DNA from: Bryobacterales bacterium
GTDB lineage: Bacteria > Acidobacteriota > Terriglobia > Bryobacterales > UBA6623
NCBI GenBank assembly: GCA_965203925.1
Contig: OZ241924.1
Location: forward strand, 6,741,206 to 6,805,205
Reading direction: 5' to 3'
DNA: 64,000 bases
Shown: positions 1 to 64,000 of the stretch, piece after piece
Layout: each line of letters opens with the position of its first letter
Numbering within the stretch: position 1 is the first letter of the stretch
Program-made: the position numbers and the translations under genes
Notes under the pieces: model-generated
Databases searched by the model: none
Told to the model about the DNA's origin: nothing
What the model saw: the letters and a program-made list of their open reading frames with translations, nothing else

Positions 1-663
1 CGGTCGGATGTGAGCCGCCTCCAGGACCGGCAGCGTCCTCTCCCCCGTCACTGCGCACTGCCGCTCGTAACTCTCCGTTACGACCACCCGGAACGCTCCC
101 TGGCCGAGTCTCGGGTGGATTAGCTGGGGCTCCCCGAATCGTCGATCCGGAAGACCCTGCGCGACTGCTACCGTGCGCTGCATGCGCTCGATAACGGCGT
201 GCCACAGGCCAAGGCCCTCGGCGTCCTCAGTGTTGTAAGTCTTATAGTCGACAATCCGGGGAGACCAACTGTCTGGCACGGGAATCCAGTCCTCTTCCAC
301 GAAGAAGCTCGGTTGTGTGAGGATTCGGCAGCCGATCTCGAAGTTGCCTAGGGCCTCTTGGGGCACGCCTCGGTACTTCGCAACCCGCTTATACAGCTCT
401 TCGGCCGAACCTGTACCGTTAGCCACACCGAAGGCCTTCCATGCCAGCTTCCAGGGAAGTGCATACGAGTGGACGAAGATCCCGCAACCGGCAATCGCGT
501 TGTTGGGCGCGCGCAACTTGAACAGGAGCAACTCGCCCTGTGTGAGCGACAGGAACCTCTTCGGGGACGGTGACCAGAAATTGACCTCGTCCAAGCCCGA
601 TTCTCGTTGGAGGATTTTGAACCAGTCGTTGTCCGTTACCGCTACCACAAGCTTGACGCCCAC
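1..663 (-). CDS. HNH endonuclease (HNH_2-like), 3' end outside window
   Basis: Absent from the ORF track because there is no stop in the window. My own minus-strand translation from GTG at 663 gives VGVKLVVAVTDNDWFKILQRESGLDEVNFWSPSPKRF...GAFRVVVTESYERQCAVTGERTLPVLEAAHIRP. This is the C-x-V-T-G...LEAAHI-x-P signature that opens HNH_2-type nuclease domains. The start is uncertain; an in-frame GTG at 840 is also possible. Confidence 0.6.
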   Translation of the reverse strand, partial: MGVKLVVAVTDNDWFKILQRESGLDEVNFWSPSPKRFLSLTQGELLLFKLRAPNNAIAGCGIFVHSYALPWKLAWKAFGVANGTGSAEELYKRVAKYRGVPQEALGNFEIGCRILTQPSFFVEEDWIPVPDSWSPRIVDYKTYNTEDAEGLGLWHAVIERMQRTVAVAQGLPDRRFGEPQLIHPRLGQGAFRVVVTESYERQCAVTGERTLPVLEAAHIRP

Positions 664-1283
664 TGTTCGAGACCAGAGCCGATGTAAGGAGTCATTGTAG
701 TGGCTCCATGCTAGGATTCGATCGTCCGGCTGCGGTTGCAGTCGGTTCACGATCCGATTGATGCGACTGGCAGGCGATGGGCGTGAGCCCCGGAGTTCAA
801 CGGCATCATTGCGATGGCAGCCGCGCCACTCGCTCGGCACTTGACACTCCCGCCCTAGTCGTAAGTCGTCTGCGAGCAGCGGACGGCAGAGTCAGCCAAA
901 CTGTGCGGCCCATGGCTCGGCCGGAATCCCTGCTCGACGGAACTGGTCGGCCTGAATGGCGTCGACCTCCTCGATCAGCAGGACTCGCGGCTTCACCCGC
1001 GCCCGTAACCACCGTCCCGAGCCTGCCAGGGCCCAGCATCCGCGCCGTACTTGCCCGGGACAGTGCGCATCGCATCGCCCAAGAGGTTGTCTCGGATAAT
1101 CGTGTCAGCGCTCGACGGGAACTCCGCCGGGATCGCCACCATCGACCTAGCTACGTTCTCGCAGGCGGTCTGTTCGGCCTAGATATTCGAATCAACGCAG
1201 CAACAGTCGCCGCTGGCCTCTAGATGGGACACCAAGGCCTTCAGTGTCGTGGTGTCTTATCGTGGCGCGTGCCGTGATACGCT

Positions 1284-1646
1284 TTGGATATGCCTCGGGG
1301 CTACATCCCAATACTGATCTTCATCGCGATCGCCGTGGCGTTCCCGGTTGTGACGCTGATCGCCGCGAAGTTAGTCCGTCCCAGCGCCCCCGGCAAGACA
1401 AAGCTCTCGCCGTACGAGTGCGGAATCGCCCCTGAGGATGACACGCGCGGACGCTACTCAATCCGCTTCTACCTCGTGGCAATCCTGTTCGTGATCTTCG
1501 ACGTGGAGACGATCTTCCTGCTGCCGTGGGCCATTCAGTACGACGTGCTGGCCCTATTCGGCCTAGTGGAGATGCTCGTGTTCTTGGCGATTCTCATCGC
1601 GGGGTACATCTGGCTGTTCCGGCAGCGCGCCCTGAAGTGGGCCTGA
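1284..1646 (+). CDS. nuoA: NADH-quinone oxidoreductase subunit A
   Basis: 120 aa with three TM segments and the typical NuoA/ND3 motifs SPYECG and FDVETIFLLPWA. Confidence 0.85.
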   Translation: MDMPRGYIPILIFIAIAVAFPVVTLIAAKLVRPSAPGKTKLSPYECGIAPEDDTRGRYSIRFYLVAILFVIFDVETIFLLPWAIQYDVLALFGLVEMLVFLAILIAGYIWLFRQRALKWA

Positions 1647-1651
1647 CCGTC

Positions 1652-1676
1652 GGCCGCGCACAGCGCGGGCGCGGCC
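1652..1676. terminator. GC-rich hairpin between convergent nuoA and pfk (candidate bidirectional terminator)
   Basis: GGCCGCGC (1652-1659) and GCGCGGCC (1669-1676) form a perfect 8-bp inverted repeat around a 9-nt loop. It lies exactly in the 30-bp gap between the two stop codons. There is no U-tract. Confidence 0.35.
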
Positions 1677-2849
1677 CTAGAGTCGGCTGAGGAAGATCGG
1701 CGCCCCAGCCAGTCTGCCAAACTTGGGCCGGAAGCTCGCGGGATCGTACATCGATTCAACGTCCACCGAACGGGACTTGCCCTCGGCTCCCGGGATCTCC
1801 GCGTCAACGTAGCAGCCGCGCTGAAGAGCCATCATTCGGCCTGACCCGGAGTCTGCGATGCACTCGATCGCCATTGTCGCGAACGTCTTCGCGACAATTC
1901 GGTCGATGAAGTCGGGGGGGCCACCGCGCAGATCGTACGTCAGGTCGCTGACCATCGTCCCCTCGCCAAGTCGGACCTTGACTTCGTGGCTGAGCGCCTC
2001 GCCCACGCTCATCTTCTTGCGGTGCCCATAGGCATCCGGCTCGCCGTACTCCTGAACCTTGCGTCCGTGCCAAGTGGCACCCTCCGAGAGCACGACCAAT
2101 GCGTAGCTGCTGGGGTTCTCGTGCTTGTCGTTCTGCAGGACTTGCAGCAGGCTGTCCAAGTCGAAGACACACTCGGGAATGCAGCAGCGGATACCGACGG
2201 CATAGGCCGTGTACAGGGCGGTAAAGCCTGCATCGCGACCGAAAATCCGGAAGATCCCGACGCGCTCGTGCGAGCCGACCGTCGTGCGCTGGCGGCGGAT
2301 TGCGGCAACCGCCCTCGTGATGGCGGTCGAGAAGCCCACGCAGTACTCGGTGTTGGGCACGTCGTTGTCCATCGTCTTCGGGATGCAGACGACCGGGAAG
2401 CCTTCGAGGTGCAGCCTCCGTGCATAGCTCAGCGTGTCATCTCCCCCGATCGCGATGAGAGCGTCCAATCCGAGGGTCTCGAGGTTCTCGAGCACGACGG
2501 GCGTGAAGTCGAAGACCCCGGGGTTGACCTCCCCGAGGGTGCCGAGGCGGCCTTGCAGCCGACCCGGAAGTCTCGCCGCGCTCATGCGGGACGGCTGCGT
2601 GCGGGTCGAGTGCAGGAAGGTTCCGCCCTGGCGGGCGACGGTGCGAGTGTTTGCGCGGTCCAGCGGCAAGAGGTATTCCGGGTCAGCACCGTCGACGATG
2701 TGCACATGGGTGAGACCCTGCCAGCCGCGACGGATTCCGAGGACATCGATGTGGTGGTCTTCGGCGCACAAGACGGCGGACCGGATGGCGGCGTTCAGGC
2801 CGGGCACGTCCCCGCCCCCTGTCAGGATGCCGATTCGCTTGCGACTCAT
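1677..2849 (-). CDS. pfk: 6-phosphofructokinase (ATP- or PPi-dependent)
   Basis: N-terminus RIGILTGGGDVPGLNAAIRSAV, followed by IGGDDT and PKTMDNDV motifs of the PFK family. Confidence 0.9.
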   Translation of the reverse strand: MSRKRIGILTGGGDVPGLNAAIRSAVLCAEDHHIDVLGIRRGWQGLTHVHIVDGADPEYLLPLDRANTRTVARQGGTFLHSTRTQPSRMSAARLPGRLQGRLGTLGEVNPGVFDFTPVVLENLETLGLDALIAIGGDDTLSYARRLHLEGFPVVCIPKTMDNDVPNTEYCVGFSTAITRAVAAIRRQRTTVGSHERVGIFRIFGRDAGFTALYTAYAVGIRCCIPECVFDLDSLLQVLQNDKHENPSSYALVVLSEGATWHGRKVQEYGEPDAYGHRKKMSVGEALSHEVKVRLGEGTMVSDLTYDLRGGPPDFIDRIVAKTFATMAIECIADSGSGRMMALQRGCYVDAEIPGAEGKSRSVDVESMYDPASFRPKFGRLAGAPIFLSRL

Positions 2850-2906
2850 TCTCGATCCACCTCGCTCGGCCCAGTGCCGTTCCCGCGCCTAGGACCAGTC
2901 TGGCCC

Positions 2907-3446
2907 CTACTCGCCGTCGGTCTGGCCAACGGCTGCTGGCTTGCCCAAGTACGGGGAATCGAGCACGCCGGCTTCCCATCCAAGATGGTTGACATACAGC
3001 AGCACCAAATCGTCGTTGAATCGGGCCCGGCAATGCTGGACCACCCTTGCCTCCCAGCCCTCGGAGAACTTGTCCGTGTAGTCCCCGTCTTTGTCGAAGA
3101 ATCCGTTCCCGTCGTGCTCAATGCCGAGCAGGTCGAGGACGGACACGATCATGGGGATGTTTGACACCAACACCGCCTGCGTCAGGTCCCGCTCCAAGCC
3201 CTTGTCGCCGTCTTGGATGCGGTCCCAGAGTCGCGGGGCAATCGACGCCAACTTCCGGCGGTTCAGAGTCCTCAGCCTGGAGCGGATCTTAATGGCCCCG
3301 TACACCCCGAAAGTCCTCAGCGCGCCCATCGACACGCCCTTGACGAGATCACAGGAGCGCTTGCGGCCGAGCGCCTTGTAGACCGCTGCCAGTTCCACTT
3401 TTCGGAGAATACCACAGGCCCAGACGGGCCTATTTGAGGGCCTCAA
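2907..3446 (-). CDS. hypothetical protein
   Basis: 179-aa ORF with protein-like composition and no recognisable motif. Its 5' end overlaps the upstream methyltransferase gene, so the true start may be the internal ATG at 3329. Confidence 0.45.
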   Translation of the reverse strand: MRPSNRPVWACGILRKVELAAVYKALGRKRSCDLVKGVSMGALRTFGVYGAIKIRSRLRTLNRRKLASIAPRLWDRIQDGDKGLERDLTQAVLVSNIPMIVSVLDLLGIEHDGNGFFDKDGDYTDKFSEGWEARVVQHCRARFNDDLVLLYVNHLGWEAGVLDSPYLGKPAAVGQTDGE

Positions 3447-3999
3447 GCTCGAAAGTCAGCACTTTCCCGCGGATCACAAAGCAGAGGTAGTACTCCCAGA
3501 ACTTGCGGAATGGGCGCCAGCGATTGACCGCAAACTCAAAGCCAAGCATGCGCCACGCGCGCAACAGGCGCACGTGAAGGTGCAGCCGCCGGAATCGCGA
3601 CCCCGAGTAGTACGAGAAGCCGCCGGACTGCGTGAAGTACCGCAGCGAGAACGAGTTCAGGTGCCAACGGTGGGTAGGGTCCGCGAACGAACTGGCGTCC
3701 GAACAGTGCGGTGTCACGATCCGCAACACACCGCCATCGGCCAGAACACGATGGGCCTCCTCGATCGCAGCCACAACACTGCCCACGTGCTCGATCACGT
3801 GGATCATGCTCACCTCCCGGAAAGCACCATCGACGAACGGTAGTCCGGCGTCAATGTCCGCGACCACATCGGCTGACGTGCCGGGAAGCCGATCGATCCC
3901 GATCGCCCCGGGCCGCTTGTTTCGCCCGCAGCCGACATCCAGAGTGAGCGCCGTGCCAGCCAAGCGACCGATTTTACGCGTCCGGTCCCGGACGGCCAA
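3430..3999 (-). CDS. class I SAM-dependent methyltransferase
   Basis: LDVGCGRNKRPGAIGID (motif I, GxGxG-like) followed by DGAFREVSMIHVIEHV and GGVLRIVTP. This is a Methyltransf_11-like layout. Confidence 0.8.
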   Translation of the reverse strand: MAVRDRTRKIGRLAGTALTLDVGCGRNKRPGAIGIDRLPGTSADVVADIDAGLPFVDGAFREVSMIHVIEHVGSVVAAIEEAHRVLADGGVLRIVTPHCSDASSFADPTHRWHLNSFSLRYFTQSGGFSYYSGSRFRRLHLHVRLLRAWRMLGFEFAVNRWRPFRKFWEYYLCFVIRGKVLTFELEALK

Positions 4000-4039
4000 G
4001 GGACGGCTGTATCATGGGGCCGCCGGAGGCCCGGGCCGG

Positions 4040-4846
4040 ATGCGACTCAGCGCTAATCTTCGCGACCAGTACCGAGAGACCGGCCTGGTGTTTCCGATTC
4101 GCGTGCTGGACCAGGGCGCGGCGGCGGGCTACCTGACTGCCTATCAGGAGACCGCCAAGGTGGCGGGGTACGGCGGCAAGGCGGCCCAGCTGCCCCAAGT
4201 CCACCGATTCTTCGATTGGGCGTGGGAATTGGCCACGCACTCGAGCGTGCTGGAAGCGGTTGAGTCCGTGATTGGCCAGAACATCCTGCTATGGTCCGCG
4301 TCCGTGTTCCCCAAGACCCCCTTCGATCCCGGCCACGTCACCATGCACCAAGACGGCACCTATTGGGGGCTCTCCGGCGGCGAGGTCACCACTGCGTGGA
4401 TCGCCCTCACCGCAAGCACGATCGAGAACGGATGCATGCGCGTGGTCCCCGGCTCCCACCGCCTCGAGATCCAGCCGCACCAAGACACCTACGGCGCCGA
4501 CAACCTCCTCACCCGCGGGCAGGTGGTTCAAGCCGCCTATGACGAGGACGAGGTGATCGACGTGGAATTGCGGCCAGGCCAGATGTCCCTGCACCATGTG
4601 CGAGCCATCCACGGCTCGCGTCCCAACCGCTCCGCAGGCCCGAGGGTGGGCTTCGCGGCCCGGTACGTGACGCCGGACGCACGACCCACGTTGCCTGGCC
4701 AGACGGCTGCTCTGGTGCGGGGCCACGACAGGCCGGGCCACTGGGAACGCGTTGCAGGCCCTCCCGGGTTCGGCTCGCTGCAGAGCGCGATTCGTGCCCA
4801 TCGGCGCGAGGCTGCGGAGTTCGTCAAAGCCCTGACAGCTCGCTAG
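4040..4846 (+). CDS. phytanoyl-CoA dioxygenase (PhyH) family Fe(II)/2OG oxygenase
   Basis: HQDGTYWGL...TAWIALT...GCMRVVPGSH...HGSRPN motifs. I chose ATG at 4040 (MRLSANLRDQY...) because the 3632 start in the track overlaps the antisense methyltransferase gene. Confidence 0.8.
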   Translation: MRLSANLRDQYRETGLVFPIRVLDQGAAAGYLTAYQETAKVAGYGGKAAQLPQVHRFFDWAWELATHSSVLEAVESVIGQNILLWSASVFPKTPFDPGHVTMHQDGTYWGLSGGEVTTAWIALTASTIENGCMRVVPGSHRLEIQPHQDTYGADNLLTRGQVVQAAYDEDEVIDVELRPGQMSLHHVRAIHGSRPNRSAGPRVGFAARYVTPDARPTLPGQTAALVRGHDRPGHWERVAGPPGFGSLQSAIRAHRREAAEFVKALTAR

Positions 4847-4859
4847 GCCGGCGCTGGAC

Positions 4860-6512
4860 GTGACTGCAACCGCTTGGGCCTTGGCCCTAGGCGTCAACGT
4901 CGCGATTGCAGCGGCGGGCTGGCTGAGGTCCAAGCGCCCGCGGGATGCGACCGGCTGGCAACTCGCGGCACGCCGTTTGGCCTGGCCCGCGGTCGGACTG
5001 TCGCTGTTCGCTACCGCCATCGACAGCGGGGACTTCGTAGCGGTGGTGGGAGGGGCCTACACCTATGGCATCTCCTACCTGACCACGTGGTGGCTAGGCC
5101 TGCCGATCGGATGGCTGCTGCTGACCAGCGCGGTCCTGGTCCCGGTCTACCGTTCCGGCTTCTTCACGAACGCGGAGTACCTCGAGGCAAGGTTCAGTCC
5201 GAGTGTCCGGCTGCTGGGAGCGCTGGTCCAGATCCAGCAGCGAACTCACGTGATGGGGAACATGGCCTATTCTCTGTTCCTGCTGCTGGGCCTGCTCACG
5301 GGCTGGGGAGACGCGGCGTGGTGGCTGGTGGTCGGGCTCGCCGCGCTCGCGGCCTGGTACACGGCCAGCGGGGGCCTGCGGACGGTGGTCGCTACAGACT
5401 CGCTGCAGGCATTGGCCATCGTGGCCGGCGCCGGACTGCTGTGGATCCTCTCCTGGCGCGGGGCAGGCGGCTGGGACGGTATCCAGCAGCGCCTCGGTGA
5501 TCTGGATCCGGACCTTCCCCGTCAGGTTCTGGCCTACTCGGGCTTGGCCGGGCCGGGAGCCCCGCTCGCCTTGGTGCTGTTCGGGTGGATCACCGTGCAC
5601 GTGGCCTACTCGATCGTGAACCACTCGCAAGCAATGCGACTTCTTGGATGCCGCAGTGCGCGGGACATGCGGGGTGCGGCGGCGGTCGCCTCTGGCGTGC
5701 TGATCCTTGTTACGTGGTGCACGGTGACGATGGGCATTGCGGCCCGGGCGATGTACCCCGGCCTGGAGCGTGTGGACGACGCGTTCCCGCGGCTGTTCGT
5801 GGACCATGCGAGCGGGCTCCTCGCGGGGCTTGTACTGGCCGGAGTGCTGGCGGCCTGCATGTCGACCTACGACTCGATCGGCTCGGCGCTTGGCGCGGTC
5901 TTCACGCGCGACGTGTTCGGCCGTTTCCTCGTGCCCGGAGCCGGGGAGCGCGCCAGCCTCTCGACGACGCGGGCGGCCTCGGCCCTGTGCATCGCGGTCT
6001 CATTCGCCTACGTGCCCTTCCTCGATCAGGGCATGGTGTCTTTCTACTTGCGCCTCTCAAGCGTTGCGGTTGTGCCCCTGGCGACGGTCTTCGCCATCGG
6101 CGCGCTGACCAAGGCATCGAAGGGCTCAGGACTGGCGGGCCTGCTGGCCGGAATGTGCTTCGGTCTCTTGTCAATGCTCGGCGACCGCCTCGGCTGGCCG
6201 CTTCCGCTGGAGATAACCAGCGTATGGTGGGGCTACTTCTGGGCCGTGGCAGTGACAGCGGCGGTGATGGCGGGCCACACGGCGTTCGTCGGCCCGGCCA
6301 GCCGGGAGTCGCTGGCGGGGTTGACGCTCGGCAGCTGCCGGCGGGGAGGCACGTTCCGCGGAACAGGCTCGGGCTGGCAGGAGCGCACGCGGGCCGCCGT
6401 TGCAGCAGCGACCCAGACGGCGGCGGGGACCCGCGGACGGTGGGATCCCCAATGGACCACTGTCGTTCTCGTGACGGTGGCAGGCATCGTTTACTTTCTC
6501 TCGTTCGACTGA
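4860..6512 (+). CDS. sodium:solute symporter (SSS/SLC5) family transporter
   Basis: 550 aa, polytopic with about 13 hydrophobic segments. Typical SSS N-terminus W..A.R.L....VG.SL.AT.....F. Confidence 0.8.
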   Translation: MTATAWALALGVNVAIAAAGWLRSKRPRDATGWQLAARRLAWPAVGLSLFATAIDSGDFVAVVGGAYTYGISYLTTWWLGLPIGWLLLTSAVLVPVYRSGFFTNAEYLEARFSPSVRLLGALVQIQQRTHVMGNMAYSLFLLLGLLTGWGDAAWWLVVGLAALAAWYTASGGLRTVVATDSLQALAIVAGAGLLWILSWRGAGGWDGIQQRLGDLDPDLPRQVLAYSGLAGPGAPLALVLFGWITVHVAYSIVNHSQAMRLLGCRSARDMRGAAAVASGVLILVTWCTVTMGIAARAMYPGLERVDDAFPRLFVDHASGLLAGLVLAGVLAACMSTYDSIGSALGAVFTRDVFGRFLVPGAGERASLSTTRAASALCIAVSFAYVPFLDQGMVSFYLRLSSVAVVPLATVFAIGALTKASKGSGLAGLLAGMCFGLLSMLGDRLGWPLPLEITSVWWGYFWAVAVTAAVMAGHTAFVGPASRESLAGLTLGSCRRGGTFRGTGSGWQERTRAAVAAATQTAAGTRGRWDPQWTTVVLVTVAGIVYFLSFD

Positions 6513-6578
6513 CGAGGGGGCCAACCGGGGAACGCTGAAACCGGCAACGCCGTCGAAGGAACGGCCCGGCGCTGCGCT

Positions 6579-7502
6579 ATGATTCGGGAGATGCGCGGCC
6601 GGACAGAGGTTCGCGTGCCGGCCTCAAGCGCGAATCTCGGACCCGGGTTCGACACTTTGGGCCTAGCCGTCGGCCTGTACCTGGAATGCCGCTTTCGACC
6701 CGCGGCCGAGCAGTCGATTTGCGTCCGCGGGCGCGACGCGGACCAGATACCAACCGGACCCGAAAACCTGATCCTCGCGACAGCCAGAGATGTCGCGGAG
6801 TCACTGGGGCGACGGCTTCCCCCCGTCGAACTGGAGATTGACAATGAGATCCCCGTGGGCAAGGGTCTCGGGTCGAGTGCGGCGGCCCTTGTGGCGGGCG
6901 TGGTGCTGGCGGACTACACGCTCGGCCTGAAGTGGGACGAGCACCGCCTGCTCGACGAGGCTGCTCGCATCGAGGGTCACCCCGACAATGTGGCGGCAGC
7001 TGTCCTGGGGTCGGTCACGACGGCCGCAATTGGCGACGACGGGGTCACGCGGGCAGTTCGGCTAGAAGTGCCCAGAGCCTTCTCAGTCGCGATCGTCTGC
7101 CCAGACTTCCCGCTCTCGACGGCATCCATGCGGGCAGCGCTTCCAGACTCGTACCGGCGCGCGGACGCGGTCTTTAACATTCAGCGCGCCACACTCCTCG
7201 TGGCAGCACTGCTGAAGGGTGACAGGGACGCCTTTCCCGTGGCGTTCGAGGACAGGCTGCACCAGCCGTACCGCGAGCGCCACGTGCCCGGGCTCGCAAG
7301 GATTCTGCGGATGCGTGCGGAAGGGCTGCTGGGATGTGCCCTCAGCGGGGCGGGGCCTGCGGTCCTGGTGCTGTACGATACGGGCCGAGTGGATGCGGTG
7401 CACGCGGTGGCCCGTGAGTTCGGGCGAACGGGGTGCTCTGCCGAGGTGATGTTCCCGCACTTGGACCGGACGGGCCTAGTGGTGAGGGAGAATCCGCCGT
7501 GA
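6579..7502 (+). CDS. thrB: homoserine kinase
   Basis: VPASSANLGPGFDTLGLAV and PVGKGLGSSAAALVAG (GHMP kinase motif). Confidence 0.9.
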   Translation: MIREMRGRTEVRVPASSANLGPGFDTLGLAVGLYLECRFRPAAEQSICVRGRDADQIPTGPENLILATARDVAESLGRRLPPVELEIDNEIPVGKGLGSSAAALVAGVVLADYTLGLKWDEHRLLDEAARIEGHPDNVAAAVLGSVTTAAIGDDGVTRAVRLEVPRAFSVAIVCPDFPLSTASMRAALPDSYRRADAVFNIQRATLLVAALLKGDRDAFPVAFEDRLHQPYRERHVPGLARILRMRAEGLLGCALSGAGPAVLVLYDTGRVDAVHAVAREFGRTGCSAEVMFPHLDRTGLVVRENPP

Positions 7503-7504
7503 GG

Positions 7505-8431
7505 ATGAGCGAGAGCCGGAAGGCGCTGGCCAAGCTCGGCCTGCCCGCCGCAGATGACCCCCCGGAGCCGTCCCCGAAACGATTCCCGGACGGCGGCCAA
7601 TTCAGGATCGAAATCCCCAGCACCGAGGGTCCCGCCAGCTTGCGCGCCGTGCTTGAGGAGGGCCGGGCCAGGGCTGTTCCCGTGCACCGGGTCAGCCAGG
7701 GCAGCGGCATCATGCTGCTGTGCGACGACGAGATCCGGGAAATGGCAGCACTTGGCGACGAGGCGGGGGTCGAGGTCAACCTCTTCATCGGCCCGCGGGC
7801 CACGTTCGACATCGGCGCGCAGGCCTACTCTGCGGCCGGCAAGGCGCTTGGCCTGAGCTTGCGCGGCAGCGATCAGCTGGTGTATGCGCTCGAGGATGCC
7901 CGTCGGGCGGTGCGGCTCGGAATCCGCAGCATCCTGGTCTCCGACATCGGCCTGCTGGAGATCATGGGACGGCTCAAGCGTACCGGCGACTTTCCGGGAG
8001 ACCTGATCCTAAAGACCTCGGTGATGATGGCGCCCGCAAACCCAAGCTCAGCCCGGCTCTTGGAGGATCTTGGAGCGACGACCGTCAACGTGCCCTCGGA
8101 CCTTTCGCTGGCGCAGCTCGCGGCGATCCGGAAGGCGATCGACGCCCCTATAGACCTCTACGTCGAGGCGCCCGACAACATCGGCGGATTCGTCCGCCAT
8201 TACGAAGTGCCGGACTTCGTGCGGTGCGGCGCACCGCTGTACGTCAAGCTCGGCCTTCGCAACGCGCCTGACATCTATCCGAGCGGCACGCACATCGAGC
8301 CCACCGCAATCCGCCTCTCGCGAGAGCGGGTCCGTCGGGCGCAGCTCGTGCTCGAACGCATCGCGCAGTACGGCCAAGATCTGCGAATGTCGCCGATCGG
8401 AGGACGGGCCGACGCACAGGGGAATGGCTGA
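7505..8431 (+). CDS. conserved hypothetical protein (possible TIM-barrel fold)
   Basis: ATG at 7505 lies 2 nt after the thrB stop. Alternating beta/alpha-like pattern and coding-like composition. I cannot name a family with confidence. Confidence 0.55.
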   Translation: MSESRKALAKLGLPAADDPPEPSPKRFPDGGQFRIEIPSTEGPASLRAVLEEGRARAVPVHRVSQGSGIMLLCDDEIREMAALGDEAGVEVNLFIGPRATFDIGAQAYSAAGKALGLSLRGSDQLVYALEDARRAVRLGIRSILVSDIGLLEIMGRLKRTGDFPGDLILKTSVMMAPANPSSARLLEDLGATTVNVPSDLSLAQLAAIRKAIDAPIDLYVEAPDNIGGFVRHYEVPDFVRCGAPLYVKLGLRNAPDIYPSGTHIEPTAIRLSRERVRRAQLVLERIAQYGQDLRMSPIGGRADAQGNG

Positions 8432-9116
8432 AGTGGCCGGCCTTTGGCAGTCCGACGAGGAACTGTTCGACCTCATTCACCGGGAACTTTTCTCGGCAGT
8501 GGTCGGCGATGTCATGGACGAAATCGGACTGACCGCGCAATTCCTGCCGCCGTCAGTGCGGCCGCTGGACGTCGGGATGCGTGTTGTGGGCCGCGCCATG
8601 CCCGTGGTTGCGGAGCGCATCTCGGAGGTCCATGCGGACCTCTTCCGCGAACGGCCTTTCGGGCTGATGCTCGAGGCCCTTGACGACCTCAAGGCCGGCG
8701 AGGTGTACGTATGCGCCGCTCCGGACACCGACTTCGCGCTGTGGGGCGAGCTCATGACGATTCGCGCCCGGGCGCTGGGCGCGGCTGGGGCTGTGGTCGA
8801 AGGCTACTACAGGGACTCAGAGGGCGTCCTCAGCCAGCGATTCCCGACATTCGGCCTAGGGCCTTACGCGCAGGACATGAGAGCCCGCGGCGGCATCGCG
8901 GAATTCCGGACGACCGTGCGCATCGGCCAGGTGCGCATCCGACCGGGCGACATGGTGGTGGGAGATCGCGACGGTGTGTGCGTTGTCCCCAAGCGCGCCG
9001 AGGTCGACGTGTTCCGGATGGCCCTCGAGAAGGTCCGCGGCGAACAGCGCGTGAGGAGCGAGATGGTCGCCGGAATGTCCGCCACCGAGGCATTCGCCCG
9101 TTACGGGATCATGTAG
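8424..9116 (+). CDS. RraA-family protein (RraA / HMG-CHA aldolase-like)
   Basis: DVMDEIGL...GEVYVC...ALWGELMTIRARALGAAGAVVEGYYRD...GDMVVGDRDGVCVVP, the RraA-like fold signature. It overlaps the upstream gene by 8 nt. Confidence 0.8.
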   Translation: MAEVAGLWQSDEELFDLIHRELFSAVVGDVMDEIGLTAQFLPPSVRPLDVGMRVVGRAMPVVAERISEVHADLFRERPFGLMLEALDDLKAGEVYVCAAPDTDFALWGELMTIRARALGAAGAVVEGYYRDSEGVLSQRFPTFGLGPYAQDMRARGGIAEFRTTVRIGQVRIRPGDMVVGDRDGVCVVPKRAEVDVFRMALEKVRGEQRVRSEMVAGMSATEAFARYGIM

Positions 9117-9127
9117 CTGGCCGGGCC

Positions 9128-10837
9128 TCAGAAGCGGATCCCGACGAGTTCACCGTCGTGCTGCGACCCGGCGGGCAGCTTCTTGAAGGCGACCGCAGCT
9201 GAGTAGCCCCGAGTGTTGCATGGGATCTGCTTCACGCGGAAAGGGCGGTTGATCAGTCGAGGCGGGCTGTCTGGATTCTCGGCCAGGCTGTAGCGCCTAT
9301 ACGGCGTGTGCACAATCACTGTGCGGGAGCCGCCCGAGCAATCCACCCAGGCGATCTTCCCTTGGACCAGCCACGCTCCCTGCGGAGGCCAGAGCCGGCG
9401 GGTCGGGGCCTTGGCTGGCGCAGGGTCCCTCCATGCCTGCGGACTCTCGGGAAGCTCCACGTGCGCCGTCGGCGCAGACGCCAGCAATAAACGAGGGCGC
9501 GGCTCAGCGAGGATTGACTGATGACGCCTTCGGCGTGCCTCTGCCGCCTCTTGGGCGGCCCGGCCGCTCCACCCTGGAAAGGAGCTCAACGCGAGGAGCT
9601 CGCGGAACACTGCGCGCCAGTCGCCTCGCAGCATCCGAGCATGGACCAGCGCCAGCCGATGGGTAGGCTCGTGGGGATCCAGCCTCACTGCCCGGAGGGC
9701 GGCATCGAGTGCCTCCGAGGCCCTAGCTTGCGGATCCTCGCCGGGGCGCATCATCAGCACCGCGTATCGATAGGCGGTCCGGGCGCGGGGGTCTCCTAAG
9801 GACAGAGCTGCCTTGAAGGCATCTTCTGCAGCCTCCGGCCGATCCAGCAACACTAGGAGGGTGCCGAGAGCCGCCTGAGGAAGGGGCTCGTCGGGGACAC
9901 CCGCCGCTATCTTGCGCAGGGCGGGCTCCGCAAGGTCGAAGTGGCGCAGCTCCCTGCCAACCTCCGCCATGAATAGGGGGATCTCCCAGTGCCGCGCCTC
10001 GGCCACAGGAGCGTGCAGGTCGGCGGGCCCAACCTTCAAGAGCGGTGCCAGCCGGCCGCGCTTCAGTTCCAGCAGGTAGTCGCGCAGCGTCTCCGTCAAT
10101 CCTTCTGATCCGAGGGCAGCCAGCACCGACTGCACACTTGACGGATCGGGAGGGGCCCAATCGCTCGCCTCTCGAGAGAGCCAATGCACCAGTAGCCAGG
10201 CTTGGGTCTGGAACAGTTGAGCCGTGGAAATGTCGTCGCCACGCTCGGCATCCAGCAAACGACCCCAGTCCAGCCACTCGGAAGCATCAAGCGTCTCAAG
10301 GAGCGGAAGTCGCGCGTCTGCGTCGCCGCCAGCCGCCATCTCCCGGGCGAGGAAAACCGCCCGTCCCTCCCTAAACCAGATGGGCCAAGCCGGCCGGTCA
10401 AACTGATGGGCGTACTCGTGCGCAAGCGTGACGCGGGGCCCGGGGACTCCGTGCCAGGGAACAGCAACGAAGTCCCTGTCGAGACCCCGGACTGTGATGC
10501 CGCGGGTGCGAGAGCTCGGAGGGTCTTGGAGCAGGGCGTGCAGGTCCAGACGGCTGGGAAGCACGAGCACGTCGAGCGGGCCGTCAGAGCGGGCAGGAGT
10601 GCCAACGTTGCGCGATTCGAAGACCTGCCGGAAGGCTTCGAGCGCTTCAGCCGCTGACTGTGCCGTTTCCGGCCCTAAGCCGGGCGCGGCAGAGACCAAG
10701 ACGCGAAAGTGCGGCGTCTCGGAACGCCAGCCCGGCTGTGCCGCGAGGACCGGCAGGAGTGCGGTCGCGAACGAAGTGCTGAGCACTGCCGGCACCAGCT
10801 TGGCCGCACGCTTGCGGTCAAGATCTGCGACTGCCAT
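9128..10837 (-). CDS. secreted zincin-like peptidase domain + TPR repeat protein (DUF1570-like)
   Basis: N-terminal signal-like segment, an HExxH motif (TLAHEYAHQF), and a C-terminal half made of TPR-like A/L-rich repeats. Confidence 0.65.
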   Translation of the reverse strand: MAVADLDRKRAAKLVPAVLSTSFATALLPVLAAQPGWRSETPHFRVLVSAAPGLGPETAQSAAEALEAFRQVFESRNVGTPARSDGPLDVLVLPSRLDLHALLQDPPSSRTRGITVRGLDRDFVAVPWHGVPGPRVTLAHEYAHQFDRPAWPIWFREGRAVFLAREMAAGGDADARLPLLETLDASEWLDWGRLLDAERGDDISTAQLFQTQAWLLVHWLSREASDWAPPDPSSVQSVLAALGSEGLTETLRDYLLELKRGRLAPLLKVGPADLHAPVAEARHWEIPLFMAEVGRELRHFDLAEPALRKIAAGVPDEPLPQAALGTLLVLLDRPEAAEDAFKAALSLGDPRARTAYRYAVLMMRPGEDPQARASEALDAALRAVRLDPHEPTHRLALVHARMLRGDWRAVFRELLALSSFPGWSGRAAQEAAEARRRRHQSILAEPRPRLLLASAPTAHVELPESPQAWRDPAPAKAPTRRLWPPQGAWLVQGKIAWVDCSGGSRTVIVHTPYRRYSLAENPDSPPRLINRPFRVKQIPCNTRGYSAAVAFKKLPAGSQHDGELVGIRF

Positions 10838-11280
10838 AGATACTTAGGGGAACAGTCAGGCCCAAGTTAAGGATAGGCCGTGCTGTGCCAGATGGCCGAC
10901 TCTATCCATGGCTCTGTGACCGGTGACAGGGCAAGGGCCATCCCCAGCGTTGCATAGGGACGCACCAGAAACCGGTGGCGAGCGCCCCTGATCACCACGC
11001 CCTCCCGGACATCGCTGACGAGAGGGTCGAGTCGCCTGAGTCAGTCTCATTTACGGGTGACTCGAATTCACACTCATTCCTGCTGTGAGGGAGTGACTAC
11101 GGGACAACAACGGCGCGCACGGCACCGCGATATCGGTCGCGGCGGGGGCAATGTCACAGAGAGTCGTAGCGGATCGAGCGGCGAGGATGGAAGCTGCGCA
11201 CGATGAGAGAGACCGTAACAGCCGACCCTGGGCCGTGACCAGTCAGGAAGGCCGGTTGCGGATTGAGCGCTGGGCCTAGG

Positions 11281-12135
11281 TCACCCAGTTGGAGGTGGTG
11301 CCGAACTGTGATTGCCGATGAGGGATGCCGAATCACTTTCGTACAGAAAGTAGTCCGCAGGCAGTACGAGGTACTTGGCCCAGAGCTGCCAAACCGCTCG
11401 CCAGCGATCAGAAGTCGGATCTGCTTCTGCAACTGGCAGGCCGAACCGTTTGGCGTCTGACGCTGAGACGATGGCTCTGTGATCCTTTGGTTCTCCGACC
11501 AGGTGCTTCCGAAGGCCTTCGGCCAAGGTGTTCACTTCGTCTGATGACCGAGACGAAACGCACGCGAGCGCTTCCGTGATCAGGTCGCCGGTTCGATCCA
11601 TTGCGTCACGGGCTTGCTGGACCATGAGGGCGGTGATATCGGACAGCATCGATGCGTGCAGAGTATATGTGGTTGGGTTGTTCTGTATACGATGCTCCGC
11701 CTCCTCGACGGCCGCGATGATCGCTCTCGCAGCGGCGAGCGAACCGTTCGGCAGGAGGAATTGGGGATCGACGGGTCCAAGATCGCTGGTCGGGCCCATA
11801 TAGATTCGGTCTGCCCCAAGAACGAACAACGTTCCTGCGCTCTTGGCTTGGTCAGGGACGATCACGGTCAGTTCACGGCAGCGGGACTGCGCTTGGCGAA
11901 CGAGCCGCAAGGCGGTCTCACCGTCGCCGCCGAGCGTAGCGAACATGATGTGCAGGTCCTCCCTTGGATCTGCACCAAAGAGTGTCTCCTCGAAGAACGG
12001 AACACTGCGGGGAAAGATCACGTCTCGCATCACAACCAGACGGCAGTGGTAGGCAGCCTGATAGTCCCGAATCTGCTGCTGGCGCTCGTACCGGCCAGCA
12101 TTGGCTGCTGCGTAGAGGGGTGTGACGGCCGTCAA
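11281..12135 (-). CDS. ClpP/crotonase-fold serine protease, SDH (serine dehydrogenase proteinase)/SppA-like family
   Basis: LHIMFATLGGDGETALRLVR...VIVPDQAKSAGTLFVLGADRIYMGPTSDLGPVDPQ, a Clp-fold protease pattern with the Ser in KSAGT. Confidence 0.6.
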   Translation of the reverse strand: MTAVTPLYAAANAGRYERQQQIRDYQAAYHCRLVVMRDVIFPRSVPFFEETLFGADPREDLHIMFATLGGDGETALRLVRQAQSRCRELTVIVPDQAKSAGTLFVLGADRIYMGPTSDLGPVDPQFLLPNGSLAAARAIIAAVEEAEHRIQNNPTTYTLHASMLSDITALMVQQARDAMDRTGDLITEALACVSSRSSDEVNTLAEGLRKHLVGEPKDHRAIVSASDAKRFGLPVAEADPTSDRWRAVWQLWAKYLVLPADYFLYESDSASLIGNHSSAPPPTG

Positions 12136-12350
12136 CGCTGGAACCTGATGGGCGGTCCCCGCAAGTCGAACGTCGAAGGCTTATTGGCCCGAGCCTTTCT
12201 GGTCTCTTCGCGTACCTGCTTGGCAATCTCGATCCGCTCGCGCCAATCTGGATCAATGCTTGGCGGTGGGGGCGACAACGCCGGGGAGGGGGTCGCGGAA
12301 TCCAGCTGCCGACTCCTCCGACCGGTTTGGGGTTTGGATGTTCTATTCAT
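12132..12350 (-). CDS. small hypothetical protein coupled to the SDH-family protease
   Basis: 72-aa reading MNRTSKPQ...DPDWRERIEIAKQVREETRKARANKPSTFDLRGPPIRFQR. Its stop overlaps the protease start by 4 nt. The 259-aa ORF in the track is an upstream over-extension. Confidence 0.4.
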   Translation of the reverse strand: MNRTSKPQTGRRSRQLDSATPSPALSPPPPSIDPDWRERIEIAKQVREETRKARANKPSTFDLRGPPIRFQR

Positions 12351-12402
12351 TCCGCCTCTCGCTGCCTCCGAGGCAAGGCACTTGCGTGGGCCCGCCCAGA
12401 TG

Positions 12403-12422
12403 GTGACGACATCGTTCGTCAC
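12403..12422. promoter_or_regulatory. 7-bp inverted repeat GTGACGA-N6-TCGTCAC in a divergent intergenic region
   Basis: Read directly from the sequence. It lies in the 129-bp gap between the divergent genes at 12350 (-) and 12480 (+). Confidence 0.25.
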
Positions 12423-12479
12423 AATGATACTGGATGAGGCCAACCGGCGTAGAAATCCCTGTCGCCGCCGTCGTTCCGG

Positions 12480-13109
12480 GTGTGTTATGTTCAACTCGTG
12501 GTCGGGCCATTTTTGCTTGCAATTGTTCTGGCGTGCGGAGGGGTAGCCCAAGCCGAACCCAGCCTGAGGGCCACTAGGGGATCGCAGGCCGAGCAGAACA
12601 GGCTGGCCGACGCGGACCACCTCAGTCGCATGAAGGACAAGGAGATGGTGCAGCGCTGGGCGCGGCTGAAGCTGCTTGTGCCGGTCAAGGAGCGCACCCA
12701 GGACTACTACCTCCACGCGGTGCCTTCCGACTATCGCTACTTGCGGCCGTGGGCCCATTTGTTGCTGACGCGGCTCGCCAGCCAGTTCCGGCAGCGGTTC
12801 CGGCGACCGTTGCGCGTCACAAGCCTCACTAGAACGGTCGGCTACCAGCGACAGCTGGCGCGGCGCAACGGCAACGCCGCCGCTTCGACGGGCCCCAAGG
12901 CGTCTGCGCATCTGACGGGTGCGTGCCTGGACATCTCAAAGAAGGGCATGAGCCGGACGCAGCAGTCTTGGGTCCGCAACGTCCTCTACCAGCTCAGGTC
13001 CAAGGGATACCTGTACGCAATCGAGGAATACCAGCAGCCCACCTTCCATGTGCTCGTGCTTCGCCGCTACGTGGACTACGTGCAAGAGCGACTCAGGGCC
13101 AAGACGTAG
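12480..13109 (+). CDS. DUF5715-like / peptidase M15-like cell-wall protein
   Basis: Signal peptide (LAIVLACGGVAQA). SAHLTGACLDIS resembles the S-x-H-x-x-G-x-A-x-D metal-binding motif of VanY/M15-type peptidases. Confidence 0.55.
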   Translation: MCYVQLVVGPFLLAIVLACGGVAQAEPSLRATRGSQAEQNRLADADHLSRMKDKEMVQRWARLKLLVPVKERTQDYYLHAVPSDYRYLRPWAHLLLTRLASQFRQRFRRPLRVTSLTRTVGYQRQLARRNGNAAASTGPKASAHLTGACLDISKKGMSRTQQSWVRNVLYQLRSKGYLYAIEEYQQPTFHVLVLRRYVDYVQERLRAKT

Positions 13110-13115
13110 GCGTTC

Positions 13116-14030
13116 TTGGGGGTGCCCTCGGTCGCCTCTTTGGCGGCCTTTCGGGAGGAAGCCGATAGCGTGGCCGCCGACGCGCATGGGCCGACCGCCG
13201 GCAGCAGCCGGATGGGCAAGCCGCGGCTGACAATGGCATACCAGACGAGGGGCACCCGCCGACCTAGCTGGTTGAGAGGACGGCGGGCGAGGAAGCGACA
13301 ATCTGGGTCCGGAGCCGGCCAAGAGACGCCGGGGACATCCCAAGCCGGTCCCGAGGCCATCTTTCGGGAACGGTTCCGCCGGCTGAAGCCAAGGACCGAA
13401 ACGCCGGCGTTCAAACTTCGCTTCCGGCCCTACGCCAGCCTGCGGTCGACCATTAAGATGCAGCCTGGCTCGCGCACGATCGAAGTGAATCTCAGCGACA
13501 TGCTGCGCGACGCCCCGCCGGATGTGCTGGACTCACTTGCCGCCATCCTGCTGTCAAAGCTGTACCGGCGGCAGATTCCCAAACGCACTCGGCGACGCTA
13601 TGAGCTGTGGACCCACAGCCAGGCCGTGCAGGACCGGATGCTTGCAGTCCGGCGTGAGCGGGGCCGCAAGAACGTGCTGCCGCCCGCTGGAACCGTGCAC
13701 GACCTGAACGCGCTGTTCGACAGGCTGAACCGCCGGCACTTCGCGGGGAGCCTGCGCAAGCCGGGCTTGGGCTGGAGCCCTAAAGCGTCCCGCAGGCGCC
13801 TCGGCCACTACGATCCGGCCCACGACGTAATCGTCATCAGCCGCATCTTCGATCAGGCTCGTGCGCCGGAGCTGGCGCTGGAGTACGTGCTATTTCACGA
13901 AATGCTGCACGTCAAGCACCCAGCGGAGCTTCGCGGAACGCGCCGGCGCGTCCACACGCCCGAATTTCAGGCCGAGGAACGGACATTCCCGGGCTACGAG
14001 CGCGCCAAGGAATTGATCCGCTCGCTCTGA
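13116..14030 (+). CDS. SprT-like / zincin-fold metallopeptidase-like protein
   Basis: C-terminal LEYVLFHEMLHVKHP....HTPEFQAEERTFPGYERA (HExxH plus a downstream His). The true start is probably downstream of 13116. Confidence 0.6.
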   Translation: MGVPSVASLAAFREEADSVAADAHGPTAGSSRMGKPRLTMAYQTRGTRRPSWLRGRRARKRQSGSGAGQETPGTSQAGPEAIFRERFRRLKPRTETPAFKLRFRPYASLRSTIKMQPGSRTIEVNLSDMLRDAPPDVLDSLAAILLSKLYRRQIPKRTRRRYELWTHSQAVQDRMLAVRRERGRKNVLPPAGTVHDLNALFDRLNRRHFAGSLRKPGLGWSPKASRRRLGHYDPAHDVIVISRIFDQARAPELALEYVLFHEMLHVKHPAELRGTRRRVHTPEFQAEERTFPGYERAKELIRSL

Positions 14031-14056
14031 CCCGCCTGGCCAAAGCAGGGCGGCGC

Positions 14057-15412
14057 ATGTGCCACAATGAGCCACCGATGGCGCCGAAGGCATATGACCG
14101 CCGAACGTTTATTGCCGGAACTGCCGCGCTGGGCGGTGGCCGCGCCTTGGGCGCGAACGACCGCATCGGCATCGGCATCATCGGCGTTGGGAACATAGGC
14201 ACAAGGCACCTCCAGCGCCGGCTGCTGCCGATGATGCGGCAAGACGGGATTCTCAGCGTCGTCGCTGCCTGCGACATCTACGAGCGGGCCAAGTTCAGAG
14301 CCAAGGAGCTTATCGGCCTCGCCGATGCCGACATCCACCACGCCTACGAGGACTTGCTGGCCCGCAACGACGTCGACGCCGTGGTCGTGGCAACCCCGGA
14401 CCACTGGCATGCGCGGATGGCGATTGACGCGATGCGCGCCGGCAAGGACGTCTACCTCGAAAAACCGATGTCGAAGACTATCGACGAGGCTAGGCAGATA
14501 GCTGCCGTGGCGAGCGAAACGGGGCGGGTTCTGCAGGTCGGCAGCCAGTGGGTATCGGACCCGGCCTACGAGGAGGCCCGCCGGATGATTGCCAGTGGCC
14601 TGACCGGGCCGATCGTCATGGCGCAGTCCAGCTACTCGTCGAATCACGCCAACGGTGTCTGGCAGTACTACGTCGATGAGGAGGCCAGCCCAACGACTGT
14701 CGACTGGGATCGCTTTCTGGGCAATGCCCCGTCCCAGCCGTTCAGCGGCGAACGCTTCTTCCGCTGGCGCAAGTACTGGGACTTCTCGGGCGGGATCGGG
14801 ACCGACTTCCTGTACCACCGCCTCGCGCCCCTGCTGTTCGCGGTGGGTCCGCGATTCCCGGTTCGCGTGAGCGCTCACGGAGGGATCTACCTATTCCGCA
14901 ACCGTGAGGTTCCGGACACCTACTCCACGACGATCGAGTACGAAGACCTGGTGGTGAACCTCGTCGGGTGCAGCGGCTCTCAGGCCCCTAACGTGCTTCA
15001 CGGCCCGGCGTTCTTTGGCCAGATGTCCGCGATCTCGATCCGGCCGGGATCGGTGCGGGTCACACCAGAGAGGCTGTATGCCGACAGCTTCCGCGCCCGC
15101 ACTGGACAAGCCACCGTCGAGGTCGCGGTCGACAACCTCGACCAGCAGACGGCTCGAACAAACCACATGCTTGACTTCCTCCGATGTGTTCGCACGCGCG
15201 AGAAGCCGATCTTCGACGCGCGATTCGGCTATCAGGTGATGGTGGCTATCCGGCTTGGCGTCGATTCGTACCGCCAAGGGCGCCAGATGGGCTTTGACCC
15301 GCAGATGGAGACCGTGTTGCCACAGCCGGCGCCTCGCGATAGGGGCTTCGAGGGAGACGGGCGCAATGATCCGGCCGCCCCGCCGTCGTACCAGAAGCGT
15401 CCGATCGCCTAG
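14057..15412 (+). CDS. Gfo/Idh/MocA family oxidoreductase with Tat signal
   Basis: DRRTFIAGTAALGGG (twin-arginine signal) followed by IGIGIIGVGNIGTRH (Rossmann). The start is 14057 or 14078. Confidence 0.85.
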   Translation: MCHNEPPMAPKAYDRRTFIAGTAALGGGRALGANDRIGIGIIGVGNIGTRHLQRRLLPMMRQDGILSVVAACDIYERAKFRAKELIGLADADIHHAYEDLLARNDVDAVVVATPDHWHARMAIDAMRAGKDVYLEKPMSKTIDEARQIAAVASETGRVLQVGSQWVSDPAYEEARRMIASGLTGPIVMAQSSYSSNHANGVWQYYVDEEASPTTVDWDRFLGNAPSQPFSGERFFRWRKYWDFSGGIGTDFLYHRLAPLLFAVGPRFPVRVSAHGGIYLFRNREVPDTYSTTIEYEDLVVNLVGCSGSQAPNVLHGPAFFGQMSAISIRPGSVRVTPERLYADSFRARTGQATVEVAVDNLDQQTARTNHMLDFLRCVRTREKPIFDARFGYQVMVAIRLGVDSYRQGRQMGFDPQMETVLPQPAPRDRGFEGDGRNDPAAPPSYQKRPIA

Positions 15413-15699
15413 GCAGCGCCGGCAAAGGCAACTCGACGCCTCCAATGACCCCGGGGAGCCCCAAGAAGGCAGGCTGCCTTACCGTTCTTACTCCAGGCGA
15501 ACACTGCCGGACCTGACCCTCTAGGGGTCAAGCGCCTGCAGGTCAATCGCTCCTGGGAGCGGTGACCGACCCGAAACCCGGCAGAGAGGCTGCTGTGCGC
15601 GCGACAGGCAGTGCCAATGGACGAAGCCCCGCGGTTCCCGAGCCGTTACCCTCCTGAGAGATGGCGCGACTGGGACGGGCTGCCGACCAGCAGCACAGG

Positions 15700-16095
15700 C
15701 TACGAAGGGCTCTTTCGGGCCCGTTGCAGGGCTTCTCCGAAAGATCCGACCCTCTTCGCGCCAGAGTCTCTGCGGCCGCGGACGCGGCGATCCGGAGACC
15801 TCCTCCCGCCACGTCCCCTAGGGCCTCTAGTCCTGTCGCGGTCGCCCTTCGGATGCGCGGCTTTGGCGCGCAGCAGCTTTCCGTCAATTGGAGCCCGGTT
15901 GAAGCGCCGGATGATCGCCTGCATCTCCTCGTCATTGGGCGCTTCGACGAACGCATAGCCCTTGGACTCCTGAGTCTCGAAGTCCCGGATTACCCGAACC
16001 GCGTCACAAACCAGATCGCTGCTCTCAAGCCAGGACCTGATGTCGTCGGCCGTGACCCACGTGGGCAGGTTGCCGAAGAAAATGTTGTGGCCCAT
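15700..16095 (-). CDS. RRM-domain RNA-binding protein with R/G-rich tail
   Basis: NIFFGNL (RNP-2) and KGYAFVE (RNP-1), with a C-terminal RGPRGRGGRR tail. The start was chosen at MGHNIFF. Confidence 0.85.
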   Translation of the reverse strand: MGHNIFFGNLPTWVTADDIRSWLESSDLVCDAVRVIRDFETQESKGYAFVEAPNDEEMQAIIRRFNRAPIDGKLLRAKAAHPKGDRDRTRGPRGRGGRRSPDRRVRGRRDSGAKRVGSFGEALQRARKSPS

Positions 16096-16251
16096 GTTGC
16101 GAGAACGCATCGATTGTCCTAATTAACAGTGTTGAGCCCGCGCTGCGGGACACGGGGCGCGCTGGCGCGCTCTGCGAGGCTAAAGCATACCACAGCCCGA
16201 ATTGGAGCCTTGGCTACATTCGCGATTGCCAGCAAGCCGAGACGCCGCGGA

Positions 16252-18603
16252 TCAGAGCCTCGCGAACCAGTCCCTGAGCACACCCATTGCTGGCTTCCCT
16301 AGAGGGCGGTGCGAACCGTCGAAAGGGCTGGAGCTACCATCGCTTGGCCATTTCCACCAGAACATCCCAAACACTCTCGGCCGCATTGCGAAGGCCTCCA
16401 TCCAGATCCGATAGCAGGCCGACTGGAGGTCCGGGTTCAGCCGGCTGCCGTTCTCTTCCCAAGGCCGCGACGCCGCGGTCGCCAGCGCCGGGAAGCCTAC
16501 CTCCGTGAACAAGACGGGCTTTCCGAAGCGAGCCTGGACGCGCCCAATCCGTCGGGCAGCGTCGGCAATCTCGGGTGAGCCAACTGAGGGCCAATCGCCA
16601 GGGGCGGCGATGGGGAAATAGAAATTGACACCGATGTAGTCCAGCGCATTCCAGAATTCAACGCTCTCCAGTTCGCTCTCCCAGTGCGCCGCGTAGGTCA
16701 GGGGCCCTCCGTAGACGCTGCGCACATCGGCTATCAGTGACCTCCATGCGGCGCTGCGGCCGGTCAGTCCCGCAAGCTCGTTGCCGATGCACAACAGTTG
16801 GACACCCTGCGCTTGGGCAAGGCGGGCGTAGTGCAGCATCCAGCGGCGGTAGTCGTCAAACCACTGGTCGAAGCGCTGCTCGCTCTCGAAGGCGATGTCC
16901 CCGTGAAACCGGCGCCCAGCCCACAAGTGCGGCTTGAGCACTACGGCCAGTCCGAGCCTCTCGGCGACCCGCACTGAGCGCAGCAGCCGGGCGTCCGTCT
17001 CCAGCGTGCGAAAGCGGATTTCCGCGCGTTCCGGAGCCGGCGTGAACGCATAGGGGACGAGCGCGATGGCGTTTGCACCGACTTCGCGAATGCGCTCGAG
17101 CTGGCGCCGAGCAGACTCGCTGCCGTAGCCAGCGCCCCGGCGGCCCTCGTGAGAGAAGGAGATGCCCTTGGCATAGCGCGGGAATCCTCGCGGAGGACGC
17201 GGCACGACGGCGTTCCCGCTGCACGGCGGCACACAGTCACGGCAGAGTGCCAGCGCTTCCCGCAGACTCTCCCGGTGCAGCCGCCCAAGAACACCGCGCC
17301 CCATCCGGCGCACGGCGTTCTCCACCCAAGCGCCCCCGACGGCGTCCCGAACCAGCGGCGATAGGAAATCCCCGCCTGCTGCGAACACCTCTTCCGCCGA
17401 ATACCGCCGCTCCCCGCAAGCGATGCGTGATCCCGCGTCGATCAGTCGCTCGCCCCCGACTGCCCCGACGGCGTAGCGGGCAACCGCCATCTCCATTGAG
17501 GCTGAGCCGGGAGGCCCCCAAGCCTGACGCATGGCGACCACGGCCTCGGCTCGTAGGTCCTCCGGCACAAGCCCGTCGGCGGCGACCACAGCCGGACCGT
17601 CGACCGCATCAAGGGCGAAGCTCCGCGACCCCAGCGGTCCCGGCCCGAACAGTGCGATCTGCCCTTCCGACGAAGCAATGCGCAGGCGGAGCGGTTGTCC
17701 AGTGTAGGGCAAGCCGAGTCGATCCCTCAATCCGGCCAAGCGCCGGTCCGCGCGCTTCAGCCACTCGGCTCGCTGGCCGGGAGTGAACCGGCCCGCCTCG
17801 AAGTTGAGCGCCCAGCCCGGCGAATCGGCGGCGACCCAGTCGACGCCAGTCGCGCCCCGCGGCGCGGACACTGGTATGGCTGCCAGAGCCGAACCGATGG
17901 CCAAGAGGCTCAGGGCGTGAACCGATCGGATCGGCATCAAGGTCGCTGCGGGCACGCGGACCGACACTGCGATTGTCAGGGCTAGGACAACTGGGAGGTA
18001 TGACGCCGGCGTTCCCTGCAACCCGCGCCCGCCGAAACCCGGGGCTCCCAATGCCCACGCCACCGCAACCGCGGGGATCGCCATGCCAGACCAAGTCGTA
18101 GCGCCTGAGCGTCTCAGCCCGGCTCGCACAAGCGCTGCAACCGCGAGCGCACACAACACTGCTATCAGCCAGCGGCCGAGCGGCGACTCGAGAGGCAAAC
18201 CCAACGCTTGGCCGATATGGGTCGTGGTGCTCCGCCCCCGCCAGACCATGCTCACCAAGTCGGCCCACAAAGGCATTGCCAGCTGGAATCCTGCGCAGGC
18301 TGCGGCCAACGACCAGACTCCACGCAGGCGCAGCGAGATTCCCAGCACCATCGAGCATGCCGCGACTCCAAGCACGAGAGGCCCAAACTCGTTCAGCGCG
18401 TAAGACCACCATCCGGCACCTTCGTCGAGCCGGATTCCCGCTGTACGGAAACCGTCCGCAGGCTCCCCCATGTCCAGCGCAACCAGAAGCCACGAGCAGG
18501 CGGGACTCCAAACCCGGGCCGCCCACCAGCCCACCAAAGAGCCGCCAAAGCCGGCGGCAGCCTCCCCGCCGCGCTGACTCCAGAATGCGGCCGTTCCCGA
18601 CAT
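16252..18603 (-). CDS. polytopic membrane protein with C-terminal TIM-barrel glycoside hydrolase-like domain
   Basis: The N-terminal ~250 aa are multi-TM. The C-terminal domain has IGNELAG and LFTEVGFPA, which are clan GH-A acid/base and nucleophile-like motifs. ATG 18603 was chosen because the 18738 start would overlap the divergent gene. Confidence 0.65.
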   Translation of the reverse strand: MSGTAAFWSQRGGEAAAGFGGSLVGWWAARVWSPACSWLLVALDMGEPADGFRTAGIRLDEGAGWWSYALNEFGPLVLGVAACSMVLGISLRLRGVWSLAAACAGFQLAMPLWADLVSMVWRGRSTTTHIGQALGLPLESPLGRWLIAVLCALAVAALVRAGLRRSGATTWSGMAIPAVAVAWALGAPGFGGRGLQGTPASYLPVVLALTIAVSVRVPAATLMPIRSVHALSLLAIGSALAAIPVSAPRGATGVDWVAADSPGWALNFEAGRFTPGQRAEWLKRADRRLAGLRDRLGLPYTGQPLRLRIASSEGQIALFGPGPLGSRSFALDAVDGPAVVAADGLVPEDLRAEAVVAMRQAWGPPGSASMEMAVARYAVGAVGGERLIDAGSRIACGERRYSAEEVFAAGGDFLSPLVRDAVGGAWVENAVRRMGRGVLGRLHRESLREALALCRDCVPPCSGNAVVPRPPRGFPRYAKGISFSHEGRRGAGYGSESARRQLERIREVGANAIALVPYAFTPAPERAEIRFRTLETDARLLRSVRVAERLGLAVVLKPHLWAGRRFHGDIAFESEQRFDQWFDDYRRWMLHYARLAQAQGVQLLCIGNELAGLTGRSAAWRSLIADVRSVYGGPLTYAAHWESELESVEFWNALDYIGVNFYFPIAAPGDWPSVGSPEIADAARRIGRVQARFGKPVLFTEVGFPALATAASRPWEENGSRLNPDLQSACYRIWMEAFAMRPRVFGMFWWKWPSDGSSSPFDGSHRPLGKPAMGVLRDWFARL

Positions 18604-18606
18604 CGA

Positions 18607-18636
18607 GCCCACCAGATATCGCCCACCAGATATAAT
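18607..18636. promoter_or_regulatory. tandem 13-bp direct repeat GCCCACCAGATAT x2 ending in TATAAT
   Basis: Copies at 18607-18619 and 18621-18633. TATAAT at 18631-18636 lies 9 nt upstream of the GTG at 18646. The whole divergent gap is only 42 bp. Confidence 0.3.
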
Positions 18637-18645
18637 CGCGGAACT

Positions 18646-19563
18646 GTGCGACAGGTCACCAGACGATCCGTTCTGGGAGCGGGCGCAGCGCTCCTCCCGC
18701 TCGCGAGAAAGGAGAGCGCCGCATCGTCCGGCAGGCACGATTTCCGCCTAGCCGTAACGACGGATGAGATCGATGACGATCTGGGAGTCGCGCTCCAGTT
18801 CCTGCGTCGGCACGGGCTCCGTTACTGCGAGATTAGGCGCATCTGGGGGCGCTACAACACGTCCCAGCCCATGGAGCGGATCCGCGAGGCGCGGTCGATG
18901 TTGGACGACGCAGGCATCCGCCTGGCGATTCTAGACACGGGCTTCTTCAAGGTGCCGGTTCCGGAGAGCCCCGACAAGCTGCAAGCCCAGTGGGATCTCT
19001 TGGACCGCGCATTCGAGCGTGCAGATTCCCTTGGCACCGACCTGATCCGCACCTTCGCGTTCACTTATCGGCGAAATGAGACTCCCGACCCGGACGCCTA
19101 TCCGCGGATCTACGACCTCGTGGCGGAATCGGCCGAACGAGCCGGGCGCGCTGGCTTCCGGCTCGCCGTGGAGAACGTTAATCCGAGCTACGTGGAGCGC
19201 TCCAGCCAGTCCGCCAACCTCCTTCAGGCCGTGCAGTCCCCGGCACTTGGCCTGACTTGGGATCCGAACAACGCGGCGCGCGCCGGCGATGCCAGCCCGT
19301 TTCCCGACGGCTACGCAGGATTGGACAAGCGCCGCATCTGGCACGTCCACGTCCGGGACTACCGGCGCAGTACTGAGGGTGAAATCGTTTGGTGCGGCGT
19401 GGGAGACGGTGAATTCGATCACGTAGGGCAACTGCGCGCCTTGGTGCGAGACGGCTACTCAGGGTCGGTTTCCCTCGAGACCCACTACACGATCGACGGC
19501 AGCAAGGCGGCCGCCAGCGAACGGTCGGTCCTAGGGTTGCTTCGGGCGGTCGCCCAAGTCTAG
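18646..19563 (+). CDS. sugar phosphate isomerase/epimerase (xylose isomerase-like TIM barrel) with Tat signal
   Basis: VRQVTRRSVLGAGAALL (Tat signal), then a typical AP-endonuclease-2/XI-like TIM-barrel sequence (RLAVENVNPSYV..., SLETHY). Confidence 0.8.
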   Translation: MRQVTRRSVLGAGAALLPLARKESAASSGRHDFRLAVTTDEIDDDLGVALQFLRRHGLRYCEIRRIWGRYNTSQPMERIREARSMLDDAGIRLAILDTGFFKVPVPESPDKLQAQWDLLDRAFERADSLGTDLIRTFAFTYRRNETPDPDAYPRIYDLVAESAERAGRAGFRLAVENVNPSYVERSSQSANLLQAVQSPALGLTWDPNNAARAGDASPFPDGYAGLDKRRIWHVHVRDYRRSTEGEIVWCGVGDGEFDHVGQLRALVRDGYSGSVSLETHYTIDGSKAAASERSVLGLLRAVAQV

Positions 19564-20109
19564 ACAAGGCGCTTCATCACTCTCTACACTTACTGGGTTC
19601 TTGTAGGCGTGTAGCAGGCCAACTGGAGGGCACAGCCACCCTTCCCCGGGAGTTCCGGCACTGCCCGGGATTCAGCCAGAGACGTCCGACGAAAGCGCGA
19701 CGAATCGCATGGAAACTAAGAGGATCCCTGATCTATAGCCCATGGCTGTGGGTCTGCGACTCCTCAGCGCTAGGGACTTGTAGGCGTCTACGCCCTCTCG
19801 GGCGACGCACCGACCATGGCCTGGTTCGTGCCTTCGGGGCGTGCGGCCAACCGCTGTTGAAATCGCTCTCCGGATCCGGCCGAGATCGCCCCGCGAGCCG
19901 AATCGGGCTCCCGCACCAAGCACTCTGGCCTCGCGGCCAAACGCGATGCAGCCCTCCTGCGATTGGGTTGGATCCGAATTTCCGGGGCAGGGTTTTCCGG
20001 GGTGCCGACTGCTGTCGGATTACTCAGCCTCTCGACCATCCCCCGCAAGCCGGTTCACGCCGGTTGCGCGTTGTATCGGTCTTGCGCGTTGCTCGGCCGA
20101 CCGGACGCA

Positions 20110-20427
20110 ATGACCGACCACCACTTGGCGGCGTCGTCATATTGCCTCGAGGGCCCGAAACTGTCCCCACCGGAGGGCTTCCCAGCAGCGTTCCCCCAGG
20201 GCGAGCACAGCTCCGCAGCGTGGCTGTCGGAGAACTTCCAGGATGCCGACCTCGGCCTAGAGGACCGTGTGTGGGCCCTGGTCGAGGACAAGTCGGTCAA
20301 GCGGGAAGAGCTGAGGGAATGGGTCAATGCCATCGACTGGGAATTGGTGGCGGGGCCGCAGCAGTTAGAGACTTCGGAGCGGCGGCAGGAGGCGCCGGCA
20401 TTGGTGGGCGCTAGAATCCAGCGCTAG
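20110..20427 (+). CDS. small acidic hypothetical protein
   Basis: Only the part from MTDHHLAASSY... onward looks coding (AWLSENFQDADLGLEDRVWALVEDKSVKREELREWVNAIDWELV). No family recognised. Confidence 0.4.
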   Translation: MTDHHLAASSYCLEGPKLSPPEGFPAAFPQGEHSSAAWLSENFQDADLGLEDRVWALVEDKSVKREELREWVNAIDWELVAGPQQLETSERRQEAPALVGARIQR

Positions 20428-20501
20428 CGCATTCCCGGGGCGGGTAAACTGGGAGCCATCGGCTGGCGGCCCAAGGATGGGGCGCTAGGTCGCCCGCGTC
20501 C

Positions 20502-22271
20502 GTGCACCTGACGACACCAGACTGGCTGATTCTGGCCAGCTTTCTGACGTTTTCGCTGTGGATCGGCCTACGCGTCTCGCGACGAGCCAGCAGCGACTTT
20601 GCGGCGTTCTTCCTGGCGGGTCGAAGCCAGCCGTGGTGGCTGCTTGGAGTCTCGATGGTCGCCACCACGTTCTCGACCGACACTCCGAACCTGGTCACCG
20701 ACATCGTGCGGCGGAACGGGGTGTTGGGGAATTGGACGTGGTGGTCACTGCTCCTGTCCGGCATGTTGACCGTCTTCCTGTACGCAAGTCTGTGGCGCCG
20801 ATCGGGAGCCCTGACCGATGTGGAGTTCTACGAGCTGCGCTATTCGGGAAGGATTGCGGCGTTCCTCCGGGTGTTCCGCGGGGTCTACCTAGGCTTGGTC
20901 TTCAACATCCTGATCATGGCCTCGGTAACCCTAGCCGCGATGAAGATCGGCGCCGTCCTGTTCGGCTGGAATCCGGTCCAGACAGTTACCGTGATCGCGA
21001 CGGTGACGCTGGTCTACAGCGCTTTGGGGGGCTTGCAGGGCGTGCTGCTGACCGACCTTGCGCAGTTCTGCATGGCGATGGTGGGCTCGGTGGCCGCAAC
21101 GGTGTACATCCTGCAACTTCCTCAGGTCGGCGGGCTGCACCAACTCCTCGCGCATCCCGCCGTTCAAGAGCGGACTGCCTTCTGGCCCTCCTTCGAAGAA
21201 CTTGGATGGGCTGAGCTTGCCCCCGTGTTCCTGATCCCGCTGCTTGTGCAGTGGTGGGCGGCCTACTACCCCGGTTCGGAGCCCGGAGGGGGCGGCTACA
21301 TCGTGCAGCGCATGCTATCGGCGAGGGACGAAGAGCACGCCCGTGCGGCGACGCTGACATTCAATGTGCTGCACTACGCCGTCCGCCCCTGGCCTTGGAT
21401 CCTAGTGGCTCTTGCGTCGGCAGTGGTGTTTCCTGGGCTACAAGACATCCAGCGCCAGTTCCCGGACATTCCGGAGACCCTCGTGCGCGACGACTTGGCG
21501 TACCCCGCAATGCTGACGTTCCTCCCGCCCGGACTACTCGGACTCGTCGTGACCTCGCTCGCGGCCGCCTACATGTCGACCATTTCCACCTCCCTGAACT
21601 GGGGCTCGTCAATCTTGGTCAACGACGTCTACCGGCGCTTCATGAACCCTCATGCCAGCGACCGACGGGTCGTGTGGGCGGGCAGGCTGTGCACACTTGT
21701 CCTTTTGGTCCTGGCCTGTATCCTCGCGTTTTCGCTCGAGAGCGCGCTGGAGGTGTTCAACGTGATGCTGCAGATCGGGGCCGGAACGGGTTTGCTCTAC
21801 CTTCTGCGATGGTTCTGGTGGCGAATCAACGCCCTAACGGAACTCGTGGCGATGGCAGCGTCCTTCACCGTCGCACTTCTAGTTCCGGTGCTGGGAAGCA
21901 ACCTCGAAAGCTGGCAGCAGCTAGTGGCCGGTGTCGCGGTGACCACGCTCTGCTGGCTCCCCTGCGCGTACTTCGGGCCCCAGACGGACAAGGCCAAGCT
22001 CGAGGCGTTCTACCTGAAGATACGGCCAGGCGGTCCAGGCTGGAATCCGGTTCGGCGCTCGGCAATGCGGGAACTGCAGGTCCCGGCGGCGCCCAGCCTA
22101 GCGAAGCCAGTGGTAGCCGCCTTCCTCGGGTCGGCGGGAATCTACTCGATCTTGTTCATGACGGGCAGTGCCCTGTACGGCAGGCCGGCGGAAGCTGGAG
22201 CCTACGGGATTGCGGGCCTGATCGCGGCGTACACCATCCTGCGGCTCCGCGCTTGGCGCGCTCAAGAGTAG
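20502..22271 (+). CDS. sodium:solute symporter (SSS) family transporter
   Basis: 589 aa, polytopic. N-terminus FFLAGRSQPWWLLGVSMVATTFSTDTP is typical of the SSS family. Confidence 0.85.
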   Translation: MHLTTPDWLILASFLTFSLWIGLRVSRRASSDFAAFFLAGRSQPWWLLGVSMVATTFSTDTPNLVTDIVRRNGVLGNWTWWSLLLSGMLTVFLYASLWRRSGALTDVEFYELRYSGRIAAFLRVFRGVYLGLVFNILIMASVTLAAMKIGAVLFGWNPVQTVTVIATVTLVYSALGGLQGVLLTDLAQFCMAMVGSVAATVYILQLPQVGGLHQLLAHPAVQERTAFWPSFEELGWAELAPVFLIPLLVQWWAAYYPGSEPGGGGYIVQRMLSARDEEHARAATLTFNVLHYAVRPWPWILVALASAVVFPGLQDIQRQFPDIPETLVRDDLAYPAMLTFLPPGLLGLVVTSLAAAYMSTISTSLNWGSSILVNDVYRRFMNPHASDRRVVWAGRLCTLVLLVLACILAFSLESALEVFNVMLQIGAGTGLLYLLRWFWWRINALTELVAMAASFTVALLVPVLGSNLESWQQLVAGVAVTTLCWLPCAYFGPQTDKAKLEAFYLKIRPGGPGWNPVRRSAMRELQVPAAPSLAKPVVAAFLGSAGIYSILFMTGSALYGRPAEAGAYGIAGLIAAYTILRLRAWRAQE

Positions 22272-22370
22272 GGCCCGCGCGACGGCGACGGACCGGCAGA
22301 ACACACCCGTGCGCCGCACAGGCGCCACCGTCGTGACACGGCTGGCCTTGTGACGGCCCGCCCGGCGGTC

Positions 22371-23303
22371 TCAGAAAAATAGATCGTCGATCCGCGACCG
22401 AAGCCACTCCGCGCGCCGTTGCGCGAGGACGTTGAGCAAACGGTCCTCCTCGCGGGCGTCCACGTCCACTGCCATTGCCCGGTCCAGCATCGCTTCGAAC
22501 ATCTCCCGTTCCTGCGACGGAACCGCCCGGGCTTCGGCGTAGGCCACGAACAGACCGGCCCGCTGGCCGCCTGACAGGGCAAGCGCGCGCTCGAAACTCC
22601 GTTCCATCACGCCGGCGTCCCCGCCGCCCGGCTTGGCCGCCTCCAAGCGCAGCCGGAACTCGTGAAGCGCCCCCAGATCCCACGCCTCATCGAGTTCCAT
22701 GGCCCGTTCCAGCATTGCCTCGACCTCAGATAGACGCACGACCAAGGAGGCGTCGGTAGGGCTGGTCGAGATCGCCAGCCCCAGCGCTGCCGCGGACCAA
22801 TAGAGCAGGTCGACGTGCTTGGAGCGGACGCGGGCGACCGCTAGGCGGGGCTCGCCGCGCAACTCTCCGCCGATCCCGGGGTAGGCCTCCTCCAAGGCCC
22901 GCAGCCCGTAGGCCAAGCCCCGAAGGTAGAGCCGTGCCGCCCGTTCCCGGAGCTGCTTCGAGCGGCGGAAGTCCTCGCTCTCCAGCATCTCGCCTGGCAT
23001 GTCCACGTACGCCATTGCGTACAACGAGAAGCCCTTGGCTGCGGTCACCAGCAAGCCCCTATGGCGTGGGGTGATCGCCAGAAGGCTCTCGACCATCTTC
23101 AGGCTGAATGGAAGCGCCTCGCCCACCAGGTCCGGGTCCGGGTCCGTCTCGAACGTAGACGTTCCGGAGGAGAGAGCGTTGCCCACCTGCCTCACGGCGA
23201 ACTTGCGCACAGAGCAGGCGCCAGTCAGCAGGCCGCAGGCCAAGACCAGTGCCGACCCACGCCAAGCCGACGCGCGGCCGCCCACATTCCAGAACCGGAA
23301 CAT
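22371..23303 (-). CDS. TatT-like TPR lipoprotein
   Basis: Lipobox LLTGAC, then FETDPDPDLVGEALPFSLKMVESLL and helical repeats, as in TRAP-T-associated TatT family proteins. Start at MFRFWNV, 4 nt after the upstream gene's stop. Confidence 0.6.
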   Translation of the reverse strand: MFRFWNVGGRASAWRGSALVLACGLLTGACSVRKFAVRQVGNALSSGTSTFETDPDPDLVGEALPFSLKMVESLLAITPRHRGLLVTAAKGFSLYAMAYVDMPGEMLESEDFRRSKQLRERAARLYLRGLAYGLRALEEAYPGIGGELRGEPRLAVARVRSKHVDLLYWSAAALGLAISTSPTDASLVVRLSEVEAMLERAMELDEAWDLGALHEFRLRLEAAKPGGGDAGVMERSFERALALSGGQRAGLFVAYAEARAVPSQEREMFEAMLDRAMAVDVDAREEDRLLNVLAQRRAEWLRSRIDDLFF

Positions 23304-23307
23304 TCGG

Positions 23308-25056
23308 CTACAGGCCCAGCAGGCCGCGCACGAACTTGGGCGGCGGCGAGCCGAAGGAAAGCACCCGGTCGTGGTATTCCTGCCAGTCTGAAACCGGCCC
23401 GTGGCGCTGGATCCAAGCGTCGCGGATGTCGTTGTGCTCGCTGATGCCGACAAAGTACGTCGAGAGCTGGGCGGATGTCAGCTGCGCGCGGATCCACTTT
23501 CCGGCGGCCTCGCCTTCCTCCTGATAGCCCTGCCCCATCATCAGGTCCATCGCTTCCTGCTCCGTCATAGCCCCGGCATGGATCTTCTGGTCGAGGATGG
23601 CGTTGATCACGGCCCTGGTCAGCATCTTCAGCTGCTGCATCTTGAACCGCGGCCCTCCAAAGCCGTGCTCGACCATCACCTGCTCGGAATAGACCGCCCA
23701 CCCCTCGATGAAGGTTCCTGAAGAGAAGACTGAGCGCACCATCGTCGGGGCCTCGAGCCGGTTCGAATGGGCCAGCTGCAGATAGTGCCCCGGAACGGCC
23801 TCGTGGACCGTCAGGTCCTGCAGCATATAGTCGTTGTACTCGCGGTAGAACGAGAGCTTGCGCTGCTCGCTCCAGTCGGCCGGCGTCGGGGAGATTGCGT
23901 AGAACGTCTCGCCGTTGACCTCCAGAGGGCCTGGCGAATCGCAGTAGGCCGTGGAGACGCCCCTGCGGAACTCGGGCATCACGATCACCTGAATTGGCTC
24001 GTCGGGGACGGTCACCAAGCGCTGGTCGCGCGTGAAGCCCGTCACGTCCGCGAGGGCTCGCTTGGCGTCCTCGACGATCGACACGTCCGTGGGATGCTCG
24101 TCGGCAAGGGCTGCCAGCACCGTGCGGATCACCTCCGGGCGATCCGCCGCAAGGAGCTGGTCTGGGGCGCTCCCCAGCCTGTCCAGCAGGTCCTGGGGCG
24201 GTTCTTCCGACAGAAGCGCCACCGCAGTCTCGTACATCTCATCTTGCAGCTCCGCCAGACGCCATTCCGCGCGCTGCAGGATCTCCTCCATCGACAGATC
24301 CGAGTGAAGGGTATAGGCCAGCTTCTTGCGCAGCTTCTGCTCGCCGATGCGAAAATCGCGGCTTGCGCTGGGCAGTAGCTCGTCCCGCAGCCACTCCCCG
24401 TACTCCTCGAGCGCGCGAATGGCCGCCTCCCGCGCCGGAGCCATACCCTCCGCCATCTCAGGGGCTTCGGCCAAGAACTCGTCAAGGCCGGTCTGCAGCA
24501 GGGCCACCGTGCCGGCGTTTTGGCGCAGGGCCGTTTCCGTGTGAACGACGGTAGGATCTGTCAGGTTCGCGCGCGCGGCGGACACTACGGTCGGTACGCC
24601 CTTGAGCCGGTCCCCGAGGCTTGCGAGCCGGTCCTCCAATGGGGCGAACTCGCGCGCCAGCAAAGAGTAGAGGGCGTTCCCGACGCCATACCGCATCGCA
24701 TTCCACTCGTGCTCGCGAAGCTCCTCCGCCGACCAGATGCTGTACTCGAGATGGTTGCGCAGGATCTCGTAGTCCACAGCGTTCGCTTCGCCCAGGAGCG
24801 CAGGATCGATCTCCTGCAGCCGAGCGAGGAACTGGCGGTCCCACTCCAAGCCCGAGCCCACTGCCTCGGCAGAGTAGTCGTTCAGATGGCCGTCGAAGCG
24901 GTGGTCCCCCAACGACGTGGCGGTTTCCGGATAGCGCTCTGCGAGCTCGTCGATGTATTGCGCCGCAAGCGCGGCGAACTCCTCGTCCTGCTGCGGCTCG
25001 GTTGAGCATGCTGCCGCAGCTAGCGCAACGGCCAGAACGGAGGGCCAAGCCTTCAT
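23308..25056 (-). CDS. DUF885 family lipoprotein (zincin-like)
   Basis: Lipobox LAAAAC and the DUF885-type HEAVPGHYLQ motif. Confidence 0.85.
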   Translation of the reverse strand: MKAWPSVLAVALAAAACSTEPQQDEEFAALAAQYIDELAERYPETATSLGDHRFDGHLNDYSAEAVGSGLEWDRQFLARLQEIDPALLGEANAVDYEILRNHLEYSIWSAEELREHEWNAMRYGVGNALYSLLAREFAPLEDRLASLGDRLKGVPTVVSAARANLTDPTVVHTETALRQNAGTVALLQTGLDEFLAEAPEMAEGMAPAREAAIRALEEYGEWLRDELLPSASRDFRIGEQKLRKKLAYTLHSDLSMEEILQRAEWRLAELQDEMYETAVALLSEEPPQDLLDRLGSAPDQLLAADRPEVIRTVLAALADEHPTDVSIVEDAKRALADVTGFTRDQRLVTVPDEPIQVIVMPEFRRGVSTAYCDSPGPLEVNGETFYAISPTPADWSEQRKLSFYREYNDYMLQDLTVHEAVPGHYLQLAHSNRLEAPTMVRSVFSSGTFIEGWAVYSEQVMVEHGFGGPRFKMQQLKMLTRAVINAILDQKIHAGAMTEQEAMDLMMGQGYQEEGEAAGKWIRAQLTSAQLSTYFVGISEHNDIRDAWIQRHGPVSDWQEYHDRVLSFGSPPPKFVRGLLGL

Positions 25057-25083
25057 GCGGACATTGTACGACCGGGCCCGGAC

Positions 25084-25503
25084 CTACAGGTCCAGAGTTT
25101 CTACGTGCGCGCGCACGTCGCCAGGAAGCACCTCGTGCACTTCGTCAGTCCGCAAGTGCTCCGAGTCGTCGAAAGTCTCGAAGAGGTGCATCTTGACAAC
25201 GGCATAGCGCTCCACGTCGTTCAGGTCGCGGCCTTCCTCCCTCTCCCACTCGGCGAAGCTGGCGTCGGGAGCGAAGACCGTGAGCGAGAAGTGCGCCGAA
25301 CGATCGGACGTGCAGCGGAACACGAAGTCCCGCCCCGACAGGCCCGACCTCGAGGCTGCCCGGTAGCCCTCGTAGGTGTACTGGTACACATATCCGCTCT
25401 CGGCGGCGTAGGCCTTCTCCCGACGGATGGGTGGGCGACCGCGAAGTGCAGGGGCCTCAGCCTCCCGCCGGTGGCGGAAGGGCCAGCGCAGTCGGAAGGC
25501 CAC
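25084..25503 (-). CDS. hypothetical protein
   Basis: 139-aa ORF with coding-like composition (YVYQYTYEGYRA..., FAEWEREEGRDLNDVERYAVVKMHLFETF). No motif recognised. Confidence 0.5.
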   Translation of the reverse strand: MAFRLRWPFRHRREAEAPALRGRPPIRREKAYAAESGYVYQYTYEGYRAASRSGLSGRDFVFRCTSDRSAHFSLTVFAPDASFAEWEREEGRDLNDVERYAVVKMHLFETFDDSEHLRTDEVHEVLPGDVRAHVETLDL

Positions 25504-25511
25504 TGGGCACC

Positions 25512-26114
25512 CTAGCGGAAACGCTCTTCCTTGAACGGATCCCCATACATGTGGTAGCCCCGCCGCTCCCAGAAACCGGCGCGGTCATGGGCGGTGAACT
25601 CCAAGCCGCGGATCCACTTCGCGCTCTTCCAAGCGTAGAGGTGCGGCACGATCATGCGCAGGGGCGCCCCGTGCTCGGGCGTCAGCGGCTCGGGTTCGTG
25701 CGTGTCGGCCAGCAGCACGTTGTCGCCAAGCAGGTCCTCCAGTGGAGTGTTCGTCGTGTACCCCCCGTCGCAGTGCTGGATCACATACCGGGCACGCTCC
25801 TTAGGCCGCGCCCTCTCGACAATGGTCCGCATTGAGACACCTTCCCAAACGTTGTCGAACTTGCTCCAAGTGGTCACACAGTGAAAGTCCGCCTGCACGC
25901 GCGTGCGCGGCAGGTCCTGAAACTCCTGCCAGGTCAACTCGAACGGGCGTTCGACCAGTCCCCCGACGACGAATGACCAAGTGGAGGGGTCGAACTTCGG
26001 GACGGCGCCCGCGTGGAGAACCGGCCATTTGAGGGTCAGTGACTGGCCGGGAGGCAGCCGTCCCTCCTGGCGGCGCTTCCGCTCCAGCCTCTTGCGCTCC
26101 ATGCTCCTGAACAT
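25512..26114 (-). CDS. molybdopterin-dependent (sulfite oxidase-like) oxidoreductase
   Basis: FHCVTTWSKFDNVWEGV...PEHGAPLRMIVPHLYAWKSAKWIRGLEF, the Oxidored_molyb signature. The start was trimmed to MFRSMERK to avoid overlapping the divergent hisJ-like gene. Confidence 0.8.
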   Translation of the reverse strand: MFRSMERKRLERKRRQEGRLPPGQSLTLKWPVLHAGAVPKFDPSTWSFVVGGLVERPFELTWQEFQDLPRTRVQADFHCVTTWSKFDNVWEGVSMRTIVERARPKERARYVIQHCDGGYTTNTPLEDLLGDNVLLADTHEPEPLTPEHGAPLRMIVPHLYAWKSAKWIRGLEFTAHDRAGFWERRGYHMYGDPFKEERFR

Positions 26115-26166
26115 CGCCGAAACCCAGCGTACACCAAGCGGCACGACCGCGCGGTAGGGTGGAGCC

Positions 26167-27057
26167 GTGAGCGGCCCGCCCTGGATGGTCTCGCTGCACG
26201 GCGGACACAGCGGAGAGTTCTGCGAGCACGCCCAAGGAACCCTGCGCTCCACGCTTGAGGAGGCAGTCCGGCGCGGATTCCGGGTCTACGGCATCAGCGA
26301 GCATGCGCCTCGAAGCGATGACCGCTTCCTGTACGCGTCCGAGAGAGCAAAGGGCTACACGGTGGCGCGCCTCGGCAGGGAGTTCGAGGAGTACGCGCGC
26401 GCATCGCGGGTCCTCCAGCGGGAGTTCCGGGGAAGGCTGGAAGTGCTGCGTGGATTCGAGACCGAGGCCGTTCCGCAATCGGGATACGCGGCGGAGATGC
26501 GCGCACTGGCGTGCGAGCACGGATTCGACTACGTTGTGGGCTCGGTCCACCACGTCAATGACATTTCCATCGACGAGAGCCCTGCGCACTTTCGGGCAGC
26601 CGCCGACGCCTGCGGCGGAATCGACGCCCTGTTGGAGCGCTACTATGCCAGTGTCGTGGGGGTGATCGAGGAGATCCGACCGCAGGTCGTGGCGCATCTG
26701 GACCTACCCAAGCTGTACGCGCCCGAGGGGTCGGAGCCGCCGGGGCCAGCCGCCCAGAGGGCGGCGAAGTCGGCGATCGAGGCGGCGAGGGCCCACAACT
26801 GCATCCTCGACCTCAACACGGCCGCGCTCCGCAAAGGCCTGCGCGAGCCCTACCCTTCCGCCTGGCTCGTTCGACTCGCCAAGGATGCCGGTGTGCCATT
26901 TTGCTTTGGCGACGACAGCCACTCGCCAGGCCAGGTGGGGTACGGCATCCCAAGGGCGCGGCTGTACCTGCTCCGGTTGGGCGTAGAGACGGTCACGGTC
27001 CTGCGGCAATCGTCGGAAGGGATCCGGCGGCAAGAAGTCGACCTGACGCAACCCTGA
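26167..27057 (+). CDS. hisJ: histidinol-phosphatase, HisJ family (PHP domain)
   Basis: SLHGGHSGEFCEHA... GISEHAPR... GSVHHV... FGDDSH, the PHP metal-binding His/Asp ladder. Confidence 0.8.
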   Translation: MSGPPWMVSLHGGHSGEFCEHAQGTLRSTLEEAVRRGFRVYGISEHAPRSDDRFLYASERAKGYTVARLGREFEEYARASRVLQREFRGRLEVLRGFETEAVPQSGYAAEMRALACEHGFDYVVGSVHHVNDISIDESPAHFRAAADACGGIDALLERYYASVVGVIEEIRPQVVAHLDLPKLYAPEGSEPPGPAAQRAAKSAIEAARAHNCILDLNTAALRKGLREPYPSAWLVRLAKDAGVPFCFGDDSHSPGQVGYGIPRARLYLLRLGVETVTVLRQSSEGIRRQEVDLTQP

Positions 27058-27060
27058 CCC

Positions 27061-28179
27061 ATGCCCCTTCTCAGCCAGTCCTTCCGAGTCAGCACCCACG
27101 CGACGCCGGACCAAGAGGCGAACGGCCAATCGGGCGCTCGGTCCATTCTTTGCGCGGTATGCTGCCTGGCCGCCAGTTGGCTTGCGGCCTGTGGGATGGA
27201 CGAACATCGCGGTGGTGCCGAGCCGTACTTCGCCCGGCACAATGCCGCAATCTACTCCGACCGAGAGCCTGAGACAGCCCCCCAGCTGTTGCACTTCGAC
27301 CTCAAGATGACGATCCTGCAGGAGCACCGCAGCTTTGTGAACGTCTTGACCGAGGACGGCCTAGAGGGCTGGGTCTCGCGCGACCACCTCATCGACAGCA
27401 CGACTCGCGACCGGATCCTCAAGCTTAGGGGCGAGTGCGAACACTTGCCGGGCCAAGGCAAGGGCATGGCATGGGACACGCTCAACGTCCACAGTGAGCC
27501 CTACCGCTGGGCTCCGACTCTTTACCAGCTCGCCAAAGACGAGCCGTTCGAAGTCCTCGATCGGGCGCTCGTGCGCCGCCTTCCCATCTGGGTCGATGCC
27601 AACCCGGAATCGGCCGCGACTGCCGCGCTCCCCTACTCCGACTACTGGTTCCTTGTCTGGCTGTCCGAGATTGAGCGGTGTGGGTGGCTGCTTGAGAACA
27701 TGGTCTATGCCGGTGTCCCTACCGAGGTGGCCATGGCCGCCGGAGGCCAGCCAATCGTGGCCCATTTCCGGCTTGGCCCCGAGCAGGCCGTTGCCGACGG
27801 CAGCCCGGCGAGAGCCTGGCTCCTCGCGCAGTCGAGCCAAGACGGGCAGGTGTTCGATTTCGACGTGCTGCGGGTCTTACGCTGGAACAGCAGCCAAGGA
27901 CGCTTCGCTGTCGTCCGCCTTGTGTCCGGGCTGAGGGGCTACCTCCCGATCGAGACGCTGGATCGCGTCGTCGCCCGGGGACGGGTTGGGATAGGCTTCA
28001 GGATCCTCGTCGAACGCGACGGCAAGCTTCGAGAGAAGACGTACCTCTACCACGAAGGGCTGGTGTTGCCCGCCCACGACCTCCCGTCGCAGAGGCCCAT
28101 CCCTGGCAAGATCGGCGAGTCCTACAGGTTCCGTCCCTTCCTCACGGCTGCGCCGGCGGCCGACATCGGGCCCCCATAG
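27061..28179 (+). CDS. hypothetical lipoprotein (SH3-like repeats possible)
   Basis: LAASWLAAC lipobox-like segment and coding-like composition. The start is uncertain. Confidence 0.55.
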   Translation: MPLLSQSFRVSTHATPDQEANGQSGARSILCAVCCLAASWLAACGMDEHRGGAEPYFARHNAAIYSDREPETAPQLLHFDLKMTILQEHRSFVNVLTEDGLEGWVSRDHLIDSTTRDRILKLRGECEHLPGQGKGMAWDTLNVHSEPYRWAPTLYQLAKDEPFEVLDRALVRRLPIWVDANPESAATAALPYSDYWFLVWLSEIERCGWLLENMVYAGVPTEVAMAAGGQPIVAHFRLGPEQAVADGSPARAWLLAQSSQDGQVFDFDVLRVLRWNSSQGRFAVVRLVSGLRGYLPIETLDRVVARGRVGIGFRILVERDGKLREKTYLYHEGLVLPAHDLPSQRPIPGKIGESYRFRPFLTAAPAADIGPP

Positions 28180-28286
28180 TACAATTCAAGCGGAGTCGGC
28201 CCAATTGTGGCGGAGGCCGTCTGGATCCCTTCCCTGACCCTGCCGCAGAAGCGCGGACAGGGCACAGCTGAACGCCACACCGAAAC

Positions 28287-30233
28287 ATGCTGAAGCTGTT
28301 CCAGAACCAAGGCAAGGTACTGCGGTGGACGATGGGGGTAATCCTCTTCCTCGTCGCAGGCTCGATGGTGATCACGCTCGTTCCGAACGTATTCGGCCCG
28401 GCCGGGCCGGGCGCGCCCGACGTTCTTGCAGAGGTCGCCGGAGTGGCGGTGACCACCGGGGATGTCGAGCTGGAGCTTCGGCAGCACCGCGCGAACAACG
28501 TGCCGCCCGAGGCCATTTCTATGCTCGCCGGCACGGCGATTGATTCGCTCATCACCGAGCGCGTCCTGTTCTCGGAGGCGGCCGCCCTTGGGCTGGTCCC
28601 CTCGGAAGAGGAGCTCGCCCAGTGGATCCGGGAGCAGCTGCCCGACGTGCTCTTCCCGGGTGGGGAGTACATAGGCGGAGACGCCTACCAGCGCTTCGTG
28701 CGCCAGCAGTTCCGGCGGACCGTGCCCGAGTTCGAACGCGACCTCCTCGAACAGATCGCGATCGGGCAGAATCTCCGCCAGCTGGTCACTGACAACGTTC
28801 GAGTGACCGAGGAAGAGGTCGCCAAGCGCTACCACGAGCGCAATGACGCCGTGCAAATCGAATGGGCGGCGATCGCCGCCTCCAGCGTTGCCTCCGAGGT
28901 CTCACCGACTGAAGAGCAATTGCGCGAGTACTTCGAATCGAACAAGCTGCGCTACCGCCATCCGGAACGCAGGCCCCTCCAGCTCATCACGCTCGCGCCT
29001 GACAGCGGGGCGAGCGATGTGGAGATCTCCGAAGCTGAGGTCGAACTCTACTACGGGCAGAACGAATACCGCTTCGAGAACCCCGAGAGGGTAAAGCTGC
29101 GACACATCCTCTTCATGACCCTCGAGAAGACCGAGGAGGAGCAGCAGCAAGCCCTTGAGGATGCCGAGGGCGTGCTGGCAGAGCTGCGCGCAGGGGGGGA
29201 CTTTGAGGCGCTGGCGCAAGAGCACTCCGAGGATCCGGGCAACGCAGACAAGGGCGGTGATCTGGGCTGGGTCAGTCGGGGGATGATGGATCCCGCCTTC
29301 GAAGAGGCCGGTTTCGCCCTGCAGGAAGTGGGTGAGATCTCCTCGGCGCCGGTCAAGTCCGAGTTCGGGTACCACCTCATCCGGCTCGATGACCGGCAGG
29401 CCCCGAGCGTTAAGCCTCTCGAAGAGGTCCGAGAAGTGATCGTGGATGACCTGCGCGCGGAACGGTCCCAGGGCGAGCGGTTCGCGCTGATCGAGCGGGC
29501 TATGACCGCGGCGGAGGAGTCCGGCGGCCAGCTCTCGCAGGTCGCCGCGGACCTCGGGCTCGGCTACCAGGAATTCCCGCCCTTCGGCAGGGACGAAATC
29601 CCGGACGGGCTGCCCAAGGCAACCGCCCTCGTCGAAGCCGTCTTTCAGCAGCTTTCCGGGCAGGTGTTCACCACAGCGGACCAGGACACCGTGTACATCG
29701 GCTTTGTCTCAGAGCCGGTGCTGGCACGCGATGCCGAGTTCGAGGAAGTGCAGGGCACGGTTCTCCGCGACTTCATCGACACGGAGTCCGCGAACATTGC
29801 CCGCCAACGCTCCGACCTACTGGCGCAATCGGCCAAGGATGGCGGAGGCAGCTTGGCGGCTGCGGCCGCGCAATACGGTGCGCAACGGGCGACCACGGAC
29901 TTCGTCCAGCGCGACGGCGAGGCCGATGACCTGGGAGCCGTGAGCGCACTCGGCGAGGAAGCGTTCTCGAAGGCGAACGGTGAGGTGCAGGGCCCGGTGG
30001 CGGTCGGCGACCGCTGGGTGGTGTTCCGAACGATCGAGATGAGGCCCGCCGACGAGTCGCTGCTTGGCGACAGCCGGGAACAACTGCGCCAAGAGCTCAT
30101 GCAGGAAAAAAGGGCGCTCGTGTTCGAGTACTTCCAGCAGGACAAGCTCCGCGAGTACAGCGATGCCGGCTTGGTGGTGCGCTACTCGGCACGGATCCAG
30201 CAGTACCTGCAAGCGATGCAGAGGGTGATCTGA
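28287..30233 (+). CDS. periplasmic chaperone/peptidyl-prolyl isomerase, PpiD/SurA-like (parvulin domain)
   Basis: N-terminal TM anchor and a parvulin domain: LRHILF...GGDLGWVSRGMMDPAFEEAGF...SEFGYHLIRLDD. Confidence 0.85.
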   Translation: MLKLFQNQGKVLRWTMGVILFLVAGSMVITLVPNVFGPAGPGAPDVLAEVAGVAVTTGDVELELRQHRANNVPPEAISMLAGTAIDSLITERVLFSEAAALGLVPSEEELAQWIREQLPDVLFPGGEYIGGDAYQRFVRQQFRRTVPEFERDLLEQIAIGQNLRQLVTDNVRVTEEEVAKRYHERNDAVQIEWAAIAASSVASEVSPTEEQLREYFESNKLRYRHPERRPLQLITLAPDSGASDVEISEAEVELYYGQNEYRFENPERVKLRHILFMTLEKTEEEQQQALEDAEGVLAELRAGGDFEALAQEHSEDPGNADKGGDLGWVSRGMMDPAFEEAGFALQEVGEISSAPVKSEFGYHLIRLDDRQAPSVKPLEEVREVIVDDLRAERSQGERFALIERAMTAAEESGGQLSQVAADLGLGYQEFPPFGRDEIPDGLPKATALVEAVFQQLSGQVFTTADQDTVYIGFVSEPVLARDAEFEEVQGTVLRDFIDTESANIARQRSDLLAQSAKDGGGSLAAAAAQYGAQRATTDFVQRDGEADDLGAVSALGEEAFSKANGEVQGPVAVGDRWVVFRTIEMRPADESLLGDSREQLRQELMQEKRALVFEYFQQDKLREYSDAGLVVRYSARIQQYLQAMQRVI

Positions 30234-30250
30234 GAAAGGCGAGGCCCGAG

Positions 30251-31549
30251 TTGTCCGCAATCACACAGTTGCGCCTCGCCCCAATCGCGCAGTGTTTCCC
30301 AGACCGCTCGATCGCCGATGTCGGCGGCGCGGTGCGGGAGGAGATGCAGAGTGCCGCATGGGCCCTGCGTGTCCCCGCCGGCGCACGCATAGCGGTCGGC
30401 GTGGGTAGCCGCGGAATCCGCAACATCGACCAAATCGCCAAGGCGGTCGTGGCCTTCTGGAAGTCGCGCGGTGCGCGTCCATTCATCGTGCCGGTAATGG
30501 GCAGCCACGGCGCGGCCACGGCGGAAGGCCAGGCTCAGGTCTTGGCGCACTACGGCATCGACGAGGCCACCATGGGGGCACCCGTCGTCAGCTCCCTGGA
30601 GGTCGTCCCTGTGGGTACGACGCCGGAGGGCATCGAGGTCTCCATGGACCGCCACGCGTTCGAGAGCGACGGAGTGATGCTTTGCGGGCGGGTCAAGTGG
30701 CACACGGACTTCGAGGGCGCCCTAGAGAGCGGCATCCACAAGATGATGGCGATCGGCCTAGGGAAGTGGGAGGGGGCCAAGCGCTACCACAGCTGGGCCC
30801 TCCGGATCGGAATGGAGCGCGTAATTCGGGGAGTGGGCGCCGCCATCCGGTCGACCGGGAAGATGCTCGGCGGGCTGGCCATCCTGGAGGACGCCTACCA
30901 CAACACGGCCGAAGTCCGCGCCGTCGGCGCGGAAGGCATGGCAGAGCAGGAGGAGCGCCTCCTGCGCCGCGTGAAGGAATGGAAGCCGAACCTCCCGGTC
31001 GAGAGCGTCGACCTCCTGATCCTCGATGAGATCGGCAAGGACGTCAGCGGTGCGGGAATGGACACGAAAGTGGTCAACCGCGGCGGGCCGCAGGGCCCCA
31101 ACAGCTGGCAGGGCGTGCCCGCGGTCCAACGGATCTATGTCCGTGACCTGTCCGGGAACACTTATGGCAATGCCATCGGAATGGGCTTCGCGGACATTGT
31201 TCACAGGCGCTTGGTGCGCAAGGTGGACTTAGAAGCGACCTGGGTCAATGCCCTGACGGCGTCCGTGACTTACCCGGCGTTCACGCCGGTGCACTATCCG
31301 ACCGACCGGGAGTGCCTTGAGCGGATCCTCCCGACCTGCGGGAAGCTGGACCTCTCCGAGTGCACCGTCCTATGGATCCGCAACACGCTCGACCTCTCGT
31401 CCCTGCTCGCCAGCGAAAACCTTCTGCCCGATCTGGAACGGCGGCCCGGCATTAGAGTGTCTGGGCCCCCGGCCCGGCTAAGCTTCAATGCAACTGGGAA
31501 CCTCTTGAGCCCCTTTGGCACGCGCGCGGAAGAACACCACGCTGCTTGA
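30251..31549 (+). CDS. conserved uncharacterised protein (LarA/DUF2088- or DUF362-like; family uncertain)
   Basis: 432 aa, TTG start. Conserved-looking blocks GVGSRGIRNIDQI, VPVMGSHGAATAEGQ and KMMAIGLGK. The family assignment is from memory only. Confidence 0.55.
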   Translation: MSAITQLRLAPIAQCFPDRSIADVGGAVREEMQSAAWALRVPAGARIAVGVGSRGIRNIDQIAKAVVAFWKSRGARPFIVPVMGSHGAATAEGQAQVLAHYGIDEATMGAPVVSSLEVVPVGTTPEGIEVSMDRHAFESDGVMLCGRVKWHTDFEGALESGIHKMMAIGLGKWEGAKRYHSWALRIGMERVIRGVGAAIRSTGKMLGGLAILEDAYHNTAEVRAVGAEGMAEQEERLLRRVKEWKPNLPVESVDLLILDEIGKDVSGAGMDTKVVNRGGPQGPNSWQGVPAVQRIYVRDLSGNTYGNAIGMGFADIVHRRLVRKVDLEATWVNALTASVTYPAFTPVHYPTDRECLERILPTCGKLDLSECTVLWIRNTLDLSSLLASENLLPDLERRPGIRVSGPPARLSFNATGNLLSPFGTRAEEHHAA

Positions 31550-31603
31550 GAGTCGCCCAGCCTTGCCCCTGCTCCCCACCGGTGTGGCGGAGGGCTCGGC
31601 CCG

Positions 31604-32461
31604 ATGACCGTCCTCCAAGCGGCAGTGCTGGCCGTGGTCCAAGCAGCGACAGAATTCCTGCCGGTCAGCAGTTCGGCGCACCTCGTGCTGGCCCGCTGGC
31701 TGTTCGGCTGGCAAGACCCGGGCCTGGCATTCGACGTCGCGCTGCACTTCGGAACCCTGCTGGCGCTTGCAGCGTACTTCGCCCGGACCTGGGTGCGCAT
31801 AATCGCGAACGGGTTTGGCCAGCGTGGCGGTCACGGCGGCGCTTCCGGCACGGACCGGGATCTGGACGGCAGCCCACGCCTGCTGTGGCACTTGGCCCTC
31901 TCAACCGTTCCAGCCGCCGTGGCCGGACTGCTGGTCCAAGACATCATCGAGACGCACCTGCGCAGCCCGCTCGTGATCGCGTCGATGCTGGTTGCGGTCG
32001 GGTTGGTGCTCTTGCGAGCCGACCGGCAAGGCGCGCGAGGCGGCGATCTTGGTTCGCTCTCCCTAATGCGATGTGTTCTCGTCGGCTGCGCGCAGGCCGT
32101 CGCCCTCGTCCCGGGCACGTCCAGGTCGGGCGTCACGATTGCTGCGGGACTGCTGTTGGGCCTGCGCCGGGATGCGGCAGCCCGGCTCTCGTTCCTGTTA
32201 GCGATGCCTGTCGTGCTGGGCGCTTCCCTGAAGACTGGCATCGAGACGCTGGTCGGAGCGGGCCCAAGAAGCGTCGAGGCTTGGCCGCTGACGGTCGGAA
32301 TCGCCGTGAGCGCGATCGCGGGCTATTTCGTGATCGCAGCATTCCTGCGTTACCTGCGGGCGTCAAGCCTGGCCCCGTTCGTCTACTATCGGTTTGGAGT
32401 GGGAGCGCTCGTGCTCGCACTGCTGGCCGCCAAGGGATCCCCAGCGGGCGGCGGTCTCTAG
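31604..32461 (+). CDS. uppP: undecaprenyl-diphosphate phosphatase
   Basis: EFLPVSSSAHL and PGTSRSG motifs, with eight TM segments. Confidence 0.9.
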   Translation: MTVLQAAVLAVVQAATEFLPVSSSAHLVLARWLFGWQDPGLAFDVALHFGTLLALAAYFARTWVRIIANGFGQRGGHGGASGTDRDLDGSPRLLWHLALSTVPAAVAGLLVQDIIETHLRSPLVIASMLVAVGLVLLRADRQGARGGDLGSLSLMRCVLVGCAQAVALVPGTSRSGVTIAAGLLLGLRRDAAARLSFLLAMPVVLGASLKTGIETLVGAGPRSVEAWPLTVGIAVSAIAGYFVIAAFLRYLRASSLAPFVYYRFGVGALVLALLAAKGSPAGGGL

Positions 32462-32471
32462 AGGTGAGCCG

Positions 32472-34778
32472 GTGAAGGTTAGGATCACGATCCGCGACCT
32501 CAGGCTGGCCGAGATGGCCGGAGTGCTCCTGCTGATCGCGGCGGTGGGAACACTGCTGAGCATCGGGTCCTACTCCCCCCATGACCCGTCCGCGAATGTC
32601 GCCTCCACCAATGCGGTGGCCAAGAACTGGATGGGCATTCCGGGAGCGTACTTCGCGGACCTTGTCCTGCAATTGCTGGGGCTGGGCGCGTTCTCACTGC
32701 CAGTCGGGCTAGGGCTTGCCGGAGTTTGGACGCTGCGCGGCAAGGGCTACCAGCACTTCGGGTGGATCGTGGTCGGCATATCCCTGCTGCTGGTCGTCTT
32801 CTGCTGCGCCCTGCAGCTGGCGGCGGCACCGATCTCTCGGGGCCTGCCGGACCGATGGGCCGGCGCGGTCAAGCCGGGCGGAGCGGTTGGCCAGGTGCTG
32901 GGCGAACTCTCCTTGTCCGTGCTCAATGTTGGCGGCACAATCCTCGCGCTCGCCGCCTTGGGCGCGGTCGGGGGCCTAGTGCTCGCGAGCGTCTTGGTCC
33001 GGCCAAAACCCGAAGGGCCTAAGCCGAGCCCGACCGCCGTGGACAAGAGGGCCCGCGCGCCTCGCAAGACCGCATCCGCGAACCGGAAGCAAAACGCGCG
33101 GCGATTGGCTGCGGACAAGACTCTGGCAGAAAAGCCCGCGATGCTCACGCCACCGACCAAGACCAAGGAGTCGGCCAAGAAGGGATCCGAAACGTCCGAA
33201 CCGCTTGGGCCCCCGATCGTTCCTCCGGCAGACCGGCTGCCGCCCTCAAAGCTGGGGGGAACGATGCTTGGCGAGGCGGTCGGCGCAGGAGGCACCGGAA
33301 CTGGCACGATCGGCAATGCGCGCAAGCCACCTGCTGGCAGCGCAGAACCGTTCCAGCTTCCCTCGTCAGTGCTGCTCAAGTCGCCGGTCAAGCGGCACGC
33401 CTTCGATGAGGAGGAGCTACAGGCCACGGGTCAGCAGATTCTCGCGAAGTTCGAAGAGTTCGGAGTTCGCGGACAGGTGCACCAGATCAATCCGGGCCCG
33501 GTGGTCACCACCTTCGAGTTCAAGCCGAACAGAGGCGTCAAGCTGAGCAAGATCCTGAACCTTTCGGAGGACCTGTGCTTGGCCTTGGAGTGCGAATCGA
33601 TCCTGGTGGAGCGCATTCCGGGCAAACCGACGGTCGGCATCGAGGTCCCGAATCGGGACCGCGAGATTATCTGCTTCAGGGAGGTGGTGGAGACCAAGGT
33701 CTTTCAAGAGGCAAAGTCGATGCTGGCATTCGCGCTCGGCAAGGACATAAACGGCAAGATCCACTGCGCGGATCTCGCGTCGATGCCGCACCTGCTGGTC
33801 GCTGGACAGACGGGATCCGGCAAGAGCGTCATGGTGAACGCCCTCATCATGTCGCTGCTCATGCGTGCGACCCCAGATCAGGTGCGCCTGATCCTGGTCG
33901 ACCCGAAGACCGTCGAGCTGACCTACTACTCCGACATCCCACACCTGCTGACGCCGGTGATCACCGACATGAAGCAGGCCACCCACGCGCTGGTCAACGC
34001 AACTCGCGAGATGGAGCGGCGCCTGCAGCTACTTGCCAAGCATGGGGCTCGCAACATCAGCCAGTTCAACCAGAAGGCCCGTGCCAAGGGCGGGCGTCGG
34101 CGCAAGTCGGGCGACGAGGAGATCGAGCCCCTGCCGTACATCGTCGTCGTCGTTGACGAGCTGGCCGACCTCATGATGCTGGCGGGTCGGCAGGTCGAAG
34201 AGGCCATCCAGCGCTTGGCGCAGATGTCGCGGGCAGTGGGCATTCACCTCTTGCTGGCCACCCAACGGCCGAGCGTGGACGTCATCACGGGGCTGATCAA
34301 GGCGAACATTCCGGCAAGGCTGTCGTTCTTGGTGGCAACACGGGTCGACTCCCGGACAATCCTGGACTCCATGGGCGCCGAGTCGCTGCTAGGCATGGGC
34401 GACATGCTCTTCTTGCCTCCGGGAACTGCCCGAATGAGACGGCTGCACGGGCCGTTGGTCACCGAGGAGGAGATCCGAGCGGTGGTGGCCCACTGGACTT
34501 CACGAGCGGCACCCGAATACCAGACCGACTTCCTGAAGGCCCCCAAATCTGAAAAGCCCTCCGACGCGTCCGCGGACGACGGTTTCAAAGATGCGCTGTA
34601 CGACCAGGCAGTGGAACTCGTTATGCAGATGGGCAAGGCATCAACGTCCACCCTGCAGCGCAGGCTGCGGCTCGGCTACGGACGTGCGGCGCGCATCCTG
34701 GACGCGATGGAGCGGGAAGGCATCATCGGGCCGCCCGACGGGAGCAAGCCCCGCAAGGTCCTCAGGCCCCGAGGCTGA
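32472..34778 (+). CDS. ftsK: DNA translocase FtsK
   Basis: N-terminal TM domain, Pro/Lys-rich linker, motor domain with GQTGSGKSVMVNALI (Walker A) and VVVVDELADLMM (Walker B), and a C-terminal gamma winged helix (STSTLQRRLRLGYGRAARILD). The GTG at 32472 follows the uppP stop. Confidence 0.9.
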   Translation: MKVRITIRDLRLAEMAGVLLLIAAVGTLLSIGSYSPHDPSANVASTNAVAKNWMGIPGAYFADLVLQLLGLGAFSLPVGLGLAGVWTLRGKGYQHFGWIVVGISLLLVVFCCALQLAAAPISRGLPDRWAGAVKPGGAVGQVLGELSLSVLNVGGTILALAALGAVGGLVLASVLVRPKPEGPKPSPTAVDKRARAPRKTASANRKQNARRLAADKTLAEKPAMLTPPTKTKESAKKGSETSEPLGPPIVPPADRLPPSKLGGTMLGEAVGAGGTGTGTIGNARKPPAGSAEPFQLPSSVLLKSPVKRHAFDEEELQATGQQILAKFEEFGVRGQVHQINPGPVVTTFEFKPNRGVKLSKILNLSEDLCLALECESILVERIPGKPTVGIEVPNRDREIICFREVVETKVFQEAKSMLAFALGKDINGKIHCADLASMPHLLVAGQTGSGKSVMVNALIMSLLMRATPDQVRLILVDPKTVELTYYSDIPHLLTPVITDMKQATHALVNATREMERRLQLLAKHGARNISQFNQKARAKGGRRRKSGDEEIEPLPYIVVVVDELADLMMLAGRQVEEAIQRLAQMSRAVGIHLLLATQRPSVDVITGLIKANIPARLSFLVATRVDSRTILDSMGAESLLGMGDMLFLPPGTARMRRLHGPLVTEEEIRAVVAHWTSRAAPEYQTDFLKAPKSEKPSDASADDGFKDALYDQAVELVMQMGKASTSTLQRRLRLGYGRAARILDAMEREGIIGPPDGSKPRKVLRPRG

Positions 34779-34822
34779 ACGGCCGACCGGACCCGAGGAC
34801 TTACGGAGCGCCGAGTCTCAGG

Positions 34823-36160
34823 TCACTGCCCTAAGTGCTTCTCGAACAGCTCGGCAAGCTCCGTGCTGTGCCGCACCACATCGGTGTGCCGCTCGGCCTC
34901 GACCATGACCCTCACGACCTGCTCCGTCCCGGAATAGCGAATCAGCACCCTGCCCCGGCCAGCCAGCTCCAGCTCGCGGTCGGCGATCGCGGATCGGATC
35001 TCCGGCAGCCGGTCCAGCGGGAGCTTTTCTCGTACGCGAACGTTGACCAACCTCTGCGGGAACGGCTTCATTCTCTTGCGCAGCGCACTGCAGGGAACGC
35101 CCTCGTCGGCCAAGACCCGGAGCATGAACAGCATCGCCAGCAGGCCGTCTCCGGTGGTCGCGTGGTCGGAGAAGACCAGATGCCCGGACTGTTCGCCGCC
35201 GAGGGAAGCACCGGCCGCGAGCATGCCCTCTGTGACGTGCCGGTCACCAACGGGCGTGCGGACCAGCCGGATGTCGAGGCCTTGGAGGGCAATGTCCAAG
35301 GCAAGGTTGGACATCACGGTGGCCACCACGAGGTCGCCCTGCAGCCGCCTCCGCCGCTTGAGCGCGCTGGCCGCGAGAAGCAAGAGGTGGTCACCGTCAA
35401 GCACCTCGCCCTGCTCGTCGACCAGAAGGCAGCGGTCCGAGTCCCCGTCCATCGCGAATCCAAAGTCCGCCCCGCAGTCGACGACCCGCTGACCGAGGGC
35501 GCGCATGTGCAGCGCCCCGCAATCGAGATTGATGTTCCTGCCGCTCGGCTCGCAGCCGGTGAAGCTGGCCCGACATCCCGCCATCTCCACCAGGCGCGGC
35601 GCGATGCGCGCGGCGGCTCCGTTGGCGCAGTCGACCACAAATCGAAGGCGACGCGCCCGCTCGGAAACGGGAACCGCCTCCAATAAATGGCTAATGTAGG
35701 CCTGCGCGACATCCGGGCGATCGGCGGGCTCCTCTGATCGAGGCCTGATGCCATTTGAGAGCAGGGCCTGCACACGGCCTTCGACAGCCGCCTCGCAGTT
35801 GTCGGGCAGCTTATACCCCGATGGGCCGAAGACCTTGATCCCGTTATCGCGGAACGGGTTGTGGGAGGCCGAGACGACGACCCCCAGGCCGTAGCTGCCG
35901 TTCCGCGTGGCGTGGGCGACAGCCGGCGTCGGAAGCACTCCGGCAAACTCTGGCGCAGCGCCGCCGTCCTTGAGCCCAGCCGAGAGGAGGCGCACGATCC
36001 GCGGCCCCGACTCCCTTGTGTCCATTCCGATCAGGACGCCCCCGTGGCGGTCCTGCGCTATGTGGTCCGCCAAGGCCAGCCCAACGGCGAACACCGTGCG
36101 GTCGTCCAGCGGGGGCTCGCCCGCCCGACCGCGGATCCCGTCTGTTCCGAATAAAGTCAT
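34823..36160 (-). CDS. glmM: phosphoglucosamine mutase
   Basis: LFGTDGIRG and the SASHNPFRDNGIK active-site loop. Confidence 0.9.
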   Translation of the reverse strand: MTLFGTDGIRGRAGEPPLDDRTVFAVGLALADHIAQDRHGGVLIGMDTRESGPRIVRLLSAGLKDGGAAPEFAGVLPTPAVAHATRNGSYGLGVVVSASHNPFRDNGIKVFGPSGYKLPDNCEAAVEGRVQALLSNGIRPRSEEPADRPDVAQAYISHLLEAVPVSERARRLRFVVDCANGAAARIAPRLVEMAGCRASFTGCEPSGRNINLDCGALHMRALGQRVVDCGADFGFAMDGDSDRCLLVDEQGEVLDGDHLLLLAASALKRRRRLQGDLVVATVMSNLALDIALQGLDIRLVRTPVGDRHVTEGMLAAGASLGGEQSGHLVFSDHATTGDGLLAMLFMLRVLADEGVPCSALRKRMKPFPQRLVNVRVREKLPLDRLPEIRSAIADRELELAGRGRVLIRYSGTEQVVRVMVEAERHTDVVRHSTELAELFEKHLGQ

Positions 36161-36257
36161 TGCCCTAGCCGGCGCGCTCCCGACCGCCGCCTGTCTGAAT
36201 CAATTGTACGAGGTATTGGTTCCAGATGGTGCGTCGGTGGCGGCAATCGGCCCGGCG

Positions 36258-37322
36258 TCAGGCCTCGAAGCCATGCATCTTGCGATAGATGGGGTCGTCG
36301 TAACGCTGCGTGGACTTGAAATGCTCGTGGCGGCCGTCGCCAGCCTCCGGAGCGGCCAGAGCCATAATCTCTCCGCGGTCCTCTTCGGACAGCGGGGCAA
36401 ATCCGCGGGCGATCTCGACATCCGCGTCGAGCTGCTCCATCGTGAGGTACCCGCGCACGATCGACGACACCGGGAGGCTCAGGGCCCAGCGGACACACAT
36501 TTCGGCGGTGACTCTCGTGGTCGTAGGAATCTCCCCTTGGCGGGGACCGCCGCCGAGACATTTCATCCCGATCACGCCCACGCCCTTCGCCAGGCAGCTG
36601 GGCACCACCTCCTTCTGAAAGGACCTGTAGAAATGGTCCATCGGATTGATCGGCATCTGAGAGGACGCCCACTGGTAGCCCTTCTCGAGCATCTTCAGGT
36701 GGATGCTCGGGTGCTTATGGCCGGTGAATCCGATGTGGCGCACCTTGCCCGCCTTCTGCGCCTCGATCGCCACTCTGAGGCCACCGCGCTCGAATACCCA
36801 GTCCGGATCGTTGTCGTAGTTGATCTCGTGGAATTGCCAGAGGTCGATGTAGTCGGTCTGCATCCGGCGCAGGCTGTCCTCAAGACACTGGCGCGCGAAC
36901 TTCTCGTCCCTACCGGAGTTCTTGGTCATCAGGAAGACCTTTTCCCTGCGGCCCTTGAGCGCCTTGCCCATGAACTCCTCGGCGTAGCCGTCGTGGTAGG
37001 CCCAAGCGTTGTCCCAGAAGGTAACGCCATTGTCGACGGCGGCGTGGGCCAACCTGATCGCCTGCGGCTCCCCGTCATCCTTGGCCGCCCGGCCGAGGTG
37101 TGCGCCGCCCAAACAGAGGATGGACACCTGCTCTCCGGTCCCTCCCAATGGTCGGGTCGGTATACCCTGACCGCCGTCCCGCTGCGGGATAGCCTGGGCC
37201 GCCAATGCGGCCATCCCAGCACGGGAGGTGGGAACGCTCGTAAGGCCTGTGCGTGCCATCGGCAACAGTATAGGACGCGCGGCCCCCAGCAGGGCGGCGG
37301 CAAGCTGCCCCGCCGCCCGCAA
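36258..37322 (-). CDS. aldo/keto reductase with N-terminal signal
   Basis: GLGGAHLG..., FWDNAWAYHDGYAEE, LWQFHEI, GFTGH: AKR catalytic and fold motifs. Confidence 0.85.
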   Translation of the reverse strand: MRAAGQLAAALLGAARPILLPMARTGLTSVPTSRAGMAALAAQAIPQRDGGQGIPTRPLGGTGEQVSILCLGGAHLGRAAKDDGEPQAIRLAHAAVDNGVTFWDNAWAYHDGYAEEFMGKALKGRREKVFLMTKNSGRDEKFARQCLEDSLRRMQTDYIDLWQFHEINYDNDPDWVFERGGLRVAIEAQKAGKVRHIGFTGHKHPSIHLKMLEKGYQWASSQMPINPMDHFYRSFQKEVVPSCLAKGVGVIGMKCLGGGPRQGEIPTTTRVTAEMCVRWALSLPVSSIVRGYLTMEQLDADVEIARGFAPLSEEDRGEIMALAAPEAGDGRHEHFKSTQRYDDPIYRKMHGFEA

Positions 37323-37361
37323 GTCGAAGCGGGGAGACGATCCGCCGCCGCGCCGCCCGGA

Positions 37362-37880
37362 TCAATCTTCGCGGGCGGCAGCGAAGAACTCCAGCGGCTC
37401 CAGATCGACGAACCTCCACCGTCCGCCCCGCCTAGCCGCCCGAAGGTCCACCTTCTGCCTGCGGCGCTCAACGGGGCCGGGGTCCAGCTTCGGGGTCAGC
37501 TCGACGAGCCAGTCGACGCTCACGCGCCATTCATCCGGCCCGCCCGTCACTGGCCCGACGGCAACCGACGAGGCAATCCTCCGCTGCTGCGCCAGCGCGC
37601 TGATCCCCTCCCGGAGCGCCCCGTGGCCAGCGAACCGCCTCCGATCAAACGCGCCCATGAAGAGCGCCGCGTTGCCGGACTGCAGCGACCGGCTGCAGTC
37701 GCGCACGAGCCTGACGATCGCCGTCGACGGATCCTCACCCGCCGGCTGGCCGGCACAAAGTACCGGGATCGTCGCCAGCATTAGCCGCGCGCAGATCGCC
37801 GCCGAGAGCGGAAGGTCGCGCAACTGTCGGCCGACAGGCCCAAGGCCGGAGGGAACGTCGCGCTGCAACCTGCGCCGCAT
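37362..37880 (-). CDS. hypothetical secreted protein (SnoaL/NTF2-like fold possible)
   Basis: 172-aa ORF with a signal-like N-terminus and no diagnostic motif. Confidence 0.45.
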   Translation of the reverse strand: MRRRLQRDVPSGLGPVGRQLRDLPLSAAICARLMLATIPVLCAGQPAGEDPSTAIVRLVRDCSRSLQSGNAALFMGAFDRRRFAGHGALREGISALAQQRRIASSVAVGPVTGGPDEWRVSVDWLVELTPKLDPGPVERRRQKVDLRAARRGGRWRFVDLEPLEFFAAARED

Positions 37881-37883
37881 TGC

Positions 37884-38591
37884 TCAGATCTCTCTGAACG
37901 GGCCTCCCTTCACGACATGGGCGATGGCCTCGCCGGGCACCCGGTACTCCGAATGGGCGGTGTTCCCTACGTAGCCGATGTCCTCAATGCCGGCCGGGCT
38001 GGTGTAGTAGGCATCGACGACAAGACGTCGCGCCCAGTCGAAGAAGACCAGCCCTCGGCGCAGTTTGGAGGGAGCCCTGACGCCGAACACTGAGAACCGC
38101 GGATACTCTTCCGTCTCCCACGCGGTGTCGGGCCCGGTCTCAGTGCGTTCGGCCTCCACTATGGCGGCGAGCATCGCATCTTGTTGCGCGGCGGTGCAGT
38201 CGAAGAAGGCATGGCCGTGCGACTGCTTGGCCTCGTGGTCGAGCCACAGGATGCCGCCCGTGAAGATCGCAGCGAGCTCTGCGTTCTCGCTGGCCAGGAG
38301 GTCAATGAACTCGGGCGCGCCGCCCTCGCGCGCGCTGGGTCCACCCTCGTCCTCGGGGACGATCAATTCCGACAGCCGCTCCAAGGTCTTGAACTCATGC
38401 TCGTTGAAGTACTTGACCTTGTAGTCCCCCTGAAGAGTGCGCTCCTGTTCGACCTGCTCGTGCACTTCAGCGGCATCCGCTCGCCGCATGCTGCCCGCTG
38501 CGCCCCCGGCGGTGATCGCGAGGGCGATCCGGCGCAGCGCGTCCCGGCGCGACAGGGTGTCGATCCGTACGAATCCAGACGTGTTAGACAT
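37884..38591 (-). CDS. gluconate 2-dehydrogenase subunit 3 family protein (Tat signal)
   Basis: SRRDALRRIALAITAGGAAG Tat signal. It overlaps by 8 nt with, and lies immediately downstream of, a GMC oxidoreductase gene, which is the usual pairing. Confidence 0.7.
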   Translation of the reverse strand: MSNTSGFVRIDTLSRRDALRRIALAITAGGAAGSMRRADAAEVHEQVEQERTLQGDYKVKYFNEHEFKTLERLSELIVPEDEGGPSAREGGAPEFIDLLASENAELAAIFTGGILWLDHEAKQSHGHAFFDCTAAQQDAMLAAIVEAERTETGPDTAWETEEYPRFSVFGVRAPSKLRRGLVFFDWARRLVVDAYYTSPAGIEDIGYVGNTAHSEYRVPGEAIAHVVKGGPFREI

Positions 38592-40284
38592 TGCCCTTCC
38601 TCATCTCTTCCGACAAGTACTCGGCCGTTCTCCATGAGAGCGCGTTGATCGTCAGCGTCGGATTCTTGTCGGGATTGCTGACGAAGCTCGCCCCGTCTGC
38701 CACGAAAAGGTTGGGGACCTCATGCGCTTGGCAGTACTGATTGAGCACGGAGTTGTTGGCGCTGGAACCCATCCGCGCCGTGCCAACCTCGTGAATGATC
38801 GAACCGGGCACGGCGATCCCAGTTCTCTCCCGGGCCGTGTTGCCGATGCCAAGCACGGTGCCACCGGCGGCCTCGATGATCTCGCGGAACGTGCGCTCCA
38901 TGTGCCGCGCTTGGCGCCACTCGTAGTCGCTGAACGAGAAGTGGAAGCGAGGCACCGGGATTCCCCAGCGATCTACGGTGTCGGGATCAATGTCCATGTA
39001 GGACTGGTTGTTGGGGACCATCTCCCCCCGGCCGGACAACCCGACGAAGGAGCCGTACAACTCCCGCACACCGCGCTTGATTTCGGCGCCGTAGCCGGCG
39101 TGGCGCGCGATTGCCGTGAAGCTTCCCGGGCCGGGCATGCGGAAGCCGCCTCCCATCTCGATGTGATAGCCGCGCGGGAAGTCGAGCTTATTGTGGTCGT
39201 CCCAAAGCCACCAAGGAGCGTAGAGGTGGGCGCCCCCAAAGCCTTCGGTGTCGTAGCGAGGCATGTTGTCCAACGCCGGCAACAGACCGCCGAGACTGAA
39301 GCCGACCGTGTCCATCAGGTAGCGCCCGACAAGCCCCGATCCATTCGCGATGCCGTCCGGGAATTGGCTGGACTTCGAGTTCAGCATCAGCCGGGCCGTC
39401 TCGCAGGCCGAGGCGGCCAAGACGACGGCCCGCGCTTCCAGACGCCGCTCCGTGCGGGCAGCCTTATCAACGTAGATAACGCCGCGGGCGAGCCCCTGGG
39501 CGTCGACCTCCACCTTGCGGACCATCGCGTCGGTGATGAGCGTGACGTTGCCGGTCTTCAGCGCCGGGAAGATCTCCACTTGGGATGCCGAGTAGTTCGA
39601 CTCCGTCAGGCAACCGCGACCGCACTGTCCGCAGTAGTGGCAGGCCGCCCGGCCGTTGATCGAGCGGGTGATCACCGCGCGCCGGTTGGCGATGAAGGGG
39701 ATGCCCAGCGTCCCGCCCGCGGCCCGGATCAGCCGTTCGTGCGCCTTGGGCTCCGGCGGTGCATGGAACTTCCCGTCCGGGGCGCTGCGAATCCCCTCGA
39801 CCGTGCCTGTGACGCCGATGAACTCCTCGGCCCGGTCGTACCACGGAGCCAGATCCTCGTATGTAATCGGCCAGTCCCACCCGATCCCGTCTCTGGAGTA
39901 GGGCTGCATGTCCAAGTCGGAGAATCGGAAGGACATGCGACCGTAGTGGTTCGTGCGCCCGCCGACCACCCGCGAGCGGAACCACTCGAACTTAGTCCCC
40001 GGGGCGGTAGTGTAGGGTTCGCCGTCCAGCTGCCAGCCGCCGCTGGCGGCAATCATGAACCCGTATGCCTGACCCTTGCCGAAGTAGGCCTTGCCCCCTG
40101 CCTCCGCGCCGCGGTGCCCGTAGTCATACGGCCACTTGTTGGTCTTAAAGTCCTTCTGCGGGTCAAGCATCGGCCCTGCCTCTACCAAGGCCACCTTGAT
40201 CCCTTTGTCGGCCAGCACCCGCGTCATCGTCCCGCCGCCCGCTCCGGCCCCGACGACGATCACGTCGTATTCAGTTTCTGCCAT
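38584..40284 (-). CDS. GMC family FAD-dependent oxidoreductase
   Basis: YDVIVVGAGAGGGTMTRVLADKGIKVALVEAG (FAD Rossmann) and a C-terminal GTARMG...NLFVADGS motif. Start chosen at MAETEYD. Confidence 0.85.
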   Translation of the reverse strand: MAETEYDVIVVGAGAGGGTMTRVLADKGIKVALVEAGPMLDPQKDFKTNKWPYDYGHRGAEAGGKAYFGKGQAYGFMIAASGGWQLDGEPYTTAPGTKFEWFRSRVVGGRTNHYGRMSFRFSDLDMQPYSRDGIGWDWPITYEDLAPWYDRAEEFIGVTGTVEGIRSAPDGKFHAPPEPKAHERLIRAAGGTLGIPFIANRRAVITRSINGRAACHYCGQCGRGCLTESNYSASQVEIFPALKTGNVTLITDAMVRKVEVDAQGLARGVIYVDKAARTERRLEARAVVLAASACETARLMLNSKSSQFPDGIANGSGLVGRYLMDTVGFSLGGLLPALDNMPRYDTEGFGGAHLYAPWWLWDDHNKLDFPRGYHIEMGGGFRMPGPGSFTAIARHAGYGAEIKRGVRELYGSFVGLSGRGEMVPNNQSYMDIDPDTVDRWGIPVPRFHFSFSDYEWRQARHMERTFREIIEAAGGTVLGIGNTARERTGIAVPGSIIHEVGTARMGSSANNSVLNQYCQAHEVPNLFVADGASFVSNPDKNPTLTINALSWRTAEYLSEEMRKGNV

Positions 40285-40359
40285 GTGCGTCCTTCCGGGG
40301 CCCGCTGGCCCCCCGTGCCCGTTCAACTCGAAGCACGCAAGCGGTCGGGCCGCCCTGCC

Positions 40360-42297
40360 TCAGAAGGGTAGTGGGTCCGGGCGCTTCGCCACAACCCCTT
40401 CATATGCTTCGGCAATGGAAATATTATGCGCCGTCAGCATGTGGCCGGTGGCCCGGTCGAGGTTGATGCGGGCATTCGCGAACTCGTTCTGCGTCGCTAT
40501 CAGGTTCGTCCGCGCATTCGCCAAGTCCCGCTGGGCCTGCACGACCTGAAAGATCGTCGACGCCCCGAGGTTGTACTTCTTCTGCTCAGCATCCAGGGTC
40601 TGCTCCTGTAGCTGGACAGATTTCGCGGCTGCGGCGAAGCGCGCGCGGGCCTGGGTCACCTGGATGATGGCGGACTGCACTTCGGTGCGGACCGAGTTCT
40701 CCAGCTGGACGAAGCGCACCTGCTGCTGGCGCTGCTCAAGCAGGGCCGCCGTGTAGTCCGCTCGCGCCTGGCGGTTCTTGAGAGGAATGTTCAGCTGCAT
40801 GCGCACCTGATAGTCCGGAAAATTCCGGCGGAACAGCTGGCCGCCAGCAGTCATGAGGCCACCGAGAAAGAATGGCGACACATCGGCAGTCTGCCCAGGA
40901 CTCGGCCGGAACAGCGGATTGACCGAGCCCGCCAAGGCGTTGTTTGTCAGATCGACGGTCAGGTTCAGGCTCGGCAGCATCCCGTTCTTGACGCCCACCA
41001 GGCCCAGGTCGGTGTTGCGCAGTCGGATCCGGTTCTGCTCCATGTCGGCCCGGGATGCGAGCGCCACTTCGCTCAGCACCCTCACGGGCTCAACTTCCTC
41101 GTCCACATTAATCACGATGTCTTCCGTGGGCACGATTTCGGCATGTTCCAGTGTCGGGCTCGCAATCCCGTTCACGCTCAGCGCGTCCTTGAGGATCGTC
41201 TCCTGCAATTGCAGTTCGGTCTCCGCCGCGGTCAGGTCCGCCTCGCGGGCGGCAACCTCCGCTTCAGCGCGGATGATCTCGATCGGAGCCAGTGTCCCGA
41301 CCTCGACGCGGATCTTGTTGTCGCGGTAGAGCTTCTTCGCAAGCTCCAAGTTCTGCACTTGGCTCTCGACCTGTGCCCGCAACGACACGAGGCCCCAGTA
41401 GAGGCTCGCCACCCGCGCCACGACCTCCTCCACCTGCAGCTTGAACTGCAAGTTTGAGATCTCGTTGTTGTTCTTCGCCACTTGGATGTTACGGGTGTTG
41501 ACCGCTACGCCGAAGCCTTGCAGCAGCGGCTGGGTGAGACGCAAAGTGAGAGCGCTCGTCAGTGCGGGGTTGAAGTTTGTCCGCAGACTATTGGTCTCAC
41601 TGTTGGAGTTGGCCCACACCAGAGCTGCGGTCGCGCCCGAAGCAAAGCCCTGCCGGATCCCGAGTTGGCTGTTGCTGATCTCGCGCACCAGCGTGGTGGT
41701 CCCGGTCACGAAGTTGTTGGTCTGAGGATTGGAGAAGTGGCCCCAGTCGATGTTGCCGAACAGCGACGGATCCAGGTTCACCGCCTGCGTGCCGAAGAAC
41801 GTGCTGGCATCGCCGATGTCGGCGGCACCGCCCTGGCCTCCCACGGCGCCGCCCCCGCCAGCGCGCTGTGTAATGCCCGTTGCCTGTGCCTGCGGCGCCG
41901 TGCGGGCGGCCGCTCCCTGAGCAGTCGAGAGCACGCTGATCTGGTTCTGGACGCCGCGCAACTGGGCCCCAGACTTGGCACGCATCAGGTCGTTCGCGGC
42001 GCTCTGCGGGCCGTAGCGCGACCAAGCGATGTCCAAGTTGTTCTCGATTGCCAGCGCCAGGGCGTCTGAGAGGCTCAGGTAGAGCTTCGCCTCCTGCAGC
42101 AAGTTCTCCAGTCGGTCGGAGTTCTGGAGAGTGATCTCCGGCACCTCGGGGGCCTCGAAAATGTTCACCAATGGGGGCCACGCGGACTGTCCCATGCTGT
42201 AGTCCATGGGCCTGGCGCGGATCTCTTGGGCGGTGGCGAGGGGCTGCAAGGCCATTGCCGTCACCAGCAGCAAAGGCCACCCGATGCGTTTGGTCAT
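40360..42297 (-). CDS. TolC-family outer membrane efflux protein
   Basis: Signal peptide MTKRIGWPLLLVTAMALQPLATAQE and two long coiled-coil/beta repeat halves typical of OEP proteins. Confidence 0.8.
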   Translation of the reverse strand: MTKRIGWPLLLVTAMALQPLATAQEIRARPMDYSMGQSAWPPLVNIFEAPEVPEITLQNSDRLENLLQEAKLYLSLSDALALAIENNLDIAWSRYGPQSAANDLMRAKSGAQLRGVQNQISVLSTAQGAAARTAPQAQATGITQRAGGGGAVGGQGGAADIGDASTFFGTQAVNLDPSLFGNIDWGHFSNPQTNNFVTGTTTLVREISNSQLGIRQGFASGATAALVWANSNSETNSLRTNFNPALTSALTLRLTQPLLQGFGVAVNTRNIQVAKNNNEISNLQFKLQVEEVVARVASLYWGLVSLRAQVESQVQNLELAKKLYRDNKIRVEVGTLAPIEIIRAEAEVAAREADLTAAETELQLQETILKDALSVNGIASPTLEHAEIVPTEDIVINVDEEVEPVRVLSEVALASRADMEQNRIRLRNTDLGLVGVKNGMLPSLNLTVDLTNNALAGSVNPLFRPSPGQTADVSPFFLGGLMTAGGQLFRRNFPDYQVRMQLNIPLKNRQARADYTAALLEQRQQQVRFVQLENSVRTEVQSAIIQVTQARARFAAAAKSVQLQEQTLDAEQKKYNLGASTIFQVVQAQRDLANARTNLIATQNEFANARINLDRATGHMLTAHNISIAEAYEGVVAKRPDPLPF

Positions 42298-42432
42298 GGG
42301 AGGCAAGTATTCGGACAGCGGGCGGCCCCAAGCGACCGCTCCAGCCGAGATTCTTAAGACGATTTGGGGCATCATCTGGTTACCTTCCGAGACCGTTGGC
42401 AACCGCTGTGCCAGAAGCGATAGGCTGCGTGT

Positions 42433-43197
42433 GTGGCGGGCCTTGGCCAGACTTGGAAGCTAACCTTAGCTTACGACGGGACGGACTACTCGGGCTGGCA
42501 GGTGCAGCCCCGCCGCGCGACGGTCCAAGGTGTGCTCGAGAAATCCTTGGCCAAGATCGAAGGCCAACCCGTGCGGACTGTTGGATCCGGGCGGACCGAT
42601 GCGGGCGTGCACGCGCTCGGCCAGGTCGCGTCTTGCGAGCTGCACTGTCCGATCCCCGCCCAAGGCCTCCAGAAGGCGCTCAACCGGCTGTTGCCCCCCG
42701 CGATCCGGGTAACGTCTGCAGACAGGGCACCGGCTGGCTTTCACGCGCGACATCACGCGCTGGCCAAGACGTACGAGTACCGCATCCACCGCGCTTCGGT
42801 TTGCCCGCCGGTCCAGGCCCGCTACGTGCTGTGGCATCCATATCCGCTGGCTGAAGCGGCTATGGTCGAGGCCGCGCCGCTGCTTGAGGGCACCCGGGAC
42901 TTCCGGTCATTCGCATCGCACTCTCGGGAGCCGCCAGAGCACACGTGCCGGACAGTCTTCTCATCCCGCCTCGAGCGAGGCGGGGATCTTCTCGTGTACC
43001 GCGTACGCGGCAGCGGCTTCCTGTACCGCATGGTGCGAAACCTGGTCGGCACCCTGCTGGAAGTCGGCCGGGGAAACCTAGCGCCGAATGATATGGAGCG
43101 CATCTTCGCGGCGCGGGACCGGCAGGCGGCGGGACCTGCCGTGCCTGCGAGAGGCCTGTTCCTCACGAGCGTCGAATACGCCGACTTCGGCGCGTAG
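42433..43197 (+). CDS. truA: tRNA pseudouridine(38-40) synthase
   Basis: LAYDGTDYSGWQVQP and GSGRTDAGVHALGQV (catalytic Asp). Confidence 0.9.
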   Translation: MAGLGQTWKLTLAYDGTDYSGWQVQPRRATVQGVLEKSLAKIEGQPVRTVGSGRTDAGVHALGQVASCELHCPIPAQGLQKALNRLLPPAIRVTSADRAPAGFHARHHALAKTYEYRIHRASVCPPVQARYVLWHPYPLAEAAMVEAAPLLEGTRDFRSFASHSREPPEHTCRTVFSSRLERGGDLLVYRVRGSGFLYRMVRNLVGTLLEVGRGNLAPNDMERIFAARDRQAAGPAVPARGLFLTSVEYADFGA

Positions 43198-43212
43198 AGC
43201 AACGAGGCCCGG

Positions 43213-44127
43213 TCAACTCGCCCGGGACACGATCCACCGGGCGAGCCCGCGAAGTGCCCAAGCGCGGTCAGAAAAGACCCCAAGCGCGTCCAGCGATTCC
43301 TCGAGGCAGCGCTGGGCCTTCAGGCGCGATCCCTCAATGCCGTACATCGCCGGATAGGTGGCCTTGGCCTGTCGCGCGTCCTTGCCTGCCGTCTTACCCA
43401 ACTGTTCGGTGGACGACACCACGTCCAGGATGTCGTCGACGATCTGGAACGCAAGCCCTATCCGATCACCGTACAGGCAGAGCGCATTGTGCAGGGCAGG
43501 TTCTTCCTCGACACACTCACCGCACAGGGATCCGACGACCACCGAGGCGCGGATCAGGGCCGCCGTCTTGGATTGGTGGATGTATTGGACGAGGTCTGGC
43601 GTCGGCACGCATCCCTCCGCTTCGAGATCCGCCATCTGGCCGCCAATCATGCCGTCGACAGTGCCAACCGCCCTTGCCACAACGGCCATTGTGTCGGCCC
43701 GGAACTTGGCGTGCAGGTCGCGGCGCCCAGTCTTTTCTCCGTGCGTGGCCAGGGTCAACAGGCCCAACGTCAGTAAGGCATCGCCGGCAAGAATGGCAAC
43801 GGACTCTGAGTACTGCTTGTGACAGGTGGGCTTGCCACGGCGGAAGTCGTCGTCGTCCAGCGCGGGGAGGTCGTCGTGTATCAGCGAGTACGTGTGAATG
43901 CACTCGATAGCTGCGCCGAGTTGGTCACATCCATTCCCCCATTCGCGCGCCTCGGCGGCCGCCAGCATCAGGATCGGCCGGATGCGCTTGCCTCCTGCAA
44001 AGACGCTGTAGCGCATGGCGGAATGCAGAGTCGCCGGGCGGGCGTCGGCCGGCGGGAGGATTTCATCCAGAGCTCTATTGACGCGCGCCCGCCTCTCGAG
44101 GACATACGGCTGGAGCCTGTTAGTCAC
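43213..44127 (-). CDS. ispA: polyprenyl (farnesyl/geranylgeranyl) diphosphate synthase
   Basis: First DDxxD block in LIHDDLPALDDDDFRRG and second in FQIVDDILD. Confidence 0.9.
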   Translation of the reverse strand: MTNRLQPYVLERRARVNRALDEILPPADARPATLHSAMRYSVFAGGKRIRPILMLAAAEAREWGNGCDQLGAAIECIHTYSLIHDDLPALDDDDFRRGKPTCHKQYSESVAILAGDALLTLGLLTLATHGEKTGRRDLHAKFRADTMAVVARAVGTVDGMIGGQMADLEAEGCVPTPDLVQYIHQSKTAALIRASVVVGSLCGECVEEEPALHNALCLYGDRIGLAFQIVDDILDVVSSTEQLGKTAGKDARQAKATYPAMYGIEGSRLKAQRCLEESLDALGVFSDRAWALRGLARWIVSRAS

Positions 44128-44395
44128 CGCGGCTCAAGACCTCACCGGTTCGGCCCAACTCGCCTTCCGCCGGGCGCGCGTGCACCTGCCCGCCGCGCTT
44201 CATCAGGACCTCCACCTTGGTCTCGGCATCCTCCAGCTGTTTGCGGCAGCGCAGACTGAGCTCGACCCCGCTCTCAAATAGGGCCAGAGACTCCTCCAGC
44301 GAAAGCTCACCACCCTCAAGCTTGCGGACGATCTCGTCCAGCTTCTTCAGGCTCTCCTCGAACGATGGCTGGGATTGGGGATCGTCCTTGGCCAT
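44120..44395 (-). CDS. xseB: exodeoxyribonuclease VII small subunit
   Basis: SFEESLKKLDEIVRKLEGGELSLEESLALFESGVEL is the canonical XseB helix. It overlaps the ispA start by 8 nt (the classic xseB-ispA arrangement). Start trimmed to MAKDD. Confidence 0.85.
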   Translation of the reverse strand: MAKDDPQSQPSFEESLKKLDEIVRKLEGGELSLEESLALFESGVELSLRCRKQLEDAETKVEVLMKRGGQVHARPAEGELGRTGEVLSRGD

Positions 44396-45125
44396 GAGGA
44401 CGCCATTGTACTTTGTGTGGCGGCGGCGGGGCTCTCGCTGGCCCGGAGGTAGGCTGCGGGCCGATTGCGGATTGGTTCGCCACGCCGCTGGGGTTACGGA
44501 ACAGACCCTCCCGCAGCACCCGGGCCGGGCATGCGGTTTGGCGACGGCCGCGCGATCCGCGAGTTCATGCGCTGCACCAAGCTCGTGGAAGTGATCCGCA
44601 TTTACGGAGACGGGCGTTCCGGGGCTTTGCAAATGTCTACGTGCCTTGCCTGGGGCCCGATTCCCCTCAAACTCTCCCCAACAAGTCAGCGCCTATAGGA
44701 TGCTGCCGCACGTAACGCTCCCGGAGCGCGGGTCTCGCGGATTTCAAAGGGGCGGAGTCCCTCGACGACCCCTTTTCTCACGGCGGTCTGGCTCTCCAGA
44801 GTCAGCCGGGGCCGACCAGCCCGTCCAATGCAGCCGACGCGCCGACTCGGCGCGCCGCACCGCCCTCTTCGACAGGCTTCGAACACCCGCGCTACGCCGA
44901 GTGGATTGACAACCGCCTCAACCGGTGGGTGCCACGGTTAAACAGCCGTAGCGGCGCGACGCTCAGGAATACCGTATTGTTGTGGGCGGTCGACGTAGGT
45001 TCCCGTGGCCACTTCGTCTATGCGGCCAACCACAAGTGCAACATCTCCGTCTGGCCAACTCCTCATGATCCGTCGCTAGCCCCCCGTCCCTTCGATTCAT
45101 CCCGAGAGCCACAACGAGTACCCCA

Positions 45126-46250
45126 GTGCCATTCGCCCTCAGTTGGGTTGACCACGATCAGGAGGCCCGCGACCGTGCTGAAAAGGTCCTTGCCCTTCTG
45201 GGAGAGCGCGAAGCTCGTGACGAACTCGGGTTGGGACCGATCCGCGACTCCCTGTCGGACCTCCTTTTCCCCGGTACGAGCACTATCCAGACCCGCCTAC
45301 GGTACTTTCTCATCGTGCCGTGGGTCTACCGCACTTTGGAAGACGAGGGGATAGCGGACGACGAAGTACCGAACAAGGGGCGGGATCTTGAGCTGAAGGT
45401 CTCCGCCCATCTCCGCGCGACCTCCGAAGCAGGTGTCTTCGGCAGACGCGCTGGTCGTCGACTCAGGCGCCTCCCGAGTTCCGTCTATTGGCTGGGCCTC
45501 GGTACTTGGGGACTGCGCAACGATTCCGGGGGTCAGAACGGGGAGAGTCGCTGGCACCAGGGCATTCCTGCCGCACCTAGCGGGTTCCCAAAGATCGACA
45601 CACTGAAGCTCACCGCGGCGGAAGCGGAGTATATCCAAGACCGCGTCGCGCAGTCGATTCCAAAGAGCCTGCTTGCCCATCTATTCCTGCTCGCCCGGCC
45701 AGCGAAGTGCGACTTCGCTTGGAAACACCCAGACTACGCCGGATTCTGCAGAATCCACAGGGACGTGCTGGAGCACGCACGCCTGTTCTCCGAGGTCATC
45801 TATGGTGCGCCATTGCTCTACAACCTGCTGCTCGCGAGGCGTGCCCAACGAGAGGACAAGGCCACGGAGTATCGAATGGAACTTGAGACCTGGGCGCTCG
45901 GCCTAGACCGAACCGCCCTCGACAACTGGTCGGTGGAGGACTTCTGGTCGACTGTGCGCCGTCGACGCCGGATCAACCCAAGCGCCTACGGCTTCGTAAA
46001 CCAATGGATCGAGCTTGCAAGGAGTAGCGCTCTGGATGTCGAAAGGCATGGACTCCCTGCAGACGACTCCGCTTCAGCACGGTTGGTGAGGAGGCGGGAG
46101 AAGACGCTGAAACGAGAGCGATCCCGCTTCTTGAATCGGCGTTTGCTCGATCAGTGGGGCGGAGCGGCGGGAGTCTACCGAATGGACTACCGGTGGAACA
46201 ACGTGCGTGACTACCTTCGCGAACTCGCAGCCGGTCTGGGCCAGGGATGA
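45126..46250 (+). CDS. conserved protein of unknown function (component A; possibly a DUF6361-type family, from memory)
   Basis: 374 aa. GTG is the first possible start after an in-frame TGA at 45067. Conserved-looking block ARDELGLGPIRDSLSDLLFPGTSTIQTRLRYFLIVPWVY. No catalytic motif recognised. Confidence 0.7.
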   Translation: MPFALSWVDHDQEARDRAEKVLALLGEREARDELGLGPIRDSLSDLLFPGTSTIQTRLRYFLIVPWVYRTLEDEGIADDEVPNKGRDLELKVSAHLRATSEAGVFGRRAGRRLRRLPSSVYWLGLGTWGLRNDSGGQNGESRWHQGIPAAPSGFPKIDTLKLTAAEAEYIQDRVAQSIPKSLLAHLFLLARPAKCDFAWKHPDYAGFCRIHRDVLEHARLFSEVIYGAPLLYNLLLARRAQREDKATEYRMELETWALGLDRTALDNWSVEDFWSTVRRRRRINPSAYGFVNQWIELARSSALDVERHGLPADDSASARLVRRREKTLKRERSRFLNRRLLDQWGGAAGVYRMDYRWNNVRDYLRELAAGLGQG

Positions 46251-48142
46251 CGTTGCTAGACCCCCAATCCAATCGCACCCTGTACACCGATGCGCTCACG
46301 ACACCGCCAGGTTTCCGGTTTGATTGCGCTGTAGCGCTGACCTATTCCCTTGGGCTGGACACGCTTCTAGCCGTACCGCTCCACCTTCTGCTACACGCGG
46401 GCCGACGAACCCAAACCAGACTTCTCAAGGACCGGCTTGCAGTCCTCGATGGAATCCGACAAACAGCAGGCAACCTCTCGATCTTCCATCAGAACGGTCG
46501 CATCTTGGCGCCTAGGCGGCGACGGATTCTCTACTCCCTGCTCGAGGACTCGGTGTTTCGGGCATCGGCCCCTCGCGACGGTATCTTTCACCCCAAGGTC
46601 TGGCTGCTGCGCTTCTCCGCCGATGCCGACGAATCCACACCGGATCGAAATCGGGACGCGCCCCTCATCCGGCTTGCAGTCCTATCCCGCAACCTAACTG
46701 CGGACCGGTCGTGGGACCTCTCGCTGACGGTGGAGGGACGGCCTGAGGACGAAGAGGTCGATGGGAACGAGGCGCTGGTTCGGTTGCTGCGTGCCCTGCC
46801 CGAATGCGCGCCGGAGCTTCCCGAGGACCGTGCCGACCAGCTCGCTTCCCTAGCGGACGACCTCGCCCGCACCGCCTGGGAGCTTCCAGACGGCATCGAC
46901 GATCTCCGTCTGCACGCCATCGGACTGACCGGGCGTGAATGGTTGCCTCCCCCGTCCGATCAGCTCGTCGTCATGTCACCCTTCTGCACAAGGGGTGCAT
47001 TGAAGCGTCTGGCGCAAACCAGTGATTCGGCCCGGGCGTTGATCTCGCGGCCTGAGGAACTAGTCAGGATGACGCAGAGGTCGCAGTGCACGACCGAACC
47101 GTTCGAACGGCGTCTGGTGTTGCGCGAAACGGCGGAGGCCGATGACGAAGAGGACAGGTCGCTCCGGCGCGGTGCACACACGGGACTTCATGCGAAGCTC
47201 TACCTCTGCGATGAGGCCGGCGGAACACGGCTGTTCGTTGGCTCGGCCAACTCGACCCACCCCGCCTTGATCGGCGCGACCAACGTGGAGCTGATGGTTG
47301 AACTGGCAGGGAGCCCGAAGCTCTTGGGGTCGGTGGAGGGCTTTCTGAGTAACGATGGGTTCGGGGCTCTCTTGGAGGACTTTGATCCCAATGACATTGA
47401 CCCACCCAAACCGGACGAGGTCGACGCCAGGAAGCTTCTGGAACGCGCCTGTGACACGATTGCCGCCTCCAAACTGCGCCTCTCCTGCCAACAGGCGGAC
47501 GACGGTCAGGGGGATGACCGGAGCTGGCAGCTGAATCTGCGCGCCCGGAAGCCGATCAAACTCGCGCCAGGCGTGCGGCTGACAGCATGGCCGATTACCC
47601 TACGCCGTCGTCGAAAGCTCGATTGCCGCCCTCTCCTTAGCGGTCGGGAGATCTCCTTTGGGCCGATGGACCTATCGTCGATCACACGGTTCATCGCATT
47701 CGAGATTGCGTTGCAGGGAGACAGACCCAAGGTGCCGCCTCAGACGTTCGTCCTGCGTGTGTCAACGGGCACGCTGCCCACGCAGGCGCGCGACGATGCT
47801 GTGGTCCGGCAGATTGTACGCAACCGTGAAGGGTTCCTTCGCTATCTCATTTTCCTGCTCGGTGACTTCGACGCCTTTTCGGATGGCGAGGGCGACGAAG
47901 CCGGGTCACCGGGAACTGGTCGCGGGAGCCAGGTCAGGACGCTACCGCTGCTGGAGCAGATGACGCGGGCATTCTGCCGCGATCCGTCGCGACTCGAGGC
48001 GGTGCGCCGCCTCGTCGAGCATCTCCGGCCATCGAGTGCTACCGGCCAGGATGGGACAGTTGTTCCAGACGACTTCCTAGAGCTATGGAAAACCTTTGAG
48101 TCGATACTGCCGGGAGGGGATCGTGACGAATCCGCGCCGTAA
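46247..48142 (+). CDS. phospholipase D-like (HKD) nuclease-family protein (component B)
   Basis: Canonical HKD motif GLHAKLYLCDEAGGTRLFVGSANST (HxKx4Dx(n)GSxN). An N-terminal degenerate copy GIFHPKVWLLRF...LAVLSRNLT has H and K but lacks the Asp. Confidence 0.8.
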   Translation: MTLLDPQSNRTLYTDALTTPPGFRFDCAVALTYSLGLDTLLAVPLHLLLHAGRRTQTRLLKDRLAVLDGIRQTAGNLSIFHQNGRILAPRRRRILYSLLEDSVFRASAPRDGIFHPKVWLLRFSADADESTPDRNRDAPLIRLAVLSRNLTADRSWDLSLTVEGRPEDEEVDGNEALVRLLRALPECAPELPEDRADQLASLADDLARTAWELPDGIDDLRLHAIGLTGREWLPPPSDQLVVMSPFCTRGALKRLAQTSDSARALISRPEELVRMTQRSQCTTEPFERRLVLRETAEADDEEDRSLRRGAHTGLHAKLYLCDEAGGTRLFVGSANSTHPALIGATNVELMVELAGSPKLLGSVEGFLSNDGFGALLEDFDPNDIDPPKPDEVDARKLLERACDTIAASKLRLSCQQADDGQGDDRSWQLNLRARKPIKLAPGVRLTAWPITLRRRRKLDCRPLLSGREISFGPMDLSSITRFIAFEIALQGDRPKVPPQTFVLRVSTGTLPTQARDDAVVRQIVRNREGFLRYLIFLLGDFDAFSDGEGDEAGSPGTGRGSQVRTLPLLEQMTRAFCRDPSRLEAVRRLVEHLRPSSATGQDGTVVPDDFLELWKTFESILPGGDRDESAP

Positions 48143-51100
48143 CGCAGAGAAGGCCCTGAGTGTGCTCAAAGACTTCCAGCTCCGAACGGTGGACTACGTA
48201 TTCAAGCGGATGTGGAAGGATGCTCCGCCCGCACACCGCTTCTTGGTCGCGGACGAAGTCGGACTCGGCAAGACGCTGGTCGCGCGCGGTATCGTCGCCA
48301 AGACGCTGGAGCATCTCTGGGACCGGGTCGCACGGATCGACATTGTCTACATCTGTTCAAATGCGTCCATCGCCCGCCAAAACGTCAGGCGGCTCAATGT
48401 CGGTGGGCTTCCGGATGCAGTGCGGCCAACCCGGCTCACCCTCCTGCCCAAGCATGTCCGCCATCTGGATGGGAACAAGGTTAACTTCATAAGCCTGACA
48501 CCAGGCACGTCCCTCAACACCACCAAGTCGAACCGGGGCGGAATAATCGACGAGCGTCTAGTCCTGTGGCAGATGCTGAAGCAACTGTCCCACCCGCGCG
48601 ATAAGGCTCCACTGACCTTGACGCGGCCCACCCAGGTGGCTCCACCCCCCATGGCGAACGCGCGGCCCGGTCAGCCACTATCGAACGTCGTCCGACTTCT
48701 AGACCGCGATGGCCTCTACAGTCTCCTTCAGTGCAGGGTGTCGGACCGGAATTACCGATGGCACATGCAGTGCAATCTGCCGCCTGTCGACACCGCCCTT
48801 TCCCACGCATTCCTCAAGGCTCTGACTGACGACAGCAAGCTGTACGACGAACTGGTGGACCTCTGCAAACGATTCGCCGACTGGGGCTATGCACACGGCC
48901 AATACTCGATGGTCGGAAAACTCCGTCGTACGCTCGCCAGCGTCTGCATCAAGGCCCTTGAACCGGATCTCGTCATCCTCGACGAGTTTCAGCGATTCCG
49001 CGACCTCCTCGACTCCGACAGCCCAGCGGCCTGCCTCACCCGGCAGATCCTCGACTTTCGGTACAAAAAGGACGCACCTGAAGCGGGACTTAGGGCCCGG
49101 GTCCTTCTGTTGTCTGCCACACCTTACAAGATGCTGACCCTCTATCACGAAGGAGAGGACCACTTCTCGGACTTCCTCCGCACATGCTCCTTCCTCTGCG
49201 ATGACGACGCGGGGGTCAACCTTGGGCTGCGCGCGGCAATTCGACGCTATCGTCTTGGCCTTCTTGAAGGGCGGGGGCGTGTTCAGGATCTGAACAAGGC
49301 TCGACGGGACCTTAAGGCCCGCCTTCTCCAGTTCATGGTACGCACGGAACGTGTGCGCGTATCGGCGGAGCAGGATGCCATGCTTGAGCAACGCGAATCG
49401 AAACCACCCCTCACGACGGAGGACCTCAGGCAGGCCCAAGTCGTCGACCGAGTAGCAGCCACGGTCAAGGCCCGCGATCCAATCGAGTATTGGAAGTCGG
49501 CACCGTACTTACTAAACGTCATGCGGCGGTACCAACTGAAGGATCGCTTCATGGAGTTCTGTGAAGATCCTCCTGTCGACCTTGCCACCGCCGTGCGCGA
49601 CAGTGAACCTTGGCTTCTCAAGCAAGAGGCAGTCGAGCAGTATGAACGGATCGCGCCCGCCAATCCCCGCCTACGTCAACTGCTTGGGGACACGCTGGAA
49701 CAAGACCAGTGGAAGTGGCTCTGGATGCCGCCTTCACTTCCATACCTGGAACCGGGGCCGCCCTACGCGGGAGACGTAGAAGGCTCGACCAAGTCCTTGG
49801 TGTTCTCATCCTGGGTCGTCGTACCCGATGCCATTGCGGCATTCTGCTCCTACGAGGCGGACCGCCGCATGCTAGCTAAGGAACTGAAGTTGCCCAAGTA
49901 CTCGGAGAAGCTACCCAAGTACTCGAATCTGCACCGGTCCCGCGCGCGTCTGCTGGACTTTCGCTTGCAGGACGATCGCCCAAGTGCCATGAACAACATG
50001 CTGCTTCTGTATCCGAGTCCCACGCTCGCAGAGCTCGGTGATCCGCTCCGGCTCGCTCTCGAGCGCGGAGGAAGACCCGTACCCGTTAACGAGGCGCTCG
50101 AGCGCGTGAAGGAGCGGATACGGCAGCGGCTCAGTGAGAGTTCAACGAGATCAGTGTTGAGCATCCCTGAGAGCGATTCGCGCACGACAGATCAGAAATG
50201 GTATTGGGCCAGCACCGCACTGCTTGACGGAGCCCGATATCCGGATGCAATCAGTTGGGTCGAGCACCGGCTCCCTCCTTCGCCCGACGATTCGGACCAC
50301 AGAGGGTTCGCCAAGCACGTTGCCGAATTTCATCGGGCAATGACGAATCGCCCTGATCTTGGAAATCCGCCAGAGGATCTCGTCGAGATTCTGGCCATTG
50401 TGGCGCTTGCAGGGCCTGGCGTGTGCGCGCATCGTGCGCTGCGGCGAATCACGAATCTGAACCCAACCCATCCAAAGCTGCTGTCTGGTGCGGCGCGGGT
50501 GGCCCAAGGCCTGCGCTCGACCTTCAACATGCCGGAGAGTACTAGTCTGATCCGGGCGCTGTCATCGCAACCTCGGACAAGGTACTGGGAGCTCGTCCTC
50601 CGGCATGCTCTTGCCGGAAATCTCCAATCGGTCCTCGACGAGTACGCGCACACATTGGAGGAGTCGCTCGGGTTGACGGGCCATCCGACTGAGGATGTGG
50701 CAGAAGGCATCTCGAGTGAGATGCTGGAAGCACTGTCGATCCGCACATCCCCGGTTCGCATAGACAACATCCACTGCACTGGGCCCGGCGCTCCGATTGA
50801 AGTCGATCCCTTCAACATCCGCACCCGCTTCGCGCTGCGCTTCGGCGACCTTCGAAACGAAAGGAGAGAGAGCATTCAGCGCGCCGACACCGTAAGGAAG
50901 GCATTCAACTCGCCCTTTCGACCGTTCATCCTCGCAACAACCTCGATCGGCCAGGAAGGGTTGGATTTCCACACCTATTGCCATGCCGTGTATCACTGGA
51001 ATCTGCCCCACAATCCCGTCGATCTGGAGCAGAGGGAAGGCCGAGTCCATCGCTATAAGGGTCACGCCGTGCGCAAGAACGTAGCTGAGTGCTACGGTCT

Positions 51101-51458
51101 TGGGCAAATCCAAACTGACTCAGGAGGCGTCCTCGATCCGTGGAAATTTCTATTTCAGAGAGCCAAGGATGATAGGGATACCAAATCGAACGACCTGATC
51201 CCATATTGGATCACTGAAAAGGGGAGCGCTCGCGTTCAGCGCCGTGTGCCGCTGCTACCTTTCAGCCGAGAGGTAGATCAGCTCCGCCGCTTGGTCGGTA
51301 GCCTCGCAGTGTACCGGCTCGCATTCGGCCAGCCGCGCCAGCAGGATCTGGTCGAGTACCTACGAAGGCGGCGTGCCGAGGACACGAACGGACTTGATCT
51401 GGAGCAATTCAGGATTTCGCTGGAGCCGCCCGATATAGTTCACCAAGTAGCCCGCTAG
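48123..51458 (+). CDS. SNF2-like superfamily 2 helicase/translocase, ~1110 aa (component C)
   Basis: Motif I FLVADEVGLGKTLVA, motif II LVILDEFQRF, motif III LLLSATPYKM, motif V-VI ILATTSIGQEGLDFH...DLEQREGRVHRYKGH. GTG at 48123 is preceded by GGGAGGGG; an alternative in-frame start lies at 48096. Confidence 0.85.
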   Translation: MTNPRRNAEKALSVLKDFQLRTVDYVFKRMWKDAPPAHRFLVADEVGLGKTLVARGIVAKTLEHLWDRVARIDIVYICSNASIARQNVRRLNVGGLPDAVRPTRLTLLPKHVRHLDGNKVNFISLTPGTSLNTTKSNRGGIIDERLVLWQMLKQLSHPRDKAPLTLTRPTQVAPPPMANARPGQPLSNVVRLLDRDGLYSLLQCRVSDRNYRWHMQCNLPPVDTALSHAFLKALTDDSKLYDELVDLCKRFADWGYAHGQYSMVGKLRRTLASVCIKALEPDLVILDEFQRFRDLLDSDSPAACLTRQILDFRYKKDAPEAGLRARVLLLSATPYKMLTLYHEGEDHFSDFLRTCSFLCDDDAGVNLGLRAAIRRYRLGLLEGRGRVQDLNKARRDLKARLLQFMVRTERVRVSAEQDAMLEQRESKPPLTTEDLRQAQVVDRVAATVKARDPIEYWKSAPYLLNVMRRYQLKDRFMEFCEDPPVDLATAVRDSEPWLLKQEAVEQYERIAPANPRLRQLLGDTLEQDQWKWLWMPPSLPYLEPGPPYAGDVEGSTKSLVFSSWVVVPDAIAAFCSYEADRRMLAKELKLPKYSEKLPKYSNLHRSRARLLDFRLQDDRPSAMNNMLLLYPSPTLAELGDPLRLALERGGRPVPVNEALERVKERIRQRLSESSTRSVLSIPESDSRTTDQKWYWASTALLDGARYPDAISWVEHRLPPSPDDSDHRGFAKHVAEFHRAMTNRPDLGNPPEDLVEILAIVALAGPGVCAHRALRRITNLNPTHPKLLSGAARVAQGLRSTFNMPESTSLIRALSSQPRTRYWELVLRHALAGNLQSVLDEYAHTLEESLGLTGHPTEDVAEGISSEMLEALSIRTSPVRIDNIHCTGPGAPIEVDPFNIRTRFALRFGDLRNERRESIQRADTVRKAFNSPFRPFILATTSIGQEGLDFHTYCHAVYHWNLPHNPVDLEQREGRVHRYKGHAVRKNVAECYGLGQIQTDSGGVLDPWKFLFQRAKDDRDTKSNDLIPYWITEKGSARVQRRVPLLPFSREVDQLRRLVGSLAVYRLAFGQPRQQDLVEYLRRRRAEDTNGLDLEQFRISLEPPDIVHQVAR

Positions 51459-51537
51459 TAGCAGCGAGGACGGACATCCACATTGGACATGGGCTGTAGT
51501 ACCTAGATGCCGGAACGATGACCGAGAGTGCCGCACG

Positions 51538-52450
51538 TCATCGAATGACTTTCGGCAGCGGGTCCACGAAGTCCATGCAGCTATGCCGTCGGACGACGTC
51601 TAGCCGCCCCCAAGACCGGGTTATTGCCCGGAGTTCTTGCTTCGAGAACTGCGGCAGGCGGGGATACCCGATGAGATACGTGTTCCCGCCCTCTTGAAGC
51701 CAACCCCCCGCTTCTTCAGTACGGCGGGATCATTCGCGAGCTAGGGTCAAGAGACGCAGATCGCGCGGCCTTGGATTACTCCAGAAGACTCCTTGGCGAG
51801 ATTTGTGCATGAGCGGGTCGTGGGTGGCGCCAGAGCCGGTCACAATCCCCAAAACGGTGATCATCGGCTGGTCCGGCTGCGGGTCGTGGCCTAGCTACGA
51901 GCGCACTTCATACTCGGTGAAGTCACCCAACTTAAGCGACTCGGCCTTGATGTTGAAGGCGCTGCCCCCGCTCATGTGTGTCTCTTCCGAGATCGAGACA
52001 ACCGGTAGTCGCGCACGCCGCACAGGAACACGCTCTGCGGGAAGCCGTCCGGCCTCTCGCCGTAGCCAGCCCTAAGCCGCCGCAGCAGAGAGGTCAATGA
52101 GCCACCCTGACTCGTGTCGATCTCGTCAAAGAGCAAGACCAACGGCGGAGCGTCTCATTGAGAGCACCGTCGCCAGGTACTCATGCAGCACGGTCAGCCG
52201 AACATCCCTTACAAGGGTGTGTTGGAGCACTACCGCAGCCCCTCCGGCGATCTGCCTCATTAACGGTAGCAATCGCACCGTTGGATACCCGCACCTAACA
52301 AGGCACTGCCAAATCGAGCAATGTGCCCTTCGGCGAGCGGCCGCAGGCGGGTGCCCCTTCGCTGCTGGGAGCAACGAGCCCAGCAGTGCCACAATGCCGG
52401 AGTGCCACCAACCCAACCCGTGCGGAAGGGAGAGGCTCGGCCCGGTCGTG
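51538..52450 (-). pseudogene. decayed AAA-type ATPase gene (multiple frameshifts and an internal stop)
   Basis: My minus-strand translation gives three fragments in different frames. LVLLFDEIDTSQGGSLTSLLRRLRAGYGERPDGFPQSVFLCGVRDYRL (52142-51972) contains a Walker B-like motif. SGGSAFNIKAESLKLGDFTEYEVRS (51975-51895) ends at a TAG. A possible degraded Walker A, GRSPKGTLLDLA, lies near 52330. A further fragment, ...GRLDVVRRHSCMDFVDPLPKVIR, ends at 51538. Confidence 0.5.
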
Positions 52451-52452
52451 CC

Positions 52453-53781
52453 ATGAGGCTTGAGAGGGACTCTCAAGGCCCAGCAACCTCCCGATTCCCG
52501 TGGAGCCTCTCTGAGATCGAGCGGGGAGTCCCCGTCGGCGAACTCTCGGCGTCCGACCTTGTGAGGGCCTCTCACGAGGCCGTCGATCGGCTGGAGGCGC
52601 GTATCAGCGCCTGGGCAGCTATGCGGCGCGAGGACTCCCTGCGGGCTGCCCTGAGATTGGACGATCGTTTCAAGAAACAAGGTTCGCTTGGCGCACTCCA
52701 CGGCGTGCCGGTCGGGATCAAGGACATCTTCGACACGGCAGACCTCCCTACCGAGTGGGGCACCAAGACCCAAGAGGGTCGCCAACCGGAGCGCAACTGC
52801 GCCCTTGTGGCAACGCTGAGAGCGAAGGGTTGCGTCGTCATCGGCAAGACGGTGACAACCGCTTTCGCCTACTTCGACACCGGCCCCACCAGGAACCCGG
52901 CAAGTCTGGATCACACTCCCGGGGGATCGTCCAGCGGGTCGGCTGCTGCCGTGGCGGCCGGCATGGTCCCGCTTGCCGTCGGCAGCCAGACTCAAGGCTC
53001 TGTGCTGCGGCCGGCGTCGTTCTGCGGCGTTACCGGCTTCAAGCCTGGCTTCGGTGTGCTTCCGCTGGAAGGAGTGATGCCGTTCGCCCCATCCCTAGAC
53101 CATGCCGGCCTGTTCACAGCTACGCCCGGTGAGATGCGGCTCGTCTGGAGAGCGCTCGGCTTCGACACCGGATCGGCGCCCGCTGATTCGGTCACGACCC
53201 TGCCGTGGCCGCCGACCGGCAGCGTGACGCCTGCGATGCGGGAGGCGGTGGAATCGGCCTTGGCCACCCTCGAGGCCACGGGGGTCGCCGTCCACCAGGT
53301 ACGGCGCCCGTCATTCTTCGACGACCTGCCACCGGCCCTGCTCACGGTGATGGCGAAAGAGGCAGCGCAAGCGCATGGACGGCTGTACAGGGAACACGGA
53401 CGCCGGGTGGGGACGAAGCTTGCGAGCCTGCTGGACGAGGGGATGCGCATCCCGAATGCGGACTACCGCGCCGCGGTAGCCACGCTCGAGGCATGCCGCG
53501 CATCCTACGCCCAATGGGCGGTCGACCACCCGATCGTAGCCACGCCGGCGGCACCGGGCCCCGCCCTCCGAGGCCTGGGGTCCAGCGGTGACCCATGCTG
53601 TAACGCGCCGTTCACGGCGCTGGGGGCTCCCGCGATCTCAGTCCCCATGCCCGTGCCCGAGAACCAGATCCCTATGGGACTGCAGCTGACATCAGCCTTC
53701 GCGGGGGAGGCAGCCCTACTGGCTTCGGCCGAGGCTTGGCACCGTCTGCTCTGCCGGAGTCACGGCGGACCCTGTCGCTAA
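52453..53781 (+). CDS. amidase (amidase-signature family, GatA-like)
   Basis: GGSSSGSAAAVAAGMVPLAVGSQTQGSVLRPASFCGVTGFKPGFG, the AS-family Ser-cisSer-Lys signature. Start chosen at MRLERDSQ. Confidence 0.85.
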   Translation: MRLERDSQGPATSRFPWSLSEIERGVPVGELSASDLVRASHEAVDRLEARISAWAAMRREDSLRAALRLDDRFKKQGSLGALHGVPVGIKDIFDTADLPTEWGTKTQEGRQPERNCALVATLRAKGCVVIGKTVTTAFAYFDTGPTRNPASLDHTPGGSSSGSAAAVAAGMVPLAVGSQTQGSVLRPASFCGVTGFKPGFGVLPLEGVMPFAPSLDHAGLFTATPGEMRLVWRALGFDTGSAPADSVTTLPWPPTGSVTPAMREAVESALATLEATGVAVHQVRRPSFFDDLPPALLTVMAKEAAQAHGRLYREHGRRVGTKLASLLDEGMRIPNADYRAAVATLEACRASYAQWAVDHPIVATPAAPGPALRGLGSSGDPCCNAPFTALGAPAISVPMPVPENQIPMGLQLTSAFAGEAALLASAEAWHRLLCRSHGGPCR

Positions 53782-53832
53782 TCCACACGGGGGCACGCAC
53801 GTGATAACCTCAGTCTGCAGACCAGAGGCTCC

Positions 53833-55215
53833 GTGCGCATTCTGCTTACGGGAGGGGGGCAAGGTGCCGCCCTCATTGCTGCCCGCTTGATCGGCGAGGG
53901 CCATCAGGTCACGATCGTCGAGAAAGATACGGCGCGCTGCGTCGAGCTTGAGGAACACCTCGACGCCAAGATCGTCAACGGCAGCGGCGGGAGCGTGCGC
54001 ACGCTGGAGAAGGCGGGCATCGGCTCGGCCGAAATGTTCATCGCCGAGACCGACTCGGACGAGGTCAACCTCCTCGGGTGCATGATCGCCGAGGCGCGAT
54101 CGAACGTGCGCTTCAAGGTCGCCCGCGTCCGCACGCACGAGTTCCGCCACTGGGACGCAGTTCTGCAGGACCTCGGCCTGAGGGTCGACAGGATCATCCA
54201 TCCGGAAACGACCATCATGGACCGCATCATGCGCGTCCTCCACTTGCCGGGCGTCTCAGACATTCTGGACTTTGCCGACGGGAAGATCAAGCTGTTCGGC
54301 ATGAACGTCGACGCAGACAGCTGGTACGCCGGCAAGACCGTCGAAGAACTCGACGCAGCGGGCCCGCCGAAGAACAGCATGATCTCGATGATCTTCCGAG
54401 GGCCGGAAGTGATCATCCCCCACGGGGCGCAGAAGCTCATGGCCGGCGACCATCTCTATATCTGCACGACGTCGGACGATATCGACGACGTGCTTGAGTT
54501 CATGGGCATCCAGCAGAAGAGGACCCTCCGGCGGGTGGTCGTGGTAGGCGGAAAGCAGCTCGGCATCTGGGTGGCGCAGGAACTCGAGCGCCGGGGCATC
54601 CATGTCAAGCTCATCGAGCGGGACGCGGCGCGCTGCCAGCTGATCTCGAGGATCTTGGCCAGAACGGTGGTCGTTCAGGGGGATCCGACCGACCAGCAGA
54701 CGCTCGAAGAGGAGAACATCAAGGGCGTCGATGCCTTCCTGGCGCTCACCAAGGACGACGCCGCCAACGTTGTCGCCTCGCTGCTCGCCCGCCGCCTGGG
54801 AGCCCACAAGATTGTCGCGCTCATCAACCGCACCAATTACCTGCCGATCGTCCAGCGGCTGGGCATCAACACCGCCATCAGCCAGCGCCTGACCGCCGTG
54901 GACATGATCCTCGGCTTCGTGCGCAAGTCCCACCTTCTGTCGGTCACCACTTTCCGTGAGGAGGAGGCGGAGGCACTGGAGTTCATCGCGTCGCCAGGGT
55001 CGAGGATCGTCAACCGCAAGCTGCGTGAGATGCGCATGCCACGCGGCGCGGTCGTGGGGGCGATCGTGCGGGACAACGGCTACGTGAGAGTGCCGCGCGG
55101 GGAGGCAACCGTTCGAGAGGGCGACCGGGTGATCATCTTTTCGCTGGCGGACACCGTCCAGCAGATTGAGTCCCAGTTCCTGACGAGAACGGGGCGCCGC
55201 GGGCTGTTCGGGTGA
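53833..55215 (+). CDS. trkA: Trk potassium uptake system NAD-binding subunit
   Basis: Two tandem RCK/TrkA-N + TrkA-C halves: MRILLTGGGQGAALIAARL... and VVVVGGKQLGIWVAQEL... Confidence 0.9.
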   Translation: MRILLTGGGQGAALIAARLIGEGHQVTIVEKDTARCVELEEHLDAKIVNGSGGSVRTLEKAGIGSAEMFIAETDSDEVNLLGCMIAEARSNVRFKVARVRTHEFRHWDAVLQDLGLRVDRIIHPETTIMDRIMRVLHLPGVSDILDFADGKIKLFGMNVDADSWYAGKTVEELDAAGPPKNSMISMIFRGPEVIIPHGAQKLMAGDHLYICTTSDDIDDVLEFMGIQQKRTLRRVVVVGGKQLGIWVAQELERRGIHVKLIERDAARCQLISRILARTVVVQGDPTDQQTLEEENIKGVDAFLALTKDDAANVVASLLARRLGAHKIVALINRTNYLPIVQRLGINTAISQRLTAVDMILGFVRKSHLLSVTTFREEEAEALEFIASPGSRIVNRKLREMRMPRGAVVGAIVRDNGYVRVPRGEATVREGDRVIIFSLADTVQQIESQFLTRTGRRGLFG

Positions 55216-56663
55216 TCCGCTGGACGCAGATCGGCCGGATCATCGGACTGTTCCTGATCGCGCTCGCGGGCGCGATGATGATCCCGTGCGCGTACTCGAT
55301 CGCCACTGGCGACGATGACCTAGCGCCGCTGGCCGCGGCAGTGGCAGTCACGGCGGTAGCGGGCGGCGTGCTAGCGGGAAGCTGCCGCAGGGCGCGGAGA
55401 GAACTCACGCAGCGAGAAGGCATCCTGCTCACCGTGGCTGTGTGGCTCGCCGCATCCGTCTTTGGCGGCCTGCCGTTCCTGTTCGCTCCTGGAATCGAGA
55501 CCTTCACGGACGCAGTATTTGAGTCCGCTTCGGGGGTGACCACGACCGGTGCAACCATCCTCGTCGAAGTGGAGCGGCTGTCACGGCCGCTGCTGCTGTG
55601 GCGCGCGCTCTCCTCGTGGCTGGGGGGCATGGGCATTGTCGTCCTAGTGATCGCCGTCCTGCCATTGGTCGGGCACGGCGGGATGCACCTGTACCGCGCC
55701 GAATTCTCCGGCGCATCCTCCGAGAAACTGTCCCCGCGCGTCGCAGAGACGGCAGGCTCTCTCTGGGGCATTTACCTTGCGCTTACCAGCCTATTGGTCG
55801 GCTTACTTGCGGTCGCCGGAATGGGGCCCTTCGACGCGATCGCCCATGCGTTCGCGACGATGGCCACGGGCGGTTTCTCGACGCGGACGGCCAGCATTGG
55901 CGCCTTCGACAGCTCCACGATCGAATACATCACTACGCTGTTCATGATCCTTGGGGGCTGCAGCTTCATCCTGCACTATCGTGCCCTGATCGAGCGGCGA
56001 CCGATTGCGGCGCTGCGTGACTACGAACTGCGAAACTTTCTCGGCCTGGTCGCGTTGGCTACCCTCGTCGAGGCTGCGCTGCTGCTCTTCGATCGCGGCT
56101 ATCCTCTCGAGAGGGCGCTGCGGACCGCTGTCTTTCAGGTCTCCTCGATCACCACCACCACCGGCTTCGCAACCGACGACTTTGAGGCATGGCCACCCCT
56201 AGGCCAGCTTCTCCTGCTTGCGCTGATGTTCACCGGCGGCTGTACCGGTTCTACAGCGGGAGGGATGAAGGTCTCGAGGCTGCTCGTGCTGGTTAAGGTG
56301 GTCGGCCGCGAGTTCAAGCGCATGGTCGAACGCCACGGAGTGTTCGTAGTGCGCCTTGGAGGCTCGGTGATCCCGGAGCCGTCGATCCAGAGCCTTCTCA
56401 ATCTGGTCTACCTCGCCTTCGTGGTCAACTTCGCGTCCTGCCTGATGCTGGCCGCGGTGGGTGTCGACGTGTTCACCGCGATCTCAGCGGTGGCCGCAAC
56501 TATGTTCAACATCGGCCCGGCCCTCGCCGGAGTCGGCCCGACAGACAACTACGCCGGCTTGCCAGCCATCGCCAAGTGGGTGCTGTGCTTCGACATGATT
56601 GCTGGCCGCTTGGAGTTCTACACGCTGCTCGTGACCGTTACACCGTGGTTCTGGCGGAAGTAG
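55212..56663 (+). CDS. trkH: Trk potassium uptake system membrane subunit
   Basis: Polytopic, with repeated pore-loop motifs (SGVTTTG, TGGFS, TTTGFA, GGCTGSTAGGMK). GTGA overlap with the trkA stop. Confidence 0.9.
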   Translation: MIRWTQIGRIIGLFLIALAGAMMIPCAYSIATGDDDLAPLAAAVAVTAVAGGVLAGSCRRARRELTQREGILLTVAVWLAASVFGGLPFLFAPGIETFTDAVFESASGVTTTGATILVEVERLSRPLLLWRALSSWLGGMGIVVLVIAVLPLVGHGGMHLYRAEFSGASSEKLSPRVAETAGSLWGIYLALTSLLVGLLAVAGMGPFDAIAHAFATMATGGFSTRTASIGAFDSSTIEYITTLFMILGGCSFILHYRALIERRPIAALRDYELRNFLGLVALATLVEAALLLFDRGYPLERALRTAVFQVSSITTTTGFATDDFEAWPPLGQLLLLALMFTGGCTGSTAGGMKVSRLLVLVKVVGREFKRMVERHGVFVVRLGGSVIPEPSIQSLLNLVYLAFVVNFASCLMLAAVGVDVFTAISAVAATMFNIGPALAGVGPTDNYAGLPAIAKWVLCFDMIAGRLEFYTLLVTVTPWFWRK

Positions 56664-56677
56664 CCATATCCGTGCTA

Positions 56678-57637
56678 TCATGATGGGGTCCGGTTGGCCT
56701 GGTGCCGGTTACCAAGCTTTCCGTCGAGGGGGGTGCGGGCAACACTCCCCTCGGTTTTTTCCTGCGCCAGTTCGCGAAGGAGGGAATCCTTGCGGTGGGC
56801 GCCCCTGACAATTCGCGCGAGGCGGTTGCGCCTGGCGGTGTTCCAAGCGGTGTAGTACCGCTCGGTGGTTTGCACGCTGCTGTGGCCCAGCAGGGTACTG
56901 ACGTCGTGCATGGCCACCCCCGAGAGGAGCAGCTCGACGGCAAAAGTGTCCCGCAGGCGGTGTGGGTGAAAGCCCTCGACACCCGCCGCGGTGGCGACCC
57001 CCCGGAGTCGCCGCCGCCAGTACTTCGTGCAGGTCTCACGGAGTGACCTGCCCGTCCAGAAGTAGTGCGGCCCGTACCGCTCGGGCAGACCCTCGAGCGC
57101 CGCTATCACAGGCGCCGGCAGCAGTACAGTCACGAGCTCGCCGCTCTTGGCGCGGCGCAGGACGAGCTCGCCACACTCCCTCAAATCGCTCCTCGGGAGG
57201 GTGACGGCGTCGCCGATCGCCAGCCCGGACCAGCGCATCAGCAGCATCAGCGCTCGCTCCGGGGAGCCCCCCGGCGCGGCCGCCAGAAGGCGCCGCATCT
57301 CGTCCCGCTCCAAGGGCAGTGTCTGCTTCTGTCGCGCCTTCGGGGGCCGTATGCGGGCCGCCGGGGACTGGTCGACCCAGCCTTCTTGCACGGCGTGGCG
57401 GTAGAACGCCTTGATCCGCCCCAGCTCTGTCCGCCGCGTGCTGGCGGCCAGGCCCCTCTCCTCGAGCCAATTCCGCAGCGCGTCGGCGTCGATCTGGTCG
57501 AGGTCGACCAGGTCGCGACGGTCGGCGTACGCCTCCAGCGACCGGAACGTGCACGCGTGTCCGGCACGGGTCGAGCGCCTCAGGTCTCGAGCCTTGAGGT
57601 CGCGCAGCCAGGCTTTCACCGCCGCGCCGAGCGTCAC
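56678..57637 (-). CDS. tyrosine recombinase / phage-type integrase
   Basis: RWSGLAIGD (Arg I), HPHRLRDTFA (H-x-x-R) and LLGHSSVQTTERYY (His/Tyr nucleophile). GTG at 57637 overlaps the resolvase stop (GTGA). The 840-aa ORF in the track is an artefactual fusion. Confidence 0.85.
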   Translation of the reverse strand: MTLGAAVKAWLRDLKARDLRRSTRAGHACTFRSLEAYADRRDLVDLDQIDADALRNWLEERGLAASTRRTELGRIKAFYRHAVQEGWVDQSPAARIRPPKARQKQTLPLERDEMRRLLAAAPGGSPERALMLLMRWSGLAIGDAVTLPRSDLRECGELVLRRAKSGELVTVLLPAPVIAALEGLPERYGPHYFWTGRSLRETCTKYWRRRLRGVATAAGVEGFHPHRLRDTFAVELLLSGVAMHDVSTLLGHSSVQTTERYYTAWNTARRNRLARIVRGAHRKDSLLRELAQEKTEGSVARTPLDGKLGNRHQANRTPS

Positions 57638-58230
57638 ACCGGGACTCCCTTGTGGATGCCCGGATAGGCGTCGGGGTCCCCGCCCGGGAACCACTTGTAG
57701 AGCGTCGAGACGTCGATGCCGAGGCTCTTGGCGATCTCGGTCCTGAGCAGGCGCTTGTCGCGCAGCAAGGCCTGCACCCTGCGGACGTGCTCGGGGTCGT
57801 GGAACGGCGACCGGCGCCCCCACAGCTCCCCCCGCTCGCGGGCGAGCCGGGCGGCGAGCCTGGTGCGCTCCCGCGCCAGGTCCGCCTCCATCTCGGCCAG
57901 CGCGGCGAACAGGACGAAGACCAGCCGCCCGCCGGGGGTGCCGGTGTCGATCGCCTCGGTCAGGGACACCAGCTGGCAGCCGCGCCGCTGCAGGCGCGCC
58001 GCCAGGTCGAGCATGTGGCGCACGGAGCGGGCCAGGCGGTCGAAGCGCCAAACGACCAGGCTGTCCCCGGGCCGCAGGAACTCCAGGCACTCGTCGAGCT
58101 GCTCGCGCGCCTCCAGGCGTCCGGAGGCCTTGTCCCGGAACACCCTCTCGCAGCCCTGCCCCTGCAGGGCGCGGAGCTGCGCCTCCGGGTCCTGGTCCAA
58201 CGTGCTCACGCGCGCGTATCCGACTCGCAT
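57634..58230 (-). CDS. serine recombinase (resolvase/invertase family)
   Basis: MRVGYARVSTLDQDPEAQ (catalytic Ser), VVWRFDRLARS, and a C-terminal HTH (RTEIAKSLGIDVSTLYKW). Confidence 0.9.
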   Translation of the reverse strand: MRVGYARVSTLDQDPEAQLRALQGQGCERVFRDKASGRLEAREQLDECLEFLRPGDSLVVWRFDRLARSVRHMLDLAARLQRRGCQLVSLTEAIDTGTPGGRLVFVLFAALAEMEADLARERTRLAARLARERGELWGRRSPFHDPEHVRRVQALLRDKRLLRTEIAKSLGIDVSTLYKWFPGGDPDAYPGIHKGVPV

Positions 58231-58270
58231 TGCCGATATCGCTCCTTCCCCGAAGTATAGGCGCAGGCCA

Positions 58271-58370
58271 TCGGCAAGCCCATCGGCAATGCCTCCGGGG
58301 CCTGTTCCGGGCCGTTCGGGGCCGCTCCCGGGACCGTTGCCGAAAGGACCCTTTCGGCAACGGTCGGCAA
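58271..58370. promoter_or_regulatory. res-like recombinase binding-site cluster
   Basis: TCGGCAA occurs at 58271, 58283, 58354 and 58364, and inverted (TTGCCGA) at 58337. The segment 58335-58362 is a 28-bp palindrome: CGTTGCCGAAAGG-AC-CCTTTCGGCAACG. The cluster starts 41 bp upstream of the resolvase start codon. Confidence 0.45.
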
Positions 58371-58439
58371 TGGCGCCGTATTAGAATCCGGCCAGTGCCG
58401 CGCATTCCAGGTGACGAGGCAGGGGAGCTCCGGGAGGCC

Positions 58440-58877
58440 ATGCGCGCGGCGCGCGCCAGATCGCTGCGCTTCGGCGAGATGCTGGCCCGCCATCTCCAGC
58501 GCAGGCAGTGGGTCCAGGGACTGTCCTTCGGGCTGTCGTCCGCAGCGGCGCTCGCGGTCCTCGCGGGGCCCTGGCCGCGGGTCGCGGCCGTGCTGGCGGG
58601 GGCCGTGGCGGTCGCGAACGCCTGGGGGGCTGCCGCCTGCCCGCACCAGGAGCTCGTCAGGCTCGCGGCGCTGAGGAGCGGCTGGGAGTCCCTGCGAATC
58701 GACTGCGGCAGCCTCTTGTCCAGCCGGCGCGGGGGCGGGGCGCGGGGGCGGTTCGACGCGCTGCAGCAGCGTGCCGACCGCCTCGGGTCACTGGCGAGTT
58801 CCGGAAGTCCCCGGAAACCGGGCGCGGCAGGGCGCTGGGAGCGCTTCGCGGGTTGCGGGACCGATCGGGAGGCCTGA
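58440..58877 (+). CDS. small 2-TM membrane protein
   Basis: MRAARARSLRFGEMLARHLQRRQW, then two hydrophobic helices (LSFGLSSAAALAVLAG and VAAVLAGAVAVANAWGAA), then a helical tail. An alternative in-frame GTG lies at 58395. The topology is reminiscent of SLATT-type domains, but this is speculative. Confidence 0.45.
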   Translation: MRAARARSLRFGEMLARHLQRRQWVQGLSFGLSSAAALAVLAGPWPRVAAVLAGAVAVANAWGAAACPHQELVRLAALRSGWESLRIDCGSLLSSRRGGGARGRFDALQQRADRLGSLASSGSPRKPGAAGRWERFAGCGTDREA

Positions 58878-58886
58878 GGCGCATCG

Positions 58887-59243
58887 ATGGCTGACGGCTC
58901 GATCGACGGCCGCCGGCCGGCCTGGGGCGGGCCGGGGCGGTTCGCTGCGGAGAAGGGGAGGATCGAGCGGCACCGGCGCGAGATGCAGCGCAGGCAGGCG
59001 GAGCATCTCGCCAGGCTGAAGCGCCGCGGCCGGCTGTTCGGTTTCTGGTTCGCCGCCCTGTCGGCCCTCGCAGCCCTGTCGGCGGCCGCAAGCGGCAGGC
59101 CGCTGCATGCTGCCGTCGTGGCGGCGGCCGCCGCCGCCATGTTCGCCCTCCTGCGCGGCGCGTGGAGCAGCGCACCACCCCTGCCTGAGGCCAGGCCCAT
59201 CGGCCCGCCGCCTGCGCCGCGGAAGCCTACAATGGGCTCCTGA
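58887..59243 (+). CDS. small 2-TM membrane protein
   Basis: Basic coiled segment RIERHRREMQRRQAEHLARLKRRGR, then LFGFWFAALSALAALSAAA and LHAAVVAAAAAAMFALL. It starts 9 nt after the upstream gene and overlaps the next gene with TGATG. Confidence 0.45.
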   Translation: MADGSIDGRRPAWGGPGRFAAEKGRIERHRREMQRRQAEHLARLKRRGRLFGFWFAALSALAALSAAASGRPLHAAVVAAAAAAMFALLRGAWSSAPPLPEARPIGPPPAPRKPTMGS

Positions 59244-59548
59244 TGCCCGATTCCCCGACGCCGCAGCCGGACTCCAAGCTCCTGTTCGACCTGCTCTTGG
59301 ACTTGAAGATGGAGCCGGGGGGCGCCTATACTTTCACTCAGGAGGTCGGGAACATGGCCGCCGCCAATCTCATCGCCCGCTTCGAGTCCAAGCTCGATGC
59401 GCAGGGCTCTCGCTTCGACTCCAGGCTCGAGGCCCAGAACACGCAGACGGCCTCGCTGAAGTCCGAGATTGCCTCGCTCCGCTGGATGATCGGCCTCGGG
59501 TTCACCCTGCTGGCCCTGCTCATCACCCTGCTTCGCTTCCTAGGCTGA
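59243..59548 (+). CDS. DUF1640-like coiled-coil protein with C-terminal TM anchor
   Basis: LLFDLLLDLKMEPGGAYTFTQEV... coiled coil ...WMIGLGFTLLALLITLLRF. It is a paralogue of the gene at 62937-63203. Confidence 0.55.
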   Translation: MPDSPTPQPDSKLLFDLLLDLKMEPGGAYTFTQEVGNMAAANLIARFESKLDAQGSRFDSRLEAQNTQTASLKSEIASLRWMIGLGFTLLALLITLLRFLG

Positions 59549-59562
59549 GCCCGGCCCGGTTC

Positions 59563-59958
59563 TTAGCCGGCCTCGCCGGGCTTGCGAAAGGCCCATACGA
59601 CGGCCAGCGCCGCGCCGGCGATCAGCGCGAACAGCCCAGTCCGGATCCAGCCGACCCCCGCGAGGATGAGGCCGGCCAGGGTCAGCAGCGTGCCGGGGAC
59701 GACCATGCGGAGGGTGTTGCCGTGAGGCATCAGCCGGATGGCGTCGTCGCGGCCGCGAAACCCCGACGCGGCGATCAGCGCCGCGGCGACGCCCCATGCG
59801 CACCAACCCGTCCGGATCCAGCCGACTTCCATAAGGATCGGGACGGCAAACATCAGCAACAGGCCGGGGACGAGCATTCTGATGTCGCACCTGCGCCGGG
59901 CCGCCACCGGCGCTGGCAGTCCGGCCTCGTCACGTGTCTCTCCCGGCGAGCGCGTCAT
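59563..59958 (-). CDS. 4-TM membrane protein with internal duplication
   Basis: IRMLVPGLLLMFAVPILMEVGWIRTGWCAWGVAAALIAASGFR is repeated as LRMVVPGTLLTLAGLILAGVGWIRTGLFALIAGAALAVVWAFR. Confidence 0.55.
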   Translation of the reverse strand: MTRSPGETRDEAGLPAPVAARRRCDIRMLVPGLLLMFAVPILMEVGWIRTGWCAWGVAAALIAASGFRGRDDAIRLMPHGNTLRMVVPGTLLTLAGLILAGVGWIRTGLFALIAGAALAVVWAFRKPGEAG

Positions 59959-60105
59959 GGCTCAAGCCTAATCGGCGGGAGCTTCCCCACCGGAGGCTCT
60001 CCGCTCAGGCCACGGCCGCAATGGCCCGCAAGGTCGCGACGGGCATCGACCCTCCGGTCCGCCCGGCCCGCCCTGTCGCGGCCGCTGAGCCCGTATCTGT
60101 AACAG

Positions 60106-60162
60106 ATAGCATGTTACGATACAGGGAGTGATTGGGCCGGAATGTGTAACGTAACATGCTAT
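60106..60162. promoter_or_regulatory. 13-bp perfect inverted repeat in an AT-rich divergent promoter region
   Basis: ATAGCATGTTACG (60106-60118) and CGTAACATGCTAT (60150-60162), with a 31-bp spacer. Extra GTAAC copies lie at 60099, 60146 and 60163. Confidence 0.4.
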
Positions 60163-60212
60163 GTAACTACTCTGACTCGACATCCGTCTCATGTTGCAGG
60201 AGGTGGCTCACG

Positions 60213-60452
60213 ATGGCAGGAAGGGATTGGCGTGACCCGGACGGGACGCTCCGCACCTGGAGCATCCAGAGGCGCGATCCGGTCTCGTGGCTGTGGGGGA
60301 CCGTGCGCAGGTCGCGCGGCTCCTACCGGCAGGCCTGCCTGCTGGCTGATGAGCTGGAGCACCGGGAGGAGTGCCTGGCCTACCCGCGCCGCTGGCCCGA
60401 GCCCGAACCCGCCGCCTGGCGCGTGGTCAGCGACGAGCACGAGACGGCATGA
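60213..60452 (+). CDS. small hypothetical protein (79 aa), paralogue of 60496-60783
   Basis: AGGAGG lies 9 nt upstream. MAGRDWRDPDGTLRTWSIQRRDPVSWLWGTVRR...ACLLADEL...AAWRVVSDEHE. Confidence 0.5.
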   Translation: MAGRDWRDPDGTLRTWSIQRRDPVSWLWGTVRRSRGSYRQACLLADELEHREECLAYPRRWPEPEPAAWRVVSDEHETA

Positions 60453-60467
60453 TAAGCGCGGGGCACG

Positions 60468-60500
60468 CCCGGGCGGGACTGGCAGGAGGACGACCATGGA
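60468..60500. repeat. 33-bp duplicated leader, copy 1 (CCCGGGCGGGACTGGCAGGAGGACGACCATGGA)
   Basis: Identical to 60769-60801 except for one base (G/A). It contains the SD and ATG of the downstream gene. Confidence 0.8.
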
Positions 60501-60783
60501 GAAACGGGACAGACCCGAGCGGGTGCACAAGATGACCTGGGCAATCCAGTCGCGCGATCGGCTCACGGGCCGAAGGTGGCGGACAGTGCGGGAGGGGATC
60601 GCGACCGCCGAGGAGGCCTGCGAATTGGCCCTGGACTACCCCGGGAACTGGGGCTGGACGTCGTGGCGCGTGGTCAGCGAGGAGCGCGAGGGTCTCGCGG
60701 CTGGCGGCGTCGTTGAGCCCCCTGGCGGGTGGCGAGCGTGGAGGAGACGGCTGACGCGCCCGGGCCGGCCCGGGCGGGACTGA
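60496..60783 (+). CDS. small hypothetical protein (95 aa), paralogue of 60213-60452
   Basis: MEKRDRPERVHKMTWAIQSRDRLTGRRWRTVREG...ACELALDY...TSWRVVSEEREG shares the W-x-IQ-x-RD...W-x-TVR...AC-x-LA...WRVVS-[DE]-E pattern. Confidence 0.5.
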   Translation: MEKRDRPERVHKMTWAIQSRDRLTGRRWRTVREGIATAEEACELALDYPGNWGWTSWRVVSEEREGLAAGGVVEPPGGWRAWRRRLTRPGRPGRD

Positions 60784-60801
60784 CAGGAGGACGACCATGG
60801 A
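60769..60801. repeat. 33-bp duplicated leader, copy 2
   Basis: CCCGGGCGGGACTGACAGGAGGACGACCATGGA. The TGA inside it is the stop of the upstream gene, and the ATG is the start of the KfrA-like gene. Confidence 0.8.
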
Positions 60802-61384
60802 CAAGCCGGAGATCTTCGAGGCCTGCGAGCGGATCGCGGAGGGGGGCGGCAAGCTCACCGTGCGGTCGCTGCGCGACGAGCTGGGGCGGGGCAGCTTCAG
60901 CGAGCTGGGGCCCGCCCTGCGGGAGTGGAAGCGGGAGCGCGCCAGGCAGCCCCCCGCGGGCGCGCCCGTTCCGGACGACGTCGCCGAACTGGGGGGCGGC
61001 CTGGCCCTGCAGCTGTGGAAGCTGGCCCTCGCCCAGTCCGAGGAGCGGCTGGCGGCCGAGCGGGGGGCGCTGCAGGAGGCGCGCGAAGAGCTGGAGGCCG
61101 AGCGCTCCGAGGCGGAGCGCTTCGCCGACGAGATGGAGGCCCAGATGCGCGAGCACGCGGCCCGGGCGGAGGCGGCCGGGCGCAAGGCCGAGGAGACTGC
61201 CAAGGAGGCCGCGGCCCGGGAGGCGTGGCTCAAGGAGCGCCTCGACAAGGCCCAGGCGGAGGCCCGGGAGGCCCGGGCCCGCGAGGCGGAGATCCGCGCG
61301 GCCGCCGCGCGTTCGGAGGGGCAGGCCGAGGCCCTGAAGGCGCAGGTCGCGGCGCTGACGGAGCGGTTGGGGGAGCGCTCGTGA
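60797..61384 (+). CDS. KfrA-like DNA-binding protein (N-terminal HTH-like domain + long E/A/R coiled coil)
   Basis: IFEACERIAEGGGKLTVRSLRDELGRGSFSELGPALREWK resembles the KfrA_N plasmid DNA-binding domain. The rest is an alanine/glutamate/arginine coiled coil. Confidence 0.65.
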   Translation: MDKPEIFEACERIAEGGGKLTVRSLRDELGRGSFSELGPALREWKRERARQPPAGAPVPDDVAELGGGLALQLWKLALAQSEERLAAERGALQEAREELEAERSEAERFADEMEAQMREHAARAEAAGRKAEETAKEAAAREAWLKERLDKAQAEAREARAREAEIRAAAARSEGQAEALKAQVAALTERLGERS

Positions 61385-61480
61385 AGGCCGCCGGCGGCAA
61401 TCTGCGCCGCGCCCCCCCGCAGCCCCAAGAATGCGCAGTTGCGATCCTCAGCACGCGCGGGCGCCGCTATTCAGTGCGGA

Positions 61481-61753
61481 ATGTGCCATTCTGGGTGCAT
61501 GGCCGTCCTGACCGTCCATGCGGACCGGACCTACGACTGGCGCTGCGACGGCTGCCGGGGGGTCTGGCGGCGCTACGGTCCGCACAGGGGTCCGCGCAGG
61601 CGGTTCTGCAAAGCATGCCAGAACCTGCGGGCCTACGCCCGGAAGGTGCCGCTGGACCGGCGCAGGCGGTTCACGCACGGGTCGGCGCGGTATGCCCGGG
61701 CGACCGGGCAGGAGTTCGGAATCCGCACTGAACAGCGCTCGGCCGACCCTTGA
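61481..61753 (+). CDS. small Cys-rich (zinc-ribbon-like) basic protein
   Basis: MCHSGC...WRCDGCRGVW...FCKACQ gives CxxxC/CxxC/CxxC spacing. The start and the reality of the gene are both uncertain. Confidence 0.3.
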   Translation: MCHSGCMAVLTVHADRTYDWRCDGCRGVWRRYGPHRGPRRRFCKACQNLRAYARKVPLDRRRRFTHGSARYARATGQEFGIRTEQRSADP

Positions 61754-62199
61754 TCAGTGCGGTATCCCCGGTTGGCGTGGCGATCGCCGCGGCCGGCAGG
61801 AGCGAGGCAGCGCGGAGCGAGCGGGCGGCGGCTGGCGGTTCCTACGGGTAGATGGCCGCGGAGGCCCCGATCGGGCGTCACCCATAGCTCAGGCCCGCCC
61901 GAAACAGTAACTGCCCGGGCAGGCCTCGGCGCGATCGCGCGCTCCGCGGAGGACCTCCGGCCGCTGCAGCGAACCCGGCCTTGCGCTACGCATAGCGACA
62001 GTAAGGCCTCACGCGCGCGGTGTCCGCGAAACCTGCCCCAAGCCGGGAAAAGGGCGCAAATCCGGAGAATCGGCATCGTCAGGACCGCCCAGGATCGACG
62101 ATCTCCGGCGGGGCTGCACTTGGCCGCACGGCAGGTCAATCTGGGGGACGGCGCCAGCCCGCTGCTGGTAGGATGGCGGTCGTGCGGCGCGGGCGGGGC

Positions 62200-62511
62200 A
62201 TGTCGGACAGCATTGGCGTGGCAGGCCTCACGCTGGCGGTCCTCATGTCCGGCGTGATGATAGCCATCGCCACGCTCGGCGCGGCGGCCCCGGAGGCCGG
62301 CGCGGAAGGCGCGGCCCTGCGGCGCCCCGCGGCGGAGTGCCGCTGGGAGCTCGTGGAGGTCGGCGCGGCGGCGGGCTGGCGCGGGGTACTCGAGTCGTGG
62401 CCCGTCCAGGCCCCGGCCCCCCTCGTGCTGCTCGACCAGTGCTCCGGAGAGACTTGGCTGGCCGCCCGCGGCCCGTCGGGCCTCGAGTGGCGGGAGGTTC
62501 CCAGGCGCTAG
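62200..62511 (+). CDS. small secreted/anchored hypothetical protein
   Basis: MSDSIGVAGLTLAVLMSGVMIAIATLGAAAPEA is signal/anchor-like. An alternative ATG lies at 62173. Confidence 0.4.
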   Translation: MSDSIGVAGLTLAVLMSGVMIAIATLGAAAPEAGAEGAALRRPAAECRWELVEVGAAAGWRGVLESWPVQAPAPLVLLDQCSGETWLAARGPSGLEWREVPRR

Positions 62512-62924
62512 CCGGAGGGGGCGACTGGCTTCTCCGGAGACTCCTCGGCCTTGGGCAGCCACAAGCGGTCCCTCGCCGACTCAAAGTAGGCGCGGCACCA
62601 CAGGAACGGCGCCTCGGCCCGGGCCCGCTCCCCGACTTCCAGGCGGGAGAGCCCCTCCGTCCCGGCCGGCCGGTAGCGCGCCAGGACGGCCGCGGCCTCC
62701 CCGAGCCGGGTTGCGTGCGGCGCCCAGTCCCACCGCGCGGCAGCGGCCCACACGATCGCCGAGCCGTCGGAGAACTCGCAGCGCCGCGCCTGGCGGTCCC
62801 CGGACTGCGTGACAAAGTCCGGCAAGTCCGGTTCCTCCCCCGCCTGCAGCCGGGCCGCCCAGCGCTCGGCCTCCGTCGCGGCTCCGGACGGGGATCCCTT
62901 GGCGCCGTCCTGAGCGGGATCCAC
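62508..62924 (-). CDS. hypothetical protein, 'F-x-DGSAIV' family, copy 1
   Basis: RRCEFSDGSAIVWAAAARWDWAPHATRLGEAAAVL aligns with 63631-63951 (TRWQFPDGSAIVERGGAWEFGVHRTRLRAAAARL). Confidence 0.5.
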   Translation of the reverse strand: MDPAQDGAKGSPSGAATEAERWAARLQAGEEPDLPDFVTQSGDRQARRCEFSDGSAIVWAAAARWDWAPHATRLGEAAAVLARYRPAGTEGLSRLEVGERARAEAPFLWCRAYFESARDRLWLPKAEESPEKPVAPSG

Positions 62925-62936
62925 CTTCTGCCGCGC

Positions 62937-63203
62937 CTACTCTGCCCCCATCCGGAGGATGGCCACGAGGGCAAGAACGGCCGCGACGGCGGCACAGACG
63001 AGGATCACCAGCCGCTGGAATCCCCCCAGCCCGGATTCCAGGGCGTCGATCCGGGCCTCGACGCGGGCCTCGACGCGGGTGATGAAGTTCTCCGCCGCCA
63101 TGTGCCGCACCTCCCGCACGCAGGCATAGGCCTCCTTGGGGTCGGCGCCCATCTTGACCAGCAGGTCGAAGAGGCGGCTGTCGTCCGGCGGGGCGTGCCT
63201 CAT
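62937..63203 (-). CDS. DUF1640-like coiled-coil protein with C-terminal TM anchor
   Basis: SRLFDLLVKMGADPKEAYACVREVRHMAAENFITRVEARVEARIDALE...LVILVCAAVAAVLALVAIL. Its start overlaps the ssb stop by 4 nt. Confidence 0.6.
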   Translation of the reverse strand: MRHAPPDDSRLFDLLVKMGADPKEAYACVREVRHMAAENFITRVEARVEARIDALESGLGGFQRLVILVCAAVAAVLALVAILRMGAE

Positions 63204-63574
63204 GCGGAGGGCCTCATGCCGCTTCCCGCTGCCCGGTGCGGCGGCTTCCTGGGGGTCAGCACGACGACGTCCCTCGCGCGGCAGGCCACCTCGGTCCGCC
63301 AGCGCGTCTCGCCGTCCTGGTCCCAGCTGCGCGTGCGCAGCCGGCCGCTTACGTGCAGCCGGACGCCCTTGCGCAGCATCGGCCGGAGGGGCCCGGCGTC
63401 CCAGATCGTCACGTCGTGCCACTCCGTGGCCTCGGCCCACCCGCCGTCCGCGCCCCTGGCGGGGCGGTTCGTGGCAAGCCGCACGTGCGCGACGGGCGTG
63501 CCGTCGGCGTCGCGCCAGGTCGGGGCCTGCCCGACGTTGCCGAGCAGGAAGACCTGGTTCACGGAGACTGCCAT
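63200..63574 (-). CDS. ssb: single-stranded DNA-binding protein (OB fold), no acidic C-terminal tip
   Basis: VNQVFLLGNVGQAPTWR...VRLATN...TEWHDVTIW...LRKGVRLHVSGRLRTRSWDQDGETRWRTEV. It ends ...RAAGSGMRPSA rather than with the D-D-D-I-P-F type tail. Confidence 0.8.
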   Translation of the reverse strand: MAVSVNQVFLLGNVGQAPTWRDADGTPVAHVRLATNRPARGADGGWAEATEWHDVTIWDAGPLRPMLRKGVRLHVSGRLRTRSWDQDGETRWRTEVACRARDVVVLTPRKPPHRAAGSGMRPSA

Positions 63575-63630
63575 GGCCCGATAGTCCCACGGCCGGGCCG
63601 CGCTGGCCAGCGATGAGTCCGGCCCGCGCC

Positions 63631-63951
63631 TCACGGGCCCCAGGGCCCCCCTCCGGGGCGGTCCCAGCCGGCGGGCAGGTCCCAGCGCTCGCCGGCGTCG
63701 AGGTCCGGGTCGGAAGAGGCGCCGGCGGCCATGGCCAGCTCCCAGCGCAGCTCGCCCTCCAGGCCGCCGGGCAGCAGCCCGGGCAGCCAGCCGTCGGCCC
63801 TGCTCCGGACGTCCAGGCGGGCCGCGGCGGCCCTGAGCCGCGTCCGGTGCACGCCGAACTCCCAGGCCCCCCCGCGCTCGACGATGGCGCTGCCGTCCGG
63901 GAACTGCCAGCGCGTGCCGCCGACCTGCAGCCGCAGGGCCTTGGCGGGCAC
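63631..63951 (-). CDS. hypothetical protein, 'F-x-DGSAIV' family, copy 2
   Basis: See 62508-62924. The start is uncertain, and this is the last ORF-track entry before the window end at 64000. Confidence 0.45.
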   Translation of the reverse strand: MPAKALRLQVGGTRWQFPDGSAIVERGGAWEFGVHRTRLRAAAARLDVRSRADGWLPGLLPGGLEGELRWELAMAAGASSDPDLDAGERWDLPAGWDRPGGGPWGP

Positions 63952-64000
63952 GCGGCACCCGCGGTCGTCGGGGCCCAGCCGCCAGCCCAGGTTCTCGCAG

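What the first reader, a model, noticed from the sequence alone, without database searches (positions are those of the whole stretch)
45126..51458. Coupled three-gene operon (unknown protein + PLD/HKD nuclease-like + ~1110-aa SNF2-like helicase): candidate novel or poorly characterised defence system
Seen in sequence: three co-directional ORFs with overlapping junctions. The A stop and B start share ATGA at 46247-46250. The C start (GTG 48123) lies 20 nt inside B and is preceded by GGGAGGGG. B carries a canonical HKD motif (LHAKLYLCD...GSANST). C carries SF2/SNF2 motifs (DEVGLGKT, DEFQ, SAT, QREGRVHR). A has no recognisable catalytic motif but has a strongly conserved-looking block (LFPGTSTIQTRLRYFLIVPWVY).

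Established knowledge: PLD-family nucleases paired with helicases recur in anti-phage systems, for example DISARM DrmC with DrmA/DrmD, and Mokosh (SF1 helicase + PLD).

Inference: this triad has no methyltransferase, no DUF1998 partner and no SF1 helicase, so it fits neither DISARM nor Mokosh. It may be a distinct methylase-independent nucleic-acid-sensing/degrading module. I have a vague, unverifiable recollection that a DUF + PLD + helicase triad was named Azaca (ZacABC), so this could be that system or a distant relative rather than something wholly new.
Basis: partly seen in the sequence, partly recalled or inferred. Interest (0 to 1): 0.85.

Follow-up and report, generated by a model that had tools for sequence, protein, structure and literature searches.

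The report
Azaca (ZacABC) anti-phage defence operon
The three overlapping genes are an intact copy of Azaca (ZacA-ZacB-ZacC), a named and experimentally tested bacterial anti-phage system, inserted at a variable spot in an acidobacterial chromosome, so the finding is real but not new.

Summary
Three co-directional, overlapping ORFs lie at 45126-51458, with the stated junctions and motifs. The "candidate novel system" reading does not hold. All three proteins match the PADLOC models for Azaca end to end: ZacA 1.3e-116, ZacB 2.3e-164, ZacC E=0. ZacA is Pfam DUF6361.

Azaca is attributed to Millman et al. 2022. A 2025 preprint shows that Bacillus ZacABC blocks T4 more than 10^6-fold. It cleaves T4 dsDNA only as a three-protein set, and cleavage needs the nuclease (HKD) site and the ZacC Walker A motif.

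This copy looks functional:
- Both HxK motifs of ZacB and all ZacC helicase motifs are conserved.
- dN/dS is about 0.25 against a sister genome.
- In 66 of 66 informative genomes, zacA is followed by zacB and zacC.

The operon is accessory here. Its GC3 is 0.70 against a host value of about 0.82. In relatives, the same xseB-amidase interval is empty or holds Uma2 or a transposase.

Two points remain open: the role of ZacA (a confident all-helical model with no PDB fold match) and the trigger for this ortholog. Interest is low.

The parts
45126..46250 (+). zacA: DUF6361 protein, 374 aa, GTG start. All-alpha, with residues 1-30 predicted disordered.
   Evidence: PADLOC ZacA 1.3e-116, profile positions 2-394 of 396. 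Pfam PF19888 1.4e-68. AF2 model pLDDT 87.4, pTM 0.86. No PDB or BFVD fold match; best E-values 0.7 and 0.4.
45264..45329 (+). Most conserved ZacA block, LFPGTSTIQTRLRYFLIVPWVY (residues 47-68).
   Evidence: F48, P49, G50, T51, S52, T53, I54, Q55, T56, R57, R59 and Y60 are at least 97% conserved in 81 sequences. Translation confirmed.
46247..48142 (+). zacB: two-lobed PLD-superfamily nuclease (about residues 1-360) plus a beta-rich domain and a helical tail (about 390-620). 631 aa.
   Evidence: PADLOC ZacB 2.3e-164, profile positions 2-581 of 586. AF2 pLDDT 81.7, pTM 0.82. Best PDB fold matches are Tdp1, PPK1, NgoAVII R-protein, PLD2, BfiI and SauUSI. The profile hits the SauUSI (7CLG) HKD region at 2e-5.
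46586..46603 (+). ZacB first HKD-type motif, FHPKVW (H115, K117).
   Evidence: Invariant in 26-, 68- and 75-sequence alignments. Translation confirmed.
47183..47257 (+). ZacB second HKD motif, GLHAKLYLCD...GSANST (H315, K317, S333, N335).
   Evidence: Invariant. Weak Pfam PLDc_2 hit at residues 312-355. Translation confirmed.
48123..51458 (+). zacC: SF2 (SNF2/RapA-like) helicase-type ATPase, 1111 aa from GTG 48123. An alternative TTG start lies at 48096.
   Evidence: PADLOC ZacC E=0, 1085 bits, profile positions 5-1016 of 1019. Pfam Helicase_C. The profile hits the RapA C-lobe at 3e-6.
48252..48275 (+). ZacC motif I / Walker A, DEVGLGKT.
   Evidence: D44-T51 invariant. Translation confirmed. 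A Walker A mutation abolishes cleavage in Bacillus ZacC.
48981..48992 (+). ZacC motif II, DEFQ.
   Evidence: D287-Q290 invariant.
50940..51053 (+). ZacC motifs V (TSIGQEGLD) and VI (QREGRVHR).
   Evidence: Invariant.
44396..45125 (.). Non-coding spacer of about 730 bp between xseB and zacA. The promoter is presumed to lie here but was not located.
   Evidence: 75.9% identical, with indels, to the sister locus L001, against 88-92% without gaps in the neighbouring genes. No sigma-70-like site on the + strand was found here.
51459..52449 (.). Spacer between zacC and the amidase gene. It holds a frameshifted AAA-ATPase-like gene remnant on the - strand at about 51850-52150.
   Evidence: Six-frame translation shows the LLFDEID and FNIKAESLKLGDFTEYEV strings interrupted by stops. 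No Pfam hit.

Best explanation
This is an intact Azaca (ZacA-ZacB-ZacC) anti-phage defence operon. It was acquired horizontally at the xseB-amidase hotspot of a Bryobacterales-like (Acidobacteriota) chromosome.

Most likely mechanism: the three proteins form one complex. ZacC, an SNF2/RapA-like SF2 ATPase, uses ATP to engage or translocate on invading double-stranded DNA. This licenses ZacB, a single-chain two-lobed PLD nuclease whose two HxK motifs form one active site, to cut that DNA through a phosphohistidine intermediate. ZacA (DUF6361) is an obligatory non-catalytic subunit, probably structural or involved in target selection.

Self and non-self are probably told apart by a feature of phage DNA such as base hypermodification. 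In effect this would be a split, ATP-dependent type IV-like restriction complex.

Shown here: family membership, conserved catalytic residues, purifying selection and accessory status.

Shown by others for the Bacillus ortholog only: protection against T4, preferential cleavage of T4 dsDNA, and the requirement for all three proteins, the nuclease (HKD) site and the ZacC Walker A motif.

Inferred: complex architecture, translocation, the role of ZacA, and the cue recognised by this ortholog.

My sub-probabilities: identity as Azaca 0.97; ATP-dependent nuclease-helicase degradation of invader DNA 0.8; modification-dependent trigger in this ortholog 0.4.
For: - Full-length PADLOC matches to ZacA, ZacB and ZacC, and DUF6361.
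- 66 of 66 loci keep the zacA-zacB-zacC order.
- Both HxK motifs of ZacB and motifs Q, I, II, III, V and VI of ZacC are invariant.
- The ZacB model has a PLD-superfamily two-lobed fold resembling Tdp1, NgoAVII, BfiI and SauUSI, and its profile hits the SauUSI HKD region.
- The ZacC C-lobe is RapA/SNF2-like.
- Against the sister locus L001, zacA and zacB have dN/dS 0.23-0.26 with no gaps.
- GC3 is 0.69-0.71 against about 0.82 for host genes.
- In relatives the same site is empty or occupied differently.
- Defence genes flank Azaca in other genomes.
- Literature: bioRxiv 10.1101/2025.07.10.664194 gives the T4 protection, T4 DNA cleavage and mutant requirements. PMC10952713 attributes Azaca to Millman et al. 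2022.
Against: - Nothing was tested on this ortholog.
- It shares only 36-53% ZacA identity with the 80 best genome loci recovered, and its identity to the tested Bacillus proteins was not measured.
- Its natural phages are unknown, so the T4 (glucosyl-hmC) cue may not apply.
- Mutating conserved ZacA residues did not affect complex formation or cleavage in vitro, so ZacA's role is unclear.
- No recognisable modification-reader domain (SRA, PUA, EVE) was detected by Pfam or fold search in ZacA or ZacB.
- No other defence gene lies in this 64-kb window.
- No promoter was found.
Confidence: 0.85

Rival explanations
1. The locus is Azaca, but the trigger is not base modification. ZacC senses an infection-associated DNA state, such as free ends, damage or replication intermediates, as Hachiman HamAB does. 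It then unleashes ZacB on any DNA, giving abortive infection rather than selective restriction.
For: No modification-reader domain was found in any subunit. Nuclease-helicase systems such as Hachiman work this way (abstracts listed). ZacB most resembles Tdp1, an enzyme that acts on DNA ends.
Against: [quoted passage not shown]
Confidence: 0.2
2. The triad is a housekeeping DNA-repair or remodelling module (an SNF2-like translocase plus a Tdp1-like phosphodiesterase), not an immune system.
For: It sits among housekeeping genes (xseB, ispA, truA, amidase, trkAH) with no defence neighbour in the window. The ZacB fold resembles Tdp1. It is under purifying selection.
Against: Close relatives lack it at this site. 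Its codon composition is atypical. Distribution across phyla is patchy, and other copies have defence-island neighbours. Anti-phage activity has been shown directly for an ortholog.
Confidence: 0.03
3. The operon is an inactive relic that is decaying after horizontal transfer.
For: Decayed copies exist elsewhere: L073 has an internal zacB-zacC deletion and L027 a frameshifted zacC. A pseudogene remnant lies next to zacC in the window. No promoter was detected.
Against: All three ORFs are full length with every catalytic motif intact. dN/dS is about 0.25 with no indels over 2.4 kb against L001.
Confidence: 0.03

Closest known systems
Azaca (ZacABC; Millman et al. 2022; Bacillus ortholog BmAzaca characterised in bioRxiv 10.1101/2025.07.10.664194)
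   Same: Same three families in the same order: a DUF6361 protein, a PLD nuclease and an SF2 helicase. All three give full-length HMM matches, and the HKD and Walker A/B residues needed for activity in BmAzaca are conserved.
   Different: The host is a high-GC acidobacterium. ZacB and ZacC are about 45 and 90 residues longer than the PADLOC profiles. This copy is solitary rather than in a defence island. Its phage range and cue are untested.
SauUSI (PDB 7CLG), an ATP-dependent type IV modification-dependent restriction enzyme (PMC7913695)
   Same: A PLD nuclease working with an SF2 helicase-like ATPase that powers translocation and cleavage of modified foreign DNA. The ZacB profile aligns to the SauUSI HKD region at E=2e-5, and the fold search also recovers it.
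   Different: SauUSI is a single polypeptide with one HKD per chain; it dimerises through its nuclease domains and carries its own target-recognition domain (TRD). Azaca is split into three proteins, ZacB has two HxK motifs in one chain, and no recognisable modification-reader or TRD-like domain was found.
DISARM (DrmA/DrmB/DrmC with DrmD/DrmE and a methyltransferase)
   Same: Combines a PLD protein (DrmC) with SF2/SNF2-like helicases. The ZacC C-lobe matches DrmD and DrmA models locally.
   Different: There is no methyltransferase and no DUF1998 partner. The DrmD match covers about 75 residues at 61 bits against a cutoff of 610.
Mokosh (MkoA/MkoB or MkoC)
   Same: A PLD nuclease plus a helicase, found in the same discovery study.
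   Different: The Mokosh helicase is an SF1 Upf1-like RNA helicase (COG1112), whereas ZacC is SF2. There are no Mokosh PADLOC hits. Mokosh type II cut only ssDNA in vitro.
Hachiman (HamAB)
   Same: An SF2 helicase partnered with a nuclease in an obligate complex.
   Different: The nuclease family differs (DUF1837, not PLD). Hachiman has two components, and its helicase ATPase motifs are dispensable for in vitro cleavage, unlike ZacC.

Membership tests
Azaca (ZacABC) | ZacA: a stand-alone DUF6361 protein of about 400 aa | tested here: met
   PADLOC ZacA 1.3e-116 over profile positions 2-394 of 396. Pfam PF19888 232 bits against a cutoff of 25.
Azaca (ZacABC) | ZacB: a PLD-family nuclease with catalytic HKD residues | tested here: met
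   PADLOC ZacB 2.3e-164 over profile positions 2-581 of 586. H115/K117 and H315/K317 are invariant. The model has a PLD-superfamily fold.
Azaca (ZacABC) | ZacC: an SF2 helicase with intact Walker A and B motifs | tested here: met
   PADLOC ZacC E=0, 1085 bits, profile positions 5-1016 of 1019. GLGKT, DEFQ, SAT and QREGR are conserved.
Azaca (ZacABC) | The three genes are adjacent and co-directional in the order A-B-C | tested here: met
   The window has 4-nt and 20-nt overlaps. The same order holds in 66 of 66 informative loci.
Azaca (ZacABC) | Confers protection against phage when expressed | not testable with these tools
   Shown only for other orthologs, for example more than 10^6-fold protection against T4.
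Azaca (ZacABC) | A ternary complex cleaves phage dsDNA in an HKD- and Walker A-dependent way | not testable with these tools
   Shown for BmAzaca. Here only the catalytic residues could be checked.
DISARM | DrmA helicase with a DUF1998 partner (DrmB) and a DrmMI or DrmMII methyltransferase | tested here: not met
   A PADLOC scan of 57 further window ORFs found only FtsK-derived partial hits. DrmD and DrmA models match only ZacC residues 902-982.
Mokosh | SF1 Upf1-like (COG1112) helicase paired or fused with a PLD nuclease | tested here: not met
   There are no Mko model hits. ZacC carries SF2/SNF2-type motifs and matches RapA.
SauUSI-like type IV restriction enzyme | A single polypeptide with a PLD nuclease, an SF2 ATPase and a target-recognition domain (TRD) for modified cytosine | tested here: not met
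   The functions are split over three genes. Similarity is limited to about 45 residues around the HKD motif. No recognisable modification-reader or TRD-like domain was detected.
SauUSI-like type IV restriction enzyme | Cleavage depends on DNA base modification | not testable with these tools
   The only evidence is the T4-DNA preference of BmAzaca reported.

The most novel reading that the evidence does not exclude
ZacA, a confident all-helical model with no fold match in the PDB or BFVD, is the target-selection subunit. On this reading, the divergent acidobacterial clade recognises a cue other than T4-type glucosyl-hmC DNA. Azaca would then be a modular, retargetable ATP-dependent restriction platform with a new kind of DNA-feature reader.
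Probability: 0.2. Interest if true: 0.45.

Novelty: already known. Interest (0 to 1): 0.12.

Why it matters
It matters little as a discovery, because standard defence-system annotation (PADLOC or DefenseFinder) would label this locus Azaca. It still has three modest uses:
- It documents an intact, selected Azaca copy in a poorly studied soil phylum.
- It identifies the xseB-amidase interval as a cargo-swapping hotspot in these genomes.
- It supplies confident ZacA and ZacB models: a single-chain, double-HxK PLD with a Tdp1-like two-lobed fold, and an orphan all-alpha ZacA fold. These narrow the two questions still open for Azaca, namely what ZacA does and how targets are chosen.

Tried and rejected
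- Sequence and profile searches of the PDB found nothing significant for ZacA. The only hit below E=0.01, a 53-residue match to cytochrome P450 2E1 at E=8e-4, was judged spurious. For ZacB and ZacC they found only short motif-level matches to SauUSI and RapA.
- An apparent second defence system (SspH 2.6e-56, mad8, HerA) turned out to be partial matches to the ATPase domain of housekeeping FtsK at 32394-34775.
- An exact look-up of the window's own ZacA gave no contig record or name. The taxon is therefore inferred from L001 and from TrkA relatives labelled Bryobacterales.
- Insertion boundaries and target-site repeats could not be defined, because the empty-site relatives are only 65-70% identical and their intergenic DNA does not align.
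- No tRNA or Rfam family occurs anywhere in the window.
- Promoter and terminator scans gave no more sites than shuffled sequence.
- The gene remnant downstream of zacC has no Pfam match.
- DISARM and Mokosh were considered and rejected (see the membership table).


Full report
**Observation**

The window contains three co-directional ORFs on the + strand:
- A: 45126-46250 (GTG start, 374 aa).
- B: 46247-48142 (ATG start, 631 aa).
- C: 48096 or 48123 to 51458 (1120 or 1111 aa).

ATGA at 46247-46250 joins the A stop to the B start. GTG at 48123 lies 20 nt inside B and is preceded by GGGAGGGG. All quoted peptide motifs translate at the expected coordinates.

One correction is needed. B carries two HKD-type motifs, FHPKVW (H115/K117) and GLHAK...GSANST (H315/K317), and both are invariant in homologues.

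**Identity**

Against PADLOC-DB the three proteins match ZacA (1.3e-116, profile positions 2-394 of 396), ZacB (2.3e-164, 2-581 of 586) and ZacC (E=0, 1085 bits, 5-1016 of 1019).

Pfam calls A as DUF6361 (232 bits). It gives only sub-threshold PLDc_2 for B, and Helicase_C plus a weak DEAD match for C.

NCBIfam has no model for A or B. It matches C only locally, to DrmD, DpdE and RapA in the helicase C-lobe and far below their cutoffs.

So this is Azaca (ZacABC). The literature held here attributes Azaca to Millman et al. 2022 (PMC10952713).

**What is published on Azaca**

A 2025 preprint (10.1101/2025.07.10.664194) reports the following:
- Azaca gives more than 10^6-fold protection against T4.
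- Purified Bacillus ZacABC preferentially degrades T4 dsDNA. The authors suggest glucosyl-hmC as a possible cue.
- All three proteins are required for cleavage.
- Nuclease-site and ZacC Walker A mutants are dead.
- Mutating conserved ZacA residues had no effect in vitro.

A full-text search found no dedicated mechanistic or structural paper beyond this preprint. The sequence and profile searches found no PDB entry for any Azaca protein: only short motif-level matches for ZacB and ZacC, and only one isolated, presumably spurious hit for ZacA.

**Conservation as a unit**

A pattern scan of one genome per GTDB species found at least 567 ZacA-encoding stretches. They span many phyla, including Pseudomonadota, Thermodesulfobacteriota, Planctomycetota, Acidobacteriota, Myxococcota, Chloroflexota, Actinomycetota, Bacillota and Spirochaetota.

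Of the 80 loci fetched, 66 have at least 5.1 kb downstream of zacA. All 66 carry near-full-length zacB and zacC in the same order.

Decayed copies also exist. L073 has an internal zacB-zacC deletion and L027 has a frameshifted zacC.

An exhaustive profile search counts 3,918 ZacA clusters at 50% identity with E of 1e-3 or better. The 150 best are all stand-alone proteins of 339-458 aa, most about 400 aa.

**Anatomy**

ZacB:
- The AF2 model has pLDDT 81.7 and pTM 0.82.
- It is a two-lobed PLD-superfamily fold over about residues 1-360, followed by a beta-rich domain and a helical tail.
- The best PDB matches are Tdp1, the PLD-like domains of PPK1, the PLD restriction enzymes NgoAVII and BfiI, SauUSI and PLD2.
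- A ZacB profile also aligns to the HKD region of SauUSI (7CLG, 2e-5).

ZacC:
- It keeps motifs Q, I (GLGKT), II (DEFQ), III (SAT), V and VI (QREGR).
- Its C-lobe is RapA/SNF2-like.
- Large insertions separate the motifs.

ZacA:
- It gives a confident all-helical model (pLDDT 87.4, pTM 0.86, first 30 residues disordered).
- It has no significant fold match in the PDB or in viral predicted structures.

**Genomic context**

Upstream of the operon lie genes for a TolC-like outer-membrane protein, truA, ispA and xseB. Downstream lie an amidase gene, trkA and trkH. The window has no tRNA or Rfam element.

A PADLOC scan of 57 other window ORFs found only partial SspH, mad8 and HerA matches. All of these belong to FtsK. 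The Azaca copy is therefore solitary here.

The Azaca genes are compositionally atypical. Their GC3 is 0.69-0.71 against about 0.82 for host genes, and local GC dips to 0.60.

A Bryobacterales MAG (GCA_028819235.1, locus L001) is collinear with the window at 87.7% nucleotide identity and has Azaca at the same site. In that comparison:
- zacA and zacB align without gaps.
- dN/dS is 0.23-0.26 and dS is 0.23-0.30, like the flanking genes.
- This indicates purifying selection and inheritance from a common ancestor.

More distant relatives (TrkA 80-82% identical) keep the flanking genes but differ in what lies between xseB and the amidase gene:
- L084 and L085 have nothing there.
- L083 has a Uma2 gene.
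- L086 has a Tn5-like transposase.

Azaca is therefore accessory cargo at a variable hotspot, not a fixed core feature.

In 14 Azaca loci from other genomes, flanking ORFs hit 264 PADLOC families at E of 1e-10 or better. These include type I R-M, TRIP13/CapP, AriA, LeoA/LeoBC, PbeA and MADS models. This association is qualitative; I ran no control.

**Mechanism (committed view)**

I propose an obligate ZacABC complex that works as follows:
1. ZacC ATP hydrolysis drives engagement or translocation on invader dsDNA.
2. This licenses the single-chain double-HxK PLD site of ZacB to cut.
3. ZacA acts as a required non-catalytic or target-selection subunit.
4. Discrimination is probably by phage DNA hypermodification, making Azaca functionally a split analogue of ATP-dependent type IV enzymes such as SauUSI (PMC7913695).

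The evidence divides as follows:
- Shown here: membership, conserved catalytic residues, selection and mobility.
- Shown elsewhere, for the Bacillus ortholog only: protection, T4-DNA preference and the subunit and motif requirements.
- Inferred: translocation, complex architecture, ZacA's role and the cue for this ortholog.

The main rival keeps the identity but proposes a Hachiman-like DNA-state sensor (probability about 0.2). A housekeeping repair role and an inactive relic are both unlikely (about 0.03 each).

**Verdict**

Novelty: already known. Interest: 0.12.

Noticed in passing
window 56664-64000: A segment with 72-76% GC (host about 65%) begins right after trkH. It carries a tyrosine-integrase domain (about 56845-57619, - strand, inside an over-long 840-aa ORF), a serine resolvase (57634-58230, - strand) and a KfrA_N plasmid-type DNA-binding protein (60797-61384, + strand). 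In four relatives trkH is followed directly by hisI, hisD and hisC, so this looks like an integrated mobile element.
   Followed up: partly
window 51850-52150 (- strand): A frameshifted remnant of an AAA-ATPase-like gene (LLFDEID... and FNIKAESLKLGDFTEYEV strings) lies in the roughly 990-bp spacer between zacC and the amidase gene. It may be left over from earlier cargo at this hotspot. It has no Pfam hit.
   Followed up: partly
window 44396-52449; loci L083-L086 between xseB and the amidase gene: The xseB-amidase interval is a cargo-swapping hotspot in related genomes. It is empty in L084 and L085, holds a Uma2 gene in L083 and a Tn5-like DDE transposase in L086, and holds Azaca in the window and in L001.
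   Followed up: yes
window 32394-34775 (+ strand): Housekeeping FtsK gives strong but partial PADLOC hits to SspH (2.6e-56, only the last 360 or so of 1766 profile positions), mad8 and HerA. This would be a false positive if hits were read without checking coverage.
   Followed up: yes
L073:11185-12098; L027:13022-16188: Degraded Azaca copies exist in other genomes. In L073 (a Bryobacteraceae MAG), zacB residues 1-103 are followed directly by zacC residues 890-1109. In L027, zacC is frameshifted, which could be real decay or a long-read assembly error.
   Followed up: no
window 44120-44632 (- strand): The 170-aa ORF containing xseB is over-extended. Relatives annotate XseB at 82-90 aa, so the real start is probably the ATG giving MAKDDPQ... 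(gene about 44120-44395). That leaves a spacer of about 730 bp before zacA.
   Followed up: partly
L086:6134-8476: The transposase occupying the hotspot in one relative carries an N-terminal Pfam DruA (Druantia-associated) hit fused to Tn5-type DDE transposase domains.
   Followed up: no

Follow-up and report, generated by a model that had tools for sequence, protein, structure and literature searches.

Conserved overlapping serine and tyrosine recombinase genes bordering a plasmid-like integrated element of Bryobacterales

A small serine recombinase gene and the gene of a Xer-like tyrosine recombinase share four bases where a plasmid-like integrated element meets the chromosome of a soil acidobacterium (order Bryobacterales), and the same exact overlap recurs in nearly all related loci that carry both genes. 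The pair lies in a window of 64,000 nucleotides (the whole stretch of DNA analysed), beside the chromosomal gene trkH (Table 1). Our overall reading, which we consider probable, is of a plasmid-like integrative element at the trkH stop codon, in which the tyrosine enzyme would integrate, and the serine enzyme would resolve and autoregulate. A sequence-only reading of the window had proposed the gene overlap, the element edge, an attachment site within the trkH 3' end and a division of labour between the two enzymes; how these proposals fared is given below with the evidence.

Table 1. Features of the trkH junction, the recombinase gene pair and the visible part of the element
Feature	Position	Strand	Basis or description
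trkH, chromosomal gene abutting the element	55212..56663	+	Pfam TrkH E=4e-64; 483 aa
Candidate att-type junction site of the tyrosine recombinase	56658..56681	-	conserved ~24-nt site
Tyrosine recombinase/integrase gene	56678..57637	-	PF00589 and SAM-like N domain; 319 aa, GTG start
GTGA overlap (serine stop TGA, tyrosine start GTG)	57634..57637	-	direct sequence reading
Small serine recombinase gene	57634..58230	-	PF00239 match; 198 aa
Accessory part of candidate res	58230..58289	-	half-sites; overlaps putative promoter and start codon
Inverted res half-site over the serine ATG	58230-58237		half-site match
SD of the serine gene	58243-58250	minus-strand reading	GGAAGGAG
-10-like TATACT	58254-58259	minus-strand reading	putative promoter
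Two head-to-tail res half-sites	58270-58277 and 58282-58289		sequence TTGCCGAT
Res site I, candidate crossover site	58336..58361	-	perfect 12-2-12 palindrome
KfrA-like DNA-binding protein, plasmid-type cargo	60797..61384	+	PF11740 KfrA_N E=1e-23
SSB, plasmid- or ICE-type cargo	63200..63577	-	PF00436 E=1e-19

The element edge at trkH

The edge of the element is apparent from base composition and from comparisons to related loci. G+C-content rises at the junction at ~57 kb from about 0.64 to 0.72-0.76 and stays at 0.70-0.77 up to the end of the window, the element continuing beyond position 64000. In three relatives (L088-L090), which have a TrkH at least 90% identical and no recombinases, similarity to the window breaks off at 56661; for a 96.5%-identical copy of the recombinase module at an unrelated locus (L087) it breaks off at 56672. 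Because the jump in G+C-content, the cutoff in the element-free relatives and the copy elsewhere agree, we conclude that the recombinase pair marks the edge of a plasmid-like integrated element, with the boundary between chromosome and element falling between 56661 and 56672. The intervening 10 nt (56662-56671) are unlike both the element-free relatives and the L087 copy; intragenomic copies lose similarity 1-26 nt past the integrase stop.

The boundary falls at the trkH stop codon. Here the element-free relatives read CGGAAGTGACCGAG and the window reads CGGAAGTAGCCATATCC, the stop codon being TGA in the former and TAG (56661-56663) in the latter. Part of this TAG lies beyond the end of similarity, and TrkH is 483 aa long regardless. 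The integrase stop codon is at 56678-56680 on the minus strand, and the distance of 14 bp claimed between the two stops is exact (56664-56677). Straddling both stop codons is a conserved site, ATGATAGCACGGATATGGCTACTT on the minus strand, with an inner arm TAGCAC at 56672-56677 and an outer arm GGCTACTT at 56658-56665. Its consensus, (G)TAGCACA-N3-6-TGTGGTTAGTT, is placed at or across the integrase stop in most of the related loci, and in 1.6 Mb it is found almost nowhere else. The locus therefore offers an occupied and an empty site together with a boundary at a conserved site beside the integrase gene, as befits an integrative element. The earlier proposals of an element edge and of an attachment site within the end of trkH are borne out by these comparisons, as is the claim that no tRNA lies at the junction: ARAGORN found neither tRNA nor tmRNA in the full 64-kb window.

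In different strains the interval between trkH and the FG-GAP gene contains different DNA, and for this reason the 'empty' locus of the three relatives may differ from the true state before insertion. No part of the 64-kb window corresponds to the right flank of the element-free locus, and the flank adjoining trkH in the element-free relatives had no match in two metagenome scans. A walk from the far-side FG-GAP gene led to a decayed remnant in another strain (L091), where no clear junction was seen. Comparison of the downstream flanks of all loci to the element bodies, for attP or tandem forms, returned unrelated repeats only. One locus considered as a circular (attP) form, L001, was rejected as such: the copy is decayed, its integrase is frameshifted and its att site is missing. 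These searches recovered neither the far junction (attL) nor a flanking direct repeat.

Among more than 80 loci no second att-type site was found within 10 kb upstream, from which it follows that the elements are longer than 10 kb. In the 7.3 kb of element visible in the window the cargo identified comprises KfrA and SSB, and there are no conjugation genes. KfrA adjoins the recombinase pair also in L082; neighbors in relatives include ParA, KfrA, RepA_C and a type ISP restriction enzyme, and in other copies TrbL/VirB6, VirB8, CagX/VirB9 and TrbI/VirB10 are found at most 10 kb from the pair. None of the examined loci yielded a relaxase. The Bryobacterales element is probably conjugative. Phage genes are absent, and the viral, plasmid and phage collections searched with the integrase returned distant relatives alone (at most 36% identity) and no reference element. 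An Rfam scan of 52-64 kb gave no match.

The two recombinases and the candidate res site

The serine recombinase, a protein of 198 aa with the N-terminal sequence MRVGYARVSTLDQ, matches the Pfam Resolvase family (PF00239) over residues 3-135 (E=8.6e-41) and has Ser9 within a YARVST motif. The catalytic domain is followed by a C-terminal HTH, visible as a weak match to HTH_23 at residues 152-180. A nucleophilic Ser in YxRVS, a C-terminal HTH and a length within ~180-210 aa are the hallmarks of the small serine recombinases. In sequence searches of the PDB the top match is the Gin invertase (4m6f; E=2e-36, 181 residues aligned), the alignment running end to end and including Ser9; gamma-delta/Tn3 resolvase (~5e-20) and Sin (8e-16) follow well behind. 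A 524-aa 'fusion' protein (P0045) is not a real fusion, its middle section resembling an out-of-frame translation of the resolvase gene.

The tyrosine recombinase matches PF00589 (E=1e-16) and the SAM-like N-terminal domains PF13102/PF02899. It is a Xer-like protein of two domains that begins directly with the SAM-like domain and has no arm-binding domain. In an alignment of the integrase and 22 homologues the catalytic residues R135, K164, H226, R229, H252 and Y262 are invariant in all 23 sequences. Catalytic residues, a SAM-like domain and the lack of an arm-binding N-domain together place it among tyrosine recombinases of simple, Xer-like architecture, and its best PDB sequence matches are XerC-like, XerA and XerD (E 1e-13 to 1e-10). 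It is nevertheless not the chromosomal XerC or XerD: scores against TIGR02224/02225 are 91 and 84 bits (cut-offs 335 and 330), and the gene is present in up to 5-6 copies per genome and sits at the junction of element and chromosome.

Upstream of the serine gene lies a perfect palindrome, GTTGCCGAAAGG-AC-CCTTTCGGCAAC on the plus strand, which begins 131 nt upstream of the ATG and which we refer to as site I. Counting sites with at least 8 of 12 arm matches, 29 of 42 loci have a 12-2-12 site with co-varying arms between -125 and -141; the arms vary between loci yet stay symmetric. Between site I and the gene are two head-to-tail half-sites and an inverted half-site over the start codon. The motif TTGCCGAW has 17 matches in the window, five of them within 58230-58360. 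Half-sites of each locus's own arm recur across loci at +71 and +83 (direct) and at +121 (inverted), with z-scores, computed against permuted loci, of 5.7, 4.2 and 4.4, respectively. A site I with accessory sites beside the gene is the arrangement of a res-site resolvase, and we regard the upstream region, on the strength of its sequence, as a candidate Sin-like res composed of site I and accessory half-sites. A sigma-70 scan of the res region returned no promoter.

The overlap and the meaning of the pairing

On the minus strand the serine gene ends in GTG TGA (TGA at 57636-57634), and the GTG embedded in this end, at 57637-57635, is in the frame of the integrase gene. That this GTG is the integrase start, as the sequence-only reading had it, is confirmed by the sequence and by the alignment of homologues: all 22 share an 'MT..' start in the same column, and the start is thus not further downstream. 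An overlap of exactly 4 bp, ATGA or GTGA, is present in 44 of the 47 related Bryobacterales loci that carry both genes; the adjacency of resolvase and integrase is for this reason more than chance neighborhood. Distance matrices of the serine and tyrosine proteins are correlated (Mantel r=0.65, 0 of 2000 permutations), again in keeping with a conserved pair. ATGA/GTGA is the commonest overlap type of bacterial operons; since 4-bp overlaps are so common, we infer translational coupling of the two genes but do not take it as proven.

Whether the overlap has a regulatory purpose bears on the role of the serine enzyme. One possibility is that the serine protein is chiefly a controller of the integrase (a directionality or expression factor tied to copy number or multimer state), or that both enzymes cooperate, with res and att bounding an exchangeable or mobile cassette of 1.7 kb. 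We consider this unlikely, although several observations are in its favor. Conservation of the overlap is strict, and upstream of the integrase start an SD-like motif is seen in just 21 of the 47 loci (in the window, GGGAG at about -9 to -13); the half-sites cover the putative promoter region and the start codon of the serine gene. In five independent sets of copies the shared DNA extends exactly from the interior of site I to just past the integrase stop, and one of these sets, a 97%-identical pair in a single genome (L008/L048), has unrelated flanks on both sides. However, some 20 solo tyrosine homologues keep the att-type junction site with no serine gene, and the integrase thus does not need a serine partner. 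Serine and tyrosine genes have, moreover, been reshuffled in some lineages, with breakpoints ~20 nt into the tyrosine gene, just downstream of the overlap. As to the copies, the start of homology in the five sets is inside site I, between -17 and +1 relative to the centre, and both left half-sites are intact at these breakpoints; this fits the trace expected of ordinary, natural res x res exchange between elements, and not cassette insertion.

The pairing could alternatively be functionally meaningless: a plasmid resolvase and an integrase in a compact operon, with the overlap inherited from a single ancestor. Such an origin would agree with the ubiquity of the overlap type and with the restriction of the recombinase family to the order Bryobacterales. 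Furthermore, the conserved Thr2 codon (ACN) of the integrase gives the last A of TGA, which is why ATGA is present also at the starts of solo integrases. Against it stand the persistence of the overlap among pairs of 35-50% identity, and through the reshuffling of genes just downstream, and its retention in 44 of 47 loci with both start codons in use (24 ATG and 23 GTG), which points to purifying selection on the gene junction. We therefore think this explanation quite improbable.

Finally, it is very improbable that the serine enzyme is a Hin/Gin-type DNA invertase flipping a segment of the element, such as a promoter or host-range switch: Gin is the best solved-structure match, source annotations name homologues 'DNA invertase Pin-like', the core of the 12-2-12 site (...GAAAGG-NN-CCTTTC...) is one that we take to resemble hix/gix sites, and one locus (L012) has three site-I-like palindromes within 3.4 kb, but the palindrome is single in the 64-kb window (up to three mismatches allowed), a second copy is absent within +/-10 kb in 20 of 22 relatives, half-sites at fixed offsets between site I and gene are typical of res and not of invertase sites, and the central dinucleotide across loci is mostly a symmetric AT. 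A repeat search of the G+C-rich region from 56.5 to 64 kb gave no convincing invertible-segment repeats. Resolution is favored over inversion because the window, like 20 of 22 loci, has just one copy of the crossover site. The proposed division of labour, integration and excision by the tyrosine enzyme and multimer resolution or inversion by the serine enzyme, is accordingly supported: the enzymes have separate candidate cognate sites and solo integrases keep theirs; of the two roles offered for the serine enzyme, inversion is disfavored by the lone crossover site.

Proposed working and relation to known systems

On the reading of a plasmid-like integrative element that we prefer, the cassette would be ordered res, serine recombinase, tyrosine recombinase, att, and would comprise two independent site-specific systems. 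The Xer-like tyrosine enzyme would use the ~24-nt site lying over the 3' end of its own gene to join the element to chromosomal DNA similar to the outer arm (GGTYASTT), and would presumably excise the element too; its target specificity would be intermediate and not strict. The serine enzyme would bind the Sin-like res directly upstream of its gene (site I, a spacer, the head-to-tail half-sites and the half-site over the ATG) and recombine directly repeated res sites, such that multimers or cointegrates of the circular form are resolved. Because the sole evident promoter region is inside res and the genes overlap at stop and start, resolvase sitting on res should throttle both genes, probably as operon autoregulation, and integrase synthesis would hinge on the resolvase gene being translated. 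What the sequences show is the integrity of the genes, the conserved overlap, the two candidate sites, the boundary of the element, a second locus of insertion and the plasmid/ICE cargo; enzyme catalysis, autoregulation, translational coupling and excision are what we infer from them.

A more speculative extension, to which we give some but limited credence, is that res and att are the two ends of a natural unit of recombinase-mediated cassette exchange. The 1.7-kb res-Ser-Tyr-att segment would be swapped among plasmids and ICEs of Bryobacterales by one serine crossover at site I and one tyrosine crossover at att, while resolvase on res would gate the integrase via the stop/start overlap and so link multimer or copy state to the decision to integrate.

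Acidobacteriota are a dominant soil phylum whose mobile elements are almost uncharacterised. The cassette lies at one edge of plasmid-like, in part probably conjugative elements that form a family across many Bryobacterales genomes, and as a marker it would make it simple to delimit such elements in metagenome-assembled genomes. Within 1.7 kb it brings together two site-specific recombinases, orthogonal to each other, along with the short site of each, and many variants of it have co-varying sites; if active, these enzymes and sites would be usable as orthogonal parts for genome engineering. The stop/start overlap, together with a candidate res over the putative promoter region, amounts to a testable model that links multimer resolution to integrase supply.

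Among known systems, some integrases have their attachment site over the 3' end of int, an example being IntP of the Myxococcus phage Mx8. Here, too, the att-type site overlaps the integrase stop codon, and in many relatives the inner arm GGTAGCACATGA supplies the last integrase codons (..GST*). The window differs in that the integrase stop lies just before the inner arm, so that integration need not alter the protein, and in that the element has no phage genes. The invertases Hin, Gin, Cin and Pin include the closest solved relatives of the serine enzyme and likewise use a 12-2-12 crossover site, whereas the cassette has accessory half-sites and lacks an inverted pair of sites or an evident invertible segment.

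Sin-type res consists of a site I plus a head-to-tail site II (PMC2428073). The cassette resembles the plasmid resolution systems of Sin/beta-recombinase type, and more broadly Tn3/gamma-delta, in the N-terminal catalytic domain and C-terminal HTH of its enzyme, in a crossover site of inverted repeats with a 2-bp centre, in the head-to-tail regulatory half-sites that follow a spacer, in the position directly upstream of the gene and in having one site per replicon. The serine enzyme is nearer in sequence to Gin than to Sin or gamma-delta. The stretch that begins with site I and ends with the direct repeats measures ~95 bp in the cassette and 86 bp in Sin res, and the cassette has in addition an inverted half-site over the start codon and an operon shared with a tyrosine integrase.

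XerT of the Helicobacter pylori elements ICEHptfs/TnPZ is a Xer-like ICE recombinase with intermediate site specificity and the motif AAGAATG (PMC4234485). Common to both systems are a two-domain recombinase of Xer type at one end of an element with T4SS genes (here, VirB homologues near the pair in some relatives), the use of many loci that share a short motif and a ParA on the element (here, in relatives). The proteins are, however, not closely related in sequence, the ~24-nt site of the cassette ends in GGTYASTT, and XerT has no serine partner.

A literature search returned no description of an overlapping serine resolvase-tyrosine integrase pair. The components of the cassette are familiar; the conserved packaging of both enzymes with both sites is previously undescribed in the searchable literature. 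Tycheposons combine a tyrosine recombinase and a small serine recombinase in the integration/replication module of an integrative element (bioRxiv 10.1101/2020.12.28.424599). They belong to another host phylum and target tRNA genes, and the accessible part of their description makes no mention of a conserved overlapping gene pair or of a cassette bounded by res and att. The view of the sequence-only reading that two kinds of recombinase in one coupled unit are unusual thus needs qualification, because other integrative elements also pair both kinds.

Two recombinases at the trkH stop codon

The serine recombinase gene (Ser) and the tyrosine integrase gene (Tyr) that adjoin trkH are best read, and probably so, as two independent recombination systems within one autoregulated operon. 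Reading frames on the minus strand confirm the sequence-only reading, in which Ser ends in GTG TGA and Tyr starts at the embedded GTG, with no later start. When the integrase is aligned with 22 homologues, all the proteins start 'MT..' at the column of this GTG, and the integrase residues R135, K164, H226-x-x-R229, H252 and Y262 are invariant; because the start column is shared and the catalytic residues are unchanged, the GTG start is real and the enzyme looks intact. The 14 bp claimed between the integrase and trkH stops follow from the ORF coordinates, and the junction does lack a tRNA: neither tRNA nor tmRNA occurs anywhere in the window.

Features of the cassette and its surroundings in the window
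Feature	Position	Strand	Remarks
trkH	55212-56663	plus	convergent with the integrase gene
att-type site	56658-56681	minus	reads ATGATAGCACGGATATGGCTACTT
Tyrosine recombinase/integrase ORF, 319 aa	56678-57637	minus	start GTG 57637-57635, end 56678; phage-integrase catalytic domain and SAM-like N-terminal domain
Terminator-like hairpin	56723-56755	plus	G+C-rich, with T run; 60 nt past the trkH stop, within the integrase 3' coding region
Serine recombinase ORF, 198 aa	57634-58230	minus	starts MRVGYARVSTLDQ, ends ...GTG TGA; Pfam Resolvase, E=8.6e-41
ORF divergent from Ser	58230-58877	plus	no Pfam or PHROG match
Site I	58336-58361		perfect 26-bp palindrome, GTTGCCGAAAGG-AC-CCTTTCGGCAAC; starts 131 nt upstream of the Ser ATG
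Small protein	59243-59548	plus	coiled coil and C-terminal membrane anchor
KfrA-like protein	60797-61384		near the cassette
Small protein	62937-63210	minus	paralogue of 59243-59548, with the same two features
SSB	63200-63577		near the cassette
Several small unknown proteins			near the cassette

At about 57 kb the G+C content rises from approximately 0.64 to 0.72-0.76 and does not fall back before the window ends. Similarity between copies in the same genome always ends 1-26 nt beyond the integrase stop, while on the Ser side it can exceed 10 kb. That endpoint is marked by a conserved site roughly 24 nt long, with the consensus (G)TAGCACA-N3-6-TGTGGTTAGTT, which overlaps or immediately follows the integrase stop; a regular-expression search of 1.6 Mb of fetched DNA found essentially no other occurrence.

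Three metagenomic relatives without recombinases (L088-L090; TrkH at least 90% identical) have the gene order trkH, AAA_22 gene, FG-GAP gene, his operon. Their similarity to the window stops at 56661, and the end of trkH reads ...TGGCGGAAGTGACCGAG in these relatives versus ...TGGCGGAAGTAGCCATATCCGTGCTATC in the window. The junction therefore lies within the trkH stop codon (TGA element-free, TAG in the window), which bears out the proposal of an attachment site in the 3' end of trkH; TrkH is unchanged in length at 483 aa. The element-free counterpart, in integrase orientation GGTCACTT, agrees with the conserved site's outer arm; L008, another related locus, has an identical outer arm. A module copy 96.5% identical to that of the window stands at an unrelated locus on another contig (L087), and its similarity to the window stops at 56672, directly past TAGCAC. 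The 10 nt at 56662-56671 match neither the element-free relatives nor this copy, so the crossover can be narrowed to 56661-56672.

The trkH insertion of the window recurs in L085 and, decayed and with a 485-bp deletion, in L084 and L086. Because relatives share this insertion and a near-identical module occupies the L087 locus, we regard the element as evidently mobile, with trkH one target among many. The interval between trkH and the FG-GAP gene differs between strains, for which reason the 'empty' site of L088-L090 may differ from the exact ancestral state. This interval, filled in element-free relatives by the AAA_22/STAND-like NTPase gene, looks like an insertion hot spot. In sample NGUY21-1 (L084 and L091, scaffolds 879 and 934), where the first pair is shortened by the 485-bp deletion and its att site has collapsed, another, partial res-Ser-Tyr module (78% identical) lies about 3 kb onward and adjoins a SocA_Panacea gene and the FG-GAP gene. 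The hairpin within the integrase gene, which has a similar hairpin-capable counterpart at the equivalent position in L084 and L001, could terminate trkH transcripts entering the element; the wider region does not fold exceptionally (z=-1.1).

The candidate res site and the possible exchange of cassettes

Site I is single in the window, even allowing three mismatches, and most relatives have a 12-2-12 site at the equivalent position (-125 to -141), whose arms vary by locus yet remain symmetric around a centre that is mostly AT. The half-site belonging to a given locus reappears at +71 and +83 (direct) and, inverted and covering the start codon, near +121, with z = 5.7, 4.2 and 4.4 against permuted locus pairings; five of the 17 matches to TTGCCGAW in the window fall inside 130 bp. 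A consensus scan found no sigma-70 promoter in res. A -10-like hexamer (TATACT in the window, gatacaat-type in relatives) sits among the accessory half-sites, which makes it plausible that the recombinase occludes a promoter. The ORF divergent from Ser has homologues placed equivalently in L007 and L048, among other loci, and may be a conserved accessory gene beside res. Extra site-I-like palindromes are absent from 20 of 22 tested loci; L039 has one weak match and L012 (OX638379.1) has three, at 5928, 8229 and 9273, within 3.4 kb upstream of its Ser gene, which could delimit a segment open to deletion or inversion, or be left over from other res sites.

In five independent sets of copies (L008/L048, 97% identical and from the same genome; L010/L068; L011/L015; L042/L049/L052; L031/L035) homology starts within site I (from -17 to +1 relative to its centre) and stops just beyond the integrase stop; outside, the DNA is unrelated on both sides in all five. 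The left half-sites at the breakpoints are intact and slightly different in the three pairs inspected (the first three listed), which is just what crossover between two complete res sites at their centres would produce. The 1.7-kb res-Ser-Tyr-att segment thus behaves as an exchangeable cassette. As a rival to the preferred reading, that the cassette is itself the mobile or exchangeable unit, or that the serine protein regulates the integrase, we consider unlikely. We take the breakpoints as evidence for natural use of both predicted sites. Another set of breakpoints falls some 20 nt into the integrase gene. In L069 (OZ252099.1), where the integrase is frameshifted, a 2.6-kb direct repeat (96.7% identical; 5693-8302 and about 11170-13780) flanks the module and may have arisen by duplication or represent an insertion sequence.

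Conservation of the pair and the probable role of each enzyme

The match lists from Ser and Tyr homologue searches have many contigs in common. Scanning one genome per species gave 78 loci, nearly all from metagenome-assembled Bryobacterales (Acidobacteriota) genomes, with up to 5-6 copies in some. Ser lies immediately upstream of Tyr in 47 loci, and the exact 4-bp overlap (ATGA or GTGA) is kept in 44 of these; 24 of the paired integrases start with ATG and 23 with GTG. Only 21 of the 47 have a Shine-Dalgarno-like motif ahead of the integrase start (background 13%), a scarcity that fits a putative dependence of the integrase on termination-reinitiation. Pairwise identities of the two proteins are correlated (Mantel r=0.65, reached by none of 2000 permutations); some pairs are discordant, and there has therefore been occasional reshuffling. 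About 20 homologous integrases lack a serine partner. Mere operon packing seems to us improbable. One apparent Ser-Tyr fusion (P0045, 524 aa, on a 730921-bp contig, annotated Resolvase and Phage_integrase) is probably a frameshifted gene call; its residues from about 100 to 200 resemble an out-of-frame translation of the resolvase gene.

By sequence Ser is nearest to the Gin invertase (E=2e-36), with gamma-delta/Tn3 resolvase scoring less well (about 5e-20), but the lone crossover site, both in the window and, for 20 of 22 relatives, within +/-10 kb, speaks against an invertible segment, and an invertase is very improbable.

Under the preferred reading of two independent systems, the integrase would act at the junction site in integration and excision, with intermediate target specificity, and the resolvase, acting at res, would resolve multimers of the circular form and probably repress the operon as well.

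Element type and known systems

Neighbours of the cassette in two related loci (L082, L083) include ParA, KfrA, RepA_C, a methyltransferase-HNH and a type ISP restriction enzyme; copies in genome OZ242366 adjoin TrbL/VirB6, VirB8, CagX/VirB9 and TrbI/VirB10. Plasmid, phage and viral collections contain no close relatives. To judge from their sequences, these are plasmid-like integrative elements, some of them probably conjugative. Within the window, 60156-60810 holds small paralogous genes in tandem, whose upstream/RBS block recurs (60461-60509 and 60762-60810, 88% identical, the latter preceding the KfrA-like gene) and further repeats (60255-60287/60535-60567; 60417-60443/60664-60690). The two oppositely oriented small paralogues, both within the element, share the motif ..LFDLL..AY..EV..MAA.N, and a repeat finder reports the 5' ends of their genes as an 80% inverted repeat (59266-59295/63160-63189).

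Both enzyme families, res sites, att sites at integrase gene ends and ICEs with partition and replication genes are already known. The integrase is Xer-like and without an arm-binding domain (best structural-sequence relatives XerC-like, XerA and XerD), and its predicted intermediate target specificity is reminiscent of XerT of H. pylori ICEs (PMC4234485). The candidate res shares with 'Sin-like' res the order of inverted-repeat site I, spacer and head-to-tail half-sites (PMC2428073). Other integrative elements, too, combine a tyrosine integrase with a small serine recombinase (bioRxiv 10.1101/2020.12.28.424599). Literature searches found no prior description of an overlapping Ser-Tyr cassette; what is new, on the present comparisons, is such a conserved cassette, with a predicted cognate site at either end, in a so far uncharacterised family of elements from Acidobacteriota.

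Follow-up and report, generated by a model that had tools for sequence, protein, structure and literature searches.

The Resolvase–Integrase Pair and Its Island

The window, i.e., the whole 64,000-nucleotide stretch of Bryobacterales DNA that was analyzed, carries a gene for a small serine recombinase (Table 1). The N-terminal part of the protein matches the Resolvase family (PF00239, E 8.6e-41), and its C-terminal HTH was recognized by a weak match. When compared with solved structures, Gin invertase is the closest (E 2e-36), followed by the gamma-delta and Tn3 resolvases (5e-20) and Sin (8e-16 to 5e-13), and none of the curated NCBIfam equivalogs was matched by the recombinase. A protein search gave a clade of roughly 60 recombinases 55–96% identical to that of the window; the clade loci fetched were L001–L004, L082–L085, and L166–L176, and 15 related loci, with recombinases 48–96% identical, were compared. 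Across the clade, the catalytic residues Ser9, Arg7, Asp64, Arg65, and Arg68 show little or no variation, and the recombinase gene is intact. Directly adjoining it lies an array of short repeats, which ends at its ATG.

The recombinase gene is coupled to that of a Xer-like tyrosine integrase, in which only a SAM-like and a catalytic domain were found, and whose likeness to XerC/XerD lies below the family cut-offs. As the neighboring trkH gene ends at 56663, only 14 bp from the integrase stop, the integrase gene forms the outermost part of a foreign island. The homology with L001 stops 6–14 bp past the integrase stop. G+C content rises from ~0.65 to 0.72–0.76 at ~56.7 kb, the trkH–integrase junction, and stays high to the window end; the island continues past position 64000. 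Judged by its genes (KfrA_N and SSB here; ParA, KfrA, SSB, ArdC, and RHH in relatives), the island is plasmid-like in content. A megablast search of the island against plasmids gave no match, and no tRNA was found within the 64-kb window.

The same arrangement recurs at every fetched clade locus, where the recombinase gene is followed by an integrase gene overlapping it by 4 bp, and the integrase gene lies beside unrelated housekeeping genes. The integrase stop is ~6–30 bp from the island junction (L001, L082, L085, L166, L169–L175), and in L173 the integrase gene overlaps the neighboring gene. All insertion points differ: they are located at the ends of genes or between genes, and no tRNA is among them. 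The named clade members obtained by protein search are few, all of them Bryobacterales MAGs; scans of metagenome and viral contigs gave no close relatives of the clade recombinase, and a profile search of genome contigs with the clade alignment returned mostly generic small serine recombinases among the matches listed. None of the ~150 more distant small serine recombinases that were fetched has such an integrase partner, and no published description was found of an island architecture with a resolvase–integrase pair at the island tip.

Table 1. Features of the resolvase–integrase locus. Positions are those of the window; negative offsets are counted from the resolvase start codon.
Feature	Position	Strand	Remarks
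Xer-like tyrosine integrase	56678–57637	−	319 aa; GTG start; 4-bp overlap with the resolvase stop
Small serine recombinase (resolvase)	57634–58230	−	198 aa; Resolvase N-terminal domain and C-terminal HTH; presumed binder of the array
Half-site f	58229–58236	+	ATTGCCGA on the plus strand; −6 to +1; inverted relative to d and e
Putative ribosome-binding site	58242–58249	−	GGAAGGAG; for the resolvase–integrase operon; by eye
Weak inverted half-site	58245–58253	−	TCGGGGAAG; 6/9 match; by eye
Putative −10	58254–58259	−	TATACT, at −29; by eye
Half-site e	58271–58278	−	CTTGCCGA; −48 to −41; direct repeat of d, 12 bp downstream
Half-site d	58283–58290	−	ATTGCCGA; −60 to −53; orientation as left palindrome arm
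Spacer, dyad to proximal half-sites	58294–58338	none	45 bp; about four degenerate 11–12-bp tandem units (TCCGGGGCCGT)
Perfect palindrome	58332–58365	none	16-bp arms 58332–58347 and 58350–58365 around AC at 58348–58349
Inner 28-bp 13-2-13 dyad (b/c)	58335–58362		Proposed crossover subsite ("site I"); centered 119 bp upstream of the resolvase ATG; −132 to −105 in the recombinase direction
Half-site a	58364–58371	−	ATTGCCGA in the resolvase direction; −141; heptamer kept in L001
Divergent gene	58440–58877	+	145 aa; predicted membrane protein; start most likely 58440 by GC3 frame

A Cluster of TCGGCAA Heptamers Around a Perfect Palindrome

Counting both strands, the heptamer TCGGCAA occurs six times within 141 bp upstream of the resolvase. 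The original prediction had listed five of these copies, four on the plus strand (58271, 58283, 58354, and 58364) and one complement at 58337, and its coordinates are exact. The sixth copy lies on the minus strand at 58230–58236 (cATTGCCGA on the plus strand, 58229–58236) and overlaps the resolvase ATG (58230–58228, minus strand). The array had been placed 41–140 bp upstream of the resolvase; its upstream location stands, but the range was too narrow, as the array actually reaches from about −141 to +1 and extends over the start codon. A palindrome of 13-bp arms around a central AC, proposed at 58335–58362, was likewise borne out, and its arms are in fact 16 bp long. The inner 28 bp, CGTTGCCGAAAGG AC CCTTTCGGCAACG, have the make-up of a crossover subsite, i.e., inverted 12–13-bp half-sites around a 2-bp center over ~28 bp.

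A chance origin of the TCGGCAA cluster is excluded. The heptamer is present 27 times in the 64-kb window, against 10.1 copies expected, and 0 of 100 shuffles reached 27. Moreover, six copies in 141 bp constitute the densest cluster of any 7-mer in the 64-kb window, a density attained in none of 100 Markov-1 simulated windows (maximum five). The second-densest 7-mer cluster of the window consists of five copies of CCGCGCC within 107 bp (62278–62384), and may simply reflect very high G+C content.

In total, the array covers 143 bp (58229–58371) and comprises six half-sites. Four further half-site cores accompany the dyad within this span, as expected of accessory recombinase sites in cis, which extend over ~100–140 bp. 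Half-site a, on the side distal to the resolvase gene, repeats the left palindrome half-site in the same orientation at a 10-bp offset. The tandem units of the spacer (TRF score 44–58) bear a weak likeness to the half-site, with 8–9 of 13 matches; together with the 12-bp-spaced TTGCCGA repeats, they form about six phased units. Half-site e coincides with the expected −35 position of the resolvase promoter. A scan of 58100–58600 for consensus promoters and terminators gave no sigma-70 match and no terminator, which is why the promoter elements of Table 1 are proposed by eye only.

Conservation of the Dyad and Co-Variation of Its Arms

A dyad of 13-2-13 geometry, the best or near-best of its locus, is centered 111–131 bp upstream of the recombinase start in 15 of 15 clade loci. 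Outward from the center, position 1 of the half-site is G in all 26 cases, position 2 is G or C, and positions 3–5 are A in 22–25 of 26; farther out, G occupies position 12 in 21 and T occupies position 11 in 15 of the 26 half-sites. The central dinucleotide is AT in ten loci (9/13 when only non-redundant loci are counted), GC in three, TT in one, and AC or GT in the window and L001. On the protein side, the clade-invariant Gly138-Arg139 aligns with the Gly-Arg linker of Gin. In Hin and Tn3, this linker lies in the minor groove of an A/T tract and is termed an "AT hook" (PMC9943657).

The recognition part of the arm varies from locus to locus, being TTGCCG in the window and GTCCGC, CTCGGA, CCACCA, and others elsewhere. 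Co-variation was assessed over 13 non-redundant loci by searching the interval from dyad to start codon with the locus's own arm 8-mers, one mismatch being allowed. Own-arm matches numbered 15, against ~4 expected (0.31 per cross pair), and 0 of 20,000 derangements reached 15, in statistics that take the loci as independent although some are related. A forward half-site recurs at −48 to −60 (window, L002, L170, and L175), and a reverse half-site at −6 to −9 (window, L170, L171, L003, and L004). As each locus repeats its own arm in this way, the protein that reads the dyad very likely also reads the promoter and start-codon sites.

Dyads Upstream of More Distant Recombinases and on Plasmids

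The core of the dyad can be written as the regular expression [AG]AA[ACG]SS NN SS[CGT]TT[CT]. It was matched 30 times in the 26.6 kb of DNA located 30–220 bp upstream of 140 non-clade recombinases without an integrase (a set made up of the distant loci returned by the contig scans above), compared with 30 matches in 926 kb of control DNA (the remaining DNA of the same non-clade loci), which constitutes a ~35-fold enrichment upstream of non-clade small serine recombinases. These dyads are found at −95 to −207 (L070 has a second match at −72); their flanks are dyad-symmetric, and their centers vary. Because the enrichment is observed where the integrase is absent, this sequence comparison shows that the dyad belongs with the serine recombinase rather than with the integrase.

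Recombinases ~50% identical to that of the window are also encoded on plasmids, with ParA and toxin-antitoxin genes as neighbors and no coupled integrase. These plasmid relatives have dyads near −125, together with a pair of inverted half-sites that spans the promoter and the start region. For example, the dyad of Sphingomonas pA46BH3 lies ~125 bp upstream and has a GT center (CCCGCGAACG GT CGTTCGCGCG), in a layout similar to that of the array here. These alphaproteobacterial plasmid recombinases (that of pA46BH3 is annotated just as "recombinase family protein") reside on free plasmids, unlike the integrated islands described here, and no characterization of their sites was found. Exactly one dyad was counted in each of two complete plasmids, pA46BH3 and S. 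rosea p17; a single site of this kind is what a replicon requires for multimer resolution, and would not be enough for inversion.

Plasmid p32 of Sphingomonas sp. AAP5 (L183) carries direct dyad copies at 13829 and 28429, 14.6 kb apart. The left arm and center of the second copy are identical, and its right arm diverges. The two copies bound a heavy-metal resistance block, as if they were the product of res-mediated recombination.

A Probable Res-Type Array of the Adjacent Recombinase

Positions 58229–58371 are probably the cognate res-type binding-site array of the adjacent small serine recombinase. We infer binding, a cleavage position, resolution rather than inversion, and repression: a recombinase dimer would bind the core of the 28-bp palindrome, its HTH domains reading the outer GTTGCC and its conserved Gly-Arg linker lying in the minor groove of the AAA tract, and would cleave both strands at the central AC. 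The four extra ATTGCCGA-type half-sites would be filled by further subunits, perhaps together with the degenerate 11–12-bp repeats, and the DNA wrapped in this way would restrict strand exchange to two directly repeated copies on one molecule. Dimers or concatemers of the plasmid-like island, formed after its excision, would supply such direct copies and would be converted into monomers by resolution. Occupation of the proximal half-sites, which extend over the −35 region and the start codon, would in addition repress the resolvase–integrase operon, as Tn3 resolvase does at res. Several features speak for resolution, namely the half-sites beside the dyad, the mostly symmetric AT/GC centers of the relatives, the single-site plasmids, the lack of a second site in the window, the plasmid-like nature of the island, and the precedent of SGI1 described below.

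A res-like array, with a crossover dyad and further half-sites upstream of a serine recombinase and perhaps an operator function too, is what the original prediction had proposed. The intact recombinase gene supports this reading, and further support comes from the 13-2-13 dyad in 15 relatives, the arm co-variation, and the dyads of relatives without an integrase. With regard to the layout of the subsites, the crossover dyad was correctly anticipated, but the inverted dimer subsites of the Tn3 kind were not found, the extra elements being direct repeats or lone half-sites. The lack of a second site had also been regarded as evidence against the res-like reading. No second copy of the palindrome was detected in the 64-kb window (next best PWM score 12.3, against 31.7) or in the genome contig and viral contig collections searched. 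For a resolvase, this argument is invalid, because one res copy per element suffices: a dimer or concatemer provides the second copy with which it recombines. Complete plasmids with relatives do carry a single dyad.

Comparison with Known Recombination Systems

The integrative mobilizable island SGI1 possesses a 107-bp res upstream of its res gene, which contains the res promoter and removes island multimers or concatemers after transfer (PMC12217951). Like the island described here, SGI1 is integrated in its host and also carries a tyrosine integrase (PMC12217951). As in Tn3/gamma-delta and SGI1, the array immediately precedes the recombinase gene, and its element farthest from the gene is the crossover subsite. 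Again as in these systems, the crossover dyad is 28 bp long with a 2-bp center, and the array overlaps the recombinase promoter region. Site I of gamma-delta (CGTCCGAAATATT AT AAATTATCAGACA) has a 13-2-13 geometry with an outer G-T at positions 12–11, and the core of gix/hix is AAACC-NN-GGTTT; the geometry of the dyad here matches both.

In its total span (143 bp) and its number of half-sites (six), the array resembles Tn3 res, which has 114 bp and binds three dimers, and the 107-bp res of SGI1. The array differs from these resolvase sites in its accessory part. Unlike those of Tn3, its accessory half-sites are direct repeats (d/e at 12 bp, a/b at 10 bp) plus the lone inverted f, and inverted accessory sites II (34 bp) and III (25 bp) of the Tn3 type were not found, the partners being absent or very weak. 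A fit of the proximal half-sites to Tn3-like sites II and III was considered and rejected: the span from d to f is 64 bp, the length of Tn3 site II, spacer, and site III together, yet the partner half-sites are missing. The next strong half-site follows the dyad after 45 bp, versus 22 bp in Tn3-type res. In addition, the recombinase does not fall into the Tn3/gamma-delta lineage (E 2e-36 for Gin versus 5e-20), and, unlike in the Tn3 and SGI1 systems, its gene is translationally coupled to that of an integrase.

Sin/beta-type res sites consist of a crossover site I, a head-to-tail site II, and an HU/IHF site, the whole covering about 86–90 bp, and 86 bp in Sin (PMC2428073). The array here resembles that of Sin in having one crossover dyad, accessory half-sites in direct repeat, which recall the head-to-tail site II of Sin more than the inverted dyads of Tn3, and a structured spacer that could bend or wrap. 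It differs from it in its 143 bp and six half-sites, and in the low sequence similarity of the recombinases (E 8e-16 to 5e-13); no architectural-protein site was recognizable in the array by comparison with the Sin type. Overall, this is a known kind of system, which is set apart by its non-canonical accessory half-sites and the unusual coupling to a tyrosine integrase.

Alternative Explanations

The array might instead act only as an operator, at which the recombinase or another HTH dimer of the island represses the resolvase–integrase operon, and perhaps the divergent gene, without any strand exchange. Its half-sites extend over the start codon and into the presumed −35 region, the reverse one at −6 to −9 recurs in five lineages, and, given the 4-bp overlap with the integrase gene, binding would control island excision and integration. 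As no consensus sigma-70 promoter was detected, it is position that suggests an operator role, here as in the res-type reading. Nevertheless, we consider a purely regulatory function unlikely: all the catalytic residues are conserved across the clade, and 13-2-13 arms with an A-tract and a variable 2-bp center have the look of a crossover site. The dyad is also ~90 bp upstream of the putative −10, farther than a simple repressor needs, and the divergent gene is not kept beside it in the relatives.

Slightly less probable again is that the palindrome constitutes a gix/hix-type crossover site of an invertase, with an inverted second copy beyond position 64000 and extra half-sites that are operator or incidental. 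Gin is the closest solved relative of the recombinase, and the dyad shares with gix/hix the S-S beside the center, the A-tract, and the recognition bases, its core AAAGG-NN-CCTTT resembling that of the invertase sites. The central AC of the window is asymmetric, as in these sites, and second dyads exist in L170 (4520–4547; inverted, 3.3 kb away) and L172 (5150–5177; 2.7 kb away). However, invertase sites are not known to be accompanied by additional half-site arrays such as the one flanking the dyad here, and the symmetric AT/GC centers that prevail in the relatives suit resolvases, whose directionality is set by accessory sites. Only one dyad is present on the complete plasmids with relatives, and a second one is absent from most clade loci for which 8 kb of upstream island is available. 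The window contains no second site, inverted or otherwise; since it covers just 5.6 kb of island past the dyad, a distant partner may lie farther out.

A dif-like nature of the 28-bp palindrome (11-bp arms, 6-bp center GGACCC), with use by the Xer-like integrase for dimer resolution or attachment, is highly improbable. The 28 bp can indeed be parsed as 11-6-11, and the integrase resembles XerC/XerD and always accompanies the dyad within the clade. However, the ~35-fold enrichment concerns serine recombinases without an integrase, and the dyad is also found on plasmids that lack one. Its symmetry continues through the center (e.g., AAAGGATCCTTT), which would abolish the directionality conferred by an asymmetric spacer; neither a link to a tyrosine recombinase nor an asymmetric 6–8-bp center, as in dif/cer, was found. 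Finally, in two elements with different insertion points, the dyad is uninterrupted and lies in the interior, and is therefore not the integration site. Arm-type integrase sites were ruled out as well, as the array and the island end are 1.6 kb apart and no arm-binding domain is present in the integrase.

A structural hairpin or cruciform (terminator, RNA element, or replication signal) or a chance repeat is the least probable explanation, and a scarcely credible one: the single-stranded DNA folds well (−22.6 kcal/mol, z −4.0), but relatives keep the pattern and position with arms complementary at merely 8–10 of 13 positions, which is the signature of a protein site and not of a hairpin, there is no T-run and no terminator call in this region between two divergent starts, Rfam gave only a sub-threshold miRNA-like hairpin match (22 bits, against a cut-off of 105), and a chance repeat is excluded by the 7-mer cluster simulations.

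Comparison of the Window with L001 and Possible Roles of the Array

The elements of the window and L001 are 96% identical; over 2.2 kb, they align colinearly without gaps and differ at 99 positions. Only 4 of the 143 array positions differ, two of which form the central dinucleotide, and no heptamer position is affected, despite an intergenic divergence of 4.8%. The center itself is exactly reverse-complemented, as it reads GT in the window (58348–58349) and AC in L001 (510–511) in the resolvase direction. Such a flip could possibly have originated from template switching of the 4-nt hairpin loop GACC/GGTC, or from two independent transitions starting from the AT center that prevails in the relatives. 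It does not mark a larger inversion, which was ruled out by the colinear and ungapped flanks over 2.2 kb. As serine recombinases require matching overhangs, the sites of the window and L001 would not recombine productively with one another.

Going beyond the res-type reading, the array could conceivably be the control hub of an undescribed two-recombinase module of plasmid-like islands, which resolves concatemers and sets the integrase level, the AC/GT center serving as a compatibility barcode; as a whole, we deem this proposal unlikely. In such a module, a Gin-like recombinase would be translationally coupled to a Xer-like integrase at the tip of the element, and the integrase level set from the array would determine the rate of integration and excision. 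The layout would be non-canonical, combining a perfect palindromic crossover site, phased 11–12-bp repeats, and head-to-tail half-sites, and the difference between AC and GT would prevent site-specific recombination between co-resident sister elements.

If confirmed, the res-type reading would provide a defined recombinase–site pair from a poorly studied group, whose named relatives are Acidobacteriota (Bryobacterales MAGs), and would reveal SGI1-like resolution systems in integrated plasmid-like islands outside Proteobacteria. The direct wiring to the integrase gene suggests that multimer resolution and integration may be coordinated. With its GC-rich recognition sequence and its unusually clean, fully symmetric crossover site, the pair could serve as an orthogonal small serine recombinase tool. 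The comparison also offers a candidate crossover-site signature for this recombinase subfamily, i.e., a dyad 110–165 bp upstream of the form RAAASS-NN-SSTTTY.

Mosaicism on the Distal Side of the Dyad

The gene diverging from the resolvase gave no family match. Its homologues were found only in L001, L085, and L170, and it is mostly not kept beside the dyad in relatives. Farther on, positions 59243–59548 encode a 101-aa membrane protein that is 90% identical to the product of the dyad-adjoining gene of L002 (164–487), whereas the resolvases of the two loci are only 71% identical. Compared with L002, the window has two extra genes (58440–59243) between the dyad and the 101-aa gene. According to these sequence comparisons, the island content distal to the dyad is mosaic. 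Mosaic breakpoints located exactly at the dyad center were considered but are not supported, as the similarity between L002 and L082 begins ~25 bp to the left of the center.

Extra dyads are present 0.7–3.3 kb upstream of the primary one in L170 and L172, and also in L166 (1769). The inverted dyad of L170 adjoins a remnant homologue of the window's divergent gene, and could either mark a segment that inverts or be a scar left by island accretion. Within the window, the small proteins encoded at 59243–59548 (plus strand) and 62937–63590 (minus strand), which match no Pfam family, have in common the motif …MAA(A/E)N(L/F)I(A/T)R(F/V)E(S/A)… and, after it, a C-terminal transmembrane helix. Next to the secondary dyad of L172 lies a similar fragment.
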